A DNA stretch of 64,000 bases from positions 2,119-66,118 of the forward strand of contig BTRA01000002.1 in NCBI GenBank assembly GCA_036986155.1. The letters are read 5' to 3'. The notes below the pieces were generated by a model that made no database searches, was not told the origin of the DNA, and saw only the letters and a list, made by a program, of their open reading frames with translations. This document shows, one piece after another, positions 1 through 64,000 of the stretch (position 1 is the stretch's first letter; every line of letters starts with the position of its first letter). The DNA comes from Gemmatimonadota bacterium (GTDB lineage: Bacteria; Gemmatimonadota; Gemmatimonadetes; Longimicrobiales; Gaopeijiaceae). Position numbers and translations under genes: made by a program.

Positions 1-122
1 AGGTCGTACTCTCCCGACACAGAAAAGAGCTCCGATGTCTCCTCGATGTTGTCGGCGATGTGCGCCGCCACCTCGTAGGACGTACTCAGCTCGCATTTGA
101 TCATGACGAAGACGGCGTGCAT
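1..122 (-). CDS. Stand-alone Lrp/AsnC-type effector-domain protein; only the 5' part is present because it runs off the window start
   Basis: It is open-ended, so it is absent from the ORF track. Reverse-strand ATG at 122 has GGGAG about 8 nt upstream. Translation is MHAVFVMIKCELSTSYEVAAHIADNIEETSELFSVSGEYDL..., which fits the small AsnC-family ligand-binding domain pattern ending in G-x-y-D-l. Confidence 0.6.
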   Translation of the reverse strand, partial: MHAVFVMIKCELSTSYEVAAHIADNIEETSELFSVSGEYD

Positions 123-318
123 CGCTTCGACTCCCGATCCTGGCGTGAATGGTGGTGGAGGGCGAATAATGGCGGTCCCGGCCTCGGTTCGCGAGTCCTG
201 GAATCACCTGCAGGAATTGTGACGGAAGAAAGCTGCCAAAATGGCAGCGAACGGACCCGCCGTTTTGGCGGGTTAGGAGGAATGCCGAAATGTCATGCAG
301 AGGGGAGCCTGGAATGCC

Positions 319-429
319 TTACGCACCCGCCAGCATGTAACCAAGAAAAATGGCCACATAGGACAGCACCACCAGCCCTGTCCTTACCGTCCCCCAGACC
401 TCCGCACCGTCCTTGGTCAACGCCACCAT
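319..429 (-). CDS. Possible 36-aa single-pass membrane peptide (hypothetical)
   Basis: ATG at 429 is preceded by GGGGGA with a 7-nt spacer. Translation is MVALTKDGAEVWGTVRTGLVVLSYVAIFLGYMLAGA, with one hydrophobic helix and mostly G/C third positions. No family recognised. Confidence 0.25.
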   Translation of the reverse strand: MVALTKDGAEVWGTVRTGLVVLSYVAIFLGYMLAGA

Positions 430-668
430 CGTCCGATCCCCCATTATTGAATCACTGAATTCCTCTATGCCATGCGTTACGTATGCTCTCGTACGCATGA
501 GGCGTGCCAGGCCAGATGAGATCCTCGCAAGTGCTGTGATAGCAGTTCTTTGCACGGCTCGTCTCAACCAAGATGTTCGCCGGTCCCGGGAGTGGGTCGG
601 GGAAGTTGTCCCTTGGCGATGACACTTCCTGCCAAAGTGAACGTCCGCCGAAGAGGGCGAAGGGCTCG

Positions 669-1850
669 TCAGCCCTTCGGTGCGTCCACGAAGACCGGGT
701 TCGCGAGGATCCAGGGAAACGCGCGGGACAGCGATTCGGGACGGACCGAGACCTCGATCCGGTAGACGCCGGGGCCCGACACCGCGACCTCGATGGTAGC
801 CTCGCCGGTCTCGTAAATGACCACTCCATCACGGAGGAGGGTCAACGTGGTCGGCTCACCGATGGCCGGAAGCGTCACCCGCAGCGTAGCGCCCTCGGCC
901 CAAACTACCCGCTGGCCTGGTCCGGCCGAGTCTCCCCCCGCCTCGACCTCGACGGTGAGGCCTCGTGCGTCGGCAATTCCGTCGAATCCGCAGTAGCCGC
1001 GACCGCGCCTTAGCGCTTCGATGACGAGGTCACCGTCGTGGTACGGGTCACCCGAGGGAGCCCGGTCCAGGAAGACGTGTTGCCGGACGAGCCGAAAAAG
1101 GTGTCGATACGCGGGGAAGGGCAGGAAGCGGGTCTCCGTGAGCGCTACGCGGGCGTGCGCGTCCACGGAGCAGATGCCGGCGATGCGAGCCTCGCTCAAC
1201 AGGGCGTCCCACCGCGCCAGTGAGGAGGCAGGTCGGTCCACCAGCCTGGCCAAAGCAGACGTGGGCTCGAATGGGAGCAGCGGCAGCGCCCGCATCCAAT
1301 CCCACAGGGGGTCGCTCCGCCAGTCGGTGTCCCAGTTCCAGATCTCCAGGGCATCGAAGTGCCGGACGTCCCAGAACAGCCACGGGCGTCCCGGACCTCG
1401 GGGGTGCGCCACCACCCGAAGGACGTCTCCGGCGGCAATGGCGGGGTCGGGCCGTGCGCCGCCGGCGCGGGTGCGCTCGGGCCACTGCGCGGCTCGTCTG
1501 CTCGGGTCGTTACCGCCAATGACGAGGAGGTGCCCTCCCGGCACCCGCGCTTCCTCGCCGATGATGAGGAGGGCTCCCTCGCGGTACGTCCAGCGTTGCG
1601 CGGCCCAGACGTTGTGATCGGTTACGACGACGAAGTCCAGATCCGCCTCGCGCGCCGCGGCTGCTACGTCATCGAGCGTGCCACCGCCGTCGGAGTGTAC
1701 GGTGTGAACATGGATTGCGCCGACCCACTCCAGCGGTGAGGGGGTCGCCGGTGCCCCAAAGGGTTCACGCGCGCGGAGGGCCGCAAGCACGGTGGTGGCC
1801 ACCGTCAGAGTGACGAGGACGCCACCGGACACCAGGACTCGACGACCCAC
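669..1850 (-). CDS. PHP-domain metal-dependent phosphoesterase (CehA/McbA-like) with an N-terminal membrane anchor
   Basis: 393-aa ORF with the motif HVHTVHSDGGGTLDDV...DFVVVTDHN, typical of the PHP fold. GTG start overlaps the fhs stop (TAGTG). Confidence 0.8.
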   Translation of the reverse strand: MGRRVLVSGGVLVTLTVATTVLAALRAREPFGAPATPSPLEWVGAIHVHTVHSDGGGTLDDVAAAAREADLDFVVVTDHNVWAAQRWTYREGALLIIGEEARVPGGHLLVIGGNDPSRRAAQWPERTRAGGARPDPAIAAGDVLRVVAHPRGPGRPWLFWDVRHFDALEIWNWDTDWRSDPLWDWMRALPLLPFEPTSALARLVDRPASSLARWDALLSEARIAGICSVDAHARVALTETRFLPFPAYRHLFRLVRQHVFLDRAPSGDPYHDGDLVIEALRRGRGYCGFDGIADARGLTVEVEAGGDSAGPGQRVVWAEGATLRVTLPAIGEPTTLTLLRDGVVIYETGEATIEVAVSGPGVYRIEVSVRPESLSRAFPWILANPVFVDAPKG

Positions 1851-3526
1851 TACGCCAAGCCGACGATCTCGCCGTTGTCCTTCACGCTCATGCCCGTTGC
1901 CGCGGGACGGGCTGAAAGGCCCGGCATCGTCATGATGTCGCCGGTTTTCGCGACGACGAATCCGGCGCCCCCGGCCGGGATGACATCCCGCACCGTGATG
2001 TGGAACCCGCTAGGTCGTCCCAGCAGCTCCGGGTTGTCCGAGAAGGAGTACTGGGTCTTGGCCATGCATACGGGAGAGTCTCCCATACCGATGCCCTCGA
2101 GGCGCTCGATCGACTTCTCGGCGTCGATCAGGAATTCGACCCCCTCCGAGCCGTAGATTTCGCCGGCGATCAACTCGATCTTCTCGCGCAGCGTCATGTC
2201 GAGCGGATACAGCGGCTTATAGTCGGCCTCGCCCGACTCGAGCAAGTCCGTAAGGGCGTCGGCGAGCTCTAGCATGCCCTCGGCCGTAGAACTGTGCGGG
2301 TCGGCCTCCACCGCCTGGACGCCCAGCTCTTTGCATGCCTCGAGGATGGCACTCACTTCCCCTGCGGTGTCGGTGGCGAACCGGTTCACGGCAACGATCG
2401 CGGGCACCCCGAACTTCCTCAGGTTCTCGACATGTCCGACGAGGTTCGGAAGCCCTCGCTTCAAGGCCTCTACATCCTCCGTGGCGAGCATGTTCTTCTC
2501 CACACCGCCGTGCATCTTGAGCGCTCTCACCGTCGCCACGAGCACGACGGCCTCCGGCTCCAGGCCGCCGACGCGGCATTTGATGTCGAAGAACTTTTCC
2601 GCGCCCAGGTCCGCGCCGAACCCAGCCTCCGTTACGACGATGTCGCCGAACGCCAGTCCGGCCCTGGTGGCGATCAGCGAGTTGCACCCGTGGGCGATAT
2701 TGGCGAATGGGCCGCCATGGATGAAGGCCGGCGTCCTGCCCAACGTTTGTACGAGGTTGGGGTTGATGGCGTCTCTGAGGAGAACCGCCATTGCGCCGGG
2801 GGCATCCAGTTCCTTGGCACGGATAGGCGTGCCGGTTCGGGTATAGGCCACGATGATCTCACCGAGGCGCCTCGTGAGATCCGAAAGCCCGTCTGCCAGG
2901 CAGAAGATCGCCATGATCTCCGATGCGGCGGTGATCACGAAATGGTCCTCGCGCGGGATTCCACCGAGACGGCCCCCGAGCCCGATCGCGATCGAGCGGA
3001 GGGCACGGTCGTTCATGTCCACCGCGCGAGGCCAGACGATCTGCCGTTGATCGACATTGAGATCGTTCGGCCTGAATAGATGGTTGTCGAGCATCGCGGC
3101 GAGCAGCCCATGCGCGGCTGTGATCGCGTGGAAATCGCCCGTGAAATGGAGGTTGATGTCCGCCATGGGCACCACCTGAGAGTAACCTCCCCCGGCTGCG
3201 CCGCCCTTGATTCCGAACACCGGCCCGAGGCTCGGTTCCCGGAGGCAGAGGACCGGGTTGCGCCCTCTCACGTTCAGCGCGTCCGCCAACCCGACCGAAG
3301 TGGTGGACTTTCCCTCGCCCGCCGGGGTTGGGCTGATGGCGGTGACGAGGACGAGCTTGCCCTTGGGTCCGCTGTGGTTCTGGAAGGCATCGAGCGGCAC
3401 CTTCGCCTTGTGGTGCCCGTAGTTTTCGATGTCGGCGGGCCCGAGGCCGAGCGTTTCTGCGATTTCGACGATAGGCCGAAGTTCGGCCGACTGGGCGATC
3501 TGGATGTCCGTCGGTGTCTGGCTCAA
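1850..3526 (-). CDS. fhs: Formate--tetrahydrofolate ligase
   Basis: 558 aa and full length. Contains the P-loop segment TPAGEGKSTTSVGL and conserved FTHFS blocks throughout. Confidence 0.97.
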   Translation of the reverse strand: MSQTPTDIQIAQSAELRPIVEIAETLGLGPADIENYGHHKAKVPLDAFQNHSGPKGKLVLVTAISPTPAGEGKSTTSVGLADALNVRGRNPVLCLREPSLGPVFGIKGGAAGGGYSQVVPMADINLHFTGDFHAITAAHGLLAAMLDNHLFRPNDLNVDQRQIVWPRAVDMNDRALRSIAIGLGGRLGGIPREDHFVITAASEIMAIFCLADGLSDLTRRLGEIIVAYTRTGTPIRAKELDAPGAMAVLLRDAINPNLVQTLGRTPAFIHGGPFANIAHGCNSLIATRAGLAFGDIVVTEAGFGADLGAEKFFDIKCRVGGLEPEAVVLVATVRALKMHGGVEKNMLATEDVEALKRGLPNLVGHVENLRKFGVPAIVAVNRFATDTAGEVSAILEACKELGVQAVEADPHSSTAEGMLELADALTDLLESGEADYKPLYPLDMTLREKIELIAGEIYGSEGVEFLIDAEKSIERLEGIGMGDSPVCMAKTQYSFSDNPELLGRPSGFHITVRDVIPAGGAGFVVAKTGDIMTMPGLSARPAATGMSVKDNGEIVGLA

Positions 3527-3705
3527 GTCGCATCCTTCCGAGTGGCGGTATGGCCGCCCGTGGGAGGCCTTCTGGCGCGGCCCGGATTATAGGGAGTAAC
3601 CGGCGAATGTGGCACCCCTCGTCGTGCTTCCAGCCTCCCTGGAGGGCGACAGCGAGCGGCGAGTCGCCTTGCGTCGGCCGGTGCGGCAGGGTCAAATGGG
3701 AGGCC

Positions 3706-3942
3706 ATGACTCTGCCGCCGCCCCGATTCCGATCGCACTACAGGCCGCGCACTGCCGCCGGATGGGTGGCCATCGTGTCGTTCTCGCTTCTGATGGCCAT
3801 GGCGCAGCCCCCGATCGTGCACACGCTGGCCAATCGTACCGAGCCGTGGATTTTGGGGATGCCGTTCCTCTATGTCTACCTCCTGGCGGTGTACGTGGCG
3901 ATGATCGGCGTGCTCATCTGGGCCGTGCGGAAGGGCATCTAG
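3706..3942 (+). CDS. DUF3311-like small membrane protein (accessory subunit commonly found upstream of SSF symporters)
   Basis: ATG at 3706 follows GGGAGG. The 78-aa product contains ...NRTEPWILGMPFLYVYLL..., the pattern characteristic of DUF3311. Its stop TAG overlaps the GTG of the next gene. Confidence 0.7.
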   Translation: MTLPPPRFRSHYRPRTAAGWVAIVSFSLLMAMAQPPIVHTLANRTEPWILGMPFLYVYLLAVYVAMIGVLIWAVRKGI

Positions 3943-5429
3943 TGGAGCCGTGGGTCGTCTCCACTAGCCTGATCTTCGCGTACATCGTGGTCACTATCGT
4001 GCTCGGCGTGGTGGCGAACCGCCGCATGACCGTCGATCTGGAGGACTTCCTTCTGTACGGCCGGCAGGCCGGGTTCGTCGTGCTCTACCTGACGGTCGTG
4101 GCCTCCTTTCACTCTGCTTTCGCCTTCTTGGGTTCGGGGGGCTTCTTCTACACGCATGGAATCGGCTTTTGGGCTGCGGGGACCTGGACTGTTCTCGTGG
4201 GGGCGATCACGTACGTACTCGGGAGCCGGATCTGGGCGGTCGGCAAACGATTCGGGTATATGACGCCGGCCGACATGTTGGCCGATTTCTACGAGAGCGA
4301 TGCCGTGAGGGTCGTGGTGGCCTCGGTGTCAGTGCTGTTCACGATCCTGTACATCCAGGTCCAGGCGCAGGGACTCGGGTACATCATCTCGGTGGCCTCT
4401 GGGGGAAGGATCTCGTACGAGGTCGGAACCGCGGTCCTCCTGGCTGTCGCGGCCGGATACCTCATGGCTGGCGGCCTCAGGGCTGTGTACTGGACCGATG
4501 TCGTGCAGGGAATCTGGATGTACGTAGCCATCTGGGTGGGGGCCCTCATATTGACGGAGCGGCTTTTCGGAGGGCCGATCGAGCTCTGGCGTAGGGTGGC
4601 CGCAGAGCGGCCCGACCTACTGAGTCTCCCTGGCCCGGAAGGGTTCTTTACACCGGGAATGTGGGTCGGGATGAGTGTGGCGCTTTCGTTCGGAATCATC
4701 CTCCAGCCGCACATGATGATCAGGTACTTCACAGCCGCCTCGGGCCGCACGATCAAGTGGCTCGGCGCAACGACGCCGATCTTCCTGATGACCCTCTACA
4801 TTCCCGCGGCGCTCGTCGGTCTCGGAGGTGCCCTGATCATGCCCGATATCGACGTACCCGATCGAATCTTCCCGGAACTGCTGTTCACCTACGCGCCGGC
4901 TTGGCTGACCGGCGTGATCCTGGCGGGGGCGACCGCGGCTGCGATGTCCACCCTGGACTCGATTCTGCACGCCAACATGACCGTGCTCACGCGGGATATC
5001 TATCAGCGGTTTTTGGCACCCGGCCGCAGCGAGCGACACTACATCCGCGTGGGACAGGTCATCGTGCTAGGTCTTCTGGTGGTCGGCTACATCCTCTCGG
5101 TGGGCACGTTCGAGCTCCTGGTCACGCTGGTGACCCTTTCCGGGGCGGGTGCGCTTCAGTTGCTGCCGGGGGTGATGGGTGTGTGCTTCCCGACTGCCCG
5201 ACCCTGGACGAGGAACGGTGTACTGGCTGGAATCGGTGTGGGGTTGGCGGTGCTCTATGCGACGCTGGTGGTGTGGCCGCATCCCTTCGCTGTGCACGGC
5301 GCCATCTGGTCCATCTCAGCCAACTTTCTGGCGTGCATAGTGGTTTCCAGATTCTCGGCGCCGCCCTCGAACGAGACTGTGGCGCGAGTGCATGGCGAGG
5401 TGGAGCGCTTCGTCTACGGCGACGGCTAA
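3942..5429 (+). CDS. Sodium:solute symporter family (SSF) transporter
   Basis: The track ORF 3609..5429 has an Arg/Ala-rich, non-membrane N-terminus. The hydrophobic protein begins at GTG 3942 (VEPWVVSTSLIFAYIVV...). It has 12-13 predicted TM helices and SSF-like blocks. Confidence 0.9.
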   Translation: MEPWVVSTSLIFAYIVVTIVLGVVANRRMTVDLEDFLLYGRQAGFVVLYLTVVASFHSAFAFLGSGGFFYTHGIGFWAAGTWTVLVGAITYVLGSRIWAVGKRFGYMTPADMLADFYESDAVRVVVASVSVLFTILYIQVQAQGLGYIISVASGGRISYEVGTAVLLAVAAGYLMAGGLRAVYWTDVVQGIWMYVAIWVGALILTERLFGGPIELWRRVAAERPDLLSLPGPEGFFTPGMWVGMSVALSFGIILQPHMMIRYFTAASGRTIKWLGATTPIFLMTLYIPAALVGLGGALIMPDIDVPDRIFPELLFTYAPAWLTGVILAGATAAAMSTLDSILHANMTVLTRDIYQRFLAPGRSERHYIRVGQVIVLGLLVVGYILSVGTFELLVTLVTLSGAGALQLLPGVMGVCFPTARPWTRNGVLAGIGVGLAVLYATLVVWPHPFAVHGAIWSISANFLACIVVSRFSAPPSNETVARVHGEVERFVYGDG

Positions 5430-5526
5430 CCCCCTTGGTTCTGGTTTCGCGCCGGATCTCACGCTGACGTGGCGGAGCCCGGTCATGTACGTCGCTGGCG
5501 TCTAGCGAGTCGACGAGGGGAGAAGG

Positions 5527-7857
5527 CTATCCGAGGTGGGCCCTTAGCAACTCCTGGACCACCTCGGGGTCGGCGTTGCCGTCCGTACTGCGCATCACCT
5601 GTCCGACGAAGAATCCGATGAGACCGTGTTTTCCGCTTCGATATGAGGCCACCTCATCGGGATGGGCGTCTACCAACTCCATGATGATCTGCTCCAGGAT
5701 CTCCGGATCGCTGATCTGAGAGAGCCCGTGGGCCTCGACGATCGCCTCCGGGCTCCCTCCGGACCTCGCCATGACGGCCAGGACCTCCCTTCCGCCCCTC
5801 ACGCTCACGGCTCCGGCTTCGACCATCTCGACGAGGTGAGCGAGGTCGGCGGGCTCGACCGGGAATTCGCTCGGGCTCCGGTCATCCAGGATGCGAATCA
5901 CGTCGTTGATGATCCAGTTGGCGATTTGGCGAACCACCACCGACCCGGTCACGGCCCGCTCGAAGTATTCGGATAGGGTGGCGCTCTGAGCCAGAACTTC
6001 CGCGTCACCCTCGGGCAACCCGAATTCGCTTGTATAGCGGTCGAAACGGGCCGCGGCCTCGGGGTCTTCGGGCCGGTGTACCCGTGGTGTGTTCTGTGCC
6101 GGTACCGGGCTCGGAGGCGGCGGGGCCGCAGCCTCGCTCGCCGTGACCGTGGATGCCGTTTTCTTCGCCCAACTGTCACGAAGCGTGACGGTACGATTGA
6201 AGACCAGGGAGTCCGGAGTGGAGTCCGCCTCATCCCGGTAAAAATAGCCCTGCCGCTCGAACTGGTAATGCCTATCGGGCGGGTCGGACGCCACCGATGG
6301 CTCGACCCGCGCATCGGCCAGGACGACCAGAGATTCGGGATTGATGCCGTCCCGGAAGTCCTCGCCCTCCTCGACGTCGTCCGGGTTCTCCTTGAGGAAG
6401 AGCCGATCGTAGAGGCGCACCTCTACGGGTAGCGAATGAACGGCCGAGACCCAATGAATGGTCCCCTTGATTCTCCGCCCGTCCGGGGTCGTTCCGCCTC
6501 GCGTATCCGGGTCGTACGTACAGTGGATCTCCTTGATTTTGCCGTCCGCCGACTTCACGACGTCCACGCACTTGACGACATACCCGTACCGGAGGCGCAC
6601 CTCCCGTCCGGGTGCCAATCGGTGAAAGCCCTTTGGGGGTTTCTCCGAAAAGTCGTCGCGCTCGATGAGCAGCTCACGCGTAAACGGTACGGCTCGAGAT
6701 CCCTCCTTTCCGATATCCGACGGGAAGTAGGGCGCCTCCAACTCCTCCGTCTCCCCAGCAGGGTAATTCGTGAGCACGAGCTTCAGTGGCCGCAGGACGC
6801 ACATCACGCGAGGCGCCGTGGGGTTGAGATCCGTTCGAATGGAATACTCCAGTTTGCCGAGGTCCACTCGGTTCTGGACCTTCGCGACCCCGATCATGTC
6901 GCAGAACGCTCGGATCGCGGTGGGCTGTACGCCCCGTCGCCGGAGGGCCGCGAGCGTAGGCATGCGAGGGTCGTCCCAGCCATTCACCAGGCCGGCCTCG
7001 ATCAGGGGGAGTAGTCGACGCTTGCTGACGACTGTGTATGCGAGGTTCAGGCGGGCGAACTCATACTGGCGTGGATGAGGCTTGGGTACCTCCAGGTTGT
7101 CGAGAATCCAATCGTAGACCTCGCGGTTGTTCTCGAACTCGAGAGTACACAGCGAGTGCGTGATGCCCTCGATGGAGTCCGACAAGCCATGGGCGAAATC
7201 GTACAGTGGGTAGATGCACCACTCGTCACCGGTCCGATAGTGGTGGGCTCGCCGGATCCGGTAGAGCAGGGGGTCGCGCATCAACATGTTCGGCGACTCC
7301 ATGTCGATTTTCGCACGCAGAACATGGGCGCCGTCCGCAAACTCGCCCGCTCGCATCCGCCGGAAGAGGTCGAGGTTTTCCTTCGGAGACCTGTCCCGGT
7401 ATGGACTGGGCTTCCCGGGGGCGGTGACGGATCCCCGCAGAGTGCGAATCTCCTCTTCGGTCGACGAGTCTACATATGCCTTCCCGGACTCGACGAGCTG
7501 CTCGGCGTAGCCGTAGAGTCGCTCGAAGTAATCCGAAGCGTGGAAGAGGTTGTCGCCCCAGTCGAAGCCCAACCAGCGGATATCCTCCTTCATCGCTTCG
7601 ACGTAACGCTCGTCCTCGGTGGTGGGGTTCGTATCATCGAACCGGAGGTGGGTTACGCCGTCGTGTTCGGCCGCCGCACCGAAGTTCAGGCAGATGGACT
7701 TCGCGTGCCCGATGTGGAGGAAGCCGTTCGGCTCGGGAGGGAAGCGTGTGACCACCCTTCCCCCGTGTGTCCCGGCTAAGACATCCTCGCGGATGATGGC
7801 CCGGATGAAGTCCAGCCCCTCGGCCGTGTTTCCCTCGTTCATGGTGCTCGATCCCAC
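5527..7857 (-). CDS. glnS: Glutamine--tRNA ligase with a C-terminal GatB/YqeY-like domain
   Basis: The class I HIGH motif is present (PEPNGFLHIGHAK) and GlnRS core blocks are present. The C-terminal ~150 aa (...ANWIINDV...GLIGFFVGQVMRSTDGNADPEVV...) resemble the GatB/YqeY tail. Alternative start ATG at 7842. Confidence 0.95.
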   Translation of the reverse strand: MGSSTMNEGNTAEGLDFIRAIIREDVLAGTHGGRVVTRFPPEPNGFLHIGHAKSICLNFGAAAEHDGVTHLRFDDTNPTTEDERYVEAMKEDIRWLGFDWGDNLFHASDYFERLYGYAEQLVESGKAYVDSSTEEEIRTLRGSVTAPGKPSPYRDRSPKENLDLFRRMRAGEFADGAHVLRAKIDMESPNMLMRDPLLYRIRRAHHYRTGDEWCIYPLYDFAHGLSDSIEGITHSLCTLEFENNREVYDWILDNLEVPKPHPRQYEFARLNLAYTVVSKRRLLPLIEAGLVNGWDDPRMPTLAALRRRGVQPTAIRAFCDMIGVAKVQNRVDLGKLEYSIRTDLNPTAPRVMCVLRPLKLVLTNYPAGETEELEAPYFPSDIGKEGSRAVPFTRELLIERDDFSEKPPKGFHRLAPGREVRLRYGYVVKCVDVVKSADGKIKEIHCTYDPDTRGGTTPDGRRIKGTIHWVSAVHSLPVEVRLYDRLFLKENPDDVEEGEDFRDGINPESLVVLADARVEPSVASDPPDRHYQFERQGYFYRDEADSTPDSLVFNRTVTLRDSWAKKTASTVTASEAAAPPPPSPVPAQNTPRVHRPEDPEAAARFDRYTSEFGLPEGDAEVLAQSATLSEYFERAVTGSVVVRQIANWIINDVIRILDDRSPSEFPVEPADLAHLVEMVEAGAVSVRGGREVLAVMARSGGSPEAIVEAHGLSQISDPEILEQIIMELVDAHPDEVASYRSGKHGLIGFFVGQVMRSTDGNADPEVVQELLRAHLG

Positions 7858-8198
7858 TCTGCCGGCCGGTCGGGAGGCCAGGGGGCAACGTTGGTGGATC
7901 TTGAAGAACTTCGGAGTCTAACGATGCAATGCGGGTTTGGTCTACGGGAAGATTCGAACACTCGGGCGACATCACCTTCGCCGGCGTCTGGCTTGCGCCC
8001 GGTGACGAACAGGGTGTCGGAGAAAGACGGTGGGGGCAGCCCACGGATTCAATCCAGTGGGCGGCCCCCGGTCGTCTTCCCTTTCGGGAAGGGCTTTGGC
8101 GGGAAAAAATCCCGGAGGCCGTTACCCGTTCGGTGCCGGCCTCGATAAGGGAATCGTTGAAAGAAGCGCTAGGTTCCCTCCGGCCTCCAAATCAAGAA

Positions 8199-8231
8199 GG
8201 TGCCCTCGGGGATACTCTCCCCGAGGGCACC
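8199..8231 (-). terminator. Intrinsic terminator-like hairpin downstream of the small Arg-rich ORF
   Basis: Perfect 13-bp stem GGTGCCCTCGGGG / CCCCGAGGGCACC with a 7-nt loop. On the minus strand it is followed by TTCTTGATTT. It lies 18 nt after the stop at 8249. Confidence 0.6.
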
Positions 8232-8248
8232 TTCGAACGGTCCGTTTC

Positions 8249-8536
8249 TTAGGCGACGCGGCGCTCGGCGCCCCGTCGCTCGGTGCGGCTCCGGCGCGTC
8301 GCCTCATCTCGCCGGTCGTCGGCGACCCTGCGCCCTACACCTATCCGGCGGCTGTCCACGCGGTCGTCCTGCCGGACTTTGGCAGCATAGACGCGCCGGT
8401 TCCAGACGCGGCGTCCTTTGCCGTACCGGCGCGTGGCGAGTTCGCGGCGACCCCAGCTTCGGCGATCGCTTTCACCCCTCCGGGTCGCGTTCTGTCTTCG
8501 GTCGACCTCGGAGTTCATCTTTTCCTCTTCCGACAT
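8249..8536 (-). CDS. Small, highly basic Arg-rich protein (hypothetical, 95 aa)
   Basis: ATG at 8536 is preceded by AGGAAG. Third codon positions are strongly G/C, and a strong hairpin terminator follows. The sequence MSEEEKMNSEVDRRQNATRRGESDRRSWGRRELATRRYGKGRR... has repeated DRR/GRR units. No family recognised. Confidence 0.55.
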   Translation of the reverse strand: MSEEEKMNSEVDRRQNATRRGESDRRSWGRRELATRRYGKGRRVWNRRVYAAKVRQDDRVDSRRIGVGRRVADDRRDEATRRSRTERRGAERRVA

Positions 8537-8664
8537 GCATCTTCCTTTCGTGCCGGGCCCATGTTTCGGCATGATCCCGTACTATCATCTGCGGTACAAG
8601 CTGATCTCAATAATGGATACGTCCCCGGCGTGTGTCCAGAAAAATCCCATCAACGAAGTCGCTC

Positions 8665-11184
8665 CTACAGGCCCTCTGCGACCTCACGGAGTTCAGCCTG
8701 CCGCCGTACGTCCGCTTCCTCGAGTGCCGCTTGGATCGCCGGACAGCGGACACGGACTTCATCGAGGTCATCGCGCCTCAACTCGTAGAGTGCGCAAGGC
8801 GTTACTGCCCGGCAGGTAGCGGTGCGAGGCGTATTATGCAGCAAGGCGGTCTCACCGAAGAAGTCGCCGGCCATGAGCGTGGCGAGGTCTTCGGACACAT
8901 CCGCCTTGAGGAGTGAAACGCGGATCACTCCACGAGCCACCAGGAACAGCGACGATCCCGTGGTGCCCTGCCGCACGATGACTTCGCCCGCGGGTGCCGT
9001 GCGCCGCCGCAGTCTGCGGGCCAGGAGGCCGAATTCTTCGGGCGGCGTGTCCTGGAAGAACGGGACTTTCTTGAGGAGTTCCTCGGGGCTCACTTGGAGC
9101 TTCACGACCTGGCTGGCCCGGAGCGTTCTCAGCTCCTCCGCCATCTCTTGAAGCATGGTCTCTGCTACACCCTCTGGGATGATGCCTGAATGAGCCATTT
9201 CTTCGATCGCCTCGCGCTCGGCGTGCAACACCAAGCGGTCGGCCAGTCGCTCCTGCGCGGCGGAAACGAACTCGGGGAAGAGCTCGGCATTCTGATCGAG
9301 GCGGCTGCGCGCGTTCTCGTGCCAATACTCGTAGGCCGCCCTGGCCTCGTCCACGATGTCGGGGCGCGCCCTGTCGATCTCGGCGAGTTCGCCGAGTTCA
9401 TCGAGCACGCAGCGGCTGCCCCGGGAGCGGGCCCAGGCGATCTCATAATCCCGCGCTGTGCGATTGGCCCTCAACCCCTCGACGATCCCGCCGAGCCCCG
9501 GAATCCCGTCCATGATGCGATAGAGCACGTTCTCCAGGCGCTCGCCGGTTGGGGGGTGAAGTGTGAAGCCCGGAAGGTTCGCGTCGTGGCGGATTCCCTC
9601 GGTCTGTAGCTCGATCGAGTGGGTGAGATTCCGGTAGGCGCGTTCCGAGAGATGGCCCCGCGAGAACATTTGGTAGTACAGCGTGTTCTCGACGCCGAAG
9701 CACCTGAGATGGAGGAGCTTGCGCTCTTCGTCCAGGTCGAGTTCGTCCGCCCGTAGCTGCTCGAGTGCGGCCTTCATCGTAGCGATCCCCTCCTCGCATC
9801 GGTCTCGGATGCCCTCTGCGATACGAGGAGCGAACAGGCCGCCCGCTCGCAGCTCTGGGATTTGTTCGAGGGTCCTAGTCTTGGCCGAAAGCAGACCTTC
9901 GAAGCGAGCTAGGCGGTCGGAGAGCGGAGGCACGTGAAGGCCGAAGCGCCGCACGAGGTGCTCCATGGTCAGGCCTTGGAAAATCAGCGTGAAGAGCACC
10001 GCCCCTGCAACGAGAACGACAAACGTCTCCCGCAGGCCCTCCGCGTCTTCCGGCACGACACTCAGCGCGATGGCCAGCGCGACGCCGCCACGCAGTCCAC
10101 CCCAGAACATCACGGTTCGGTATCGAACGTCGACTGGATCGGAACCCGGAAGGCGGCCGACAAGCGGTACCAGGGTGAAGATGACCAGGGCCCGCGAAGC
10201 GATCATCGCGAGGATCACCCAACCGAGGGCGGGGAGGTACCGAGCGATCCCTGAGATGTCTGCGGTCTGCCCGATGGTGACGCCGACCAGCAGAAAGATG
10301 AGGGCGTTCGCCACAGTGGAAGCGTACTCCCAGAAGTGGACCATATAACCCGCCACCGACGGCGAGATCTTGGCCTTGCCCCATCCGCCGATCACCATGC
10401 CGGCCGCGACCGTGGCCATGACGCCACTCAACCGCAAGGTCTCTTCGGCCAGCACGAAGGAGAAGTAGGCCAGGACGGTGGTGAGCGAGATTTCGATGAA
10501 CGCGTCGCCCTCCACCCGGCCCAACGCCAACCCCACAAGCACGGCGGCCGCCCACCCGACCAGGAGCCCCCCGAGAAAGACGAGGAAGAAATCGCCGACG
10601 CCGAGCAGGATCGTTTGGGAGGTAATCACTCCGGCGGCCATGATGCCCACAAGGATGTTCGCCAATACGATGGCGGTCGCGTCGTTGAACAGGCTCTCGC
10701 CCTCGACGAGGATCGTCAGGCGCTTGGGGGCACCGAGTTGACGGAAGAGGGAGATCACGGCGACCGGGTCTGTGGCGCTGAGGATCGACCCGAGCAGCAG
10801 CGCCTCAGGCCACCCCATGCCGGTCGCGAATACCATGACCGCGCCGATCACGGCGGTCGAGATCAGCAGGCCCGGGATCGCGAGCATCAACACGGAGGAG
10901 AGGTTCTCCCGGAGCGCTCTGACTTCGAGATTGAATGCGGACTCGAAGACCAGCGCCGGAAGCAGCACGAAGAACACCAACTCGGGAGGCATGTCCAGGT
11001 CGAGGACGCCGCCCAGCGCCTCTCCGCCGACCTTCGCCATCTGCGCCAGCGCGATCCCAACCAGCACGAGGGCGACCGTGAAGGGCATTCGCACCCTTTT
11101 CGCGAGCGCCATCGTGCCGGCTGCGACCAACAACAAAGTGACCGCCGAATAGACGATCTGGACGATTTGGTGACCTCCCCCCAC
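8665..11184 (-). CDS. CPA1 (NhaP-type) Na+/H+ antiporter fused to a C-terminal cyclic-nucleotide-binding domain
   Basis: The membrane domain carries NhaP blocks (SILSATDPVAV, EGESLFNDA). The C-terminus carries a cNMP-binding signature (FFGETALL...PRTATCRA). The start is placed at GTG 11184, just after the upstream gene's stop. The track ORF extends to 11328 inside that upstream gene. Confidence 0.88.
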   Translation of the reverse strand: MGGGHQIVQIVYSAVTLLLVAAGTMALAKRVRMPFTVALVLVGIALAQMAKVGGEALGGVLDLDMPPELVFFVLLPALVFESAFNLEVRALRENLSSVLMLAIPGLLISTAVIGAVMVFATGMGWPEALLLGSILSATDPVAVISLFRQLGAPKRLTILVEGESLFNDATAIVLANILVGIMAAGVITSQTILLGVGDFFLVFLGGLLVGWAAAVLVGLALGRVEGDAFIEISLTTVLAYFSFVLAEETLRLSGVMATVAAGMVIGGWGKAKISPSVAGYMVHFWEYASTVANALIFLLVGVTIGQTADISGIARYLPALGWVILAMIASRALVIFTLVPLVGRLPGSDPVDVRYRTVMFWGGLRGGVALAIALSVVPEDAEGLRETFVVLVAGAVLFTLIFQGLTMEHLVRRFGLHVPPLSDRLARFEGLLSAKTRTLEQIPELRAGGLFAPRIAEGIRDRCEEGIATMKAALEQLRADELDLDEERKLLHLRCFGVENTLYYQMFSRGHLSERAYRNLTHSIELQTEGIRHDANLPGFTLHPPTGERLENVLYRIMDGIPGLGGIVEGLRANRTARDYEIAWARSRGSRCVLDELGELAEIDRARPDIVDEARAAYEYWHENARSRLDQNAELFPEFVSAAQERLADRLVLHAEREAIEEMAHSGIIPEGVAETMLQEMAEELRTLRASQVVKLQVSPEELLKKVPFFQDTPPEEFGLLARRLRRRTAPAGEVIVRQGTTGSSLFLVARGVIRVSLLKADVSEDLATLMAGDFFGETALLHNTPRTATCRAVTPCALYELRRDDLDEVRVRCPAIQAALEEADVRRQAELREVAEGL

Positions 11185-11186
11185 GA

Positions 11187-12278
11187 CTACGCTCTCCCCG
11201 CCACGGGCCTGGAGATCATCGCCCCTCCTACATGGTCGCATACGGCCCTGATCTCGCTGGGCGATCCCAGGAGGATCAGGACGGACTTTTCCGCCAGCGT
11301 CATGCCGGCGGGTGGGTTGTAGCACCACTGGCCGCTGGGTTCACGGCATGCCACAAGGAGCGCGTTCGAAATCCTCCCCAGGTCGAGTGCTCGGATCTCC
11401 TTGCCGACAGCGGAAGATCCGGGGGGTAGGGTTACCTCGTCGATTCGGAGGTTGGCGTCTCGATCTCGCAGCATCGTATCGAGGAAGGACACTACCGTCG
11501 GACGGATCAACTCGGAGGCTAACCGGAGACCGCCGATGAAGTTGGGTGATACGACCGCGTCCGCCCCGACCCGTCGGATCTTGTCGCTGGAGTCCACGTC
11601 TGCCACCCTCGACACGATTCGCAGTGAAGGATTGAGTTGGCGGGCGCTCAGGGTCACGACCAGGTTCTCCTTGTCGCTCTCTGTGCACGCGACCAGACCG
11701 GCGGCGCGTGCGATTCCGGCCGATTCGAGGATCTCGTCGCTGGCAGGGTCCCCCACTACGATCGGAGTGTCTGGGAGCTCTTTTCGAACGTGGTCCCACC
11801 GCTCCGCGTGATCGCAGATGATCACGATCTCGCGCATTACCGCCAGCAACTCGGCCGCCGTGTAAAGGGCCGTACCTCCGGAGCCGCATACGATGAGATG
11901 GTCGGAAAGGTTCGCTATTGTCTTCTCCACCTGTCGCCTCCGGAAGACGTGTCCTAGGTGGCCCTCGAGAATGAACGCGGTGGCCGTGGTCAGAAAGTAG
12001 AAAACAGCACCCATTCCGACGAGGATGAGGACGGCGGTGAAGAGGCGTCCGCCGGGACTGCCGCTCAAATCGATGATTTCCCCATACCCCACCGTGGTGA
12101 GGGTGATGATGGTCATGTAGAAGGCGTCGACCCAGCCAGCGGCCGGGTCGATGATCCCGTAAAAGGCCGTTCCGGCGCCAATGACCGCGATCATGATGAA
12201 CACGACACGGGAGAGGCGTGCCTTCAATCGGCGGAGGTCTTCTTCCCAATCGCCTTGCGGCGCGTCGTAGGGATTCAA
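11187..12278 (-). CDS. Two-TM potassium channel with an RCK (TrkA-N/TrkA-C) domain, MthK/Kch-like
   Basis: Carries the selectivity filter TLTTVGYGE. A Rossmann-like segment LIVCGSGGTA follows, and a TrkA-C-like C-terminus. Confidence 0.9.
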   Translation of the reverse strand: MNPYDAPQGDWEEDLRRLKARLSRVVFIMIAVIGAGTAFYGIIDPAAGWVDAFYMTIITLTTVGYGEIIDLSGSPGGRLFTAVLILVGMGAVFYFLTTATAFILEGHLGHVFRRRQVEKTIANLSDHLIVCGSGGTALYTAAELLAVMREIVIICDHAERWDHVRKELPDTPIVVGDPASDEILESAGIARAAGLVACTESDKENLVVTLSARQLNPSLRIVSRVADVDSSDKIRRVGADAVVSPNFIGGLRLASELIRPTVVSFLDTMLRDRDANLRIDEVTLPPGSSAVGKEIRALDLGRISNALLVACREPSGQWCYNPPAGMTLAEKSVLILLGSPSEIRAVCDHVGGAMISRPVAGRA

Positions 12279-12505
12279 GGGCTAGCGAGGGACGGAGGAA
12301 GCGGTCCGGGCCATGGACCGGAACAAACCCGTCTGCAGATTGGCCGACTCAATGTTTGGCGGCGCACGTGGAAGCGCAAGAATTCGATCGCCCACCCAGT
12401 TGATCAACATGGGAGATAGAAGCACTGTACGCATTGCACGGGGATGGTCGATGCGGGCATCTTTACGCCGTCGTGAACGACAAGACCACCCTACAGCAGG
12501 ACCTC

Positions 12506-13126
12506 ATGGCGCACATCCCCTACGTACCCTATGAAGAAGCCGATGGCCTTCTGGGAGAGCTGTATTCTCGCTACGCCGCGGCGGACGGGCGGTTGGACAA
12601 CATCGTCCGTATCCATTCGCTGAATCCTCCTTCGATGCAGCACCATCTGCAGCTCTACTCCCATTTGATGCGAGGCCGGTCCCCCCTAAGCCGAGTGCAG
12701 AGAGAGATGATCGCTGTGACGGTGTCCGCCGCGAACGACTGCTTCTATTGAATGAACCATCACGGAGCGGGTCTCCGTCGGCTGTTGGGGAGCAGCGAGG
12801 TTCCCCGGGCACTGGCTCGGGATTATCGATGCGCCGAGATTTCCGCGCAGGATCGGGCCATGTTGGACTACGCCGTGCGCCTGACGCGGGAGCCGGGTGG
12901 GATGGGAGAAGTCGATGTTGCCGCCCTGAAGGAGGCCGGCTTCGACGACACAGGCATCTTGGATATCTGTCAGGTAAGCGCGTATTACAACTACGTGAAC
13001 CGTCTCGCAGACGGCCTTGGTGTCCGACTCGAGCCTGAATGGACGGATGACGAGATGACGATCACGCACGAGGAGTTTGGAGTGCGCCGCGAGCAGAGGC
13101 TCGAGAGGACGGGCGGGGACGAGTGA
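12506..13126 (+). CDS. AhpD/carboxymuconolactone-decarboxylase-like 'peroxidase-related enzyme'; candidate selenoprotein with in-frame TGA at 12749-12751 (CFYU motif)
   Basis: Track ORFs 12434..12751 and 12752..13126 are in the same frame, separated only by TGA. The joined sequence ...VSAANDCFY-[TGA]-MNHHGAGL... recreates the family's CxxC..H active-site block, with the TGA at the second Cys position. The likely start is ATG 12506 (MAHIPYVPYEEADG...). The stop overlaps the hutH start (GTGA). Confidence 0.7.
12762..12778 (+). promoter_or_regulatory. bSECIS-like hairpin downstream of the in-frame TGA
   Basis: ACGGAG-CGGGT-CTCCGT: a 6-bp stem with a 5-nt loop containing GG. The loop starts about 19 nt after the U of the UGA, which is the spacing expected for bacterial SECIS elements. 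Confidence 0.5.
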
Positions 13127-14625
13127 TCGAACTCACGGGTCATTCGTTGACGCTGGAGGCGGTGGAAGCGGTCGCGAACGACCGAGTCGAAGTATCCCTG
13201 GGCCGGCAGGCTCGGGTCGCCATCATCGAAGCACGTGGGTTTGTCCGGCGACTGCTCGAGACGGGCGAGAAGATCTACGGCGTCACTACGGGTTTCGGTC
13301 GTCTCGCCGATGTCGTGATTGCCCCGAACCAGCAGGTGGAGCTCCAGCGCAACCTGATTCGAAGTCATTCGGCGGGTGTCGGAGATGCTCTTTCCTGCTC
13401 CGAGGTGCGAACTATCCTGTTGCTGCGCGCGAACGCGCTGTGTCGGGGACATTCGGGATGTCGGGTGGAAGTCGTCGAGCGGCTGATTGAAATGCTGAAC
13501 CACGGCATCCATCCAGTCGTCCCAGAGATGGGATCGGTGGGCGCTTCGGGGGACCTCGCTCCGCTCGCGCACATCGCTCTGACGATCCTGGGGGAGGGGT
13601 TCGTGCTAGGCGATGGTTCGCCGGTTGCTAGTGCGGACGCCCTGGCGGCGGTGGGGTTGGAGCCCATGGACCTCAGAGAAAAAGAGGGCCTGGCGTTGAT
13701 CAACGGCACTCAGGCTCATACGGGGCTGGGCGTGCTCGCCCTCCGCGCGGCCGAGCGAGCGCTCGAAGCCATCGAGGTTGCGGGGGCCATGAGTCTCGAC
13801 GCCCTGAAGGGCACGCCCGAAGCCTTTCGTGAGGAGGTCCAGGCAGTGCGGCCACATGCAGGACAAGCCGCGAGCGCCCGGCGATTGTGGTCCCTTCTCC
13901 TGGGCTCCGAAATCCGCGAATCTCATCGCATCGACGATCCTCGCGTCCAGGATGCATACTCCTTGAGATGTATGCCTCAGGTTCACGGTGCGGGCCGCTC
14001 GGCGCTCGCCTATGTTCGAGGAGTGGTTGAAGTGGAGGTGAACAGCAGCACGGACAACCCGCTCATCTTCCCCGAGGCGGGTGTGGTCGTGTCGGCGGGA
14101 AACTTCCACGGGCAGATCGTCGCTCAGGCGTTGGATTTTCTGACCATCGCGATCACGGACCTCGCGTCCATCAGCGAACGAAGGATCGAACGCTTGTTGA
14201 ATCCGGACCTCTCGGGACTGCCGGCCTTCCTGACGACGTCACCGGGCCTGAGTTCGGGTCTCATGATCGCTCAAGTTACCGCTGTGGACCTGCTGGCGGA
14301 GATGCGTGTGCTGGCCCATCCAGTCAGCACGGACTCGGTGCCGACAAGCGCCAGCCAGGAGGATCATGTGTCGATGGGAATGGCCGCTGCTCGGAAGGCG
14401 CGACGGGCTGTCCGTAACCTGGAGTACGTGGTGGCGATGGAGTTCCTGGCGGCAGCGCAGGCGATCGAGTTCCATCGTCCGTTGAAATCCGGGCCTCCGA
14501 TCGAAGCGGCGTTGGCGTTGATCCGGGAGCGGGTGCCGCGCCTGGAAGACGACCGTAGCCTGACAGGGGATATGGAATCCATCGCGGATCTCGTGAGAAG
14601 CGGTGTATTGGGAGTGGTCGCATGA
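13123..14625 (+). CDS. hutH: Histidine ammonia-lyase
   Basis: 500 aa. The MIO-forming motif [11 protein letters not shown] is present, and HAL blocks run the full length. Confidence 0.97.
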
Positions 14626-14638
14626 ACCGGAGCGTGAG

Positions 14639-16318
14639 GTGACTGGGTCGGCGGTGGGGCAGGGGGTCCGCGTGGTGAGAGCTCCACGGGGGTCGGAGTT
14701 GTCGTGCCGCGGATGGACTCAGGAAGCAGCTTTGCGCATGCTCATGAACAACCTCGATCCGGAGGTCGCCGAGCGCCCTGAGGATCTTGTGGTCTACGGC
14801 GGCACGGGACGGGCTGCTCGAAGCTGGCAAGCCTTCGACCAGATCGTGGCATGCCTGCGAGCGCTCGCCGGCGACGAAACCTTGCTTATCCAGTCGGGGA
14901 AACCGGTGGGCGTGTTCAAGACTCACCGGGGAGCGCCCCGGGTACTGATCGCCAACTCGAATCTGGTAGGCCGCTGGGCGAACTGGGAGACGTTCCGCGA
15001 GTTGGAGCGGCAGGGGTTGATCATGTACGGCCAGATGACGGCTGGCTCGTGGATCTATATCGGCACACAAGGCATTCTCCAGGGCACGTACGAGACGTTC
15101 GGCGCGATGGCGCGGGAGCACTTCGGTGGGTCGCTCGAGGGAAGGTGGGTGTTGACTGGGGGGATGGGCGGCATGGGAGGTGCGCAGCCCCTGGCCGCTA
15201 CCATGAACGGAGGTTCGATCGTGGTGGTCGAAGTCGACGCCTCGCGTATCGAGCGGCGCCTGGAAACTCGTTACTGTGATCGAATGACCGCCGACTTGGA
15301 CGAGGCTTTGGAGTGGGTCCAGAGCGCGGCGGCCGAAGGTGAGGCGGTGAGTATCGGCCTGGTTGGGAATTGCGCCGAGGTCCTGCCCGAGATCGCGAGC
15401 CGGGGCATCGTGCCCGACATCGTGACGGATCAGACGTCGGCGCACGACCCGCTGAACGGATACGTGCCTCCCGGGCTGGATCTGGCGGCGGCGGCGCGCC
15501 TGCGCGATGCGGACCCGGATGATTATCTGCGGCGGTCCTCTGCGGGAATGCGTGTGCATTGCGAAGCGATGGTCGAGCTGATGAACGCCGGCGCGGTCGC
15601 CGTGGACTATGGCAACAACCTCCGCGCTCAGGCGCGCGACGCGGGGTTCGAGAACGCGTTCGCGTTCCCCGGCTTCGTGCCCGCGTACATTCGGCCTCTT
15701 TTCTGTGAGGGGCGGGGTCCCTTCCGATGGGTCGCTCTGTCGGGTGACCCGGCGGACATTCACCGTACGGATCGCCTGGTTCTGGAGATGTTTCCGGAGG
15801 ACGAGCATCTCGGTCGTTGGATCCGGCTTGTTCGAGAGCGGGTCGAGTTCCAAGGCCTGCCCGCTCGGATCTGCTGGCTGGGCCAAGGAGACAGGGCCCG
15901 CTTCGGGGTTGCCATGAACGACCTTGTAGCCAATGGGGAGGTCTCCGCGCCCATCGTGATCGGGCGGGACCATCTGGACACCGGCTCGGTGGCATCGCCC
16001 TTCCGGGAGACGGAGGCGATGCTCGACGGGAGTGACGCCATCGCCGACTGGCCGATCTTGAACGCCTTGCTGAACACTGCGTCCGGGGCGAGCTGGGTGT
16101 CTTTCCACCATGGAGGTGGAGTCGGTATCGGTGACTCGCTACATGCCGGGCAGGTGCTCGTGGCCGATGGATCGGCTGAGATGGCAGTGCGGATCGAGAG
16201 GGTTCTGACCAACGATCCTGGACTGGGCGTGGCCCGGCACGCCGATGCCGGATACGAGAAGGCCGTGGAGACAGCGCACCGGGAGGGCATCGTCATCCCC
16301 GGCGAAGCGCCTTCTTAG
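14639..16318 (+). CDS. hutU: Urocanate hydratase
   Basis: Urocanase blocks are present ([38 protein letters not shown]). GTG 14639 has GGAG upstream. The track ORF starts at 14603, inside hutH. Confidence 0.95.
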
Positions 16319-16340
16319 GCGAAGAGGGCCGGCGAGCCGT

Positions 16341-17711
16341 TCAGGACAAGAGCTGCCTCATGGTGTTTCGGTAGCGGTCGGCGATGGGCTCCTCGCTGCC
16401 GTGGTGGCCGTCCCGCACTACCCAGCTACCGCCGACCATTACGTCCGAGACGGGCGATCCCGTGGCTGAAAACACCCACGAATCCAGAAGAGTATCACCG
16501 GTTCGCCCAACCAGCGTGGGGTGATCAGGGTCGAGCACCACGATGTCGGCCCGATGCCCCTCTGCGAGGGCGCCCAACGGACGCCCCGCCGCCCGAGCAC
16601 CGCCTTTCAGGGTCTCCTGATAGAGGAACTCCCCCGTGGATCGGTCATGCCCTCGAGCCGAGACGTTGCGGTTCTCCCACAACAGGCGCTGGCCGTATTC
16701 GAGGAGGCGCAACTCGGCAGCGGGGTCTACCGTCACGTGGCTGTCTGATCCGATGCCGATGGTCCCACCCGCGCCGAGGAAGTCCGAGAGAGGGAATACG
16801 CCATCACCGAGATTGGCCTCCGTGGTCGGGCACAGGCCTACGACCGCGCCTGACGTCGAGAGGGCACGGATTTCATCGGGTGCGAGGTGAGTCGCATGGA
16901 TGATACACCAGCGCGAGTCGAGCGGGCTGTTGTCGACCAGCCACTCCACCGGCCGGGCTCCGAGTGCAGCGACGCACTCGTCGACCTCGCGGCGCTGCTC
17001 CGCCACATGCATGTGGATCGGCGCCTCAGAGTCGAGGGACCAGATTGCGGATACCGTGGGCGCCAACTGCTCGGCAGGCACCGCCCGAAGACTGTGAAGA
17101 CCCAGGCCAACCCGGCGCTGCGGATCACCTGCAGTCTCGGCAATGAGCCCCTCGAGCAGCAGGAGCAGGATGTCCGCGTCCATGACGAAACGCCGTTGGG
17201 CATCCGACAACGGGGCACCGAAGCCCCCGTCGCAATAGAGCGTAGGAACGTGCGTGATTCCGATTCCCGCGGTGGCCGCCGCCCATAGGATGGCGTCCGA
17301 CATCGCCCCGAGAGGTGCGTAGGCCCCCCCCTGCGGATCCTTGTGCAGGTAGTGGAACTCCACGACGGACGTGAACCCGGCTTGCAACATCTCAACGTAG
17401 AGCTGTGCCGCGATGGCCTGCACGTCGTCCGGCGTCAGCGAAGAAACGAAGTCGTACATCACGTCACGCCAACTCCAAAAGGTCCCCGCCTCTTCCGAAC
17501 CATGCTCGGCCAATCCGGCCATTCCGCGCTGAAACGCGTGCGAGTGGAGATTCACCGCGCCGGGGAGGGCCACGCCCTGTAGGATGTCGGCCCCACCGGG
17601 ATCGGAGTCGGGTCGAACGTCCGTAAAGAATCCTTGCTCGTCGACACCGAGGGAGACTGCGTTGGACCATCCGGTAGGGAGCAGTGCGCTTTGGGCAAAG
17701 TAGGACGCCAT
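16341..17711 (-). CDS. hutF: Formimidoylglutamate deiminase (amidohydrolase superfamily)
   Basis: 456 aa with the metal-binding NLHSHAFQR motif. It sits in hut context, between hutU and hutI. Confidence 0.85.
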   Translation of the reverse strand: MASYFAQSALLPTGWSNAVSLGVDEQGFFTDVRPDSDPGGADILQGVALPGAVNLHSHAFQRGMAGLAEHGSEEAGTFWSWRDVMYDFVSSLTPDDVQAIAAQLYVEMLQAGFTSVVEFHYLHKDPQGGAYAPLGAMSDAILWAAATAGIGITHVPTLYCDGGFGAPLSDAQRRFVMDADILLLLLEGLIAETAGDPQRRVGLGLHSLRAVPAEQLAPTVSAIWSLDSEAPIHMHVAEQRREVDECVAALGARPVEWLVDNSPLDSRWCIIHATHLAPDEIRALSTSGAVVGLCPTTEANLGDGVFPLSDFLGAGGTIGIGSDSHVTVDPAAELRLLEYGQRLLWENRNVSARGHDRSTGEFLYQETLKGGARAAGRPLGALAEGHRADIVVLDPDHPTLVGRTGDTLLDSWVFSATGSPVSDVMVGGSWVVRDGHHGSEEPIADRYRNTMRQLLS

Positions 17712-17814
17712 GCGCCGAGTCTAGACCGTGGATCGGGGCGAGGCTAGTGTTGCTCGACCTTCGGGAAGCCTACCCTTGGGGACCAGCGCCGAAACCTGGG
17801 CGGAGAGCGGGAAC

Positions 17815-19050
17815 TTGGACGCCGCAAGCAGGATCTGGACAAACGCGAATGTCGCGACGTTCGCCACGAGCAGCACGGAGCCGTATGGATCGGTCCTTGG
17901 AGCAGCCGTAGCCGTCAGGGATGGACGCATCCTCTGGGTCGGTCGCGATGACTCGATACCGGCTGGGCTTCTCGCCTCACAGACCGAGATGGTGGATCTC
18001 GGCGGTCGTTGGGTTACACCGGGCTTGGTCGACTGTCACACCCATCTCGTGTTCGCTGGTGACCGCGCCGACGAGTTCGAGCGCCGGCTCCTGGGTGAGT
18101 CGTACGAGGAGATCGCCCGTGGTGGGGGGGGGATCAGGTCCACCGTGGCGGCAACACGGGCGGCCTCGTTCGATACGTTGCTCTGCGCCGCCGAGGGACG
18201 CCTGCGTGCGTTGGCTTCCGAGGGCGTGACCACGGTAGAGATCAAGTCCGGTTACGGCCTGGAGCTGGACACAGAGATGCGTATGCTACAGGTGGCGAGG
18301 GAGCTTGGGAGGCGCAATCCCGTACGAGTAGTGGGCACGCTCTTGGGCGCCCATGCTCTGCCGCAGGAATTCGAAGGTCGTTCTGCCGAGTATCTCTCGG
18401 TGGTATGTGACGAGATGATTCCGCGGGCTGTCGAGGAGGGCCTCGCCGAGTGTGTAGACGCTTTCTGTGAAGAAATCGCGTTCACTGCAGAGGAGTGCGG
18501 GGCGGTCTTCGATGCGGCCAAGGCGAGAGGACTGCCGGTGAGACTTCATGCCGACCAGCTGTCGGACTCCGGCGGGGCGGAGCTGGCGGCGAGTCATGGG
18601 GCGCTCTCGGCGGACCATCTGGAGTTCGCCTCGGAGGGGGGGGTCCGGGCCATGGCGGCGGCCGGCACGGTGGCGGTGCTCCTGCCCGGCGCGTTCTACC
18701 ATCTCCGGCAGACGACGATGCCTCCCGTGGACACGCTGCGAGAGAGCGGCGTGGTGATCGCGTTGGCGACCGACGCAAACCCGGGCTCGTCTCCGGTTCT
18801 GTCTCCACTCGCCATCCTTCACATGGGGTGCACCCTATTCGGTTTGACCCCTGAAGAGGCGTTGGCCGGAATGACGAGAAACGGGGCCCGCGCATTGGGG
18901 CTTGGAGAGGAGATCGGTACGATAGAGGAAGGGAAAGCCGCCGACTTGGCCGTATGGGACGTCGATCATCCGCGCGAGCTGTGCTATTGGCTGGGCGGGA
19001 CGCCGTGTCACGCCGTGATCAGCGGAGGAGAATTCGCGTACTCCACCTGA
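17815..19050 (+). CDS. hutI: Imidazolonepropionase
   Basis: HutI blocks are present ([24 protein letters not shown]). The TTG at 17815 with GGAG about 9 nt upstream gives a typical ~411-aa protein. The track start at 17728 would leave only 16 bp to the divergent hutF. Confidence 0.9.
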
Positions 19051-19113
19051 GGCCGATCGATGATCCCGGCGTCCCTCTCTCTTCTAGACCCCCTCGCCGC
19101 CGGAGGCCGGCCC

Positions 19114-20433
19114 TCAGCCTCCGCGGCGACCGCTGCGGCGCGCCCTGCTACTTCCTCCGGATCGGGATCGGCTGGGGGCGGAGCGGGCCCTGGAACCGCT
19201 CCGGCTGGGGCGTGACCTTGCACGAGGGGCGGAGCGCGCCCGGCTACGCGGCGGTGCTGATCGAGCCCTGGGCGCCGAGCGGGCCCGGCTACGTGGTGCT
19301 GAACGGGCCCGGCTACGCGGTGCCGAACGCGCCTTGGGTGCCGAACGCGCCTTGGGCGCCGAGCGGGCCCGGCTACGTGGTGCCGAACGGGCGCGGCTAC
19401 GCGGTGCCGAACGAGCCTGAGGTGCCCGGCGCGTGCGACTGCGGGGCGCCGATCTAGCCCGAGACTCCGACCGGATGCCTCTTCCGGGCTCCGACCGGAC
19501 ACGATTGTCGCGGTTGGTGGTCGGTCTGCTGCGCGGAGTGACCGTCGACCGATTACTGCGGGCCCCCGTACGGGCGGAGGCGCGGTTCGTCGCCGTCGCA
19601 GAACGACGGACCGCACTCCTGCCGCGCCGGCTCTGCAGGAGGTCTGATGGCCTGGACCGCGGGCCAACCCGGGCGCGGCGGGCCGACGTGGATCGTGACG
19701 CACGCGTCGGCGTGCGAGCCGTTACACGGCGCCCTGCTGCGGCGCTGCGCGTTCCGGAGAGGGAGTTCGTCGAACTCGCTCGGGTCCGTGGGGTCGCTGT
19801 TCGGCGCTGAGCCACCCTGGTACTCGGTGTTTCCTTGAATCCCGTGCCACTTCGGTTTAGAGCCGAGTACCTCAAGAGCGGTCGGCGGGCGCCGACAAAC
19901 CCGCCGCCGAACGATCCGGTTGGAAAAGCCACGGCCCAATGGCGCGGTGAATGCGCACCGTACCCGTACCTGTACCCGTAGCCGTACCCGTAGCCGTACC
20001 CGTAGCTCGGCGAGTAATAGGAACTAGCGAAGAGCCCTCCGAACCCAAAGCCGAGCGAGATAGAGAATGACGAGTAGAACCCCGGGCGGTAGCCATAGCT
20101 CGTCGGCCCGTACGCCCCGTAGTAATACGCTGGTCCGTAGGAGTATCCGATCGGGTGGAAGCCGAACGAGCGAGGTCGGCGGTACCGGTAGCGATCCCAG
20201 CACTCGTACGAGTACCAGTCGTAGTAGAGGTGGTCCAAGCACGGGTCGTAGACCGCGTAATCGTCCACGTAGTAGTCGGACTCGTAACCGGAGTAACTGT
20301 ACGCGGCCCCGAATACCGCTTCGGTGCCGGACGTGTATGACACCTGGCTCGAGGTATACTGGCCCGAGACGGACGCCGGAATCAGGGCCAGCCCAGCGAG
20401 TAGCAGCGCAGCGGTGTTGTTTAGAGCACGCAC
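19114..20433 (-). CDS. Secreted low-complexity protein: signal peptide, Tyr/Gly-rich region, and an Arg/Ser-rich tail with tandem ARSAP repeats (hypothetical)
   Basis: GTG 20433 is preceded by GGAGGA with a 7-nt spacer. The N-terminus (M)RALNNTAALLLAGLALIPASVSGQ looks like a Sec signal. The central part is very Tyr-rich, including GYGYGYGYGYRYGYG. The C-terminus has at least 10 copies of ARSAP within RSRARSAP-type units. Confidence 0.65.
   Translation of the reverse strand: MRALNNTAALLLAGLALIPASVSGQYTSSQVSYTSGTEAVFGAAYSYSGYESDYYVDDYAVYDPCLDHLYYDWYSYECWDRYRYRRPRSFGFHPIGYSYGPAYYYGAYGPTSYGYRPGFYSSFSISLGFGFGGLFASSYYSPSYGYGYGYGYGYRYGYGAHSPRHWAVAFPTGSFGGGFVGARRPLLRYSALNRSGTGFKETPSTRVAQRRTATPRTRASSTNSLSGTRSAAAGRRVTARTPTRASRSTSARRARVGPRSRPSDLLQSRRGRSAVRRSATATNRASARTGARSNRSTVTPRSRPTTNRDNRVRSEPGRGIRSESRARSAPRSRTRRAPQARSAPRSRARSAPRSRARSAPKARSAPKARSAPRSRARSAPRSRARSAPRARSAPPRSRARSAPRARSRPSRSGSRARSAPSRSRSGGSSRARRSGRRGG
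19231..19433. repeat. Imperfect 18-24-nt tandem repeats that encode the ARSAP/RSRARSAP units
   Basis: Recurring units gggcccggctacg(c/t)ggtgc(c/t)gaac and gcgccttggg(t/c)gccgaac can be read directly in the sequence. Confidence 0.75.
19959..20006. repeat. Hexanucleotide tandem repeat (8 units cgtacc/cgtagc) encoding (GY)n
   Basis: cgtacc cgtacc tgtacc cgtagc cgtacc cgtagc cgtacc cgtagc. Confidence 0.8.
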
Positions 20434-20616
20434 GGTACTATCCTCCGTCAAGGCGATCTTGATCTATTCCAGTGCAGGGCCTGTGCCAAAGTTTTCGCCT
20501 GTTCTAAGATACTACTGAGCATACACTTATCGGAACTGTACCATATCGCAGCGGACTCCCGAACTGTCCACTTCAGGGGACATCGGTCGCATTTCAGTAA
20601 CGTCTGGTGGACACCC

Positions 20617-21918
20617 CTATCCAAGTGCCTGGGCCATTTCCGAGAAGAATTTCTCGAAGTCGGACGGGGTCGTATTCACATTCGGCGATATCCGCAAGGC
20701 GTTCAGCCCCATGGTTTCGAAGGGCCTTAGAACGATTCCCGCCTGCGAGAACAAATCCTGTGAGACCTGCCTCGCAGAGCGACCGGAGACACCCAGGGCG
20801 ACGAGCGAGGCGCCCAACTCCCACGTCTCGGGCGACGCCCATTCCAGCCCGGGAGTCCCCAGCACCCACTCCCTCAGGTCCGACCGCATCTGTTGATAGC
20901 GGCGTTCCTTCTCGGCCGGGCCCAGAGCCGCCTGATAATCCACTGCGTCTCCGAGTGCCATGACCTCGGGAAGATTCCTCGTGCCGTAATCTTCGTACTT
21001 CCTTCCTGTGCCAGCCCAGCGGCGTCGGCCCCAGGTGACCCACATGGGTTCGAGTGTCGGTCGCAAAGCCTCACGAACGTAAAGTAGGCCGAGGCCCTTG
21101 GGAGACTGGAGCCACTTGTGCGGGCTCGCCGAGTAGGCATCCACTCCGGAGGCGGCGAGGTCCAGCGGTATCATGCCGACCGTCTGGGCCCCGTCCACGG
21201 CGACGTATTCGACCCCCTCGGCCTTCGCCATGGCGACGAGTTCGGTGAGAGGGTGCCGGAGCCCGACGGCGTTGTCCACGTGTGGGAATACCAGAACCCG
21301 AGTCTCCGGCCGGATCTGGCGCCTGTGCAGCTCGACGATATCGGAGAGGCTCATTCCCGGCACGTCGTCGACGGGAAACTTGAACCTGCGTGCTGTATAG
21401 CCACGTCGCTCAGCGCCGAGCTCCCAGCAGACGCTTGCACCGTCATGATTCAATGTGCTGAAAAGGACCTCGTCCCCGGGGCCGATCGGTAACCCGTTGG
21501 CGAGTACGTTGAAGCCCTCGGTGGTATTGTGCGTGATCGTAACATCGGAGGCGGGCACACCCAGGACCCGAGCCGCCCCGGCCCGCACCTCCTCGCGGAG
21601 CGGCTCCCACGGTGGGCCCCACATGTAGAGCCAAGGGTTGGATTCCACGAGAGCGAGATACCCGACCCGCGCGTCATGCACCGGTCGGGGTATGGTGCCG
21701 ATCGATGCGTGGTTGAGATATACGACCGCGGGATCGAGCATGTACCGATCCTCGAGCGCCTCGGGTCCGAGGCTCTCCCACGGCGTTCGAGCCAGGTCGG
21801 TCACGGCGGACGAGAAGCCGTCCTCGATCGTCTCCAGACGAGCTAGAACGGGTCCGGCGACGGCCATGGCCGCGAACGATTTGAGAAAGTCTTTTCGGTT
21901 ACGATAGACCGACCTCAT
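20617..21918 (-). CDS. Class V aminotransferase-fold PLP enzyme (cysteine desulfurase / isopenicillin-N-epimerase-like) with a Tat-like signal
   Basis: ATG 21918 is preceded by GGGAG. The N-terminus MRSVYRNRKDFLKSFAAMAVAGPVLA resembles a twin-arginine signal (an RK variant). The body matches the class V fold, including SPHKWLQSPKG with the PLP lysine. Confidence 0.85.
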   Translation of the reverse strand: MRSVYRNRKDFLKSFAAMAVAGPVLARLETIEDGFSSAVTDLARTPWESLGPEALEDRYMLDPAVVYLNHASIGTIPRPVHDARVGYLALVESNPWLYMWGPPWEPLREEVRAGAARVLGVPASDVTITHNTTEGFNVLANGLPIGPGDEVLFSTLNHDGASVCWELGAERRGYTARRFKFPVDDVPGMSLSDIVELHRRQIRPETRVLVFPHVDNAVGLRHPLTELVAMAKAEGVEYVAVDGAQTVGMIPLDLAASGVDAYSASPHKWLQSPKGLGLLYVREALRPTLEPMWVTWGRRRWAGTGRKYEDYGTRNLPEVMALGDAVDYQAALGPAEKERRYQQMRSDLREWVLGTPGLEWASPETWELGASLVALGVSGRSARQVSQDLFSQAGIVLRPFETMGLNALRISPNVNTTPSDFEKFFSEMAQALG

Positions 21919-22217
21919 GACGTTACTCCCGGTAAGCTGGCATGAATCCCCTTGCCGATCCGACGAAAACATCCGACAATTAGGGGCCACTGCATTGGTA
22001 GCGGTGGTCGGAACTTCGATCTCGAAGTCCTTTTTTCCGGTGCTTCCTGGCCCGGAGAAGCCCCGTTTCTGCCTGTTGTCGTTCCTCCTCGGCCCATGCC
22101 GGGGAAGTCCTTGGGCAAGTATGGGGAACCGGTGGCCGTCCACGCCAGTGAGTGTTTGGAGGCTCCCGAGGAAGAACCGCCCATGATGGGTTCCGCATAC
22201 CTCATAATGGAGATGCC

Positions 22218-23411
22218 GTGAACAGCGATGCCCCGCGGGGGGACCGCACCGATACGACCGGTACGCAAGAGGCGAGTCGAGAGGCGCTCGGCATCCTCGA
22301 TGTCCTTGGTAGTGGATCCGGTTTCATAAGGCGCCGCCAAGCCGGCTATGTTCCTTCGAAAGAGGACATCTATGTCGGCGCGAAGCTGGTCCAGAAATTC
22401 GGCTTACGCAGCGGGGACGAGTTGGCCGGCACGGTCGGACGTCGTCCCAAGAATGGAAAGAGCCCACCCCTCACCCAACTCGTGGCCGTGAATGGGTCTC
22501 CGCCCGAGAACGCGCGCGGTCGGCCTGACTTCAATCGGCTGGCGGCCGTGCATCCCGACCAGAGGCTATCTCTCGAATGCGGCCGCACGATGAGGGGCGA
22601 GCCTGAGTATACCAACCGCGTGATCGATCTCTTCTGCCCCTTTGGTAAGGGTCAACGAGCCATGATTGTGGCACCTGCCAAGGCCGGTAAGACCATGGTG
22701 CTCCAAGCGGTGGCGGAGGGCATCGTTACGAACCACCCGGAGTGTCGGCTCTTCATCCTGTTGGTGGACGAGCGTCCTGAGGAAATCACGGACATGGAGA
22801 TGTGCGGGTTCGGCGAGGTCGTTGCTTCCAGTTTCGACCTTCCGGCCCAGAATCATGTGGCTGTGGCGGAGATGACTCTGGAGCGCTCTCGTCGCATGGT
22901 GGAGTCGGGTTCGGACGTCGTGATCATCCTCGATTCCATCACCCGGCTCGCCCGTGCCTACAACACCATTCAGGAGGGGAGTGGGCGCACGCTCTCCGGA
23001 GGTCTGGATGCGTCATCGCTCGAGAAACCCAAGCGTTTCCTCGGAAGCGCGCGGAAAATCGACCCGAGGCAGAGTGGTGGCTCTCTCACGATCATTGCGA
23101 CGGCCCTCGTCGACACCGGCTCCCGCATGGATCAGGTGATATTCGAGGAGTTCAAGGGCACCGGTAACAGTGAGTTGCTCCTCAGCCGAGAACTCGCCGA
23201 TCGACGTATCTATCCGGCTATCGATTTGACGGGTTCGGCGACCCGGAAGGAGGAGCTACTTCTGGATCAGGATGCTCTTCGAGTGTCGCAGGCCATGCGC
23301 AGGCAGTTGGCGGGAGTCAGTCCGGCGGATGCGATGAACGAGTTGCTCGGTGTGATGCGGAAGACGCGCTCCAACGAGGCCCTCATAGCGATGGCGAGCC
23401 AGAAGCTCTAG
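22218..23411 (+). CDS. rho: Transcription termination factor Rho (short N-terminus)
   Basis: Contains the RNA-binding OB region (GFGFIR-like GSGFIRR), Walker A (APAKAGKT) and the Rho C-terminal blocks. GTG 22218 is preceded by GGAG with a 5-nt spacer. Confidence 0.95.
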
Positions 23412-23929
23412 GGTCGGCCCAAGAGCCGTTTCAACTCCGTCAGCCCCTGCTCCATTTGTGCACCCTGCGATCTGGGCATGGTCAATGCAGTGTAACCCAG
23501 GATGGGATTCCAGCTGAAGTCGCCGACCTCCGACCATGTGACGGTGGTGCCATCCTCCGCAGCTTCGAGCATGAACGCGCCCTCGACCGATAGGGTACTG
23601 TCCCCGACAACGACCCGGTAGCGGACGAGGCGATCGGGGACGGTCTCGGTGATGGTGATCGATCCCGACCCGAAGTTCGGGTGGTCCCAGCTACGGCGCG
23701 CGCCGACGCCGGAGGTCTCCCCGTCGAACGTCGACTCCACGTCGCCCCAAGGAGTCCACGCATCCCACCGCGCCAGGTCGTCGAGATAGGGGAAGACCTT
23801 TTTGGGCGGCACCTCGAGGTAGATGCTGGCGCCGGCGCGCCAGGTTCCCGGCAACAACAGTCCGACCGCCATGAAGAGAATCAGAATCGCCGCAAGGCTT
23901 CCAAAAACCCGGAAGAGGGTCCGCATCAT
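23408..23929 (-). CDS. SRPBCC (polyketide cyclase/START-like) family protein with an N-terminal membrane anchor
   Basis: 173 aa with a hydrophobic N-terminus and an SRPBCC-like beta-rich body. Its stop shares the CTAG palindrome with the rho stop. Confidence 0.7.
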   Translation of the reverse strand: MMRTLFRVFGSLAAILILFMAVGLLLPGTWRAGASIYLEVPPKKVFPYLDDLARWDAWTPWGDVESTFDGETSGVGARRSWDHPNFGSGSITITETVPDRLVRYRVVVGDSTLSVEGAFMLEAAEDGTTVTWSEVGDFSWNPILGYTALTMPRSQGAQMEQGLTELKRLLGRP

Positions 23930-24675
23930 GGCTGGCCCCCGTCGGTCCCTGAGTCCGTAGCCTCTAGTCCGCCCGTGAGTTCGACAAGGAGCGGCTCGAT
24001 GATGTTCCAGACGGTGGCGGCGACCCGACGGTGGCCCGCGGGGTTCGGGTGGATCCCATCCCTCTGGTTCAAAGCGGTAACACCCGCCACTCCATCGAGG
24101 AGGAAGGGAATCAACAGAGCGTCATTCGCTGCTGCGAGGTCGGGGAATACATCCCGGAACTCTTGCACGTACTGCGACCCCATGTTGGGAGGCGCCTCCA
24201 TCCCGGCGATGACCAGCTTCACGGCGGGGTAGCGCTCCCGTACTCGGTCGATGATCGCTTGAAGGTTGATCTGCATGAGCGAAGGGGCCTGGCCACGAAG
24301 TCCATCGTTGGCTCCGAGTTCGAGCACGAACACGGCGGTGGGGCGGTCGAAGAGCCACCTTACCCGGCGAATTCCACCGGCACTCGTCTCGCCGCTCACT
24401 CCGGCGTTTACGATCTCGAAGGGTAAGGCCAAGGAATCGACCATCATCTGGATCAGGCTCGTGAATCCGTCGGTTGGGTCGTTCAACCCGTAGCCGGCTG
24501 TGAGGCTCGTGCCCATGAATACCACCCGGAGCCGCTCGCCCGAGGGTGGCGCACCAGAGGCCGTAGAACCTTCGAGGGGCTCGCGGCGTACCACGTCCGG
24601 ACTGTCGGCGCCCCAGCAGCCGGACAGTGCCAAGACGAGACCGACCGCAAGCGACCCTGGACGAAGCATGATCAT
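23926..24675 (-). CDS. SGNH/GDSL hydrolase (TesA/arylesterase-like) lipoprotein
   Basis: The start MIMLRPGSLAVGLVLALSGC carries a lipobox. GDSL block I reads VVFMGTSLTAGYG, and the C-terminal DGIHPN block is present. The track ORF extends upstream to 24840. Confidence 0.85.
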   Translation of the reverse strand: MIMLRPGSLAVGLVLALSGCWGADSPDVVRREPLEGSTASGAPPSGERLRVVFMGTSLTAGYGLNDPTDGFTSLIQMMVDSLALPFEIVNAGVSGETSAGGIRRVRWLFDRPTAVFVLELGANDGLRGQAPSLMQINLQAIIDRVRERYPAVKLVIAGMEAPPNMGSQYVQEFRDVFPDLAAANDALLIPFLLDGVAGVTALNQRDGIHPNPAGHRRVAATVWNIIEPLLVELTGGLEATDSGTDGGQP

Positions 24676-25366
24676 AGCTGAAGGGCTCATAAAGGAGTAT
24701 CGGAGCGGAGGCCGTCCGCTCCGTGTGCTCGACTCGGTCGATCTCGAGGTGGCCGCAGAGGATTTCGTTGCGATCGTCGGTCCCTCCGGGAGTGGGAAAA
24801 CCACATTGTTGGGGCTGCTCGCCGGCCTCGACGAGCCCACGGCCGGCCGCGTCTCGCTCGCCGGTCACGATCTTTCGCTTCTTACCGAAGACGAGCGCGC
24901 GACGTTTCGCGCCAGCAACGTAGGGTTTGTATTCCAAACGTTCCACCTTCTGCCAACCCTCACCGCTCTCGAAAATGTAATGGTGCCGGCGGAATTACTC
25001 GGTCGGCGAGAGTCCAGCAACGGCAACTCGGCCCGGGTGTGGGCGGCGAGCCTGCTCGATCGGGTGGGTCTTGCAGACCGGCTCGACCACTATCCCGCCC
25101 AACTCTCGGGTGGGGAGCAGCAGCGTGTTGCGCTCGCTCGCGCCTTTTCCGGGGAGCCCAAGATCCTCTTCGCCGACGAGCCGACGGGAAATCTCGATCG
25201 TGCAACCGGCGACCACGTGGTGCACCTCCTTGAGGCGCTGAACACCGACGCCCGTACGACGCTGGTGCTCGTGACGCATAACCTTTCACTTGCGGCCCGG
25301 GCTCGACGAGTGGTGTCGCTCGCCGACGGACGCATCGTTCCTACCACCGAGTCCGTGCCAGAGTGA
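24668..25366 (+). CDS. ABC transporter ATP-binding protein (YbbA/LolD-like)
   Basis: Starts MIIAEGLIKEY. Contains Walker A (GPSGSGKTT), the signature LSGGEQQR and Walker B (ILFADEPT). Confidence 0.93.
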   Translation: MIIAEGLIKEYRSGGRPLRVLDSVDLEVAAEDFVAIVGPSGSGKTTLLGLLAGLDEPTAGRVSLAGHDLSLLTEDERATFRASNVGFVFQTFHLLPTLTALENVMVPAELLGRRESSNGNSARVWAASLLDRVGLADRLDHYPAQLSGGEQQRVALARAFSGEPKILFADEPTGNLDRATGDHVVHLLEALNTDARTTLVLVTHNLSLAARARRVVSLADGRIVPTTESVPE

Positions 25367-27906
25367 AGGTCGGGTTCACCGGGCGCCTTGCCTGGCGCGA
25401 AGGTCGGGCCAGCTACAAGCGTCTCGGAGTCTACATGGCCTCGATCACGCTGGGAGTCGGGGCACTCGTAGCGATTCACTCATTCCAGCGTGACGTCACG
25501 CGGGCGCTAGACGACGAGTCGCGCACCTTGTTGGGCGCCGACATAAGGATCTCGTCGAATCGCCCGCTCTCGGCGGAATTCGCTCCGGTGCTCGATTCGC
25601 TTCTCGCCGCGGGAGCAGGTGTAGCCCGCACGCTCACGGTCGCCTCCATGATCTCCGACCTTCGTAGCGACCGCGTGCGGCTGGCCCAGGTCAAGGGAGT
25701 CGAGCCCGGCTACCCGTTCTACGGCCCTCTCGAAACCGACCCGCCGGGCATTTGGGGGAGGGTGCAGGAGGGACGCATCGCCATCGTCGACCCCGCCGTC
25801 CTGATCCAGTTGAATGCCGAGGTCGGTGACAGTCTGCGGATTGGGAACAGCACGTTCTTGTTGGAGGGTACGGTGACCGGACTCCCCACCGAGTTGGGTC
25901 TCCAGACTGCCATCGGGGCGCGTGTGTACGTCGGGTTCCCGCGCCTTGCCGAGGCCGGCCTCCTAGGGTTCGGCACGGTTGCCCGTTACCGGACGAACGT
26001 TCGGCTGCCGAGGCAAGAGGATCAGGACGCCCTCTGGGCGGATCACGAGGACCTGTTCCAAGGTGTGCAAGTGTCTTACACCACCGCGCAAGGTCGGGCG
26101 GAGGACTTGACCTTCGCAGTCGGCGCGCTCAGCAGATTTCTCGGGTTGGTGGGCTTGGCGGCTCTTCTTCTGGGCGGAATCGGTGTAGCGAGCGCGATCC
26201 ACGTATACGTGAAGGAGAAACTGGTCACGGTGGCGATTCTCCGTTGCCTGGGGGCCACGCAGGGAAGTGTGTTCAACGCCTATTTGCTTCAATCGGCCGT
26301 CATGGGGTTTTTGGGGTCGGTGCTCGGCGCGGGCCTTGGCGTGGCTATTCAGTTCGTCCTGCCGGACCTGTTGGCCGAGGTGCTTCCGGTCTCGGTCGTT
26401 CCGCGGGTTTCGTGGGCCGCCGTGGTGGCGGGACTTGCCATCGGGGTGTGGGTGTCCTCGATTTTCGCGATCGGTCCGATGCTGGATCTTCGCGGCGTCC
26501 CTCCGCTGCTCGCGCTTCGAAGTGACGTGGAGCCGGTACGCCGTCGCGATCTGTGGCGGTGGGGTGTGAACGCGGCGTTGGTTTTGACCCTGGTGGTCTT
26601 GTCCATATTCGAAGCACCGGATCTCGCCACCGGTATCGCATTTGCCGGAGGACTCATCGCGACCGGACTCCTCCTTTGGGCCACAGCGGCCGCTCTGATG
26701 CGTGCGACTCGACGCTTTCTGCCCGCGAGCGCCTCCTACTCCATGCGGCAGGGCGTGAGCAACCTGTTTCGCCCTCAGAACCAGACGGTTGCAGTGACGC
26801 TCGCGTTGGGATTCGGAGCGTTTGTCGTGGGGACAGTAATGCAGGTCGAGGGAAACCTCACTCGGCAGTTCACACTCGAACAGGGCGACGGACGCCCGAA
26901 CGTCCTGCTCTTCGACGTGCAGGTGGACCAGGCCTCCGAGGTGGAGGAGTTGCTCGCACGGGCGGCGTTGGGACCGATCGAGTTTACGCCGCTGGTGCCG
27001 GGGCGGCTGACCGGGATCAACGGGGAGGATGTTGAGACGCTTGCGGAACGACCGACAGCCGAGAGACCCGACCTGTGGGCGCTTCGTCGGGAGTACCGAC
27101 ACACGTACCGGACTGAGATGAGTGGATCCGAAGTGTTGGTCGAAGGCACGTGGTGGCCGGATGCTCCGCGGGCCGGGTCGGGCCTGCCTCTGGTGTCAAT
27201 CGAGGAAGATCTCGCTGGATCCCTCAAGGTCGGGGTCGGAGACCGGCTGACGTGGAACATCGGCGGGACCGAAATGGAGACCGAAATCGCCAGTGTTAGG
27301 ACCGTGGACTGGGCCCGCTTTGAAACGAACTTCTTCTTCGTGTTCGAGCCGGGGAGCCTCGACCGGGCTCCACAGACGGCGGTAATGCTCGCGAGGATCG
27401 AGAGAGAGGACCAGAGAGCGCGGTTCCAACGCGAGCTCGTAGACGCCTTCCCGAACGTCTCGGTGCTGGATCTGTCGAACCTGCAGAACGCGCTCGACAC
27501 GATTCTGTCGCGAGTGTCACAGGCGATACGCTTTCTCGGGGGGTTCAGCATCGGTGCCGGCCTGATCGTGCTTGCCGGCGCTCTAGCGACCTCGCGGTAT
27601 CAACGCCTGCGGGAAGGTGCCCTGCTCAAGACCTTGGGTGCGCGTCGCCGCCTCATCGTGAAGATCTTGCTGGCCGAATACGTAACCCTGGGCACCCTGG
27701 CGAGTGCCACCGGCCTGGCTCTGGCGTTGGGTGCGGGGTGGCTCCTGATCGAGGGCTTGTTCGAGTTCGACTTCGAGCCGTTGGTGATCCGGCTTTTCGT
27801 AGCATGGCTTGTGGTCGTAGCGTTGACGGTGGGCATGGGGATGTTGGGAAGTAGGGGTGTGCTCGGGCGAAGACCACTGGAAGTCTTACGAGACGCCGGG
27901 GGGTGA
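25363..27906 (+). CDS. FtsX-like ABC transporter permease (YbbP-like, duplicated FtsX domain)
   Basis: 847 aa with two FtsX-type 4-TM modules separated by large loops. The GTGA overlap with the ATPase gene indicates coupling. Confidence 0.9.
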   Translation: MKVGFTGRLAWREGRASYKRLGVYMASITLGVGALVAIHSFQRDVTRALDDESRTLLGADIRISSNRPLSAEFAPVLDSLLAAGAGVARTLTVASMISDLRSDRVRLAQVKGVEPGYPFYGPLETDPPGIWGRVQEGRIAIVDPAVLIQLNAEVGDSLRIGNSTFLLEGTVTGLPTELGLQTAIGARVYVGFPRLAEAGLLGFGTVARYRTNVRLPRQEDQDALWADHEDLFQGVQVSYTTAQGRAEDLTFAVGALSRFLGLVGLAALLLGGIGVASAIHVYVKEKLVTVAILRCLGATQGSVFNAYLLQSAVMGFLGSVLGAGLGVAIQFVLPDLLAEVLPVSVVPRVSWAAVVAGLAIGVWVSSIFAIGPMLDLRGVPPLLALRSDVEPVRRRDLWRWGVNAALVLTLVVLSIFEAPDLATGIAFAGGLIATGLLLWATAAALMRATRRFLPASASYSMRQGVSNLFRPQNQTVAVTLALGFGAFVVGTVMQVEGNLTRQFTLEQGDGRPNVLLFDVQVDQASEVEELLARAALGPIEFTPLVPGRLTGINGEDVETLAERPTAERPDLWALRREYRHTYRTEMSGSEVLVEGTWWPDAPRAGSGLPLVSIEEDLAGSLKVGVGDRLTWNIGGTEMETEIASVRTVDWARFETNFFFVFEPGSLDRAPQTAVMLARIEREDQRARFQRELVDAFPNVSVLDLSNLQNALDTILSRVSQAIRFLGGFSIGAGLIVLAGALATSRYQRLREGALLKTLGARRRLIVKILLAEYVTLGTLASATGLALALGAGWLLIEGLFEFDFEPLVIRLFVAWLVVVALTVGMGMLGSRGVLGRRPLEVLRDAGG

Positions 27907-27976
27907 TCCGGGGCGTCTGGGTAGGACCCTGGGCCGGAAGCGCGGGATTTGGTGTAGGTGGGGGGCGGACGGGTCG

Positions 27977-28450
27977 CTATTTTGTATCAGGCGAGGGGAG
28001 GGGTTCATCGAGCACGTCGACGTCGAGTTGTAGGAGGGGCTCGTGGTGACATGTCTCGCAGGTGAGGGCGTGGGGATGGCGGAGGCGAGTGGGGCGTTCA
28101 AGGCTGAGCGGAGTGGCGCAGCGCGGACAAACGCCCGAAATGCTGAGTATGGTGTGTTGCTCCGACCAGCGGCGGCGGGCGATCGTGGCGCCTATGCCGA
28201 GGGCCGCCAGGCCCCAAGGCGCGTGAGGCGGGACTAGAGAAACGAGAGGCGCCGCGATCAGGGTTAGGGCTGCTACAACGACGGTCCGGCCGAGTCGCCA
28301 TTTTTTGGATCGGTCTATGACGGCGGCAGTCGCCTCCGTTGGGACATGCCCGAACAGCGAGAGGGTCCCCGTGGTGGTTCGGCTAAGGGGTTGCGATGTG
28401 ACGTGGGTCAAGGGCAAACTGCATGATTGGTGTCTGGTATTCCGTGGCAC
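27977..28450 (-). CDS. Hypothetical membrane protein with a C-terminal CxxC...CxxC zinc-ribbon-like motif
   Basis: Two hydrophobic helices are followed by CPRCATPL...LTCETCHH. The start is uncertain. Confidence 0.4.
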   Translation of the reverse strand: MPRNTRHQSCSLPLTHVTSQPLSRTTTGTLSLFGHVPTEATAAVIDRSKKWRLGRTVVVAALTLIAAPLVSLVPPHAPWGLAALGIGATIARRRWSEQHTILSISGVCPRCATPLSLERPTRLRHPHALTCETCHHEPLLQLDVDVLDEPLPSPDTK

Positions 28451-28542
28451 GGCGAGCGTTCTAACGCAATCTATCCGGATCCACGGCCGAACCGAAGCGG
28501 CTTGGGGAAGGAGTCCCCGGTGTCAAACCACGACGTGAGCGA

Positions 28543-30630
28543 TTGACTGAGTCAGAAGAACCGGCGATCGAGCCTGAGGAGACCGAGCCAGGCCGTGAGC
28601 GAGCGGCTCTGTCTCGGGAACTCAGCGAATTCCTGATTGAGTTGTCGATCGGCGTTCATCGCTATGTGATGTACCCCGCTGGGCATCCGTCTCTCGAGTC
28701 CATGGCGGAACGGGTGCTTTCGAGCCTCCAGCCGCTGTTCCAGAACTCGGATAAACTCACCATCGGTGTAGGGCACGAGGAACTCCTCGTGGAGGGAGTC
28801 GCCACCGACTCCAGACACCCGGTGCTGAGTGAGCTGGCGCGACGGCTGCACGGCCATCAGTTCGCGGCAGTGATAATCGAAGCGACGCCGCTCCCCTACG
28901 AGATCGAGGGCCTGCTTGCCACGGTGTCGCAAGAGTCGGAGCGGAGTGGCCGGCATTTGGGTCTGCTCCCGTCGAACGAGATCCCGGACTGGGATCACAT
29001 CCACCTCTTCGGAATCGGCTATGACCGTCTTCGCCTCGATGTCGAGGGAGAGGCCATGGCCACCAGCAGGGCACTGGAGCTGTGGCACGGCCTCGCGACG
29101 GCGGCGCTCTCCGTGGAGGAGGATTTCGATCCGGAGGATGCTCTCGATCCCGGGCGGGTGGCTAGCACGATCCAGCGGCAACAGGATGCATCGTACGACC
29201 AGGTGGTAGTCGAGTACCTCTTGCAGTTGGCATCCGAACTGAAGGAGGACGACGTAGCCGAAAGCGCGGAAGTCCGTCAGCGAATCTCCAGCCTGATCAC
29301 CGAATTGGATGACGACGCGCTGGCTCGACTCGTGAAGATGGGTGGCAACTCGGGCAAGCGTGAGCAGTTCGTGATGGATGCGAGCAAGAGCTTCACCGCG
29401 GATGCGGTGATGAAAGTTCTCTCTGCGGCGGCGTCGGCGTCGGAGCAGACCATTTCGACGTCGCTCACCCGGCTGCTCACGAAGCTCGCGGCGCATGCCG
29501 AATCGGGTGTCGGAACCGTCAGCCACAATGCCGATTCGGCTCTTCGAGACAACGTCGAGGAGTTGATCGAGAACTGGGAACTCGGGGACCCGAACCCCGA
29601 GGGCTACACACTCGTGTTGGACCGGATGTCCGCTGCGGCTCCGGTTTTCATGGCGGAGGAGGTTGCGCAAGAAGAGGACAGCGTGTCCGGCGCGCGCAGG
29701 TTGCTCGAGATGAGTGTGGAGGTCGACACCTACGGACCGTTGGTGGATCGGGCAGTCGCCGAACTCATGTCGAACGGGAAGGTGCGCCACGTACTCGGGA
29801 TGCTCGACGACGCCGTCGAGAATGGCGCGGTCGCGAAGGCCCTTCACGCCCACGTGACCAACCCCAACCAGATTCGCCGGCTCCTGTCTCTCACGGACGT
29901 GGAAACGGACGAACTGCGGGCCCTGACCGCCCGGATCGGCCCAAACGCGATTGAGCCGCTCCTTGAGGTTCTCGCGGAGTCCGATTCACGGCATATCCGG
30001 AGGAAGGTCATCGAGGTGCTGTCGGAATTGGGGCCCGCCGTCGGGCAGCGGGCCATGGGGAGACTCCAAGACAGTCGGTGGTTTGTCATCCGCAACCTTT
30101 TGGTGCTCTTCCGAAAGCTTGAGATCATGCCGGAAGGACTCGACGTCCACGCGCTCGCCAATCACAGCGACCCGCGGGTCCGCCGGGAGGCCTTTCCGAT
30201 CGCGGTGAATCAGCCGGCGCTGCGGGACCGGACGCTCGCCGGCGCGCTTGCCGACGCGGACGAGCGCATCGTCTACCTGGCCCTGCAGCACCTACGAAGC
30301 GGAGTTCCCGAGACGTTGGTCCCCACGATCGTCAAGCGCGTGATCCATGGCGACCGGAGCTCGGAGTTGCGGGCATTGGGTGCTCGCACGCTGGGCCCGT
30401 CCGAGTCTCCGCTGGCGCTCGACGCGCTGATCGAACTGACCACGGATGGAAAGACAATCTTGAGACGCCACCGTATCGCCCAAGGTGACCCCGAGGTGCT
30501 GGCGGCGCTCTCGATGCTGGCCGCCCACTGGCCCGGCGATCCTCGGGCCAAGTCCGTGTTAGCGGAGGCGCGACGCTCGCGGCGCCGTGAGATCCGCACC
30601 GCAGTAGCGGGCGAGGGGGAGAAGTCGTGA
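28543..30630 (+). CDS. HEAT-repeat protein whose N-terminal domain is related to that of the downstream HD-GYP protein
   Basis: TTG start. The C-terminal third has HEAT/PBS-lyase-like repeats (SDSRHIRRKVIEVL, DSRWFVIRNLL, SDPRVRREA). The N-terminus carries the Y-x-x-GHP motif shared with the next gene. Confidence 0.75.
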   Translation: MTESEEPAIEPEETEPGRERAALSRELSEFLIELSIGVHRYVMYPAGHPSLESMAERVLSSLQPLFQNSDKLTIGVGHEELLVEGVATDSRHPVLSELARRLHGHQFAAVIIEATPLPYEIEGLLATVSQESERSGRHLGLLPSNEIPDWDHIHLFGIGYDRLRLDVEGEAMATSRALELWHGLATAALSVEEDFDPEDALDPGRVASTIQRQQDASYDQVVVEYLLQLASELKEDDVAESAEVRQRISSLITELDDDALARLVKMGGNSGKREQFVMDASKSFTADAVMKVLSAAASASEQTISTSLTRLLTKLAAHAESGVGTVSHNADSALRDNVEELIENWELGDPNPEGYTLVLDRMSAAAPVFMAEEVAQEEDSVSGARRLLEMSVEVDTYGPLVDRAVAELMSNGKVRHVLGMLDDAVENGAVAKALHAHVTNPNQIRRLLSLTDVETDELRALTARIGPNAIEPLLEVLAESDSRHIRRKVIEVLSELGPAVGQRAMGRLQDSRWFVIRNLLVLFRKLEIMPEGLDVHALANHSDPRVRREAFPIAVNQPALRDRTLAGALADADERIVYLALQHLRSGVPETLVPTIVKRVIHGDRSSELRALGARTLGPSESPLALDALIELTTDGKTILRRHRIAQGDPEVLAALSMLAAHWPGDPRAKSVLAEARRSRRREIRTAVAGEGEKS

Positions 30631-31949
30631 AGGGTTCTGCAGCCACTTTTCTGACCGCGCTCGCCCAGGTGATCTCCACTATGGGTTTGTACAAGCCCGG
30701 CCACCCGGCGCGGGAGCGGGCTGTCGATGCCGTACACGACGAGCTGTCGCGTCTCAAAGAAGACCATCCCAACCCTGCCTTCACGTTCCTCGGCAGTGAG
30801 ATCGTCTTCGACAATCGCCCGCTTTCCGAGTTACGACGGTGGGATTGGGGTAGCCGCCTCTCGAACGCTGGAATCCAGCGCCTCGAAATCCCCGGGGCAC
30901 CCGGACGGGACGAGATGGAGCGATTCCTCGAGGAGCTCTACTCCCGCCTGATGGGCGACCCGATCGACACGTCCGAGGCCCGCCAGACCCTGGAGCGGGC
31001 CATCGTCTTTGGCGCCGTGGAGGTGCCGGGTGGGGGACGGGGCCGCCGCGGCAAGGAGATCGTCACTGCGACGATCGACTACACGATGGAAGAAGAGAAG
31101 GCGGGCGTCGATTTTGTCCATGAAGAGCTTAGGGACAACAGCAAGTTACACCTTGTGGAGGCCGAAGCGGTTGTGCGGTCGCTTACGGTCGCGATGCACG
31201 GCGACCAGGCTTTTCTGATTCCCCTACTGCAACTCAAGCAGTTCGACCAATACACGACGACACACGCCCTCAACGTTTCGGTGCTAGCGATGGCGCTCGC
31301 CGAATTCATCGGTCTGGCACCCAATGAGGTTCGCTCCTTCGGTATTTCCGGACTGCTCCACGACCTCGGGAAGATCACGATTCCGGAGGAGATCCTGAAC
31401 AAGCCCGGCAAACTCACCGATGCCGAACGCGAAGTGATGAACAGACACACCATTGAGGGTGCGCGCATCATTCTGGAAAGCGAAGAGAATCTGGACCTGC
31501 CCGCCGTGGTCGCCTACGAGCACCACATCAAGTTGAATGGTGGCGGTTATCCCAAGCTCAGGTATCCCCGCCGGTGTCATCAGGCTTCGGACTTGGTTCA
31601 CCTCTGCGACGTCTACGACGCGTTGCGCACCCACCGTCCCTATCGGAGCGCGTGGGAGCACGAGAGGGTCATCGGTTACATCGACGAGGGATTGGGCGAG
31701 GAATTCGAGCCTGAGTTAGGGCACGCATTCGTCCAGATGATGGTGCAGTGGCATGAGCGGATCGCCGTTCTGGAGTCCGAAAAGGACGTGCTGCCGCTGG
31801 GTGGGACGGGGACCGAAGAGGAGGGGGCGGCGGACGAAGAGGAGGGGGAGGATCCGGCCGCAGGACCCGAGGACGCGGGGTCGAGTGAGGCGCTTCAGGA
31901 CTCCACGCCCGAAGCCTCTGATGAAGATCGGACCGAAGAGTCGACTTGA
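30627..31949 (+). CDS. HD-GYP domain c-di-GMP phosphodiesterase-type protein with an acidic C-terminal tail
   Basis: Motifs HDLGKITIPEEILNKPGKLT and HHIKLNGGGYP are present. The GTGA overlap with the upstream gene indicates coupling. Confidence 0.9.
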   Translation: MKGSAATFLTALAQVISTMGLYKPGHPARERAVDAVHDELSRLKEDHPNPAFTFLGSEIVFDNRPLSELRRWDWGSRLSNAGIQRLEIPGAPGRDEMERFLEELYSRLMGDPIDTSEARQTLERAIVFGAVEVPGGGRGRRGKEIVTATIDYTMEEEKAGVDFVHEELRDNSKLHLVEAEAVVRSLTVAMHGDQAFLIPLLQLKQFDQYTTTHALNVSVLAMALAEFIGLAPNEVRSFGISGLLHDLGKITIPEEILNKPGKLTDAEREVMNRHTIEGARIILESEENLDLPAVVAYEHHIKLNGGGYPKLRYPRRCHQASDLVHLCDVYDALRTHRPYRSAWEHERVIGYIDEGLGEEFEPELGHAFVQMMVQWHERIAVLESEKDVLPLGGTGTEEEGAADEEEGEDPAAGPEDAGSSEALQDSTPEASDEDRTEEST

Positions 31950-31970
31950 GGTGTCAAGTCGGCCCTGAGC

Positions 31971-33152
31971 CTAACCCGCCTCCACTCCGAATGCCTCCAG
32001 TCGCTGGCCGGCGTCGATCAACGTCTCCAGGCGCTTGCAGAACGCGAAGCGTACCAGGCGAGCGCCCCTCGATGGCTCACTGAAGAAGCTCGATCCCGGA
32101 ACCGAAGCTACCCGTGCTTCCCTTGCCAATCGATGGGCGAACGTGACGTCGTCCTCCGTGCTCAACGCTGAGAAATCTGCGAGAACATAGTAGGCCCCCT
32201 GGGGCTTGCTACACTGAAAGCCTGCTGCCTCCAGTCCGGAGTACAGTGCTTCACGCCGCTCCCGATAGGCTTCGATTCCCGCCTCATAGAAATCTCGGCC
32301 GAGGTCTCTCATTGCGGTTGCGCATGCTTCCTGAAGCGGCGCGGGCGCGCCCACGGTCAGGAAGTCGTGCACCTTTCGGATGGCGTCCGAAATGTCCGGG
32401 GGAGCGATGATCGTACCGACCCTCCACCCCGTAATGCTGAAGGTCTTCGAAAGGCCGCTCACGGTAATGGTGCGCTCACGCATGCCATCCAGCGTAGCGA
32501 GCGGGATGTGCTCACCTTCGTAGAAGATGTGCTCGTAGATCTCATCGGTGATCGCTAGCAAATCGTGCTTGCGGCAAACGCGGGCGATTCCCTCCAACTC
32601 GGCTTTCGTGAAAACCCGTCCCGTCGGGTTGTTGGGCGAATTGATGACGATCGCCTTGGTTCGCGAGCTTACCAGGGAGGAGAGGCGATCGGTATCGAGG
32701 CGGTAGTCGGGTGGCTCGAGCGGAAGGAATATGGGGACGGCTTGCGACAGGATCGCATCGGGACCGTAGTTCTCATAGAACGGCTCCAGGATGATCACCT
32801 CATCGCCGGGGTCGATGATGGCCAGCATGGTCGCAGCCATGGCCTCCGTCGCTCCGCAGGTAACGGTAACCTCCCGGTCGCCATCGACGGGCATGCCGTA
32901 CCAAGACTCGTATTTGCTCACGAGGGCTTCGCGGAGGCTCGGGGAGCCCCAGGTGATAGCGTACTGGTTGACGTCAGCCATGATCGCTTCACAGGCCGCC
33001 TCCTTGATGAGCAAAGGAGCTTCGAAGTCGGGGAACCCCTGGGCGAGATTGATCGCGTCGTACCGGCGCGCCACACGGGTCATGTCGCGAATGACGGACT
33101 CTGTGAAGGAATGCGTCCGGTGAGCCGTGCGGGTGGCTGCTCCCTCTGCCAT
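31971..33152 (-). CDS. Class I/II aminotransferase (YbdL / kynurenine-aminotransferase-like)
   Basis: ATG 33152 has GAGGAA upstream. Blocks NLAQGFPDF, NSPNNPTG and SGLSKTFSITGWRVG (PLP lysine) are present. Confidence 0.9.
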   Translation of the reverse strand: MAEGAATRTAHRTHSFTESVIRDMTRVARRYDAINLAQGFPDFEAPLLIKEAACEAIMADVNQYAITWGSPSLREALVSKYESWYGMPVDGDREVTVTCGATEAMAATMLAIIDPGDEVIILEPFYENYGPDAILSQAVPIFLPLEPPDYRLDTDRLSSLVSSRTKAIVINSPNNPTGRVFTKAELEGIARVCRKHDLLAITDEIYEHIFYEGEHIPLATLDGMRERTITVSGLSKTFSITGWRVGTIIAPPDISDAIRKVHDFLTVGAPAPLQEACATAMRDLGRDFYEAGIEAYRERREALYSGLEAAGFQCSKPQGAYYVLADFSALSTEDDVTFAHRLAREARVASVPGSSFFSEPSRGARLVRFAFCKRLETLIDAGQRLEAFGVEAG

Positions 33153-33329
33153 GGGCGATCGTTCCTCTGTCTGGGTTGTTCGAGGAGGCCAAGGGTAGGG
33201 CGGGAGCGCCCGACCTGCAATGCGTCGATCCGGGCTCAAGTGTATGTGCGAACGGGCATTGGCATGGAACCCTACGGCCCATTAGGATAGGAAACTTCTT
33301 GCACGCTCACTCTGGCCGCTCGAGTCGCT

Positions 33330-33941
33330 TTGCGCCTTTCACGTCTTTCAATGGCCATCGTTGGGCTGGGGCTGGTAGTTCCATACGCCGTCTCAGCGCA
33401 AGTGTCGCCCTTGCAGGTCGAAGTAAACGTGGGGACCGGCGTCTCGGTGCAGGAGTTCGCGGGGCGCGAGGGATTCGAGGGAAAGGCCGGAGACGGAGCG
33501 ACCTTCGGTGTGCACTTCGCTCTGACCACGCGCAGTTACCTGACCTGGTACGTCGGGTTCAGCCAGCACCGCTTCGGGTGTGAAGGAGCGACTTGTGGCG
33601 CGGTGGACGATATCGTCACCACGAGTTGGGATATCGGGGCCCGCGTCAACCTGCTGGCAGGGCCCGTCATCCCGTGGATCCGGGCCGGGGTGGTGTCGCA
33701 TGTGGCCGAACTCGATTCAACCGGCATACCGTTAGGGACCTCGATTCCTGTGACCGTTCGTTTGGAAAGCGACCGGGGCTGGGGATTCGAGGGCGGAGCG
33801 GGCTTGATGATCACGGTTGCCCCAAGGCTCGCGATCAACCCGGGAGTGAGATATTCGAGGGTCACGACCGGGTTCGACGGGGTGGGCGACCTCGCAATGA
33901 GGTTTCTCTCAGTCGACGTGGGGTTCGTGCTGGGATTCTGA
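33330..33941 (+). CDS. Outer-membrane beta-barrel protein (OmpW/porin-family-like)
   Basis: Signal peptide ends ...VPYAVSAQ. The sequence shows alternating hydrophobic beta-strand periodicity and ends in a C-terminal aromatic residue (..VLGF). Confidence 0.7.
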   Translation: MRLSRLSMAIVGLGLVVPYAVSAQVSPLQVEVNVGTGVSVQEFAGREGFEGKAGDGATFGVHFALTTRSYLTWYVGFSQHRFGCEGATCGAVDDIVTTSWDIGARVNLLAGPVIPWIRAGVVSHVAELDSTGIPLGTSIPVTVRLESDRGWGFEGGAGLMITVAPRLAINPGVRYSRVTTGFDGVGDLAMRFLSVDVGFVLGF

Positions 33942-33990
33942 GGTCGGCCGGGGTCTGGACCCGACGGGGTTGCTCACCTCACGCGAACCG

Positions 33991-36312
33991 TCAGACGGAA
34001 CCGGACCGGGTCTCGCCCCCAATGGTCTTTAGAGACGGCACAACCTCCTCGAAGGCCTGGAGAATGTCAGGGTCGAATCGCGAACCCATGCCGTTCAGGA
34101 TCTCCTCTACCGCCGCAGGCCAATCCCAGGCCTCTCTGAAAGCTCGCTTGCTCGTGAGCGCTTCCAGCGCGTCCGCCACAGCGACGATCCGAGCACCCAA
34201 CGGGATGGCCGTTCCGGCGAGCCCGTCCGGATATCCGCTGCCGTCCCAGCGTTCGTGATGGCATTTCACGATGGCTAAGGCGGCCGGGTCGCTCAGGACC
34301 GGAGCCAGAAGGTCGTGCCCGGTCTTCGGATGCTCCCTGATCTCTTCCCATTCCGACTCGGTCAAGGTGCCCGGCTTGTTCAAGACGTCCCACGGTACCG
34401 CGATCATGCCGACGTCGTGTACCTCGGAGCCGAGGTGGAGGCTGTCGTGGTCGAGAAGCTCTCCAGCTGGATCGAGAACCCGAGCCAACTCCACCGCATA
34501 CGCCGCGACGTACGTGGATCGGCCGATCTTGAACGAGTCCCTGGCCTCGGCACCCTCCACGAGGTAGCGCACGCCCTGGATTACCTTGTCCCGTCCGAGG
34601 TCGGCCGGCCCTTTCTCGGTGGCTGAGATGTCCGGACTGCCTTCTGCCGCTGTCGAAAGGCGGTCACGGCGGGCTAGCGCGTCCACGAGATGGGCTCGCA
34701 GCTCAGGCATCGTAAACGGCTGGAAGAGATGCCGGTCCGCACCGGCCGCCTGTGCCTGAGCCCCGACCCGCGCGTCGCTCGTGCCCGTGAGGGCTAGAAC
34801 CTGTGTGATCGGCCAACGTGACTTCATAGAGCGGATCAAGTCCGGGGCTGGACCGGTGGATGCGTGAAAGTCCACCACCGCGACATCGTACTCTTGCTCG
34901 AGCTGATGCGATGCATCCTCGATGTCGGCCACCTCGGTCACCTCGAAGCCCTCACGGTTGAGGTAGGTCGCCACGAGTGCTCGCAGACGGGCGTCGTCGC
35001 CCACGAGGAGCAGACGACGACCGCCGCCGAACTGGGTGATGTGGTGTGGCAGGAGCGTGATAGGCGGTCGACCCTTGCCCAGGTCTGCCGCGCGGCGGGC
35101 AAATCCTGCGCTTCCCGGGGGAGCCGGGTGCCTCACGGTAGCGCCTTCCTGCTCGGTCCCCGTGGAGGTCTTACCGAACAGGCGGACACAATCGCGGCCC
35201 TCTCGCTTGGATCTGTAGAGTGCGTGATCCGCACCGGCCAGCAACTCGTCGGGCGTCTTTATCCCAGTATGGTATCCTGCCACGCCGGCGCTCACAGTCA
35301 GCGGGCCCCGGCCCAATCCTGCCGCTCTCAAACTGGCCCGCACACGCTCAGCGAAAACCATCGCTCCGTCGGATGAGGATTCGGCGAGGACCGAGAGGAA
35401 CTCCTCGCCACCGAATCGCCCGGAGATATTCATCTGGCGGGTCGTCTCGAGCAGAACGCCCCCGAAAATCCTCAAGGCTTCATCACCGGCGGCGTGCCCG
35501 TAGTGGTCGTTGTATTCCTTGAAATTGTCGAGATCGAAGAGGACGACGGCGAGCGGACGGCCGCGCATGGCAGCTGCGAATTCATTCTCGAGCACGATTT
35601 GTACGCGCCGCCGATTGGGCAAGTGAGTAAGGTTGTCCGTATAGGCGAGGGCCTGCGCCTCCTGCCTCTGTTGGTGGAGTAGCTCTGCGAGCCACCCGAT
35701 CCCGAGGCAGCCGCCGACAAAGGCGATCACGACTCCGATCAGGGTGTCCGGAATAGAGAGCCGTAGGGCGACGGCCACGACCTGAGTCACCGAGAGGGTT
35801 GCCATCCCGAATGCGAGCGCCGTGGCAGCGCCCCTCCAACCCCGGTAATACGCCAAGAGGAATGCCGGAATCAGCGCCAGGAGCCAAAGCAGGGCGCCGT
35901 ACTCCCCGAGTGTGTCGGGAATGGCCAAGGCCCCGACGACGGGAATGCCCAAGGCGCCCAAGGAGAGGAGCAGGGCGCGGACGGGCACCGGGTCGATCGG
36001 AAGGTCGGTGGGGGCCTTCATCCGTAGAGGGTCATCCTTCGGTTGACGTGGTCGCTCGGGTTCACACCAACCTCTCTCGAACCCCCGGTACTCACCGATC
36101 TCCAATGTGATGGATTCTGGCCGGTTACGCACCTCTTGTGCGAAAGCCGATTCGTCGGTTGCTCGGCGCCCGCTGGCCGTCCATGTTCCGGCGGACTGTA
36201 AGGCAAAGCCCACCAGCTTAGCGAGATCGTAGACATCGAACCCGCGAGGTCCCCGCGAGATGAGCGTGCTGATTGGGAGGTCAGGCCTCCGCTCCACGGC
36301 TTCGCCGGCCAC
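33991..36312 (-). CDS. Membrane-anchored GGDEF - receiver-like - HD-GYP multidomain c-di-GMP protein
   Basis: Contains TM helices, GGDEF with an intact GGEEF motif, a REC-like domain (LLLVGDD...AVVDF...ALTG...FQPF), and HD-GYP (HDVGMI, HHERWDGSGYP). The start is uncertain; an internal candidate is MKAPTD. Confidence 0.9.
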   Translation of the reverse strand: MAGEAVERRPDLPISTLISRGPRGFDVYDLAKLVGFALQSAGTWTASGRRATDESAFAQEVRNRPESITLEIGEYRGFERGWCEPERPRQPKDDPLRMKAPTDLPIDPVPVRALLLSLGALGIPVVGALAIPDTLGEYGALLWLLALIPAFLLAYYRGWRGAATALAFGMATLSVTQVVAVALRLSIPDTLIGVVIAFVGGCLGIGWLAELLHQQRQEAQALAYTDNLTHLPNRRRVQIVLENEFAAAMRGRPLAVVLFDLDNFKEYNDHYGHAAGDEALRIFGGVLLETTRQMNISGRFGGEEFLSVLAESSSDGAMVFAERVRASLRAAGLGRGPLTVSAGVAGYHTGIKTPDELLAGADHALYRSKREGRDCVRLFGKTSTGTEQEGATVRHPAPPGSAGFARRAADLGKGRPPITLLPHHITQFGGGRRLLLVGDDARLRALVATYLNREGFEVTEVADIEDASHQLEQEYDVAVVDFHASTGPAPDLIRSMKSRWPITQVLALTGTSDARVGAQAQAAGADRHLFQPFTMPELRAHLVDALARRDRLSTAAEGSPDISATEKGPADLGRDKVIQGVRYLVEGAEARDSFKIGRSTYVAAYAVELARVLDPAGELLDHDSLHLGSEVHDVGMIAVPWDVLNKPGTLTESEWEEIREHPKTGHDLLAPVLSDPAALAIVKCHHERWDGSGYPDGLAGTAIPLGARIVAVADALEALTSKRAFREAWDWPAAVEEILNGMGSRFDPDILQAFEEVVPSLKTIGGETRSGSV

Positions 36313-36408
36313 GGTGCCGATTTCAGCCCAAAGCTATCGGCCGGATACTTTCGGGCCCCGGTGCTGGCCCCATTGAGCGTCGACCGACGCACAGGGGGGA
36401 GCTGACAC

Positions 36409-37326
36409 GTGCTTCGACGTGTATTGCTTTGGGGATCCGAGAACGAATTCCTCGCTAAGCGGCTTCCGCGATTCCGGTTCGTCAAGAGGGCTGTACAACG
36501 CTTCATGCCGGGCGAGGAGCTCGCCGATGCCTTGAGGGAGTCGTCGGCCTTGGCTGAGGCCAACAAGGGGACGCTGCTCACTCTTCTGGGCGAAAACGTC
36601 AACGAGGAGGCGGAATCGACTGAGGTCGTCCGGTCCTATCTCGAGGCGCTCATCGCAGCGGCGGACCGTTCGCTCGACATCGAGATCTCCGTGAAGTTGA
36701 CTCAGTTGGGTCTCGACATCGATGAGAACCTGGCCGAGCGTAACCTGCGGGCGCTCGTCGAGTCGTCGGGGAAGCTGGGCCACATGGTTTGGGTAGACAT
36801 GGAAAGCAGCGCTTACGTCGATCGCACGCTCGACCTCTACCGTACCGTAAGAGCGGATCACGCCAACCTAGGGATTTGTCTCCAGTCGTATCTCCGACGC
36901 ACCCCCGAGGACCTCGAGGAGCTGCTCCGGTTGGGTGCCGCGGTCCGCCTCGTCAAGGGAGCGTACGCGGAACCACCGGACGTCGCGTTTCCCAAGAAGC
37001 ATGACGTGGACGAGGCTTTCTTTGCGTTGGCCTGCAGGCTGATCGACGCCCAGCCTCCCGTACGCGGGGCGTTCGGGACTCACGACGGGGCGTTGGTGCG
37101 GAGAATCCAAGCAGCGGGGGAGGAGCGGGGGGTCGACTGGGGCCGGCTGGAGTTTCAGATGCTATACGGGATCGGCGTCCGCGACCAGGATCGCCTGGCT
37201 GCCGACGGCTACAGGGTTCGCGTACTCATCAGCTATGGGTCGGCCTGGTTTCCGTGGTATATGCGGCGTCTGGCTGAGCGACCGGCCAACCTCGCGTTCG
37301 TGCTGCGCAAGATGTTCTCGGCTTGA
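36409..37326 (+). CDS. Proline dehydrogenase (monofunctional PutA-type PRODH)
   Basis: GTG start is preceded by GGGGGGAG. PRODH TIM-barrel blocks are present (VRLVKGAY, FGTHD, FQMLYG). Confidence 0.85.
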   Translation: MLRRVLLWGSENEFLAKRLPRFRFVKRAVQRFMPGEELADALRESSALAEANKGTLLTLLGENVNEEAESTEVVRSYLEALIAAADRSLDIEISVKLTQLGLDIDENLAERNLRALVESSGKLGHMVWVDMESSAYVDRTLDLYRTVRADHANLGICLQSYLRRTPEDLEELLRLGAAVRLVKGAYAEPPDVAFPKKHDVDEAFFALACRLIDAQPPVRGAFGTHDGALVRRIQAAGEERGVDWGRLEFQMLYGIGVRDQDRLAADGYRVRVLISYGSAWFPWYMRRLAERPANLAFVLRKMFSA

Positions 37327-38525
37327 TGAGGGTCCACCGCCCGGATCAGGACTCGGATCCGGCCCGCTGGAAGGCCCTGGGCGTGCTTTCGGCCGCCGTC
37401 CTCTTCGGCATGTCGATCTGGCTCACGGCGAGCGCGATCGCGCCTGAGCTTCAGCGAACCTGGGGGCTCACCAGCAGTCAGGTGGGTTGGCTCACCACGC
37501 TCGTGCAGTTGGGGTTTGTCTCGGGAACAGCGGTGGCTGCCATCCTCAACCTCGCCGACGTGGTACCGTCTCGCCGGTACTTCGCGGTGTCCGGTGTACT
37601 CGGTGGCCTCGCGAACGCCGCGATACTCATTGCGCCCGGCTACGGATCGGCACTCGTGTTCCGCTTCCTGACCGGATTCTTCCTCGCAGGCGTATATCCG
37701 CCGGCGATGAAAATGATCTCGACGTGGTTTCGCTCTTCGAGAGGTATGGCGATTGGAGCGATCGTGGGGGCACTGACTGTGGGCAAGGCGACCCCTTATC
37801 TGCTCAAGCTCTTCGAAGGATCAGGCCTCGCTCAAGTCATCGTGGGTTCCTCATCCGCCGCGGTCGGGGGGGCTGTGCTGGTCTTGATCGCGTATCGTGA
37901 CGGCCCATACCCATTCCTTCGGCCGGCTTTCTCCTGGGGGCTGGTCATGAGAGTGATCAAGGACCGCCCGACCCGTCTCGCCACCGGCGGATACCTTGGG
38001 CATATGTGGGAGTTGTACGCTGCGTGGAGCACGATCGGACTCTTTTATGTGCAGTACTTCGGGGCTGAGGGGGGGCACTCCCCAGCCGCCGACCTCGCGG
38101 CCTTCGGCATGATCGCGGCGGGTGGATTGGGGGCTGTGATGGCGGGCTCCTGGGCCGATCGATGGGGCCGCGAGCGCACCACGATCTGGATGATGGCGAT
38201 CTCGGGAGCATGTGCTCTGTCGATCGGATGGTTAATGGACGCCAGCCCCTGGATCGTCGTCCCCTTGGCGCTGATCTGGGGCTTCACGATTGTGGCGGAT
38301 TCCGCGCAATTCAGCGCCATCGTGACCGAAGTGGCGCCGGAGGATGCGGTGGGAACGGCGCTAATGTTGCAGACCTCTGTCGGCTTCCTGCTGACAGCTG
38401 TGTCGATCCAGTTGACGGTCTGGCTAGCGGACGTGGCGGGGTGGCAGGTGGCGTACGGAATGCTAGCGATCGGACCGGTCTTCGGTATCGTCTCGATGGT
38501 GCGGCTGAGGCGGGTGCGCGCTTGA
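37326..38525 (+). CDS. MFS transporter
   Basis: 12 predicted TM helices. The ATG overlaps the PRODH stop (TGATG). Confidence 0.85.
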   Translation: MRVHRPDQDSDPARWKALGVLSAAVLFGMSIWLTASAIAPELQRTWGLTSSQVGWLTTLVQLGFVSGTAVAAILNLADVVPSRRYFAVSGVLGGLANAAILIAPGYGSALVFRFLTGFFLAGVYPPAMKMISTWFRSSRGMAIGAIVGALTVGKATPYLLKLFEGSGLAQVIVGSSSAAVGGAVLVLIAYRDGPYPFLRPAFSWGLVMRVIKDRPTRLATGGYLGHMWELYAAWSTIGLFYVQYFGAEGGHSPAADLAAFGMIAAGGLGAVMAGSWADRWGRERTTIWMMAISGACALSIGWLMDASPWIVVPLALIWGFTIVADSAQFSAIVTEVAPEDAVGTALMLQTSVGFLLTAVSIQLTVWLADVAGWQVAYGMLAIGPVFGIVSMVRLRRVRA

Positions 38526-38892
38526 GGCTCATGCCTCTGCGGATCACGAAATCGCCAGGGCCCGGCTCTCGCTCGTGCCTCGCCCTCTAGCCGAGGCATC
38601 TCGGGATTCGTCGAGCCGGGGGGCCTCGGTTCGCTGGACTACGACCGAGCGGACGGCCGTCTTGTTCTTCGTTCTCTGGATGTCGACGGCTCGGCGGTCC
38701 TTCTCGATATGCTGCCAGCGTACCCCTCAGATCCGCGTCGCGAGTCACGTTCTCACGGTGATCCGCGTGCTCGGTCCCCGGAAGGGGCGGCCGCATGTTG
38801 CGATGGCCGGAGAACTGCGCGCGGAAGGGAGATCGCCCGGGCCGCACCCGCGAAGGCTGGTCGGCACCGGCTTGGCTCGGCAAGACCGCAGG

Positions 38893-40861
38893 TCAACCTC
38901 CCGGTGCCACAACCTCGACAGGCTGCCGAGAGTTCAAGGGCGTGCCGTTGAATGTCACGCTTCTGATTGAGAACACGAGTGATTCCGGTCTCCGCGGGGT
39001 GATGAGAACGTCGTAGATTTCTCCGACTCGGACCGTCTGCTGCGAGGGAACCGTCTCTTGTAGGTGCTCGGGCAGTTCGGCACCGTCCTTCGCCACCAGT
39101 GTCCATCGGTAGGGCCTACCGTCGGTCCGGAGCAATTCGAACGTCCCCGAGGGCCCGAGAGTGATGTTCATGAGTCGGAACCGGTAGGACTGGCGGGCCT
39201 CGAACTGCATCGGTGGTAGTTCTTTTCGCCCATTTACGACCGTTCCCTCCACGTTCGGGGCCGCACCGAGAATGAAGACCTTGTCGTGCTCCGGATCCCA
39301 TTCCTGGACCTTTGGTAGGACCACGATGGGCCCGTAGAGCCCCGCTCCCTGTTGCCGGATGTCGCTCATATGGGTGTGATACATGAAGCTGCCCGGGCGG
39401 GGTGGGGTGAACCGCATCTCAAAACTGTCACTCGGCATGATGGGGGGGGGTGGGCATGCCAGAATATCCGCCGACGCCAACAACGCCATCAAATGGACTT
39501 TCGATCTCGAGCCCGTGCCAGTGTATCTGGGTCGGCTCAGGGCTTCGGTTGACGACCCAAACACTGGTGGGCTCACCTTCTCGCATGATCAGGGTCGACC
39601 CGGGAAGACGCACCGAGTCGGGTGCTGGATCTTCCGGCCCCTCGGCGAGAATGGGGGAAAAAGTGCGGCGGTACGGTGAGATCGCTTTGAGCTTCGTCCC
39701 GGGGGGTGCCGGTACGGAGTCCGAGTTGACGATCAATCGCATCTGGCGCCGTGGGCGTTCATCCGGAACCCAGTCTGGCGATGGATTGACGTACATTCCC
39801 ATCATCAATCCCCCCATGCCTTCGACGACATGGGCGGCAGGGTCGTGTTGCGGCTCTCCCAGCAACTTCCGCTTGGTGACCTGTTCTCGATCGGCCGGTT
39901 GGTCGAGCGGCTTGTAGTTCGGTCCGACGTGACCGGAAATGTGGCAGTGAAAGATCCAACCCCCGGGCCGGTTGGGAGTCCAGGAAAGGGACAAAGTGGA
40001 CCCGACGGCCATTTCCTCCGTCACCGCTTGGTGTTGTTGGGACTCCCAAAAGATCTCGTCGTGGTCGTTGTCCCCTTTCGCCTCGATAGTGTAGAAGAAC
40101 CCATGAAGATGCATGGGGTGGCCACGCCCAGACGCGTTGATCAGGCGCCACCTCACCGTATCCCCCATACCGTATTCGAGACGTTTGGTATACGGCCACG
40201 GGCGGCCATTGATCGTCAAGATTGCCGGGGCGGATGGAAGCGTGCGTACGCCCAGGATCATGATAGCATCGATGGGTTCGGGCATGTCGGGACCGGTAAT
40301 CACCAGAGCGCCCGTCAGGAAGACTCCCTCTCTCTGGTTGGCGACCAGGGGAGGAATGTCCACGGGACGTCGGGGTGAGACCCCCCCGACCCGAGCCCAG
40401 TAGTAGAACGTTCCCTCCGCGTCAGCGACGAATTCCTTGGCGGAGGTCTCACCGGGCCCGATGAGCCAGGGCTCCAGGGGCGTCGTTCGTCTCTCGCCCA
40501 GCCCGTGGACGATCAGGAGCGAGTCGAGCGTGTTCTCAATGGTGACATGGACTCGGGTGCCGAGCGGTGCGCGCAGGTAGGGCCCGGGAATCATCGGGTC
40601 ACCGTCCCCTTCGGCGAAGGCATAGTTCATGAGGCCCGGCTCGTCCGGACCATAGGGCCGCCAGTCGGCCTCGACGGCTTTCAACTCCACCGTGAGGACT
40701 CCATCGTGCAACTCGCCCGCGGGTGCCTCGTTGTCATGGAACCGCGCGAGCGGCAAAGACGCCGTCGCCACTGTGGTGTGGCTCGTGGGGCTTGAATGGA
40801 CCGTCGGCGCGGTGATTATGACCATACAGGACAAAGCCACCGCCGAGAGGCGAGAGTTCAT
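38893..40861 (-). pseudogene. Four-cupredoxin-domain multicopper oxidase, split by a 1-nt frameshift in a C9 (plus-strand G9) tract at 39442-39450. Either a real pseudogene or a homopolymer sequencing error
   Basis: Track ORFs 39428..41056 and 38893..39576 overlap in different frames. Copper motifs HPMHLHG and HCHISGH lie in the first ORF, HWHG lies at its end, and MYHTH lies in the second. Removing one C gives the continuous sequence ...GYSGMPTPPIMPSDSFEMRF.... The signal-peptide start MNSRLSAVALSCMVIITAP is at 40861. Confidence 0.8.
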
Positions 40862-41137
40862 AGGCACAGGGGCGGCTCCCGTGTAATAAGGGGGACGGTG
40901 GTCGACGTAATATGCTGAGGGCGGCCGGGGGATTGCAAGGAAGTTGGGAGAGACGAGCGAGGTAGGGTGGTCAACTGTGCCTGACCAGGCATCCGACACC
41001 ACGGCCCGCCAGGTCGAGAGTTGTACCGCCACGAGGGTGGCGGAATGCCGAGGCACATGGACCTCATCCCTGTTCTGGCGGATAGTGTGCGGACACGTAC
41101 TTTGCCATGAGTCGCGCAGAACGCTCCGGGAGGCCCC

Positions 41138-43273
41138 CTATTCCTGCGACTCGATGGGGGCACCCCACAAGACCGCCATCGCTTCGGCGTAGTCTACTAG
41201 CTCGGGGGGCGCCTCCAGGGCTTTGGGCACGAAGACGTAGGCATTTCGGCCAGGAAATGCACCCAGGATCAAGGCGTTTTTCTCCGGACCGAGGTCTCTC
41301 ACGAATAATATTCCACTGCCGCCTAGGCCCGGCAGGTCCCCTTGCCATAACAGGGGCGCGAGAGCCACCGCGCCGAAGCGGTCGGACCTCAGCTCGCGAA
41401 CGCAGGAAGGCGTGAGGACCTCACCGGGTCGCACGCGCACGGTCGTGCCTGGCGCGGGAGATCGGCGCTCGATCTCGGAGGGGATCCCGGACGCCTGTTG
41501 AAGATCCACCGGGGGGAGTTCGACGTCCGACTCTCGACGCCTCACCACGGCCTCCCGCGCCTCGGCGAACCGGTGCAGTGCGCAGTTGGTGTTGCGCCTA
41601 AGCGCGGAGATCACGCTGTCCTGACGCATGCCGCCGGCGCCTTGAAGCGTGGCGCTGATGCGCTCGTTCCAAGACGAATGTGTGAAGATGATCGCGGGGC
41701 CGGGCTCCGGCGTCTCGGGTACGGTGATGCGAGACAGGGATTCGTCGGTCCACGAATAGGTCGACCACCTGGTGGGGATTCCCAGCGCCGGAGCAGCCGC
41801 GAGGGCGGCTACGAAGCTCCACGCTGCCACGTTCCGCAGCCCTCCAGCAAGCGGCGTGTCGTCGGACGTCCGTCGACTCAACTCCACGGCCCCGAGGGCC
41901 GCCAGGGCGATCCAAGCCGGGGCCGCTTCGAAGAGCATCCTGGTCGCGTGAAACCAGTAGACGAGGTTGCCGACGACAGGAAGCAGTGCCCAAGCGATCA
42001 GAAGCGGAACACCCTTGGGCAGCCTCGGAGCGATGAGCAGATAGAGTCCGACTAGCGCTGTCAACGGAATGGACGTCTCGAGGAATTGCACTCCTACGGC
42101 GAGCGTGTCGGTCGAGGTGAAGCCAATGGCTTCGGTGAGGCCATAGGGATAGCCCCACGGATCACGATGGAATCCAAGACCGTGGTCACTTCCGAAGGCG
42201 GCGAGGTACCCGAAGGTGGTTATTCCACCGAAGAGGCGGTAATTGAACCAACCCAGCAGGACGGCGAAGGGCGCTCCGCCGATCAGTGTGGCAGCCGCTC
42301 TTCGGAGCAGCCATGGGCTGGAAGGCCCCATGCCGTCATTGGAGTGGTCGGCGGCGGCCGAGGCTGCCTTGGGAACCCATATCCCTAGCGTAAACAGGCC
42401 GCCGAGGATCAACCCGATGAGAGGCCGAGAGGAGACCATTGCGCCGATCGCAGCGCCGGTCAGAACACCCCAGCTCGCTCGCCCGTCGCGCGCACGAAGG
42501 GCGGAGTAGAGAACCAGCGACCCCAGGGCCCCTGCCGACAGGTGGCTCAACGCCCCCCCTCCCAGGAATACCAGGAACGGGCTCACAGCCACGAGGAGCG
42601 CGGCCAGGCGTGCGGTCGCAGGTCGGTCCGGCAGGAGCCGGGGTAAGGACAGCGCCACCAATCCGGCGATGGCTCCGAGTGACACCGCGCCGACGAGCCA
42701 GGGTGTATCCATCGCTATGAACAAGGCCAGAAAGGCGAGGTGGGTGGGCGGATATTGCGACACCCATCCCTGGTCGACCAGCAGTGTATTGGGGATCAGC
42801 CACGCCTCGGGCACGACAGGCAAGACGCCGGCCAAACTTCCTGCGGCCATGTAGCGGGCTTGAATGGTGGATGCGATCTCGTCGACGTTGGTGAACAGGC
42901 CCAGGTACAGGTAACGCCACGTCAGGAGCGCGAGCGCGGCGGCTAGGACGGACATCGCGGTCGCGAACACGGGCAGCTTTGGCGCACACAGCAGATCGCC
43001 CACGCGCCTCGACACCGCTCGCAGAGGTCCATCCTTGAGCAATGCAGCCAGAAGGACACCGACGAGGAGGGTGCTGAGAGTCCCCCACCAGGCGAGTTGC
43101 AGGGTCACCTCGGCGATCTCGACGCTCGCCACGCGGAATGGGGCCTCGACGGTCGTGTCGAGCAATCGGTAGATCGGCAGAAAAGAAAGAGCCAGGAGGA
43201 GGCCGCCCAGCACGCGTCTCGCGAACGTTCGAGTGTTCTGGTTGGAACTCACGTCATGTGGTCTCTCACTCAT
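41138..43273 (-). CDS. Large polytopic membrane protein, possibly a GT-C (ArnT/PMT-like) glycosyltransferase
   Basis: About 711 aa from ATG 43273 (MSERPHD...). It has many TM helices in the first two thirds and a soluble C-terminal domain. The functional call is weak and rests on architecture plus a DE-containing first loop only. Confidence 0.6.
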   Translation of the reverse strand: MSERPHDVSSNQNTRTFARRVLGGLLLALSFLPIYRLLDTTVEAPFRVASVEIAEVTLQLAWWGTLSTLLVGVLLAALLKDGPLRAVSRRVGDLLCAPKLPVFATAMSVLAAALALLTWRYLYLGLFTNVDEIASTIQARYMAAGSLAGVLPVVPEAWLIPNTLLVDQGWVSQYPPTHLAFLALFIAMDTPWLVGAVSLGAIAGLVALSLPRLLPDRPATARLAALLVAVSPFLVFLGGGALSHLSAGALGSLVLYSALRARDGRASWGVLTGAAIGAMVSSRPLIGLILGGLFTLGIWVPKAASAAADHSNDGMGPSSPWLLRRAAATLIGGAPFAVLLGWFNYRLFGGITTFGYLAAFGSDHGLGFHRDPWGYPYGLTEAIGFTSTDTLAVGVQFLETSIPLTALVGLYLLIAPRLPKGVPLLIAWALLPVVGNLVYWFHATRMLFEAAPAWIALAALGAVELSRRTSDDTPLAGGLRNVAAWSFVAALAAAPALGIPTRWSTYSWTDESLSRITVPETPEPGPAIIFTHSSWNERISATLQGAGGMRQDSVISALRRNTNCALHRFAEAREAVVRRRESDVELPPVDLQQASGIPSEIERRSPAPGTTVRVRPGEVLTPSCVRELRSDRFGAVALAPLLWQGDLPGLGGSGILFVRDLGPEKNALILGAFPGRNAYVFVPKALEAPPELVDYAEAMAVLWGAPIESQE

Positions 43274-43337
43274 CCCCGAACGTCGCCAGCCGCTAGACCT
43301 TCGGGCCTCGCCTCGCCAGGCGGCGCGACGCGGAGGG

Positions 43338-44921
43338 TCACACCGAGACACCGCGCGGGGTGACCGCCCACTCGACAAGACTGAGCACCGCGTCCACGCC
43401 AAGCGCGAGTAGGGCTGCCGGAATGGCCCCCGCCAGGATCATGCGAGTATCCGACAGGGCCAGGCCCGCCACGATCGGATCTCCCAGTCCGCCGGCACCG
43501 ATGAAGGCCGCCAGGGTGGCGGTTCCCACTGTGATCACCCCAGCGGTGCGTATCCCGGCCATTATCACGGGAGCCGCAAGCGGGAGTCGAACGTAGCGGA
43601 GGATCTGCCCTTCGGTCATCCCCAGTGACCGAGCGGAGTTGACGGCCACCGGGTCGGCATCGCGAATGCCGGTATAGGTGTTGCGGACAATGGGGAACAG
43701 CGAATAAAGGAAGAGTGCCACCACAGCTGGGATTACGCCGATCCCCAACAACGGGATCATGAAGGCCAAGAGCGCAATGGAGGGAATGGTCTGAAAAAGG
43801 CCCACGGCCCGGATGGCGCCCTCAGCGCCGACCCGGGCCCTCTCGAGGAGTAACCCGAACGGCACGGCTACGAAAATGGCTCCGGTAAGGGAGGCCATCA
43901 CCAGCCACAGGTGGCGAAGCGTTAGGTCGAGTGTCTCCCCGCGCCTGGCCCAAAAATAGGACATGAAGGAGTCGGTAGGTGACGTCGACCGTCCACGGAT
44001 GGTTCTTATGGCCGGTCCCTCGACGAGGCCCAGCACCCGGAGCGCATCCCGGGCAACGTCCTCCAGCGCCTCTCCTTCCACCTCGAGGCGGCGGTTGAGG
44101 CTGCGCATCGTCTCCACGTCGATGATACCCGCCAGTTCCGAGAGGGCACGGACGGCTTCGGGACGGTTTTCCCAGAGCCGGCGGCTCATCAAGGGTGCCG
44201 CCTCGTAGGGTGGGAAGAAGCCACGATCATCGGTCAGGACCACCAGGTCATAGCGCTCGATCTGTCCGTCGGTCGAATATCCGTCGATGACGTCCACGTC
44301 ACCGCCGGCCAGCGCTTGGTACTTCACCGCCTGGAGAAGCGAGCGCACCTCCATGGTGCGGAGCCCGTAGGCCTTCTCAAGGCCAGGCAGGCCATCTCCC
44401 CGGCCGATGAAGTCCGGTGTGAAACCGCCGATATAGCCCGGCGCAACCCGGGCCAGATCGGACAGGGTACGCAATCCGTCTCGCTCGGCGGTCTCACGCC
44501 TTACCGCAATCGCGTACGTATTCTCGAACCCCAGCGGTGGCATCCAGTGGATGCCCCAGCGCTCACGGAACGCAGTTGCCACGCGCCGAAAGACTTCTTC
44601 GGGCGTCCCGCTCGGCTCCTCGTTCAGGATCGCTACGAGCCCGGTTCCGGTGTACTCAGGGTAGACGTCGATCGCTCCGGCCCGCAGTCCCTGGAACGCG
44701 ATCTCGGTGGCTCCAAGGCCTAGGCGCCGGACCACTTCCATACCCCGGCTTTCCAGCAATTGGGCGAAGATCTCCGCTAGCAGGAAGGATTCGCCGAAAG
44801 GCTTTGAAGCGACGACGATGGCCCGCTCTCGAGCATCCAGAGTGGCGGTCTCGGCTTGACTCGACATACTGTCGGCCGGCACCACCTGCATGGCAACGGC
44901 GAGGATCACCGCTGCGGTCAT
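43338..44921 (-). CDS. Betaine/quaternary-amine (OpuC/ProW-type) ABC transporter: fused solute-binding domain and permease
   Basis: The N-terminal half is OpuAC/ProX-like (ASKPFGESFLLAEIF...DVYPEYTGTG). The C-terminal half is a BPD permease (EAA-like loop ARSLGMTEGQILRYVRLPLA). The ATGA overlap with the ATPase gene indicates coupling. Confidence 0.9.
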   Translation of the reverse strand: MTAAVILAVAMQVVPADSMSSQAETATLDARERAIVVASKPFGESFLLAEIFAQLLESRGMEVVRRLGLGATEIAFQGLRAGAIDVYPEYTGTGLVAILNEEPSGTPEEVFRRVATAFRERWGIHWMPPLGFENTYAIAVRRETAERDGLRTLSDLARVAPGYIGGFTPDFIGRGDGLPGLEKAYGLRTMEVRSLLQAVKYQALAGGDVDVIDGYSTDGQIERYDLVVLTDDRGFFPPYEAAPLMSRRLWENRPEAVRALSELAGIIDVETMRSLNRRLEVEGEALEDVARDALRVLGLVEGPAIRTIRGRSTSPTDSFMSYFWARRGETLDLTLRHLWLVMASLTGAIFVAVPFGLLLERARVGAEGAIRAVGLFQTIPSIALLAFMIPLLGIGVIPAVVALFLYSLFPIVRNTYTGIRDADPVAVNSARSLGMTEGQILRYVRLPLAAPVIMAGIRTAGVITVGTATLAAFIGAGGLGDPIVAGLALSDTRMILAGAIPAALLALGVDAVLSLVEWAVTPRGVSV

Positions 44922-45679
44922 ACGTCGACCTCTACACCGGCCCGGGCGAGCAACTCCTCGACGTACTGGGTGGCAGGCGTCCGACACAAGATTCTCGGGT
45001 CCGCGACCTGGTCGATCTTCCCGTCGCGAAGGACCGCAACCCGGTCAGCGAAGCGCACTGCGGCTCGGAGGTCGTGCGTAACCATGAGCGCCGTGACGCC
45101 GATCTCGTGGAAGAGGGACCGCACGGACTCGAGCAGTTCGGAACGGGTGATTGCGTCCAGGGCGCCGAACGGCTCGTCCAGGAGCACAATGTCCGGCCGA
45201 GCCGCGAGCGCCCGGGCCAGAGCGACACGCTGCCGTTCACCGCCGGAGAGCTCGCGGGGATAGCGATGGCCGAACTCGGCGGTCTGAAGGCCTACGAGGT
45301 TCAAGGCGTCGCGCGCCATACCCTTACGATCGTCCATATGCCGAAGCCAGGGTACCAAGGCGACGTTGCGCAGCACGGTCCAATGCGGCAGCAGCCCGCC
45401 GTCTTGTTGGACGTATCCGATCGAACGGCGCAGTTTTACTTCGCTGAACGACATGACGTCCTTGCCCTCCACGCGCAGGATGCCCTCGTCTGGACGGACC
45501 ATGCGATTGAAGGTCTTGAGCAGCGTTGTTTTGCCGGCGCCGCTCTCGCCCACGAGAGCAACGCGCTCACCCCGGCCTACCACGAGCGAGAGACACTCCA
45601 GCACCGGAGCCCCCGAGAACCTCTTAGTGACGTCTCGGGCCTCGAGCGCCAGATCCGGCCTTTCGGACGCGTTCAGCAT
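44918..45679 (-). CDS. ABC transporter ATP-binding protein (OpuCA-like, without the CBS tail)
   Basis: Walker A (GESGAGKTT), signature (LSGGERQR) and Walker B (IVLLDEPF) are present. Confidence 0.93.
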   Translation of the reverse strand: MLNASERPDLALEARDVTKRFSGAPVLECLSLVVGRGERVALVGESGAGKTTLLKTFNRMVRPDEGILRVEGKDVMSFSEVKLRRSIGYVQQDGGLLPHWTVLRNVALVPWLRHMDDRKGMARDALNLVGLQTAEFGHRYPRELSGGERQRVALARALAARPDIVLLDEPFGALDAITRSELLESVRSLFHEIGVTALMVTHDLRAAVRFADRVAVLRDGKIDQVADPRILCRTPATQYVEELLARAGVEVDV

Positions 45680-45683
45680 GCCT

Positions 45684-47054
45684 CTATGACAGTGCGTAGC
45701 GGTCCAGGCGCATCACCAGCGTCTGAAGGCCTTCGGCGAACGTGGGGTGTACCATCTCGGCGTCGACGATGGTCTGCAAGGTCGCGCCGGCCTGCATGAT
45801 CATGGAAAAGATATGGATGAGCTCTCCGGCCTGAGCTCCCAAGATGACGGCGCCCAGAATCTTCTCTGTGTCCGGATCGACCAGCACCTTCATCATGCCG
45901 GAGGGCTGCCGTGTCTCGACGGCTCGCGCGACTCGACCGAACGGCATCGTCGCGACCTCATAGTCCAGACCCGCCTCCTCGGCCTCGCGTTCGGTAAGCC
46001 CCACGCGTGCCAACTGCGGGTCGGTGAAAGCCGTGGACGGTACGAGTCTGTCCTTCCGGGTTCGGCGCTGATTTCCCTCGAGAAGATCGAACAAGATACG
46101 GTGATCGTCCCACGATGCGTGTGTGAAGAGCGGGCCACCGGTGACGTCGCCCACCGCGTAGATCCCGGGAACGCTGGTGTGGTAGTGATCGTCGACGACT
46201 ATATAACCACGTTGGTCCAGTTCCACTCCCGTTTCATCACACCCGAGCGAGTCGGTGTTCGGCGCTCGCCCAACGGCCACGAGCAGGTGAGACCCATCGA
46301 TGACACCGCTACCTTCGAGATGAACACGCACTCCGGCATCCGTCGCCTCGATTCGCTCCGCTCGGGCGCCCAAGTGTAGTCGAATACCCTCCTGTTCGAA
46401 CACCTCGGCCAGGGTCTCGGTCACGTCGTGGTCTTCCCGCGGGATCAAGTGATCCGCCAGATCGACAATGCTTACCTCTGCCCCGAAGCGGCGATAGGCC
46501 TGACCGAACTCACAACCGATGTACCCGCCTCCGAGAACGATGAGGTGGTCGGGCACCTCCGCGAGGTCCATTACGTCTTCGTTGGTGAGATAGGGGACCT
46601 GTTCGAGTCCCGGTATCGGAGGAACCGACGGACGAAGGCCGACGTTCACGATGATTGTGTCGGCGCGGTATTCTTCACCGCCCGCTCCCACCAGCCCGGG
46701 ACCGAGAAGCCGGGCATGCTCCCGCACGAGCGTGAGATTCTCTGCGTGCTTCTCGACGTTACGCTCTACTCCCGAGCGCCACATCTCAACGATCTTGTTC
46801 TTGCGTGCGACCACGGCCGCCATGTCGATCCTGACCTCACCCGTTTCCACCCCGAACTCTGGTCCGCGGCGTGCCCAATGGGCGGCGTCGGCGCTCGCGA
46901 TGAAGGTCTTGGTGGGGGTACAGCCCACATTGACGCACGTGCCGCCGAGGGCCGAACCTTCGAAAAGGATCACTCTCTTTGCTGCTCGAGACAGGCGGTA
47001 GGCGAGAGGTGCGCCGGCCTGGCCGCTACCGATGATGATCACGTCGGCGGTCAT
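45684..47054 (-). CDS. Class I FAD-dependent pyridine nucleotide-disulfide oxidoreductase (glutathione/mercuric reductase-like)
   Basis: ATG 47054 (MTADVIIIGSGQAG). The redox-active disulfide GGTCVNVGCTPTK and the C-terminal HPTFAEG dimerisation motif are present. Confidence 0.9.
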   Translation of the reverse strand: MTADVIIIGSGQAGAPLAYRLSRAAKRVILFEGSALGGTCVNVGCTPTKTFIASADAAHWARRGPEFGVETGEVRIDMAAVVARKNKIVEMWRSGVERNVEKHAENLTLVREHARLLGPGLVGAGGEEYRADTIIVNVGLRPSVPPIPGLEQVPYLTNEDVMDLAEVPDHLIVLGGGYIGCEFGQAYRRFGAEVSIVDLADHLIPREDHDVTETLAEVFEQEGIRLHLGARAERIEATDAGVRVHLEGSGVIDGSHLLVAVGRAPNTDSLGCDETGVELDQRGYIVVDDHYHTSVPGIYAVGDVTGGPLFTHASWDDHRILFDLLEGNQRRTRKDRLVPSTAFTDPQLARVGLTEREAEEAGLDYEVATMPFGRVARAVETRQPSGMMKVLVDPDTEKILGAVILGAQAGELIHIFSMIMQAGATLQTIVDAEMVHPTFAEGLQTLVMRLDRYALS

Positions 47055-47254
47055 ATGCGTCCTTCGATCCCGAGTCCGGTGGGATGGAACTACATGGTCG
47101 ATCCTGAACGGTTGGCGCGCGTACCGCAATAGTCGGCGGGGGCGACTCGGGTGTCACCCGCCCCGGTACTGGAGGGGCTGCACCGGTGAGGTGCCTCGGG
47201 TTACCTTTCGCCCTTCCGAGCCGGCATCGCGCGCGTCCAACCACCAGGGCGAAC

Positions 47255-48580
47255 ATGAATCTCCACATCGGGCGTAGCCTCGACGTGTCAGAAATCGCCG
47301 AGCTACTCGCGGAGGCGCGGGCACGCACTCTTATGCTCATCAGCCGCATCTCAGAGGATGACCTCCGCCACCAGCATGACTCCCTCATGAGCCCGATCAT
47401 CTGGGACCTCGGACACATCGCACACTTCGAAGAGGTATGGCTGGTCGATCGCTTGGCCGCGGGTGGAGGGGAGTCGGAGGGTCTTCACGGAATCTATAAC
47501 CCGTTCGAGACCCCGAGAGCGGATCGGGGGGACTTGCCCCTTCCGACGCTGTCCGAGTGCCTCGATTTCATGGGGACCGTGCGCCGCTCCGTATTGGGGC
47601 GACTCCGTTCCCTGGACCTGGCCTCCGGCGACCCGCTTCTCCGAGACGGTTTCGCGTTCCGGCTCGTGCTTCAACACGAGTATCAGCATAACGAAACGAT
47701 CCTTCAGACTCTGCAGCTCAAGTCGGGCGACCCGTACCCGGCCATGCGTGCGTTCCCAGTTCCAACCGGGTCCGGCGACTCGGGCTCCGGCGGTGGCTCG
47801 ATGGTCACGTTCCCGGGCGGCGAGGTCACGATCGGCACGGACGATCGGAGTGCAGCGTATGACAATGAACGCCCAGAGCACACGATGGACGTGGCTCCGT
47901 TCCGGATCGATGTCACGCCGGTGACCAACGGTGCCTATAAAGAGTTCGTCGAGGCAGGTTGTTACAGGGATGAGGGGCTGTGGGATGAAGCGGGACGTGC
48001 ATGGCTCAACGATTCCCAAGCCGAGGCTCCGAAGTATTGGGAGCGCGTGGACGGGGTGTGGAATACGCGGGTGATGGATCGGTCGGGACCGGTGGATCCG
48101 ACCCATCCGGTGTGCCACGTTTGTTATCACGAGGCGGCTGCGTTTGCACGGTTTGCCGGAAAGCGGTTGCCCACCGAGTTCGAGTGGGAGGCGGCGGCTT
48201 CCTGGGATCCGGCGGCGGGCGCGGCACGGACGTATCCATGGGGTGAGGCGCCGGTCACGCACCTTGTGGCCAACGTGGACGCGCTCTCGTTCCAGACCAC
48301 GCCGGTATGGAGCTATCCGGACAACGTTTCGCCCATTGGGTGCTATGGCATGATCGGAGACGTCTGGGAGTGGACGGCTTCCGACTTCGAGGGCTACCCG
48401 GGCTACCAGACGTTTCCGTACAAGGAGTATTCGGAGGTCTTCTTTGGTGATCAGTACAAGGTCTTACGTGGAGGCTCGTGGGCATCACGAAGCGGGGCGC
48501 TCCGGACTACGTTCAGAAACTGGGACTTTCCCATAAGGCGACAGATTTTCAGCGGATTCAGGTGCGCGGCGGATGACTGA
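47255..48580 (+). CDS. egtB: Hercynine sulfoxide synthase EgtB-type (DinB-like plus FGE-sulfatase domains)
   Basis: The DinB-type His triad region (WDLGHIAHFEE, QHEYQHNE) is followed by an FGE/C-type-lectin-like domain (RGGSWAS). The track ORF starts at 47186, and ATG 47255 is the likely start. Confidence 0.85.
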   Translation: MNLHIGRSLDVSEIAELLAEARARTLMLISRISEDDLRHQHDSLMSPIIWDLGHIAHFEEVWLVDRLAAGGGESEGLHGIYNPFETPRADRGDLPLPTLSECLDFMGTVRRSVLGRLRSLDLASGDPLLRDGFAFRLVLQHEYQHNETILQTLQLKSGDPYPAMRAFPVPTGSGDSGSGGGSMVTFPGGEVTIGTDDRSAAYDNERPEHTMDVAPFRIDVTPVTNGAYKEFVEAGCYRDEGLWDEAGRAWLNDSQAEAPKYWERVDGVWNTRVMDRSGPVDPTHPVCHVCYHEAAAFARFAGKRLPTEFEWEAAASWDPAAGAARTYPWGEAPVTHLVANVDALSFQTTPVWSYPDNVSPIGCYGMIGDVWEWTASDFEGYPGYQTFPYKEYSEVFFGDQYKVLRGGSWASRSGALRTTFRNWDFPIRRQIFSGFRCAADD

Positions 48581-49529
48581 CCGCCCCCGTGAGCTGATGT
48601 CGGCGGACGTTCAGTGGGGACTGGCCCAGCCCCAGAAACAAATCTCGTCCAAGTATTTTTACGATACGAAGGGCTCCGAGTTGTTCGAGGAGATCACTCG
48701 GCTGCCCGAGTACTACCCGACGCGTACGGAGCGCGAGCTTCTACTGACCCACGCGGTTGGGTGGCTCGAGGTGATCTGCCCGGTGACGCTGGTGGAGCTC
48801 GGGGCCGGAAGCGCCCGGAAGACCCGTATTCTGCTCAACGCCATGCACGCCGCGGATTCACAAGCCTGGTACGTGCCGGTGGACGTCGCGGGAGACTTCA
48901 TCCATGCTACCGCAGGCGAACTTCGCACCGAGTACCCATCACTCGAGGTACACCCGGTCGTGCAGGACATCGCAGACCCGCTCCACTTCGCTGCCGATCT
49001 CCGGCGACCTGTTCTGTTCGCCCTCCTCGGGAGCACGATTGGGAACTTCGAGCGGGATGCCGCCGTGGACATGCTCTCCAACGTGCGACGGGCGATGTCG
49101 GCAGGGGATCACTTTTTGTTGGGAGCGGACCTTCAGCCCGGGCCGAGGAAGTCGACCGAGCGTCTGACGGCGGCCTACAATGATTCGGCCGGGGTGACGG
49201 CGGCGTTCAATCTGAACATCCTCACGGTCATCAATCGTGGTATCGGCACGGACTTCGACCCGGACTGTTTCTCTCATCGAGCCGGCTACGACACTGACGA
49301 GGGCCGGATCGAAATGCATCTCCTTTCATGTTCGGACCAGGAGGTGCACTTTCCGAGCGGAGAGGCGGTCCGAATCGGTAAGGGCGAGACGATCCGAACG
49401 GAAATCAGTTGCAAGTACGATCTGCCAACAATTGAGGCGTTGTTCGGGGCGGCCGGATTGTCGGTAGATCGGTGGTTCCAGGATCCCGATGGACTCTATG
49501 CGTTGGCGGTAGGGAAGCCCGAGTCCTGA
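48573..49529 (+). CDS. egtD: L-histidine N-alpha-methyltransferase
   Basis: Blocks YFYDTKGSELFEEITRLPEYYPTRTE and VELGAGSARKT are present. An 8-nt overlap with egtB (ATGACTGA) indicates coupling. Confidence 0.88.
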   Translation: MTDRPRELMSADVQWGLAQPQKQISSKYFYDTKGSELFEEITRLPEYYPTRTERELLLTHAVGWLEVICPVTLVELGAGSARKTRILLNAMHAADSQAWYVPVDVAGDFIHATAGELRTEYPSLEVHPVVQDIADPLHFAADLRRPVLFALLGSTIGNFERDAAVDMLSNVRRAMSAGDHFLLGADLQPGPRKSTERLTAAYNDSAGVTAAFNLNILTVINRGIGTDFDPDCFSHRAGYDTDEGRIEMHLLSCSDQEVHFPSGEAVRIGKGETIRTEISCKYDLPTIEALFGAAGLSVDRWFQDPDGLYALAVGKPES

Positions 49530-49539
49530 TCCTCCTTAC

Positions 49540-50325
49540 CTAGAAAGTGCTCAAAGCACGTATCGTAACATCTTTGTCTGTAATAAGTTCCACGACATGA
49601 TGATGGGCCACCTCCTGCCATTCCGTGCTCTTGTCGAGAGGCTCCGAAGCCACCAAGGTGCCAGGTGCCAGCAGGGAGGAGGCCTCCGCCAGGTATAGCG
49701 AATTGCTCCGGTCGAGCGATCCGGTCCGGGTAATTGCGGCGGACTCTCCATCCGTGAGTGCCATGTTGAGTTGTGCGTCCAGTCCCTCTCGATTGACGGT
49801 GTCGATGGTGGTTCGTGCAACCGCCGCGAGGGCCGCACTGAGCGAGAGCCCACGCTCGAGTGCTCCCAGTGCCATCAGAAAGAGTGTTTCCGTATCGCTG
49901 GTCCCTTGAATCTCGCCATATAGCGGGTCGGGCACGTCGCGCCGGAGTTCCCGCATGAAGCGGGCCCGAAACTCTCTCACGTAGCCATTCAACGTGAAGG
50001 TCCATCGATCCAGGATCATCGGAGCGACCTCTGCGAGACCGTACGGCATGCCGGGCGAGGCATTCCTGACCCCCGCAACGGCCATGGTCGAGCGTACGGT
50101 TCCCAGCATTTGTTCGAGATCCTGGTTCTGCCAAACCGGGCGGTCGTCCGCAACCCGAACCGGCCGTCCTTCGTGGTACCAAGCGACCGCATAGCCGTCC
50201 GCGTTGAGGGAGCCGTCCATCAGCTCCTTTGGACGAAAGCTCTGATCATGGAGCGAATGCTCGCCACCGTACATCACGGGCGCTACGGGCGCTCGTTCTC
50301 CGGCGTACACCACTATGCGGCACAT
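49540..50325 (-). CDS. egtC: Class II (Ntn) glutamine amidotransferase-like amidohydrolase, EgtC-type
   Basis: MCRIVVYAGE places the nucleophile Cys at position 2. The gene is convergent with egtD across a 10-bp gap. Its ATG directly follows the upstream gene's TGA. Confidence 0.8.
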   Translation of the reverse strand: MCRIVVYAGERAPVAPVMYGGEHSLHDQSFRPKELMDGSLNADGYAVAWYHEGRPVRVADDRPVWQNQDLEQMLGTVRSTMAVAGVRNASPGMPYGLAEVAPMILDRWTFTLNGYVREFRARFMRELRRDVPDPLYGEIQGTSDTETLFLMALGALERGLSLSAALAAVARTTIDTVNREGLDAQLNMALTDGESAAITRTGSLDRSNSLYLAEASSLLAPGTLVASEPLDKSTEWQEVAHHHVVELITDKDVTIRALSTF

Positions 50326-51303
50326 TCAGGTCTCCAGCCCATCTTCGTGCGTCAGGAGCGAAGCCAGCTCGGCGGTGCCGACGTTTCCTCCACTCAGGAT
50401 AGCGACCACCGGACCCCGATCGGTGGGAATGCGTCCGGAGAGCAACGCCGCCACGGCGGCCGCTCCCGCGGGCTCGACCAGGAGCTTCGTCCGGGTCAGG
50501 ATGAGGCTGAGCGCCTCTCGGATCTCGTCATCGGTAACGAGCACGATGTCTTCCGCCAGCTCGCTCAGGATCGCGAACGTCAGGTCACCTGCCATTGGTG
50601 GCGCGAGACCGTCGGCTATCGTGTCTACACGGTCGAGCCTCGCGGGGGACCCTTGATCGAAGCTCCTCCGCATCGCGCAGGCGCCCTCGGGCTCCACGCC
50701 GTAGAGTCTCGCCTCCGTTCCGGTCGCCGCCAGCCCGAGGGCGATCCCGGAGGCAAGGCCACCCCCGCCTACGGGCACTACCACGATCGCCAAATCTGGA
50801 AGCTCCTCCACGATTTCGAGTCCGGTGGTCCCTTGACCCGCGATCACCAATGGATCGTCGAAGGGGTGCACGAAGGTCAGTGCCCTCTGCTCCGCCAGGT
50901 CATGACATTTCTCAAAGGCCTCGTGCACGTTGCCGTGGATCACGACCTCGGCCCCGTAGGATCGACTGGCTTCGACCTTCGCTCGGCTCGCGCCGTCGGG
51001 CATCACCACGGTGGCCCGCGCACCCGTTTCACCAGCGGCCCACGCCACGGCTTGGGCATGATTACCCGCGGAAACAGTCACGACCCCTCGCTCCCGGGCC
51101 TCGCGGTCGAGCAGCAACAACTGATTCAACGCTCCCCTCACTTTGAAGGATCCCGTCTTCTGGAGGTTCTCGCACTTGAGATAGAGCGGAGCCCCGATCC
51201 GGTCGCTCATGCTCCGCGTGCCCACAAGCGGTGTGCGGTGCACACGCTGGGCGATTCGCGCTGCGGCGGCTGAGACGAGATTCGGGTCTGGGAGCGTGGA
51301 CAC
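50326..51303 (-). CDS. Fold-type II PLP enzyme, threonine/serine dehydratase-like (no ACT domain)
   Basis: KCENLQKTGSFKVRGA carries the PLP lysine, and the G-rich loop PVGGGGLASG is present. GTG 51303 is preceded by AAGAGGAA. The track ORF extends to 51417. Confidence 0.85.
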   Translation of the reverse strand: MSTLPDPNLVSAAAARIAQRVHRTPLVGTRSMSDRIGAPLYLKCENLQKTGSFKVRGALNQLLLLDREARERGVVTVSAGNHAQAVAWAAGETGARATVVMPDGASRAKVEASRSYGAEVVIHGNVHEAFEKCHDLAEQRALTFVHPFDDPLVIAGQGTTGLEIVEELPDLAIVVVPVGGGGLASGIALGLAATGTEARLYGVEPEGACAMRRSFDQGSPARLDRVDTIADGLAPPMAGDLTFAILSELAEDIVLVTDDEIREALSLILTRTKLLVEPAGAAAVAALLSGRIPTDRGPVVAILSGGNVGTAELASLLTHEDGLET

Positions 51304-51589
51304 GCGGCTCGGTTCCTCTTTGTGTGGAGGCGTTTTCAGTGTTCGCCGGAGTTCGGCGCCCACATTACACCGTGCGAAGGATCGGCGAAACCTGCAGTTC
51401 GAGGGAATGAATAACATTGCAGGGGAGAAATCAGACGTATACTTTGGCCACGGAGCGGTTGATAGCGCTCATGTCCACGTCCAACCGTCCAGAACCGGAT
51501 ACGGGATGCGGCGGGGATCCAACCTAGACGAACGCATGGAGCGCCCTACCGTTTTCGACATCCACAGACTCGAATCGAAAGGCCATTCA

Positions 51590-54442
51590 ATGCGAAGCAA
51601 GCTTTGTTTGAGCACACTCGGTGGGTTCCTTCTGCTCACCATTCTCTCGGTGCCGGCTTTCGCCCAGACCGGGACGCTCACGGGCACCATCACGGACGCC
51701 GAAAGCTCCGCTCCGCTTGCGGGAGTCAGTGTCGAAGTCCTAGGAGGGGGCGGACAGGCGCTCAGCAATCCATCAGGCCAGTTCCGCTTGAGCGTGCCGG
51801 CGGGCACCCACACGGTCGTGGTCTCGAACCTCGGTTACCGGGAAGCCTCATATGACATCAGGGTGACATCCGGGGCCACCACGACGCTCGACGTCGTGTT
51901 GACCTCCAACGTGTTCCTGCTGGATGGTATCACGGTAACTGGGGGAAGACGGCCGCAGAAGGCGACGGAGTCCACCAACACGACGATTACGATCGGTGAG
52001 GTCGAGATCGCCGAACGTCCGACCACGACGCCTGTGGACCATCTTCGCGGGACGCCGGGCGTGGACATCATCACCCAGGGGGTTCAGTCCACCAATGTGG
52101 TGCTCCGTGGATTCAACAACATCTTCTCGGGCGCCCTCCACGCTCTCACGGACTATCGCCTCGCAGGAGTGCCGTCCCTGCGCGTGAACCTGCTCCACTT
52201 TGTGCCCTCCACCAACGAAGACCTCGAGCGGATCGAGGTCGTGCTGGGGGCGGGGGCGGCGCTCTACGGGCCGAATACGTCCAACGGCGTGCTCCACATG
52301 CTGACCAAATCTCCGCTGAAAAACCCGAAGACGACGGTGTGGCTCGGTGGTGGCGAACGGTCGGTGTTCGAGGCGGGTATCAGGACGTCGCATCTTATCG
52401 GGGAGAACTTCGGCTTCAAATTCTCCGGGGAGTACATCAGGGGTGAGGACTTCGCATTCAACGATCCGACCGAGGACAGTTTCCGCGCCCTCGCAGATTC
52501 GGATCCCGGCGCGTTCAAGGCGGAACTCCTGGCGCGGGGTGTCAGCCTTGAAGACGCCAACATAGCCCTTTCTCGGGTAGGAATCCGGGACAATAGCTTC
52601 GAGCGGTTCAGCGGAGAGGTTCGGGCGGATTGGCAGTTCGCTGAAGACGGCACGTTGGTGGTGCAGAGCGGCCGAACCAGCGCATCCGGCGTCGAACTCA
52701 CCGGACTGGGGGCGGGTCAGACGGAGGACTGGATCTACTCGTACTACCAGGCTCGGCTCAACAAAGGTCGTTTCTTTACTCAGGTGTATCTCAACACCAC
52801 CGATTCGGGCAACAGCTTTCTGCTCCGGGATGGGGCCCCCTTGGTCGACAAGTCTAGACTCTTCGTGGCTCAGATCCAACACGGATTCGCGACGGACGAC
52901 GGGCGTTTCGATCTGACCTATGGGGTGGACTATTTCCATACCGATCCCCGAACGGCCGGCACGATCAACGGCATCAACGACTCCGATGACACGATCGATG
53001 AGCTCGGAGCGTATGCTCAGGCGGAAGCGGGCGTGACCGACAAGTTGAAGCTGATTGTGGCCGGCAGGTGGGACAAGCACTCGGAACTCAACGACAACGA
53101 CTTCTTGGGGACGGACGGCGACGTCTTTTCGCCCCGTGTCGCACTCGTGTTCACCCCGGCGGAAAACCAGAGCTTCCGGGCCAGCTTCAACCGCTCTTTC
53201 TCGACTCCCACGACGCTGAATTTCTTCCTGGACATTTCGGCGGGCCGCTTCCCGAATCCCGCACTGGCGGCGTTGGGATACCGGCTGCGAGCGCAGGGGC
53301 CCAACAACGGGTTCAGTTTCCAGAATTCCAACGGATCGCTGGTAGGCATGCGTTCACCCTTCAATCCGGGCGGCCCGGGCCAGCTGTTGCCGGCCTCTAC
53401 CCCTGTTCTCTGGCAGCTGGCTATGGGAGTGCTCGCGGCCCAGGCGCCGCCGTCGTTACAGCCCCTTCTACCACTTCTGGCCAGTCTACAACCGAGCGAC
53501 TCGGACATCGGGATCATGCTGCTGAACTTGAACGACCCGAATAACCCGACGCCATTGCGTCCTGGCGCCATTCCGGATATCGGCAAGTTGAAGGAGAGCA
53601 CCTCGACGACTCTCGAGCTCGGTTACCAGGGCGTGCTCAACAATTCTCTCTTGATTGCGGCGGATGTCTGGTACTCGAAGAAGAGAGACTTCGTCTCACC
53701 GCTCACGCTCGTCACCCCCCTGATCCTGTTGAACGGGCAGGATATCGCGGCGTTCATCGGACCGTTCGTCGTACCGGCGCTCCTCGCCCAAGGTCTCGAC
53801 CTTGCCACGGCCACGGCGACAGTGGGACAGATCGCCACTACCATGGCGACGGTTCCGCTCGGAGCGGTGTCGTCGCCCGGAGTGGACGCCTCCGGCGCCG
53901 ACCTGCTTGTGACCTACGTGAACGCGGGTACCGTAGACATGTACGGCGCCGACCTCGCGATCAAGTGGTTCGTGACCGACCAGTGGACTGTCGGGGGGAG
54001 CGCCTCGTGGGTCAGCGACGATTTCTTCGCTGATAAGGCGTTTGCCGCTCAGCATGGACTCGATGTGGAGGTCGAGAACGGGATCGCCCCGATCGCACTG
54101 AACGCGCCCGACTTCAAGGGGAGCGCCTCGCTCGGTTACCGCGATGTCCGCAGCGGATTCAACGCGGAGGCTCGCGTGCGCTTCCAGTCGGGCTTCCCAG
54201 CCATTTCCGCGGGCTTCGTCGGCACGGCCTGTCTCACGGGGGGAAACGGAGCCGTGAACGAAGAGTCGTGCGTGGATAGCTATCAGATTGTCGACCTGAC
54301 GGTGGGGTACAAGGTTCCCAACAGTCAAGCCACGCTTCAACTCACCGTCAGCAACCTGCTCGATACGGGCTACCGGAGCTTTGTCGGCGTGCCGAACATC
54401 GGCCGCGTGCTCATGGCGCGCGTCAAGTACGACGTTTTCTAA
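51590..54442 (+). CDS. TonB-dependent receptor with an N-terminal CarboxypepD_reg domain
   Basis: ATG 51590 opens a signal peptide (...SVPAFAQ). A CarboxypepD_reg-like domain follows (GTLTGTITDAESSAPLAGVSVEV), then a plug domain and a long barrel ending in ...KYDVF. Confidence 0.9.
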   Translation: MRSKLCLSTLGGFLLLTILSVPAFAQTGTLTGTITDAESSAPLAGVSVEVLGGGGQALSNPSGQFRLSVPAGTHTVVVSNLGYREASYDIRVTSGATTTLDVVLTSNVFLLDGITVTGGRRPQKATESTNTTITIGEVEIAERPTTTPVDHLRGTPGVDIITQGVQSTNVVLRGFNNIFSGALHALTDYRLAGVPSLRVNLLHFVPSTNEDLERIEVVLGAGAALYGPNTSNGVLHMLTKSPLKNPKTTVWLGGGERSVFEAGIRTSHLIGENFGFKFSGEYIRGEDFAFNDPTEDSFRALADSDPGAFKAELLARGVSLEDANIALSRVGIRDNSFERFSGEVRADWQFAEDGTLVVQSGRTSASGVELTGLGAGQTEDWIYSYYQARLNKGRFFTQVYLNTTDSGNSFLLRDGAPLVDKSRLFVAQIQHGFATDDGRFDLTYGVDYFHTDPRTAGTINGINDSDDTIDELGAYAQAEAGVTDKLKLIVAGRWDKHSELNDNDFLGTDGDVFSPRVALVFTPAENQSFRASFNRSFSTPTTLNFFLDISAGRFPNPALAALGYRLRAQGPNNGFSFQNSNGSLVGMRSPFNPGGPGQLLPASTPVLWQLAMGVLAAQAPPSLQPLLPLLASLQPSDSDIGIMLLNLNDPNNPTPLRPGAIPDIGKLKESTSTTLELGYQGVLNNSLLIAADVWYSKKRDFVSPLTLVTPLILLNGQDIAAFIGPFVVPALLAQGLDLATATATVGQIATTMATVPLGAVSSPGVDASGADLLVTYVNAGTVDMYGADLAIKWFVTDQWTVGGSASWVSDDFFADKAFAAQHGLDVEVENGIAPIALNAPDFKGSASLGYRDVRSGFNAEARVRFQSGFPAISAGFVGTACLTGGNGAVNEESCVDSYQIVDLTVGYKVPNSQATLQLTVSNLLDTGYRSFVGVPNIGRVLMARVKYDVF

Positions 54443-54495
54443 GGACTGCTGCCGTAGGCGTGTCGGCTGCGAATTGGAGTTTCAAGGGGATGAGT

Positions 54496-54524
54496 CGGGG
54501 CTCGGGATTTCTTCCCGAGCCCCG
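54496..54524 (+). terminator. Intrinsic terminator-like hairpin after the TonB-dependent receptor gene
   Basis: CGGGGCTCGGGA-TTTCT-TCCCGAGCCCCG: a perfect 12-bp stem, followed by TTCGTAT. Confidence 0.65.
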
Positions 54525-54679
54525 TTCGTATGGCGGCCTGCCCGACCTCTCGCTAGGATCTCGGGATCCGTGAAGCAACCACACGGATTGTGTGCAGGAA
54601 CCCAAGGGAGTCGTGTCGCAGCGTGAGCTTCGACGCGACGTCCCTCAAGGAGTCGGTAGACGTTGCAGTGGAAGGGGGA

Positions 54680-55138
54680 ATGGTGGGAAAACAAACAAGA
54701 CAAGTGACGATCCTCGAGCTCATCAAGGAACATCGAGTCGGCAGCCAGGAAGCTCTCCGAGAGCGTTTGCAGCATCGTGGGATCAATGTGACCCAGGCGA
54801 CCCTGTCTCGGGACATACGGGAACTCCGTGTGGTAAAGGTGCAGGACGCAGAGGGCACGCCCAGATATCGGAAGCGGGAAGAGTGGGAGCACGCGCCGCC
54901 ACTCCCGACCCTGCTTCCCCTGTTGTTCCTCTCTGCGGAGGGGACGGATAACCTGCTGGTGGTGAGAACGACCTACGGCGGAGCCAAGGCGGTCGCCATC
55001 GCGATTGATAGCGAAGAGTGGCCAGAGGTGCTGGGCACCATAGCCGGCGATGACACGATTTTATTGATTCTCAAGAATGACGACGACATGCCCGTGGTAG
55101 AGTGCCGGCTGTCCGAACTCGCAGGAAATCCGTGCTGA
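54680..55138 (+). CDS. argR: Arginine repressor
   Basis: ATG 54680 follows GAAGGGGG. The winged-helix N-terminus (ILELIKEHRVGSQEALRERLQHRGINVTQATLSRDIREL) and the C-terminal oligomerisation domain (GTIAGDDTILLI) are present. Confidence 0.9.
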   Translation: MVGKQTRQVTILELIKEHRVGSQEALRERLQHRGINVTQATLSRDIRELRVVKVQDAEGTPRYRKREEWEHAPPLPTLLPLLFLSAEGTDNLLVVRTTYGGAKAVAIAIDSEEWPEVLGTIAGDDTILLILKNDDDMPVVECRLSELAGNPC

Positions 55139-55245
55139 ATCGGAGGCCGTCCCTCGACCCTAAAAAAGCATGCGGAGGTGCGGTATTGTTCTGTATTGAC
55201 GCGGGTTGACAAGGGGTCGGGTTTATCGTATTCATTTCTATAGAC

Positions 55246-55284
55246 ATACAATAAATATTCGGTTTGACTGAATATTTTGGATTT
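55246..55284 (+). promoter_or_regulatory. Two tandem ARG-box-like 18-mers separated by 3 bp (candidate ArgR operator), inside an AT-rich island
   Basis: ATACAATAAATATTCGGT (55246-55263) matches 13 of 16 specified positions of WNTGAATWWWWATTCANW by hand count. ACTGAATATTTTGGATTT (55267-55284) matches 11 of 16. A TTGACA (55206-55211) lies upstream, with TATTCA (55229-55234) at a 17-nt spacing. Confidence 0.5.
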
Positions 55285-55338
55285 AGTGTCGGGACCGGGA
55301 GTGGGAGTCAAGACGGCTCGTCCGTCACCAGCGCTTTG

Positions 55339-55381
55339 GCGGGAAGTGGCTGGTTCCTGCTCCCGTCCCGCGCTTTTTTTT
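55339..55381 (+). terminator. GC-rich hairpin followed by T8: a terminator or attenuator-like element between the ARG boxes and argG
   Basis: GCGGGA (55339-55344) pairs with TCCCGC (55366-55371), followed by a T8 run at 55374-55381. An extended -10-like TGCTATGAT (55383-55391) follows immediately. Confidence 0.4.
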
Positions 55382-55427
55382 GTGCTATGATCTCGCCTGA
55401 TTCCTTAACCGCCTAGGGGCACCGCCG

Positions 55428-56681
55428 ATGGCACTCAAAGTTGTTCTCGGATACTCCGGTGGGCTCGACACCTCTGTCGTCGTGCCGTGGCTCCGCGAGA
55501 ATTACGACGCCGAAGTCATATGTGTGGCGGCCGACGTTGGACAGCCGGGAGGGCTCGAGGGCCTGGCAGAACGGGCAGAGGCTACAGGTGCGTCTCGGTT
55601 CTTCGGGGAAGATCTCAAACGAGAGTTCGTCGAGGAATTCGTCTGGCCCACGTTGCGCTCCGGGGCGGTTTACGGCCGCAAGTATCTGCTGGGAACCTCC
55701 ATGGCGCGGCCTATCATCGCCCGCCGCATGGTCGAGATCGCGCGTTCGCTCGATGCCGATGCCCTCGCCCACGGTTGCACCGGAAAGGGTAACGACCAGG
55801 TCCGGTTCGAGCTCACCTTCATCGCACTGGCTCCCGACTTGAAAGTCATCGCTCCGTGGAGAGAGTGGGATCTTCACTCACGGGAGGAGGCCCTGGTCTA
55901 CGCCCAGGAGCGAAACATCCCGATGGATGGGGTCGATGCAAGCAAGCTCTACTCTCGGGATGAGAACCTATGGCACATCTCTCACGAAGGGGGCCCGCTC
56001 GAGGATCCGGCTTACGAACCTGATGAATCGGTCTACATGTGGACGCTCTCGCCCGAGTTGGCTCCGGACAAGCCCGAGTACGTTGAGATCGGTTTCGAGG
56101 AGGGCACGCCGGTCTCGGTGAATGGCGCCCACCTCGGCGCGGTGGCTCTCCTCACCACCTTGAATTCAATCGGGTCGCAACACGGCGTCGGCCGTATCGA
56201 TCTCGTGGAAGATCGCCTGGTGGGCATGAAGTCACGAGGATTATACGAGACGCCGGGTGGAACGATCCTCTACACCGCGCTACGAGAACTCGAGCAACTG
56301 ACGCTCGATAGGAGGGCGCTCGCCATGAAGGACGCCCTCGCGGCGCGTTACGCCGACCTCGTCTACGAAGGGTGGTGGTGGACGCCGGAACGCGAGGCGC
56401 TCGACGCGTTCGGGAATGTCCTCATGCGCACGGTCACCGGATCGGTTCGCGTCAAGCTCTACAAGGGGTCCGCGAGCGTCGTCTCTCGAACCAGCCCTCA
56501 CTCGCTGTATGATCTAGGCCTCGCCTCGTTCGGAGAGTCGGACACCTACGACCACGGGGATGCGGCTGGATTCATCAAGCTATTCGGCTTGCCGGCCCGT
56601 GTGGGTGGGGATCGCGATCGGGCCTCGGAGAACGCGCGCGAGCGGGTCAGGGAGTTGCTCGACGCTTCGGTGGGTCGGTAG
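55428..56681 (+). CDS. argG: Argininosuccinate synthase
   Basis: AYSGGLDTS-type motif ([10 protein letters not shown]), [14 protein letters not shown], and full length at 417 aa. Confidence 0.97.
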
Positions 56682-56685
56682 GCCG

Positions 56686-58068
56686 GTGCACGGACCGGAA
56701 CGACCCTTGTGGGGCGGTCGTATCGAAGGTCGCTTGGCCGACGAAATGGTTCCTCTGAACGACAGCCTCAGCGTGGATTACCGCCTCTGGGAGCATGATA
56801 TCAGGGGAAGCCAGGCGTGGGCACGCGAACTCGGCCGTGCCGGAGTGATTCCACAAGATGAGGCCGAGACAGTGGTGTCCGGCCTCGATGCGGTAGCGGA
56901 GCGCCTCGCCGCAGAGGGAGTGAGCGGCCACACCGACGAGGACATCCATTCCCTCGTGGAACGTCTGTTGCACGAGGAAATCGGTGAGGTGGCCGGCAAG
57001 CTTCACACAGGCCGGTCCCGAAACGACCAAGTGGCCACCGATTTGCGACTGTGGGGAATGGAAGCCGCGGGCGTTCTGGATGACTCACTGAACGGAGTGC
57101 TTGGGGGACTCCTCTCTCTGGCCGGCAAATCGATCGACCTGATCATGCCCGGCTACACTCACCTTCAGCGGGCCCAGCCGGTTCGGGCGGCGCACTGGGC
57201 ACTCTCTCACTTCTGGCCACTCATGCGGGACCGTGATCGCCTGCGCCAAGCCCGCGAGAGAGCGTCTTCGCTCCCGCTGGGGTCCGGGGCGTTGGCCGGA
57301 TGTCCTTTTCCCATCGATCGGGCTCGGCTTCGGGAGGACCTCGGTTTCGACCGGCTGTCGGAAAACAGCATGGATGCGGTCAGTGATCGTGACTGGGTGG
57401 TCGACTATGTGTTCGGTGCGGGCATGATCGGAACGCACATGTCCCGGCTCTGCGAGGACATTGTGCTCTTCAGTAGCCGCGAGTTCGGTTACTTGAGGCT
57501 AGGGGATGGGTTTTCCACGGGATCGAGCCTCATGCCACAGAAGAGAAACCCGGACGTAGCCGAACTGGCACGCGGCAAGGCCGGCCGACTCATAGGAAAT
57601 ATCACGGCGCTCCTGACGGCTATCAAAGGACTCCCCACCGGCTACAACCGAGATCTCCAGGACGACAAGTCGATTCTATTCGACTCGGTCGACACGCTCC
57701 TTCTCGTCCTTCCCGCCCTAACAGGCACGTTGGCCGACGTGGAATTCCAACCCGACAACATCGCCGCCCAACTCGATTGGCAGCTCCTGGCCACCGACCT
57801 TGCCGACTTTCTGGTCAAGAAGGGAGTGCCGTTTCGTAAGGCGCACGACGCGGTTGCAAGCCTCGTGCTCACGGCCGAGCGAGAGGGGAAAGCCGTGCGA
57901 GAACTCTCGGAGGACGCCCTTCGGGAGGCCCACCCGGATTTCTCACTCGACGTAATTGTGGATCTGACGTGGGAGGCCTCCGTCGAAGCCCGCGCATCGG
58001 CGGGCGGCACGGCGAGGAGTGCCATCCAGACTCAACTGGCGACTGCGCAGGCCGCGCTCATCGGTTGA
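56686..58068 (+). CDS. argH: Argininosuccinate lyase
   Basis: LWGGRI at the N-terminus, the fumarate-lyase signature GSSLMPQKRNP, and a GTG start just after the argG stop. Confidence 0.95.
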   Translation: MHGPERPLWGGRIEGRLADEMVPLNDSLSVDYRLWEHDIRGSQAWARELGRAGVIPQDEAETVVSGLDAVAERLAAEGVSGHTDEDIHSLVERLLHEEIGEVAGKLHTGRSRNDQVATDLRLWGMEAAGVLDDSLNGVLGGLLSLAGKSIDLIMPGYTHLQRAQPVRAAHWALSHFWPLMRDRDRLRQARERASSLPLGSGALAGCPFPIDRARLREDLGFDRLSENSMDAVSDRDWVVDYVFGAGMIGTHMSRLCEDIVLFSSREFGYLRLGDGFSTGSSLMPQKRNPDVAELARGKAGRLIGNITALLTAIKGLPTGYNRDLQDDKSILFDSVDTLLLVLPALTGTLADVEFQPDNIAAQLDWQLLATDLADFLVKKGVPFRKAHDAVASLVLTAEREGKAVRELSEDALREAHPDFSLDVIVDLTWEASVEARASAGGTARSAIQTQLATAQAALIG

Positions 58069-58108
58069 CCCGACTCGAAGGGCTGCGGCAGACGGCGCAT
58101 CTGCCGGT

Positions 58109-59131
58109 CTAGGCTTCCACCATGATCCGGCCGGCAGCTTCCGCGAACGGCCTCAAGGTTTCCATCATCTCGGCGAACTCGGGAATCGTGAGAGACTGGT
58201 CACCATCCGATACAGCCCTCTCGGGATCCGGATGGACCTCGACCAGGAGACCGTCGGCGCCTGCGGCCACGGCAGCGTAGGAGAGCGGCGCCACCAAGTC
58301 CCGCCGGCCACACGCGTGGCTGGGATCGGCAATCACGGGTAGATGCGTCTCTTTCTTCAAGACCGGGATCGCGGCCAGGTCGAACGTGTTCCTGGTTGCG
58401 GTCTCGAAGGTACGGATTCCCCTCTCGCACAGCATCACGTCCATGTTGCCTTGGCTCATCACGTATTCGGCTGCGAGGAGCAGATCCTTGATCGTCGCCG
58501 ACATGCCTCGCTTGAGAAGAACCGGACGGTGCAGTCGGCCCACTTCGGTCAGGAGCGCGAAGTTCTGCATATTGCGCGCCCCCACCTGAAGTGCGTCGGC
58601 GTAGCTCGCGACCAGTTCCACCTCGCGCGTGTCCATTACCTCGGTGACGACCGGTAGGCCCGTCTCGGCTCGCACGTCCGCGAGCACCTCGAGGCCGGCT
58701 TGGCCCATGCCCAAGAAAGAGTACGGGGACGAGCGCGGCTTGAAGGCGCCGCCTCGGAGCGCCCGAGCCCCGGCAGCGGCGACGGCCTCGGCGGTCCGGC
58801 TCATCATTTCCTTTCCCTCGACGGAGCAGGGGCCCGCGATCACGATCAGTTCGGGGCCACCCACCAGGGTGCTTCCCAACTGAATGGTCGTGGAGTCGGC
58901 CCTGAATAGGCGGCTAGCTAGCTTGTACGGGTTCATGACCGGGTGCACTGCTTCGACCCCCTGGATCGACAAGAGCGGAGCCTCGCGCAATACGGCCTCG
59001 TCCCCGATACATCCGATTACGGTGCGGGCCTCGCCCCGTGAGATGTGGGTGCGAAGTCCAAGCGCCTCCACTCGCTCACGGATGTGGTCGATCTCCTCAT
59101 CTGTCACACCCCGGCGGGTCACGATGATCAT
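58109..59131 (-). CDS. aroF: 3-deoxy-7-phosphoheptulonate (DAHP) synthase, type I-beta, with an N-terminal ferredoxin-like/ACT-type regulatory domain
   Basis: 340 aa. The N-terminal ~70 aa ([26 protein letters not shown]...) are followed by a KDO8PS-like barrel ([21 protein letters not shown]). RBS GGGAG lies 7 nt upstream. Confidence 0.93.
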
Positions 59132-59173
59132 GTGTGCACTCCCAATTCAAGGAGCCCGCCCTGGCAGGCGGGC

Positions 59174-59204
59174 AAGAAAAAAGGCCCCCGACCAGTCGGG
59201 AGCC
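59174..59204 (-). terminator. Intrinsic terminator in the aroF leader (attenuator terminator)
   Basis: On the minus strand: GGCTCCCGAC-TG-GTCGGGGGCC (10 bp including one G.U), followed by TTTTTTCTT. It lies upstream of the aroF RBS, not downstream of any gene. Confidence 0.65.
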
Positions 59205-59238
59205 CTCCTCCGCAGCGATCCGTTCGTCTAGACGGACG

Positions 59239-59307
59239 TCACCCAGGACTCCCGAGGGGGATTCGATACCAGTAATACCGGGTGGACGCTGAGCGGCGGC
59301 GATGCAT
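59239..59307 (-). CDS. Candidate 22-aa leader peptide MHRRRSASTRYYWYRIPLGSPG (Tyr-Tyr-Trp-Tyr regulatory codons)
   Basis: ATG 59307 to TGA 59239-59241. It has four consecutive aromatic codons, TAT TAC TGG TAT (59277-59266). Its last codons overlap an antiterminator arm. No SD is seen, though a TTGACA at 59343-59338 could give a near-leaderless transcript. Confidence 0.55.
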   Translation of the reverse strand: MHRRRSASTRYYWYRIPLGSPG

Positions 59308-59440
59308 AGCTCGAAGTCTGCCTGGGGTGCCCCCTGGTGTCAACCAGCACGTCTGGCTTCTGCTGTGGCACGCGGATAGATTTACGGCCCCAGGATCCGA
59401 CCACGAAGCGCTCCCGTCGATCGCACTTTTGGAGGAATTG

Positions 59441-60379
59441 ATGTCCGCTGGACCTGCCGCTACAAAGGCTCCCGCCACACCCGCCATTAGCCGCCCCATC
59501 CTCGAACAACTCGACATGTCCTTGGGCAAGCGCGTGCGCCTGCACAGGCTGCTCTATGAACGAGGGCTCAAGAACGGAACCCTGCTGCTGCTCCCCATCG
59601 ACCAAGGGCTCGAGCACGGTCCCATCGACTTTTTTCCAAACCCCCCTTCGCAAGACCCCGAGTTTCAGTGGCGTCTAGCCCTGGAGGGGAACTATAACGG
59701 CGTGGCTTGTCACTATGGATTGGCCCGGAAGTACATGGCGAAGTACGCCGGGAAGGTCCCCCTGATCCTAAAGATCAACGGTAAGACCACCATTCCTTCC
59801 GATGCCGACGCGTTTTCCTCACTGACCGGAAGTGTCGAAGACGCGGTCGCCTTGGGTGCGGATGCGGTCGGCTACACGTTGTATGTCGGTTCGCCCCGGC
59901 AGGACGAGGACATCCAGCAGTTGGCCATGGTTCGTGAGGACTGCGACAAATACAACATGCCGCTGATCGTCTGGTCGTACCCCCGCGGAAGCGCGATCGA
60001 GGAGAAGGGTGGACGAGATAGCCTCTACGCGGTCGACTACGCGGCCCGCGTTGCTCTCGAAATGGGTGCCGACGTCGTCAAGCTGAACATGCCGAAGCAT
60101 GGCGACAAAGATGCCGAGCAGCCGGGAGAGTATGCCGGAATAGACTTCGACTACGGGGAAGGCGCGCGCCGAGTGGTCCACTCTGCAGGGCGCTGCATGG
60201 TACTCTTCAGCGGGGGAAGCAAGCTCGGCGACGAAGATCTTCTCCACAAGGTCCGTACGGCCATGGAGGCTGGCGCGACGGGGCTGATCTTCGGGCGCAA
60301 CATGTGGCAGCGACCTTACGACGAGGCCCTCGCCGCGACCACGAGAGTCATGGATGTGCTTAGGGAGTTCGGCACCTGA
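59441..60379 (+). CDS. Class I fructose-bisphosphate aldolase (FbaB/DhnA family)
   Basis: ATG 59441 is preceded by GGAGGA. Blocks LLPIDQGLEHGP, ILKINGKT and the Schiff-base region ADVVKLNMPK are present. Confidence 0.88.
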   Translation: MSAGPAATKAPATPAISRPILEQLDMSLGKRVRLHRLLYERGLKNGTLLLLPIDQGLEHGPIDFFPNPPSQDPEFQWRLALEGNYNGVACHYGLARKYMAKYAGKVPLILKINGKTTIPSDADAFSSLTGSVEDAVALGADAVGYTLYVGSPRQDEDIQQLAMVREDCDKYNMPLIVWSYPRGSAIEEKGGRDSLYAVDYAARVALEMGADVVKLNMPKHGDKDAEQPGEYAGIDFDYGEGARRVVHSAGRCMVLFSGGSKLGDEDLLHKVRTAMEAGATGLIFGRNMWQRPYDEALAATTRVMDVLREFGT

Positions 60380-60410
60380 TCCAATCCACGCGGGCCCGGA
60401 CCCATCGCCC

Positions 60411-61109
60411 ATGATCGAGACGGGACCGCTCAAGAGGGCCGCAGCACTTCGCGCTCTCGATGACGTGAGCGAGGGGATGGTTCTCGGACTAGGTACGGGG
60501 AGCACCGTGGCACACTTTCTGGTCGGCCTCGCCGAGTTCCTTCGTGTAGGTCGCTTGAGGGAAGTCGTGGGTGTCCCGACATCCCTGTGGACTGCGGACC
60601 GATGCCGGGAGTTGGGAATTCCCCTGACCTCGCTTGCGTCCCACCCTATCCTGGACGTTACGGTCGATGGGACAGACGAGGTCGATCCTTCCGTCAACCT
60701 CATCAAGGGACTGGGTGGAGCGCTACTCCGCGAGAAGATGGTAGCCCAGGCAGCGCTTCGGATGGTGATCATCGCCGATCAGACCAAGGTCGTTAACAGG
60801 CTCGGTGAGAGGGCTCCGCTCCCGGTGGAGGTCGTCCAATTCGGCTGGGAGGTTCACCAACACGCCTTCCACGAGATGGGGGCGCACCCGTCCTTACGGA
60901 CACGCTCCGACGGCCAACCTCTGACCACAGACAACGGCAACTACATCATCGATTGCCGATTTCCGGGTGGCATCGAGGACCCTAAGGCACTCGAAGCCGA
61001 GCTCGCCGCACGCGCGGGCGTGGTGGAGTCGGGGCTCTTCCTCGGGATGGCTGAGAAGGCCTATGTCGCCGATGTAGGTGGGGTCACGGTCATGGAGAGA
61101 ACGCCATGA
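60411..61109 (+). CDS. rpiA: Ribose-5-phosphate isomerase A
   Basis: GLGTGSTV, DGTDEVD, KGLGGALLREK. Confidence 0.93.
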   Translation: MIETGPLKRAAALRALDDVSEGMVLGLGTGSTVAHFLVGLAEFLRVGRLREVVGVPTSLWTADRCRELGIPLTSLASHPILDVTVDGTDEVDPSVNLIKGLGGALLREKMVAQAALRMVIIADQTKVVNRLGERAPLPVEVVQFGWEVHQHAFHEMGAHPSLRTRSDGQPLTTDNGNYIIDCRFPGGIEDPKALEAELAARAGVVESGLFLGMAEKAYVADVGGVTVMERTP

Positions 61110-61777
61110 GCGTTCTGATCGCGCCCTCGATCCTTTCGGCCGATTTTGGCCGACTCGCGGACGATGTGCGTGAAGCCGTGGACGCGGGAGCAGACTGGAT
61201 CCACGTGGATGTGATGGACGGACACTTCGTGCCCAATATCACGATTGGCCCCGGGGTGACCAGGGCCGTGCGGGCGGCGACTGATGTACCCGTCGACGTG
61301 CATCTGATGATCGAACGACCCGGTTTGTATATCGACGCGTTCGCCGAGGCCGGTGCCGACGTGATCACCGTCCATCAAGAGGCCTGCCCGCATCTGCACC
61401 GGACCATTCAACAGATCCGGGAGGCAGGCGTGAGGGCTGGCGTTGCGATCAACCCGGCGACGCCGGTCGAAACGCTATCGGAAATCCTCGACTACGTGGA
61501 CCTGGTTCTTGTCATGACCGTAAACCCGGGATTCGGTGGTCAGGCCTACCTCCATTCGAGCACCGACAAGGTCGCACGGGTGCGAGATTCGCTCGCCGCA
61601 GCCGGGCGATCCGACGTCGACGTCGAAGTGGACGGTGGAGTGGACGCCAGCACAGCACCTTCGGCGGTGAACGCAGGAGCCAACGTCCTCGTCGCCGGGT
61701 CGGCGGTGTTCGACCATCCCGAAGGGATCACCCTCGCCATCGGGGCCTTGCGGGACGCGGTTACGCAGGGGCCCTGA
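61106..61777 (+). CDS. rpe: Ribulose-phosphate 3-epimerase
   Basis: APSILSADF, HVDVMDGHFVPN, VMTVNPGFGGQ. The ATGA overlap with rpiA indicates coupling. Confidence 0.96.
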   Translation: MSVLIAPSILSADFGRLADDVREAVDAGADWIHVDVMDGHFVPNITIGPGVTRAVRAATDVPVDVHLMIERPGLYIDAFAEAGADVITVHQEACPHLHRTIQQIREAGVRAGVAINPATPVETLSEILDYVDLVLVMTVNPGFGGQAYLHSSTDKVARVRDSLAAAGRSDVDVEVDGGVDASTAPSAVNAGANVLVAGSAVFDHPEGITLAIGALRDAVTQGP

Positions 61778-62030
61778 GCGAAGCCCCTAGAGTGCGCTCC
61801 ATGGCGGTATCGAGCCCGAAGGCCGAGAGTCCGCATTCCTCTAGGAAGGTGCTCAGGTGCATCTTATCTTCAATGCGAGCACTGCGTACCTTGGGGATGT
61901 CCATGCTCGATGCTAGCCGCGCCCGCCCGCGGCGATAGTCGATTTCGACGAGGACGAACATGGCGCAAGCGGGCGACGAGCACGTGTTTGCTCCGTGCTG
62001 GCCCACGTACTAGACTGCAAGCGAACCCAA

Positions 62031-62387
62031 ATGGACCAGACAGTTATCGAACTAGCGGCGCTCGATCGCCTCGAGGAGTGGGGAGGTGCCGACCTCAAGC
62101 GTCAAATGGTCCGGCTCTTCCTCGAGAGTGCCCCCGAGCGCATCGACCAAATCCGGACCTGTGAGGACGACGATCCCGGCGACATTCCGGAGCGAGGCAG
62201 CCACTCCCTCAAGTCCAGTGCGGCCAACGTGGGGGCCCAAGAGGTCCGGCGCCTCGCGGAAGAAATCGAGGGCCACGCGGCGAATGGCGACCTCGACACG
62301 GTGCGGGCGTTGGTGCCCAAAATCGAGGCCGCTTTCGATCGTGCCCGCGATGCCCTCGAGCCACTTACCTTGGGGCCACCTGAATGA
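62031..62387 (+). CDS. Hpt (histidine phosphotransfer) domain protein
   Basis: HSLKSSAANVGA motif. ATG 62031 (MDQTVIEL...). The ATGA-type overlap with the next gene indicates coupling. Confidence 0.8.
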   Translation: MDQTVIELAALDRLEEWGGADLKRQMVRLFLESAPERIDQIRTCEDDDPGDIPERGSHSLKSSAANVGAQEVRRLAEEIEGHAANGDLDTVRALVPKIEAAFDRARDALEPLTLGPPE

Positions 62388-62758
62388 AGCCTCGGATCGC
62401 TGTCGTGGAGGACAATCCGGACAACCGGATGCTTGTGGCGGCGATTCTCGATGAGCAATACGACATCGTAGAATTCGAGACGGGCAAGCAGGCCGTCGCC
62501 GAACTCGTGGAGGCCGAGCCCGACCTGGTTCTCCTCGATATCTCGCTCCCTGAAATGGATGGCACCGAAGTGTTGGAGTGGGTCCGCCGGCAGGAGGCTT
62601 TGGTCGGCCTTCCCGTGATCGCTCTCACGGCGCACGCCATGGCCGGGGACCGGGAGAAGTACCTGGACCTGGGCTTCGACGAGTACCTGACGAAGCCCAT
62701 CATTGATGAGGCGGTCCTCATGGGCGCTATCGAACGTTGCCTGAGCAAGACTCCCTGA
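62384..62758 (+). CDS. Single-domain response regulator (CheY-like receiver)
   Basis: VEDN acidic pocket, LVLLDISLP with the phospho-acceptor Asp, LTAHA, and KP. Confidence 0.93.
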   Translation: MKPRIAVVEDNPDNRMLVAAILDEQYDIVEFETGKQAVAELVEAEPDLVLLDISLPEMDGTEVLEWVRRQEALVGLPVIALTAHAMAGDREKYLDLGFDEYLTKPIIDEAVLMGAIERCLSKTP

Positions 62759-62814
62759 CTAGGGATACTTCCTCTGATGCCGACCGAGCCGGGCGAGGGG
62801 AGTCGGCCCTAGGG

Positions 62815-64000
62815 ATGCCGGGAGTCGGTCTGCGAGCCGGCGGCGCCTCGTCGTCGCTGTCCTCCAGTTCGGTGGCACCGCAGCCCGTCATCCCGTTCGC
62901 GAGCGACCGCGCTCCGGAACGCGCCACCGTGTATTGGGTCCTGCTCGTGGTCCTCGTCGGAGGTTCGTTCGTTCTGAGGGGTTCGCCTTGGCAGGGTGAC
63001 GCCCAACGACACACCATTCTCGAATTCATCGGCACCACCCTGGCTTTCGTGGTCGGGGGCCTCGCGCTCGTCCGCTTCTACAGCCGCAAACAGGAGACCT
63101 TCCTGTTCATCGGGACGGGGTTTTTGGCTACGGGCGTCTTGGACGCCTACCACGCCATCATCACGTCGAATCTCGCGCCCGGCCTGCTCATTTTCGGCAA
63201 TGAGAGCGATGCCGCGGCGTGGACTTGGATCGCTTCGCGAGCGTTTCTGTCGATCTTCCTCTTCGCGAGCCTGCTGCTTTGGAAGCCAGAGGGCTCCGAG
63301 GCGCGCACAGGTGTCAACGAGATCTCTGTCTATATGACGGCGGCTGCGCTCACAGCGATGACGTTCCTGTTCTTCGCCTTCGTACCGGTTTCGTCGGCGT
63401 ACTTTCCCGAATCCGTGGCCGCACGCCCCGGCGAACTCGTGCCGGCCTTCTTTTTCTTCCTGGCCATGGCCGGGTATCTACAAAAGGGACAGTGGAGGCG
63501 TGAGTCGTTCGAACACTGGTTGATTATCGCGCTCCTCATCAGCGTGATGCTGCACGCCGCATTCATGGCGCAAGCCACCGAGGAGTTCGACGCCGTCTCA
63601 GATGCGGCGCATTTGCTCAAGATCGCGAGCTACGTAGCGGTACTCAGCGGGTTGATGAGCAGCGTCTTCGTCACGTTCCAGAGGGAAGGACAGGCCTTCC
63701 AAGCGATCCACGCCTGGAACGAGACCATGACCCGGGAGGTGGAGGTACGCCGGGCCGCCGAACACCGCCTCCAGGACTTCCTCGACAACGCGAACGACCT
63801 CATTCAGGTTACCGACCCACAAGGGAATCTAGTGTACGCCAACCGGGCGTGGCAGCGGACGCTCGGGCACGGCGAAGATGATCTGGTCGGCCTCAACATC
63901 AGAGATCTGATCGCCGAGCGGGACCGAGGACGCTTGATGGAGGCCTTCAAGAACGTCCGGGAAGGGACCCCGCAGGTCGGGTTGATCCTGGAGTTCACTC
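62815..64000 (+). CDS. Membrane sensor protein with a PAS domain, probably a sensor histidine kinase; 3' end lies outside the window
   Basis: It is open-ended, so it is absent from the ORF track. Hand translation of the frame containing 63019 gives ...ILEFIGTTLAFVVGGLALVRFY... with 6-7 hydrophobic helices. This is followed by a PAS-like segment, LQDFLDNANDLIQVTDPQGNLVYANRAWQRTLGHGEDDLVGLNIRDLI. ATG 62815 is the first in-frame start after the upstream stop. Confidence 0.65.
   Translation, partial: MPGVGLRAGGASSSLSSSSVAPQPVIPFASDRAPERATVYWVLLVVLVGGSFVLRGSPWQGDAQRHTILEFIGTTLAFVVGGLALVRFYSRKQETFLFIGTGFLATGVLDAYHAIITSNLAPGLLIFGNESDAAAWTWIASRAFLSIFLFASLLLWKPEGSEARTGVNEISVYMTAAALTAMTFLFFAFVPVSSAYFPESVAARPGELVPAFFFFLAMAGYLQKGQWRRESFEHWLIIALLISVMLHAAFMAQATEEFDAVSDAAHLLKIASYVAVLSGLMSSVFVTFQREGQAFQAIHAWNETMTREVEVRRAAEHRLQDFLDNANDLIQVTDPQGNLVYANRAWQRTLGHGEDDLVGLNIRDLIAERDRGRLMEAFKNVREGTPQVGLILEFT

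What the first reader, a model, noticed from the sequence alone, without database searches (positions are those of the whole stretch)
12434..13126. AhpD/CMD-like 'peroxidase-related' gene with in-frame TGA at the second Cys of CxxC (CFYU): candidate selenoprotein coupled to hutH
Two track ORFs (12434..12751 and 12752..13126) share a frame and are separated only by TGA (12749-12751). Read through, the junction is VSAANDCFY-U-MNHHGAGL. This corresponds to the conserved CxxC-x2-H redox block of the CMD/AhpD-like peroxidase-related family. Both halves are needed for a complete domain.

A hairpin ACGGAG-CGGGU-CUCCGU (12762-12778), with GG in the loop, begins 11 nt after the UGA. That is the geometry expected for a bacterial SECIS. 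Sec-containing AhpD-like proteins have been reported in computational selenoproteome surveys, so the family assignment is plausible.

The gene context looks unusual. The stop overlaps the hutH start (GTGA), which makes it the first gene of a hutH-hutU transcription unit. The alternative explanation is a TGC-to-TGA nonsense mutation, giving a pseudogene.
Basis: partly seen in the sequence, partly recalled or inferred. Interest (0 to 1): 0.72.

Follow-up and report, generated by a model that had tools for sequence, protein, structure and literature searches.

The report
Selenocysteine AhpD-like gene heading hut operon
The in-frame TGA is a genuine selenocysteine codon in a member of the already known AhpD-like (TIGR01926, CxxU) selenoprotein family. 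The only new detail is that, in one group of Gemmatimonadota, this gene is the translationally coupled first gene of the histidine-degradation (hutH-hutU) operon.

Summary
A single reading frame, ATG 12506 to TGA 13126 (206 codons), is interrupted once by TGA at 12749-12751, at the second Cys of the AhpD CxxC motif.

The read-through protein passes TIGR01926 and keeps the whole AhpD proton relay (E67, C79, Y81, U82, H86). At least 62 of the 80 closest species-representative loci, from many phyla, carry TGA at this same column. More distant relatives, and one hut-linked orthologue, carry Cys.

The part after the TGA is under purifying selection (dN/dS 0.12-0.26). The 6-bp hairpin at 12762-12778 is kept across phyla by compensatory changes and by extreme synonymous-codon bias that is seen only in the Sec forms. 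TGA is otherwise the commonest stop codon in the window. A pseudogene or a recoded TGA is therefore excluded.

This family has been a recognised predicted selenoprotein since 2005, so the gene is a new member of a known kind.

The hut coupling is real and conserved. It is found in a single Gemmatimonadota/Longimicrobiales clade (15 held loci besides the window), mostly with a 4-nt stop/start overlap onto hutH. I found no description of it in the literature.

Sec machinery could not be checked for this genome, because none lies in the 64 kb window.

The parts
12506..13126 (+). Coding sequence of the Sec-containing AhpD-like / 'peroxidase-related enzyme' protein. It has 206 residues (23.2 kDa), with Sec at residue 82, and its own stop is TGA 13124-13126.
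   Evidence: TIGR01926 scores 144.2 bits (cut-off 81.8) and spans residues 20-178 across the TGA. Pfam CMD also matches. The N-terminus matches homologues. The mass was computed. dN/dS is 0.10 before the TGA and 0.23 after it against L090.
12749..12751 (+). In-frame UGA, read as selenocysteine (U82). It sits at the second position of the C79-F-Y-U82 redox motif.
   Evidence: The same column is TGA in at least 62 of 80 species-representative loci and TGC/TGT in the more distant ones. It aligns with the second Cys of CxxC in PDB 3C1L and 2PFX. 'W' in the database protein P0001 is a TGA codon.
12762..12778 (+). Bacterial SECIS-type hairpin inside the coding sequence (codons H86-G-A-G-L-R91). The stem is ACGGAG/CUCCGU and the apical loop is CGGGU, starting at the 11th nucleotide after the UGA.
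   Evidence: 88.8% of 384 cells pair, against 28-54% when the 3' partners are slid, and 3 of 6 pairs show changes on both sides. RNAalifold recovers the core 3 pairs on its own. Codon bias in the Sec forms: paired Gly is GGR 61/61 (43% elsewhere), Arg is CGT 43/50 (14% elsewhere), Leu is CTY 59/68 (36% elsewhere). The Cys forms show none of this.
12704..12763 (+). Active-site block with the AhpD proton-relay residues: E67 (12704-12706), C79 (12740-12742), Y81 (12746-12748), U82 (12749-12751) and H86 (12761-12763).
   Evidence: The spacing is identical to E36/C48/Y50/C51/H55 of P. aeruginosa PA0269 and E118/C130/H132/C133/H137 of M. tuberculosis AhpD (PMC3141380). E67, C79, Y81, H85 and H86 are invariant in alignment A1.
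12250..12505 (+). 256-nt intergenic region upstream of the gene, presumed to hold the operon promoter or regulatory region.
   Evidence: It lies between the divergent unknown ORF 11341-12249 (-) and ATG 12506. No sigma-70 consensus was found, so its promoter role is inferred only.
13123..14625 (+). hutH, histidine ammonia-lyase. Its GTG start overlaps the upstream stop (GTGA).
   Evidence: TIGR01225 scores 664.6 bits (cut-off 539). The Ala-Ser-Gly MIO triad is at residues 141-143. The best PDB matches are histidine ammonia-lyases.
14603..16318 (+). hutU, urocanate hydratase. The ORF overlaps the end of hutH.
   Evidence: TIGR01228 scores 942 bits (cut-off 375). The thiourocanate hydratase models fall below their cut-offs.
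16341..17711 (-). hutF, formimidoylglutamate deiminase, convergent with hutU.
   Evidence: NF006684 scores 618 bits (cut-off 525) and TIGR02022 scores 583 (cut-off 413).
17728..19050 (+). hutI, imidazolonepropionase.
   Evidence: TIGR01224 scores 463.5 bits (cut-off 298).

Best explanation
Window 12506-13126 encodes a functional 23-kDa selenoprotein of the AhpD-like 'peroxidase-related' family (TIGR01926/COG2128).

**Decoding (inferred from comparative data).** UGA 12749-12751 is decoded as selenocysteine. SelB-GTP-Sec-tRNA(Sec) would be recruited by the 17-nt hairpin at 12762-12778, which lies within the codons for H-G-A-G-L-R.

**Catalysis (by homology, not tested).** Sec82 takes the place of the second Cys of the CxxC motif. 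In M. tuberculosis AhpD, as I recall from the literature, that second Cys (Cys133) is the attacking nucleophile. Sec82 lies within an intact Glu67/Cys79/Tyr81/His86 proton relay. The protein most likely works as a selenol/thiol oxidoreductase. Sec82 would attack an oxidised substrate (a hydroperoxide, or a sulfenic acid or disulfide on a partner protein), Cys79 would resolve the intermediate into a selenenylsulfide, and an unknown reductant would recycle it.

**Operon (shown and inferred).** The gene is the first cistron of an ahpD-like-hutH-hutU unit. Its stop overlaps the hutH start, so the two are translationally coupled. This arrangement arose once and has been kept in a Longimicrobiales-type Gemmatimonadota clade. 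The synteny and the overlap are shown. Co-transcription, and any specific role in histidine catabolism, are inferred.
For: **Family and active site**
- TIGR01926 scores 144 bits (cut-off 81.8) across the TGA.
- PDB homologues 3C1L, 2PFX and 6K40 align with E-values of 6e-34 to 1e-27; in the two alignments shown (3C1L, 2PFX) the second Cys of CxxC falls at the TGA column.
- Relay residues are invariant and spaced as in PA0269 and MtAhpD.

**Recurrent TGA**
- Dozens of database proteins end at ...NDCFY or begin at (M/V)NHHGAGLR.
- At least 62 of 80 GTDB species loci, from Gemmatimonadota, Chloroflexota, Acidobacteriota, Marinimicrobia, Bacillaceae, SAR324 and Planctomycetota, have TGA there.

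**Translation past the TGA**
- dN/dS is 0.12-0.26 against five relatives.
- dN/dS is 0.23 at dS 0.47 against L090, which is 84.6% identical in nucleotides and keeps the TGA and an identical hairpin.

**RNA element**
- Pairing is 88.8% against 28-54% when slid. Compensatory changes include C-G to U-A (costing Arg to His) and G-C to C-G (costing Gly to Ala).
- Codon bias reaches p about 1e-18 to 1e-30, in Sec forms only.
- The hairpin has decayed (4 of 6 pairs, peptide HHGDSLR) in the hut-linked Cys orthologue L088.

**Standard genetic code**
- TGA ends 15 of 27 annotated genes in the window, including this one.

**Sec machinery next to a family member**
- A SelB homologue (E = 7e-81) lies 1.7 kb upstream of the TGA-containing gene in L029.

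**Operon**
- hutH and hutU identities are confirmed.
- The same order is found in L003-L013 and L087-L092, with hutH lost or not resolved in the error-ridden L087. These form one clade in an NJ tree.
- A 4-nt (A/G)TGA overlap is present in 11 of 12 intact junctions examined, counting the window.

**Literature**
- The AhpD-like CxxU family is described in PMC1088965, PMC2398784 and PMC13188914.
Against: - No selA, selB, selD or tRNA-Sec is present in the window or in the hut-linked loci held. This is uninformative for 64 kb, but Sec competence of this genome is not shown.
- I found no paper documenting Sec use in Gemmatimonadota.
- No curated Rfam SECIS family matches.
- Single-sequence folding of the hairpin is not significant.
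- RNAalifold supports only 3 of the 6 pairs, with a weak consensus energy.
- The shuffle and binomial statistics ignore phylogenetic relatedness.
- One hut-linked orthologue (L092) carries CGA (Arg) at the column, so loss of the Sec residue can be tolerated, or it is an assembly error.
- No biochemical function is known for any TIGR01926 selenoprotein.
- No conserved clade-specific CxxC target was seen in HutH or HutU.
Confidence: 0.87

Rival explanations
1. Relic in a genome that has lost Sec decoding. The gene descends from a selenoprotein gene, but in this organism UGA 12749 now simply terminates. That would give a 9.2-kDa N-terminal fragment and an untranslated or separately initiated C-terminal part (ATG 12752).
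For: No Sec machinery is visible in the window. An ATG follows the TGA directly. Losses of the Sec residue occur in the clade: CGA in L092 and a TAG in L008.
Against: Against the close relative L090, the post-TGA part has dN/dS of 0.23 at dS 0.47. The hairpin is identical in nucleotides and the 4-nt coupling to hutH is retained. The ATG after the TGA is not conserved: relatives have ATC, CTG or GTG there. Neither half alone contains a complete domain.
Confidence: 0.07
2. Ordinary pseudogene. A recent TGC-to-TGA nonsense mutation has inactivated a Cys-type AhpD-like gene.
For: TGA is one transition from TGC. Gene callers split the ORF.
Against: TGA is the majority state at this column in at least 62 of 80 species loci from many phyla, with saturated synonymous divergence between them. 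An RNA hairpin specific to the Sec forms is conserved. The region downstream of the TGA is under purifying selection.
Confidence: 0.02
3. Sec-independent read-through or a reassigned code. UGA is read as Trp, Gly or Cys, either by a suppressor or near-cognate tRNA or because the organism uses genetic code 4 or 25.
For: Public databases hold family members translated with W or G at this column.
Against: The 'W' of P0001 is a TGA codon called under another code. In the window, TGA terminates 15 of 27 confidently annotated genes, including this gene itself. The column alternates only with Cys in functional homologues. A SelB-type hairpin with a G-rich apical loop is under selection. SelB is adjacent in L029.
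Confidence: 0.03

Closest known systems
AhpD-like selenoprotein family ('AhpD-like 1', COG2128 / TIGR01926, CxxU motif), from the Sargasso Sea and GOS selenoproteomes (PMC1088965, PMC2398784; listed in the 2026 review PMC13188914)
   Same: It matches the same HMM family above cut-off. It has the same CxxU motif, with Sec at the second position, and a SECIS hairpin just downstream of the UGA. The mix of Sec forms and Cys forms is the same.
   Different: Nothing differs at family level, so this is a member. The operonic, translationally coupled position in front of hutH-hutU is not mentioned in those papers. They report only a Prx-like/AhpD-like neighbour pair. The host lineage (Gemmatimonadota/Longimicrobiales) is not discussed there either.
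NF041238 'AhpD_rel_CFYUT' alkylhydroperoxidase-related (seleno)protein ('hypothetical protein 1' of the Sargasso Sea)
   Same: It has the AhpD-type fold and a nearly identical Sec motif (CFYU-T there, CFYU-M here).
   Different: It is a different, larger protein (model of 357 positions). The window protein scores 57.4 bits against a cut-off of 175 and matches only the C-terminal half of the model. It is not a member.
Mycobacterium tuberculosis AhpD and P. aeruginosa PA0269 (characterised Cys-type AhpD proteins)
   Same: The Glu/Cys/(His or Tyr)/Cys/His proton relay has identical spacing. Tyr81 matches PA0269 Tyr50 (PMC3141380).
   Different: Sec replaces the second Cys. Overall sequence similarity is low (PA0269, as PDB 2O4D, matches at E = 9e-5). 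No ahpC is adjacent: the flanking genes are an unknown ORF and hutH. A role as an AhpC-recycling adaptor is therefore not indicated.
Solved structural-genomics homologues 3C1L (Mlr4105, 'putative antioxidant defense protein'), 2PFX, 2OYO and 2PRR ('uncharacterized peroxidase-related protein')
   Same: They belong to the same TIGR01926-type subfamily. They align over residues 27-178 at E-values of 6e-34 to 5e-21 with the CxxC in register.
   Different: All are Cys forms and none has an assigned physiological function.
E. coli fdhF SECIS (the bacterial SECIS paradigm; from my own knowledge of the literature)
   Same: Both are hairpins inside the coding sequence that start about 11 nt after the UGA, with G and U residues in a small apical loop. 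The minimal functional element is about 17 nt, the size of the hairpin here.
   Different: The sequence is unrelated and no bulged U is evident. SelB binding has not been tested. No Rfam model matches.

Membership tests
TIGR01926 / COG2128 AhpD-like 'peroxidase-related enzyme' | Whole-protein HMM score above the curated cut-off | tested here: met
   The score is 144.2 bits against a cut-off of 81.8. Residues 20-178 match model positions 16-178 of 178, spanning the TGA.
TIGR01926 / COG2128 AhpD-like 'peroxidase-related enzyme' | AhpD catalytic signature E-x11-C-x2-C-x3-H (the proton relay) | tested here: met
   E67, C79, Y81, U82 (in place of Cys) and H86 are present. All but the Sec column are invariant in A1. 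The spacing matches PA0269 and MtAhpD.
TIGR01926 / COG2128 AhpD-like 'peroxidase-related enzyme' | Peroxidase or disulfide-reductase activity | not testable with these tools
   This needs an enzyme assay. No TIGR01926 selenoprotein has been characterised (PMC13188914).
Bacterial selenoprotein gene (SelB/SECIS-dependent UGA decoding) | In-frame UGA aligned with Cys in homologues and conserved among orthologues | tested here: met
   TGA is present in at least 62 of 80 species loci, and TGC/TGT in 10 or more others and in L088 and L089. The column aligns with Cys in PDB homologues.
Bacterial selenoprotein gene (SelB/SECIS-dependent UGA decoding) | Stem-loop immediately 3' of the UGA (about 11 nt spacing) with G in the apical loop, conserved as a structure | tested here: met
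   The spacing and the CGGGU loop are seen directly. Pairing is 88.8% against 28-54% when slid, with 3 covarying pairs. Synonymous-codon constraint is found only in Sec forms. Caveats: the single-sequence z-score is not significant, RNAalifold recovers only 3 pairs, and bSECISearch was not available.
Bacterial selenoprotein gene (SelB/SECIS-dependent UGA decoding) | Purifying selection on the codons downstream of the UGA | tested here: met
   dN/dS is 0.12-0.26, and 0.227 at dS 0.47 against L090.
Bacterial selenoprotein gene (SelB/SECIS-dependent UGA decoding) | selA, selB, selC (tRNA-Sec) and selD present in the same genome | not testable with these tools
   None is in the 64-kb window or in the hut-linked flanks held. 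The rest of the genome is not available. The only positive datum is selB 1.7 kb from the family member in L029, which is from another phylum.
Bacterial selenoprotein gene (SelB/SECIS-dependent UGA decoding) | Selenium actually incorporated at the UGA | not testable with these tools
   This requires 75Se labelling or mass spectrometry.
NF041238 AhpD_rel_CFYUT (seleno)protein | HMM score above the curated cut-off | tested here: not met
   The score is 57.4 bits against a cut-off of 175, and only model positions 153-351 of 357 match.
hut (histidine utilisation) operon | Same strand, no intergenic gap, and conserved gene order with hutH-hutU | tested here: met
   The GTGA overlap is at 13123-13126. 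The same order is seen in L003-L013 and L087-L092, with hutH lost or not resolved in the error-ridden L087. These loci form one clade.
hut (histidine utilisation) operon | Co-transcription with, and a functional requirement for, histidine catabolism | not testable with these tools
   No internal terminator-like site lies between 12506 and 13123. Transcript and mutant data are needed.
M. tuberculosis-type AhpC/AhpD system | Genomic pairing with ahpC (a peroxiredoxin) | tested here: not met
   The adjacent genes are an unknown 302-aa ORF (divergent) and hutH. No recurrent peroxiredoxin neighbour appears in the 80 loci. ORFs under 200 aa elsewhere in the window were not all screened.

The most novel reading that the evidence does not exclude
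The Sec-containing AhpD-like protein is a dedicated accessory of histidine catabolism in Longimicrobiales-type Gemmatimonadota, in effect a new hut gene. It would be made stoichiometrically with HutH through translational coupling. Two possible roles are not excluded. It could keep an oxidation-sensitive component of the pathway reduced, for example the conserved active-site-region Cys283 of HutH or the NAD+ site of urocanase. Alternatively, because ribosomes must pass the inefficient UGA to reach the coupled hutH start, it could tie hutH expression to selenium and redox status. Either role would give the first physiological context for one of the most abundant but functionally unassigned prokaryotic selenoprotein families.
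Probability: 0.3. Interest if true: 0.5.

Novelty: new member of a known kind. Interest (0 to 1): 0.3.

Why it matters
**Annotation.** This gene, and hundreds of its relatives in public databases, is stored as two fragments or with a false Trp or Gly at the Sec position. It should be a single selenoprotein CDS carrying a translation exception.

**Biology.** AhpD-like CxxU proteins are among the most abundant predicted prokaryotic selenoproteins, with 299 genes in GOS (PMC2398784), yet none has an assigned function. A deep, conserved, translationally coupled linkage to hutH-hutU in one clade is a concrete and testable functional lead. That clade includes one Cys-form orthologue in the same position, which offers a natural Sec/Cys comparison.

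The finding also implies that Longimicrobiales-type Gemmatimonadota decode Sec. I could not find this documented.

Tried and rejected
- **Rfam.** The gathering search on the whole window and the permissive search on 12700-12860 found no SECIS or other relevant family.
- **tRNA search.** The window has no tRNA. All held loci together have 8 tRNAs and none is tRNA-Sec.
- **Sec machinery.** Pfam/NCBIfam scans of about 40 window ORFs, plus six-frame tblastn with E. coli SelA, SelB and SelD against the window and 0.95 Mb of held loci, gave only one hit: selB in L029. I ran no further search on SelB, because the 120-hit list would be filled by the query's own phylum.
- **Second selenoprotein gene.** I scanned the window for another TGA-interrupted gene as independent evidence of Sec decoding. 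The 210 TGA-split frames contain no convincing candidate.
- **Ergothionase idea.** I considered that 'hutH/hutU' might be ergothionase and thiourocanate hydratase, given egtB and egtD in the window. This is rejected. hutH passes TIGR01225 and has the Ala-Ser-Gly MIO triad. hutU passes TIGR01228, while the thiourocanate models fall below their cut-offs.
- **Redox target.** I looked for a clade-specific CxxC or extra conserved Cys pair in HutH or HutU. HutH has only two invariant Cys (C113 and C283), and neither protein has a CxxC.
- **General neighbour.** I looked for a recurrent neighbour across the other Sec-form loci (for example Prx or a reductase). None recurs in more than 6 of about 75 loci.
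- **Apparent fusion.** The AhpD-like/urocanase 'fusion' (P0101, L087) lies on a 3x-coverage contig full of frameshifts, so I discounted it.
- **Literature.** Searches for a CMD/AhpD-hut link and for Sec use in Gemmatimonadota found nothing relevant. A search for PDB 6K40 found no paper.
Full report
**1. The observation**

- One reading frame runs from the upstream stop to TGA 13124-13126. It is interrupted once, by TGA at 12749-12751, and the junction reads ...VSAANDCFY-TGA-MNHHGAGLRRL.
- The hairpin ACGGAG (12762-12767) / CGGGU / CUCCGU (12773-12778) starts at the 11th nucleotide after the UGA.
- The gene's terminal TGA overlaps the GTG start of the next gene (GTGA, 13123-13126).
- The ORF listing start (TTG 12434) is probably not the real one. 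Homologues begin at the equivalent of ATG 12506 (MAHIPYVPYEEA).
- This gives a 206-residue product of 23.2 kDa with the TGA at codon 82. Termination there would leave a 9.2-kDa fragment.

**2. Family**

- With Cys substituted at the TGA, the read-through protein scores 144.2 bits on TIGR01926 'peroxidase-related enzyme' (cut-off 81.8). The match covers residues 20-178, so both halves are needed for one domain.
- Pfam CMD (PF02627) also matches.
- The NCBIfam model for a different selenoprotein with a nearly identical motif, NF041238 'AhpD_rel_CFYUT', is not met (57 bits against 175).
- The nearest solved structures are Cys-type structural-genomics proteins: 3C1L, 2PFX, 6K40, 2OYO and 2PRR (E = 6e-34 to 5e-21). 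In the two alignments shown (3C1L, 2PFX) the second Cys of CxxC sits in the TGA column.
- The five residues of the AhpD proton relay are defined for M. tuberculosis AhpD (E118/C130/H132/C133/H137) and P. aeruginosa PA0269 (E36/C48/Y50/C51/H55) in PMC3141380.
- All five are present here with identical spacing, as E67/C79/Y81/U82/H86. All except the Sec column are invariant among homologues.

**3. Is the TGA a Sec codon?**

*(a) Recurrence*
- In the 5.8-billion-protein collection, dozens of distinct homologues end exactly at ...NDCFY or begin exactly at (M/V)NHHGAGLR. Other 'full-length' entries show C, W, R or G at the column.
- For P0001 the 'W' is a TGA translated under another genetic code.
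- A scan of one genome per GTDB species returned 80 loci. At least 62 have TGA at this column. They include Gemmatimonadota, Chloroflexota, Acidobacteriota, Marinimicrobia, Bacillaceae, SAR324 and Planctomycetota. The 10 Cys forms are among the more distant ones.

*(b) Selection*
- The part after the TGA has dN/dS of 0.12-0.26 against relatives with near-saturated synonymous divergence.
- Against L090, dN/dS is 0.23 at dS 0.47. L090 is a contig 84.6% identical in nucleotides that keeps the TGA, the identical hairpin and the overlap with hutH.

*(c) The RNA element*
- Over 65 Sec-form sequences, the 6-bp helix is paired in 88.8% of cells, against 28-54% when the 3' partners are slid by 1-3 columns.
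- Three pairs have changes on both sides. C-G to U-A costs an Arg-to-His replacement in Bacillaceae and Anaerolineaceae loci. G-C to C-G costs Gly-to-Ala in Acidobacteriota loci.
- The strongest signal is synonymous-codon choice within the Sec forms:

| Position after the TGA | Codon choice at that position | Same choice elsewhere in the same genes |
|---|---|---|
| Paired Gly (+5) | GGR 61/61 | 43% |
| Arg (+9) | CGT 43/50 | 14% |
| Leu (+8) | CTY 59/68 | 36% |

- The Gly two codons later, which lies in the loop, uses all four codons.
- The Cys forms show no such bias and no conservation of the HGAGLR peptide. The hut-linked Cys orthologue L088 has a decayed hairpin with 4 of 6 pairs.

*(d) Genetic code*
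- TGA is the commonest ordinary stop in the window, ending 15 of 27 annotated genes. A reassigned code is excluded.

*(e) Machinery near a family member*
- In L029 (Acidobacteriota), a SelB homologue lies 1.7 kb upstream of the TGA-containing family member (E = 7e-81 to E. coli SelB).

*Caveats*
- The hairpin in this single sequence is not thermodynamically exceptional (z = -1.4), and a different fold is preferred in a 42-nt context.
- RNAalifold recovers only the three core pairs, with a weak consensus energy.
- Some Chloroflexota loci use a shifted register, GGAGC-CGGGCU-GCUCC.
- No Rfam family matches.
- The shuffle and binomial figures ignore relatedness.
- The window contains no selA, selB, selD or tRNA-Sec. 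That is expected by chance for 64 kb, but Sec competence of this particular genome remains inferred.

**4. Context**

- The downstream genes are true hut genes:

| Gene | Model | Score (bits) | Cut-off (bits) |
|---|---|---|---|
| hutH | TIGR01225 | 665 | 539 |
| hutU | TIGR01228 | 942 | 375 |
| hutF (convergent) | NF006684 | 618 | 525 |
| hutI | TIGR01224 | 463 | 298 |

- hutH also has the Ala-Ser-Gly MIO triad at residues 141-143. For hutU, the thiourocanate hydratase models fall below their cut-offs.
- The arrangement AhpD-like, hutH, hutU recurs in L004-L006, L007-L013, L090, L091, L092, the marine L003 and the Cys-form L088. L087 also has the AhpD-like gene beside hutU, hutF and hutI, but hutH is lost or not resolved in that error-ridden contig. 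It recurs nowhere else among the 80 loci.
- These genes form one clade in a neighbour-joining tree. Their genomes are labelled Gemmatimonadota, Gemmatimonadales or Longimicrobiales.
- The stop/start overlap (A/G)TGA is present in 11 of 12 intact junctions, counting the window. L007 has a 14-nt spacer instead.
- Outside this clade the Sec-form gene has no recurrent neighbour.
- No sigma-70 consensus and no internal terminator were found between 12250 and 13123.

**5. How it most likely works**

- *Shown:* family membership, the intact catalytic signature, the Sec column, the conserved hairpin, purifying selection, the conserved synteny and the overlap with hutH.
- *Inferred from established knowledge of bacterial Sec decoding and of AhpD:* SelB binds the hairpin and delivers Sec-tRNA(Sec) at UGA82. 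Sec82, at the position of the nucleophilic Cys133 of MtAhpD (a role I recall from the literature and did not test), attacks an oxidised substrate. Cys79 resolves the intermediate into a selenenylsulfide, and an unknown reductant recycles it.
- *Speculative:* that the substrate is connected with histidine catabolism. I looked for a clade-specific redox target in HutH and HutU and found none. HutH has only the invariant C113 and C283, and there is no CxxC in either protein.

**6. Comparison with what is known**

- The CxxU AhpD-like protein (COG2128) was reported as a new selenoprotein family from the Sargasso Sea in 2005, with 27 genes and a predicted SECIS (PMC1088965).
- It ranked fourth in abundance in the GOS selenoproteome, with 299 genes in 37 samples (PMC2398784).
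- A 2026 review lists it as 'AhpD-like protein, TIGR01926, CxxU' (PMC13188914), and it is a browsable family in BSepDB (PMC13326102).
- The selenoprotein identity is therefore not new.
- I found no paper that links AhpD/CMD proteins with hut genes, and none documenting Sec use in Gemmatimonadota.

**7. Verdict**

The gene is a new member of a known selenoprotein family, not a pseudogene.
- The conserved, translationally coupled position ahead of hutH-hutU in one Gemmatimonadota clade is a modest new detail, and a usable functional lead for a family with no known function.
- Interest is 0.3.

Noticed in passing
window 47186-49529 (+), and 45684-47129 (-): An ergothioneine biosynthesis pair is present: egtB (TIGR03440, 400 bits against a cut-off of 360; SenA is below its cut-off) and egtD (TIGR03438, 336 bits against 291). 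An FAD-dependent pyridine-nucleotide-disulfide oxidoreductase lies divergently next to them. The organism therefore probably makes a histidine-derived thiol about 30 kb from the Sec-AhpD-like/hut operon.
   Followed up: partly
L092 10001-10498 (ENA ERZ25067251 contig_8, 1.0 Mb): This hut-linked orthologue carries CGA (Arg) instead of TGA at the Sec column. That is one transition away, and the hairpin is nearly intact (ACGGAG-CGGGT-CTCCGC) with a GTGA overlap to hutH. It is either a very recent loss of the catalytic Sec or a long-read assembly error. Other database entries with R, G or L at the column (P0015, P0017, P0030, P0041) were not checked.
   Followed up: partly
L029 2437-4344: In an Acidobacteriota MAG, a SelB homologue lies about 1.7 kb upstream of the TGA-containing AhpD-like gene (at 6001-6537), on the same strand. 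It is 31% identical to E. coli SelB over 647 aligned positions covering residues 1-605 (E = 7e-81).
   Followed up: no
public protein collection (P0001, P0005-P0013, P0014-P0120): This selenoprotein family is systematically mis-stored. Entries appear as N-terminal fragments ending ...CFY, as C-terminal fragments starting at or after (M/V)NHHGAGLR, or as full-length proteins with W or G at the Sec position because short contigs were called under genetic code 4 or 25.
   Followed up: yes
L019, L020, L024, L026 (Chloroflexota/Anaerolineae), 13-32 nt after the TGA: These loci lack the common ACGGRG/CUCCGU helix. They can instead form a shifted hairpin, GGAGC-CGGGCU-GCUCC, with the peptide changed to HHGAGLL. 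This looks like a register shift of the SECIS within the same codons.
   Followed up: no
L008 about 1680 (uncultured Gemmatimonadales MAG): An in-frame TAG interrupts the C-terminal part of the hut-linked AhpD-like gene (...DALR*VEFDDRAILD...). It is either a pseudogene in that MAG or an assembly error.
   Followed up: no
L087 (ENA ctg755755_3x_l): On this 3x-coverage contig the AhpD-like C-terminal part appears fused to the urocanase N-terminal domain, with hutF and hutI following and no hutH. The urocanase is broken into four ORFs, so frameshift errors are likely.
   Followed up: partly
window 5527-7857 (-): A class I Glu/Gln-tRNA synthetase (tRNA-synt_1c domains) carries a C-terminal GatB/YqeY domain, giving 776 aa. 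From my own knowledge, this architecture is known for Deinococcus GlnRS.
   Followed up: no
window 8665-11328 (-): A Na+/H+ exchanger is fused to a C-terminal cyclic-nucleotide-binding domain, giving 887 aa.
   Followed up: no
window 1850-3526 (-); L004 3598-5433 and L091 5619-7455: One-carbon enzymes lie near the hut genes. The window has formate-tetrahydrofolate ligase. Relatives have formimidoyltransferase-cyclodeaminase upstream of the operon and lack a convergent hutF. This suggests different routes for formiminoglutamate within the clade.
   Followed up: no
window 11341-12249 (-) and 19114-20451 (-): Two sizeable ORFs flank the hut cluster, of 302 aa and 445 aa. Neither has a Pfam or NCBIfam match. 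In relatives L004 and L091, the divergent upstream position is occupied by an ECF sigma factor plus two unknown genes.
   Followed up: no

Follow-up and report, generated by a model that had tools for sequence, protein, structure and literature searches.

A predicted leader-peptide attenuator, probably translated from a leaderless transcript, upstream of the DAHP synthase gene aroF in Gemmatimonadota

Does the short spacer in front of aroF in a Longimicrobiales-like bacterium of the Gemmatimonadota hold a device that adjusts the first step of aromatic amino acid synthesis to the supply of its end products? In the window, by which we mean the whole 64,000-nucleotide stretch of DNA that was analysed, aroF is separated from a divergent DeoC-family aldolase gene by 309 nt, a length given in the initial annotation that holds if the aldolase starts at ATG 59441, its most likely start. 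The aroF product carries PF00793 (E = 5.5e-80) and, at its N terminus, the ferredoxin-like regulatory domain PF18152 (E = 3.5e-20), in agreement with the allosteric-type domain proposed earlier, and its homologues in Gemmatimonadota/Longimicrobiales are annotated as 3-deoxy-7-phosphoheptulonate synthase. We propose that the spacer encodes a ribosome-mediated transcription attenuator of aroF that would sense the charging of tRNA-Tyr and tRNA-Trp, and possibly of tRNA-Phe, and would be translated from a leaderless transcript. We put the probability of this reading, which was built from sequence, folding and comparison of related loci, at about 0.8. Its features are the following.

59338 to 59343, minus strand: -35 box TTGACA, read from the sequence; 18 of the 23 Gemmatimonadota loci have a perfect TTGACA equally far from their leader ATG
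59315 to 59320, minus strand: predicted -10 box CAGACT (NANNNT), separated by 17 nt from the -35 box and by 7 nt from the leader ATG
59239 to 59307, minus strand: leader ORF of 22 codons plus TGA, MHRRRSASTRYYWYRIPLGSPG, read from the sequence (ATG 59307, TGA 59241-59239)
59278 to 59289, minus strand: possible segment 1 (anti-antiterminator strand), pairing with 59246-59236 in the full-length MFE structure alone
59266 to 59277, minus strand: candidate regulatory codons UAU UAC UGG UAU (Tyr Tyr Trp Tyr), read from the sequence
59245 to 59255, minus strand: predicted antiterminator 5' strand (segment 2), UCGGGAGUCC(U), within the last leader codons, from RNAduplex, folding and covariation
59218 to 59237, minus strand: weak 6-bp hairpin GUCCGU/ACGGAU inside the antiterminator, which it caps (-5.9 kcal/mol)
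59196 to 59205, minus strand: terminator 5' arm and antiterminator 3' strand (segment 3), GGGCUCCCGA, from sequence, folding and covariation
59183 to 59191, minus strand: terminator 3' arm (segment 4), UCGGGGGCC, from folding and covariation
59174 to 59182, minus strand: U-tract UUUUUUCUU, read from the sequence
59154 to 59173, minus strand: accessory second hairpin GCCCGCCU/GGGCGGGC, 8 bp, -16.5 kcal/mol, z = -3.3
59139 to 59143, minus strand: aroF Shine-Dalgarno sequence GGGAG, read from the sequence
58109 to 59131, minus strand: regulated gene aroF, encoding a type I-beta DAHP synthase by its Pfam domains (ATG 59131)

The leader ORF and its four consecutive aromatic codons were verified on the sequence exactly where the initial annotation had placed them. 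The 128,000 six-frame residues of the window contain just 4 stretches of four or more consecutive aromatic residues, YYWY among them; the other runs (40408 on the minus strand, 5436 and 63448 on the plus strand) were considered as leader ORFs and rejected, the one at 40408 lying inside a 542-aa ORF. No Shine-Dalgarno sequence precedes ATG 59307 or the leader ATG at 22 related loci. The -10 box is weak, and a consensus promoter scan of the window did not call the leader promoter because this box agrees with TATAAT at only 3 of 6 positions. The spacing of the promoter, with 17 nt between the boxes and 6-7 nt before the ATG, is kept across loci, suggesting that the first transcribed nucleotide is the A of the leader ATG or a neighbor of it. 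Given that a Shine-Dalgarno sequence is absent and that the ATG follows the -10 box by 7 nt in this conserved geometry, the most likely template for translation of the leader ORF is a leaderless mRNA, on which the ribosome would trail RNA polymerase closely. We know of no documented case of leaderless translation in Gemmatimonadota, and our own scan for leaderless-type promoters elsewhere in the window returned two weak candidates only, which says little about how common leaderless genes are.

A hairpin followed by a U-tract is present at 59204-59174, as had been described, but the stem is not the 10 bp first assigned to it, which would leave an impossible 2-nt loop. It consists of 9 GC-rich bp, formed by GGCUCCCGA (59204-59196) and segment 4 around the 4-nt loop CUGG, with an energy of -16.2 kcal/mol (z = -3.2). 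When both strands of the window were scanned for terminators under stringent criteria, exactly one site was returned, the aroF leader terminator. A general terminator scan of the window did not call it, probably because the stem can extend into the U-tract (GGAGGAG with UUUUUUC). Given that the terminator sits in the spacer of a divergent gene pair, before the aroF Shine-Dalgarno sequence, it ends no upstream gene, and the earlier argument that it cannot serve another gene stands. The alternative pairing postulated between segment 2 (59255-59246) and 59205-59196 was also recovered, with 10 bp including one G.U, or 11 bp in RNAfold. RNAduplex assigns this pairing -16.2 kcal/mol compared to -10.8 +/- 2.2 kcal/mol in shuffles, and the antiterminator domain as a whole (59256-59196) folds at -29.3 kcal/mol. 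The internal hairpin at 59237-59218 is likewise present, though weak, and most relatives have a hairpin at this site by eye, often with the ORF stop codon in its loop. Pairing between segments 1 and 2 occurs in the full-length MFE structure of the window, is absent in the truncated-transcript folds and is predicted in some loci only.

The same layout was found upstream of aroF in at least 22 related Gemmatimonadota loci, where TTGACA, 17 nt, NANNNT, 6-7 nt, an ATG, a cluster of Phe, Tyr and Trp codons and a terminator follow one another, so that the mini-ORF, the aromatic cluster and the terminator recur in orthologous upstream regions. The relatives comprise the genome and metagenome contig matches listed, few of them Gemmatimonadota, together with 10 encoding contigs found individually, and all counts of them are to be read as at least the number given; locus L161 was left out because a run of N spans its leader. 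A run of T follows the hairpin in 23 of 23 loci. In the Gemmatimonadota leader ORFs, 119 aromatic codons fall in the ATG frame compared to 10 and 31 in the other frames, and the leader peptides are 19.9% aromatic against a background of 5.2%. The closest relatives retain YWY, and a synonymous UAC-to-UAU change is seen in the leader codons of L162. Both helices that the initial annotation had set against each other show compensatory changes: across 23 loci, the terminator helix is paired in 98.5% of cells and has changed on both sides at 6 of 9 pairs, which 0 of 500 shuffles match, and the antiterminator helix has changed on both sides at 5 of 9 pairs, with a covariation score that 0 of 500 shuffles reached in an unrefined MAFFT alignment. 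In every locus, the stretch most complementary to the terminator 5' arm falls within the ORF, 3-23 nt past the last aromatic codon (median about 10 nt, 23 loci), and the 9 nt found in the window is typical of this spacing. In 14 of 23 loci, this stretch pairs better than dinucleotide shuffles do (p <= 0.03). When arms were swapped among nine terminator sequence classes, the energy of -138.7 kcal/mol for own arms dropped in strength to -105.4 +/- 8.0 kcal/mol (permutation p = 5e-5). Locus L165, whose AroF is 80% identical, keeps the promoter without the leader or terminator, so the attenuator is dispensable.

We considered whether the ORF, the hairpin and the complementarity might coincide by chance in a GC-rich spacer, given that DNA of 63% GC abounds in short ORFs and GC-rich hairpins and that the whole-leader fold is no more stable than shuffles (z = -1.17). 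This explanation has a negligible probability and is refuted by the comparative data, both by the frame-specific aromatic codons with the compensatory changes and by a crude leader detector that was positive in 42 of 157 orthologous aroF upstream regions, compared to 1 of 157 when these regions were reverse-complemented and 0 of 157 for controls taken from within genes. A chance origin of the elements at the aroF leader is excluded because the window holds a single stringent terminator and only four aromatic runs, both being rare features.

The region 59307-59174 could instead be a stand-alone small gene, encoding a micropeptide or a trans-acting small RNA with its own terminator, with aroF transcribed separately. 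Its strong promoter, short ORF and efficient-looking terminator would suit such a gene, and an attenuator-derived RNA (rnTrpL) and a leader peptide (peTrpL) that act in trans are known from Sinorhizobium (PMC6614838, PMC7298713). However, in all Gemmatimonadota loci compared, the unit directly precedes aroF in the same orientation, with 20-63 nt between them, and the promoter scan found no promoter-like site in this gap. The peptides are alike only in their aromatic richness and in the residues dictated by RNA pairing, and covariation between the ORF 3' end and the terminator arm would have no role in a simple small gene. We therefore regard a separate small gene as very unlikely, and a trans role may exist beside attenuation.

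When the window transcript was folded only as far as the terminator 3' arm with a ribosome footprint imposed, the terminator 5' arm was sequestered with a probability of 0.98 if the ribosome was stalled on the aromatic codons, compared to 0.38 if it stood at the stop codon. The untranslated truncated transcript already prefers the antiterminator (0.85), so its behavior without translation would differ from that of E. coli trp. The model separates the two states well in the clade of the window and in L006, L081, L164 and L168, and poorly where the ORF extends far past the antiterminator strand, as in most relatives, and this equilibrium folding model was therefore given no family-wide weight. 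In such folding the ribosome logic first proposed behaves as predicted in the window, but its parking of the ribosome at the stop is specific to the clade, given that most relatives have 13-23 nt between the antiterminator strand and a stop codon further downstream. As a general rule across loci, we suggest that a translating ribosome would pass over the antiterminator strand rather than park at the stop.

A preference of untranslated RNA for the antiterminator in silico resembles systems in which a factor promotes termination, and a terminator/antiterminator pair by itself suits any mode of attenuation. The short ORF might then be incidental, and the terminator set by a ligand or an RNA-binding protein, as in a riboswitch, a T-box or a TRAP- or PyrR-like system. 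In Firmicutes, aromatic genes are under T-box and TRAP control (references in PMC1262725; PMC3064811). These systems share with the window element conditional premature termination in the 5' leaders of aromatic genes in response to tRNA charging or Trp, but they sense through uncharged tRNA or a (G/U)AG-binding protein and have no translated ORF, and their signatures are absent in the window. Across the 64-kb window and 20 related loci, the only Rfam hit at the gathering threshold was one tRNA, and at E <= 10 only sub-threshold noise was returned for 59050-59500. The Rfam amino acid leaders (Trp_leader RF00513, Phe_leader and others) were rejected for want of a match at the gathering score. 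A T-box leader (RF00230) was rejected as well, given that it had no Rfam match and that the predicted start lies only about 125 nt from the terminator, too short for a T-box, which has a specifier loop, a T-box sequence and a leader of about 200 nt or more; there is also no array of (G/U)AG repeats. No conserved structure or repeat is seen in the 50-70 nt that precede the antiterminator strand, and what is conserved instead is the spacing between the promoter and an in-frame ATG, together with frame-specific aromatic codons. A ligand or protein sensor is thus improbable, though slightly less so than the separate small gene.

The initial annotation had also pointed to a second perfect hairpin between the U-tract and the ribosome binding site, which is indeed present. 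Together with leader translation and a weak CUCC/GGGA pairing that folding predicts between the aroF Shine-Dalgarno sequence and the bases just before it, this hairpin could tune access to the aroF ribosome binding site, so that control would act mainly on translation or mRNA stability. The hairpin is stable and is kept in the two closest relatives, where C-to-U changes maintain its pairing, and in mycobacteria, leaderless short ORFs rich in Cys attenuate the expression of what lies downstream, according to a preprint (bioRxiv 10.1101/834739). Against this, unrelated hairpins occupy the site in L166, L167, L168 and L010, the second hairpin and the Shine-Dalgarno pairing are absent in about half of the loci, and the terminator and U-tract occur in all; a U-tract right behind a GC-rich stem is also the signature of intrinsic termination. 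By this comparison the second hairpin is lineage specific and not a core part of the element, and control mainly at the level of translation or stability has a slim probability, similar to that of the separate small gene.

For the attenuator that we favor, we infer where transcription starts, that translation is leaderless, that transcripts terminate or read through, and that the device responds to the supply of amino acids. Transcription would start at, or 1-2 bases from, the leader AUG (59307), and a ribosome would initiate on the leaderless 5' end, close behind RNA polymerase. With ample charged tRNA-Tyr and tRNA-Trp, the ribosome would pass UAU UAC UGG UAU, reach the end of the ORF and cover segment 2 (59255-59246), leaving segment 3 (59205-59196) free until 59191-59183 is made. 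The 9-bp hairpin and U-tract would then form, and transcription would end at about 59174-59182, which is 43-51 nt upstream of the aroF ATG. Were Tyr- or Trp-tRNA scarce, the ribosome would stall on the aromatic codons, its front edge some 9-12 nt further along and not quite reaching 59255, and the exposed segment 2 would pair with the emerging segment 3 into the antiterminator domain (-29 kcal/mol). This would block the terminator and let the polymerase continue into aroF. Attenuation would be layered on the allosteric control expected from the ferredoxin-like domain of AroF.

Taken at the level of predicted RNA behavior, the aroF attenuator is a well-supported example of the classic mechanism, and it leaves the concept of attenuation unchanged. 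Like E. coli trpL (RF00513) and pheL, it has a short ORF with a run of end-product amino acid codons, a terminator and antiterminator that share one strand, an antiterminator strand one ribosome footprint away from the regulatory codons and a stop codon near that strand. Unlike them, it has no 5' UTR with a Shine-Dalgarno sequence and is predicted to be leaderless, its 1:2 pairing is not consistently predicted where theirs forms a well-defined pause/anti-antiterminator hairpin, and it would control a common first step through mixed codons rather than terminal-branch genes through one amino acid. The arrangement had been thought non-standard for a DAHP synthase, but a precedent exists in C. glutamicum aroR-aroF, where a Phe-Tyr-Phe leader peptide precedes the DAHP synthase gene (Mentz et al. 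2013, PMC4046766; Neshat et al. 2014 via PMC11802643) and where Phe limitation alone is reported to be effective (PMC11802643). The two systems have in common a mixed aromatic cluster, an increase in downstream transcription upon stalling at aromatic codons, which for the window is a prediction, and the same metabolic step. They differ in that C. glutamicum belongs to the Actinomycetota, no sequence relationship was detected and the cluster in the window is Tyr/Trp without Phe. The DAHP synthase of C. glutamicum is of type I-alpha, like that of E. coli, and is not known to carry the ferredoxin-like domain. Actinobacterial leaderless short ORFs, such as the mycobacterial polycysteine ORFs of the above preprint, lie at the transcript 5' end, as is predicted for the window ORF, and report one amino acid class through their codons, but they differ in amino acid, phylum and target, and a canonical intrinsic terminator is clear in the window element. 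The C. glutamicum ilvBNC leader, of the same group, is made "without a ribosome binding site" (Morbach 2000, cited in PMC4046766). A literature search found no aroF attenuator described outside Corynebacterium, within a scope in which subscription papers were beyond reach and may hold an earlier mention; within that scope, this classic control device had not been catalogued for Gemmatimonadota.

An analogous leader element, with a mini-ORF, an aromatic cluster, a terminator and complementarity between the ORF and the terminator, was found in Acidobacteriota. We tentatively suggest, at somewhat below even odds, a large and hitherto uncatalogued family of leaderless or near-leaderless pan-aromatic leader attenuators of ferredoxin-domain type I-beta DAHP synthases, to which the window element would belong, that spans at least Gemmatimonadota, Acidobacteriota and unassigned metagenomic lineages and integrates Tyr, Phe and Trp charging in a single leader. 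Members share an Arg codon, often CGA, inside the aromatic cluster (UGG UAU CGA), which could reflect common descent or a slow-decoding or arrest-enhancing function rather than a coincidence of codons. The roughly 40 aligned examples make an RNA family model possible, which would improve the annotation of metagenome-assembled genomes.

That the leader terminator is the sole canonical intrinsic terminator in 64 kb indicates that these organisms use hairpin/U-tract termination for fast conditional decisions. Attenuators with an assigned function in such phyla are almost nonexistent (PMC2965389). If our reading is true, leader-peptide attenuation, and probably the leaderless translation of a regulatory ORF, would extend to Gemmatimonadota and Acidobacteriota, and the charging of aromatic tRNAs would set shikimate flux, over allosteric feedback, in a poorly studied and mostly uncultured phylum.

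The sequence upstream of aroF, the minus-strand gene for a type I-beta DAHP synthase (58109..59131), points to a ribosome-mediated leader-peptide attenuator of that gene, a reading to which we give about four chances in five. Reading of the minus strand bore out the leader ORF, the Tyr-Tyr-Trp-Tyr (YYWY) codons, the alternative pairing, both extra hairpins, and the aroF Shine-Dalgarno (SD) sequence described in the initial annotation:

59307 to 59241-59239, minus: leader ORF, ATG to TGA, product MHRRRSASTRYYWYRIPLGSPG (strand sequence read)
59277-59266, minus: aromatic codons UAU UAC UGG UAU in the leader ORF (strand sequence read)
59263-59265, minus: CGA, Arg codon after YYWY
59255-59246 with 59205-59196, minus: alternative pairing of UCGGGAGUCC with GGGCUCCCGA
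59237-59218, minus: weak internal hairpin
59204-59196, minus: terminator hairpin 5' arm GGCUCCCGA, with the loop CUGG next
59191-59183, minus: terminator hairpin 3' arm UCGGGGGCC
59182-59174, minus: U-tract UUUUUUCUU, directly after the terminator hairpin
59173-59154, minus: strong second hairpin
59143-59139, minus: aroF SD, GGGAG
59131, minus: aroF start ATG

The terminator hairpin and U-tract were also present, but the 10-bp stem first described, which would leave a 2-nt loop, is actually 9 bp with a 4-nt loop. The proposed comparison of folds gave -16.2 kcal/mol for the terminator (z = -3.2) and -29.3 kcal/mol for the antiterminator domain (59256-59196, closing helix of 11 bp). The element lies between divergent genes, 5' of the aroF ribosome-binding site, and therefore, as originally argued, cannot be another gene's terminator. 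A stringent scan of the 64-kb window on both strands (stem >= 8 bp, G-C pairs >= 6, then >= 6 U among the 9 bases that follow) returned one site, the attenuator terminator, and no canonical intrinsic terminator where convergent genes end, as at argH/aroF (58068/58109); hairpin/U-tract termination at the ends of genes is apparently rare in the host. Runs of four or more aromatic residues numbered 4 in the 128,000 six-frame residues of the window. On the side of aroF away from the divergent gene lie argG and argH. The longest argH ORF (plus strand, start 56560) overlaps the argG end by ~120 nt (56560-56681), its Lyase_1 match starts at residue 64, and the real argH start is probably further downstream than 56560.

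Loci were gathered by scans of genome and metagenome collections plus exact-protein look-ups. When the upstream regions of related aroF genes were aligned, as had been suggested, the mini-ORF, aromatic cluster, and terminator recurred in the same architecture at no fewer than 22 further Gemmatimonadota loci among the matches listed. Across these 23 loci, window included, the promoter reads TTGACA, 17 nt, NANNNT, 6-7 nt, and ATG or GTG, with TTGACA perfect in 18/23; none has an SD before the leader start, and aroF itself has one. Given that the window ATG falls 7 nt after the -10 hexamer without an SD, transcription is expected to start at the leader AUG or immediately beside it, and the promoter geometry kept in the 23 loci makes it probable that the leader ORF is leaderless. 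Leaderless regulatory ORFs occur in Actinobacteria (bioRxiv 10.1101/834739; Morbach 2000, as cited in PMC4046766). The leader ORFs span 22-37 codons with 3-7 Phe/Tyr/Trp clustered near codons 5-21 (for example, MIRRHSASTRKYWYRLLTGSPG, MNLTRSWYRYGWYAPSGVQGPCMPAP, MTRATAYRYYYYFATRLTGRGWSATR, and MRHTSAALFTFAFYFGTSGGRGRSGVRS) and are followed by a GC-rich hairpin and T-run 20-63 nt 5' of the aroF ATG. A crude detector (aromatic-cluster ORF, then terminator within 120 nt) was positive in 42/157 aroF upstream regions, compared to 1/157 reverse complements and 0/157 in-gene controls. Outside Gemmatimonadota, positives came mainly from Acidobacteriota/Terriglobia, where leader peptides include MNYSYWFRFSGPPN and MSHYYWFRFSKAPN and a terminator is GCCCACUC/GAGUGGGC, with a few from unassigned metagenome contigs. 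The element was absent in two Gemmatimonadota relatives: L012, in which aroF follows another gene, and L165 (371-700), whose AroF is 80% identical and which keeps only the promoter (TTGACA-17-GACGAT), without leader ORF or terminator. L165 may represent a natural loss of the attenuator. In the gammaproteobacterium Ferrimonas balearica (L062), an ORF (MTHRSAQHIAWWWRSQT) and strong terminator (AAACCCGCUUUCG…CGAAAGCGGGUUU plus U-run) lie ~155 nt upstream of an aroF-like gene for a type I-beta DAHP synthase; the arrangement resembles a Trp-specific attenuator of the same metabolic step.

The same nucleotides of the 23 leaders hold 119 aromatic codons in the ATG frame versus 10 and 31 in the others (Tyr 61, Phe 31, and Trp 27), and the peptides are 19.9% aromatic against a 5.2% background. 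The two closest relatives among the matches listed (AroF 91% and 88%) keep YWY-R with changed flanking residues, one with a synonymous UAC-to-UAU change. Most leaders of both phyla have an Arg codon inside or right after their aromatic cluster (…UGG UAU CGA…, …UUU CGA UUU…; L164, L166, L171, and Acidobacteriota L048, L050, L052, L104, L129, L137, L143, L146, and L151). It is CGA, not an expected preferred codon, in most Acidobacteriota examples, and may stem from shared ancestry, act as a slow-decoding enhancer, or answer to a constraint at the RNA level. We considered that a riboswitch, T-box, or protein-dependent attenuator might set the terminator; this is unlikely given that the window and related loci have no Rfam match, no conserved structure was found 5' of the antiterminator strand, and codon conservation is frame-specific.

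Compensatory changes, which the initial annotation had proposed to look for in both helices, were found in each. In a plain MAFFT alignment (A2) of the 23 loci, 98.5% of terminator cells were paired and 6/9 pairs had changed on both sides (25 cells); 0/500 shuffles reached the observed value, and slid registers were 32-63% paired. In 23/23 loci the terminator 5' arm had its best complement within the leader ORF; this complement began 3-23 nt (median ~10) past the last aromatic codon and beat dinucleotide shuffles (p <= 0.03) in 14/23. In the unrefined alignment, 75% of antiterminator cells were paired and 5/9 pairs had changed on both sides; the covariation score was reached by 0/500 shuffles (slid registers, 35-57% paired). 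Nine sequence classes of terminator were distinguished (GGCUCCCGA, GCUCCCGGA, GCCCCCGAC, CCCCCGGUU, CGACCCGUG, GGCCCGUGC, GCCCUCGCC, CCCUCGUCA, and GGCCCCUGU), and each leader pairs more strongly with the arm of its own terminator than with those of other classes (sum -138.7 versus -105.4 +/- 8.0 kcal/mol permuted, p = 5e-5). A stand-alone small gene with its own terminator would leave this co-variation unexplained, and is unlikely because the unit always lies 20-63 nt upstream of aroF without an intervening promoter; a trans role additional to attenuation is possible.

Under attenuation, an unhindered ribosome would pass over and mask the antiterminator strand, as a general principle. We folded the window transcript, cut just 5' of the terminator 3' arm, with a ribosome footprint that covered -15 to +12 nt relative to the A-site codon. 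The predicted probability of a sequestered 5' arm was 0.99 for a ribosome on the first aromatic codon, 0.98 on the last, 0.38 at the stop codon, and 0.85 without a ribosome, which agrees with the two-state stall/stop model originally proposed and suggests that untranslated RNA would tend toward read-through. A 1:2-type helix (59289-59278 with 59246-59236) appeared in the full-length MFE but was not consistently recovered in truncated folds or from one locus to another. The claim that a ribosome at the stop covers the antiterminator strand would hold for the window clade, where an earlier UGA closes the ORF 4 nt after that strand, but not as a general rule: in most relatives the ORF extends 13-23 nt beyond it, often to a UAG in the internal hairpin loop. 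Parking at the stop codon is a clade-specific detail. L166, L167, and L001 end at that UAG; the window clade still has the …CUAGA… loop (59226-59230, minus) past its UGA (59241-59239), so the stop position shifted without loss of RNA elements.

The second hairpin (59173-59154, minus; -16.5 kcal/mol), directly after the U-tract, is kept in the two closest relatives through C-to-U changes that preserve pairing (L164, L162). Four other loci (L166, L167, L168, and L010) have unrelated hairpins at this position, and in about half of the loci there is none. A CUCC downstream of the window hairpin is able to form a weak pairing with the aroF SD, and the hairpin might act on mRNA stability, on access to the SD, or on pausing. 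A purely translational mechanism acting through this hairpin is unlikely to form the core of the control, given that about half of the loci lack it and all keep the terminator.

AroF combines a ferredoxin-like regulatory domain (PF18152) with PF00793, and its homologues come from Gemmatimonadota/Longimicrobiales metagenome-assembled genomes (identity up to 91%). A gene for a DeoC/LacD-family aldolase, most plausibly starting at ATG 59441 after GGAGG, runs divergently from aroF and is followed by rpiA and rpe (plus strand, 59441-61777); this pentose-phosphate cluster could supply erythrose-4-phosphate. In most related contigs the divergent neighbor is the aldolase or rpiA.

The window element follows the logic of the trp, pheA, and his leaders. 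Leader attenuation of a DAHP synthase gene, which the initial annotation did not know as a standard annotation for type I-beta enzymes, has a direct precedent at the same metabolic step: the Corynebacterium glutamicum aroF leader peptide (Phe-Tyr-Phe), seen by RNA-seq (PMC4046766), goes by the name of aroR attenuator and is reported to respond to Phe limitation (Neshat 2014, as cited in PMC11802643). A 2005 survey of Actinobacteria listed no case among Phe or Tyr genes (PMC1262725), and a 2010 survey of premature terminators leaves aro genes unmentioned and remarks that Acidobacteria had essentially no annotated attenuators (PMC2965389). We found no published description for Gemmatimonadota or Acidobacteriota in the literature open to searching. 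Collectively, the noteworthy aspects of this candidate attenuator are its distribution across two little-studied phyla while absent from Rfam, the probable leaderless start of its leader ORF, and the predicted sensing of Tyr, Trp, and Phe together at the first step that their synthesis shares.
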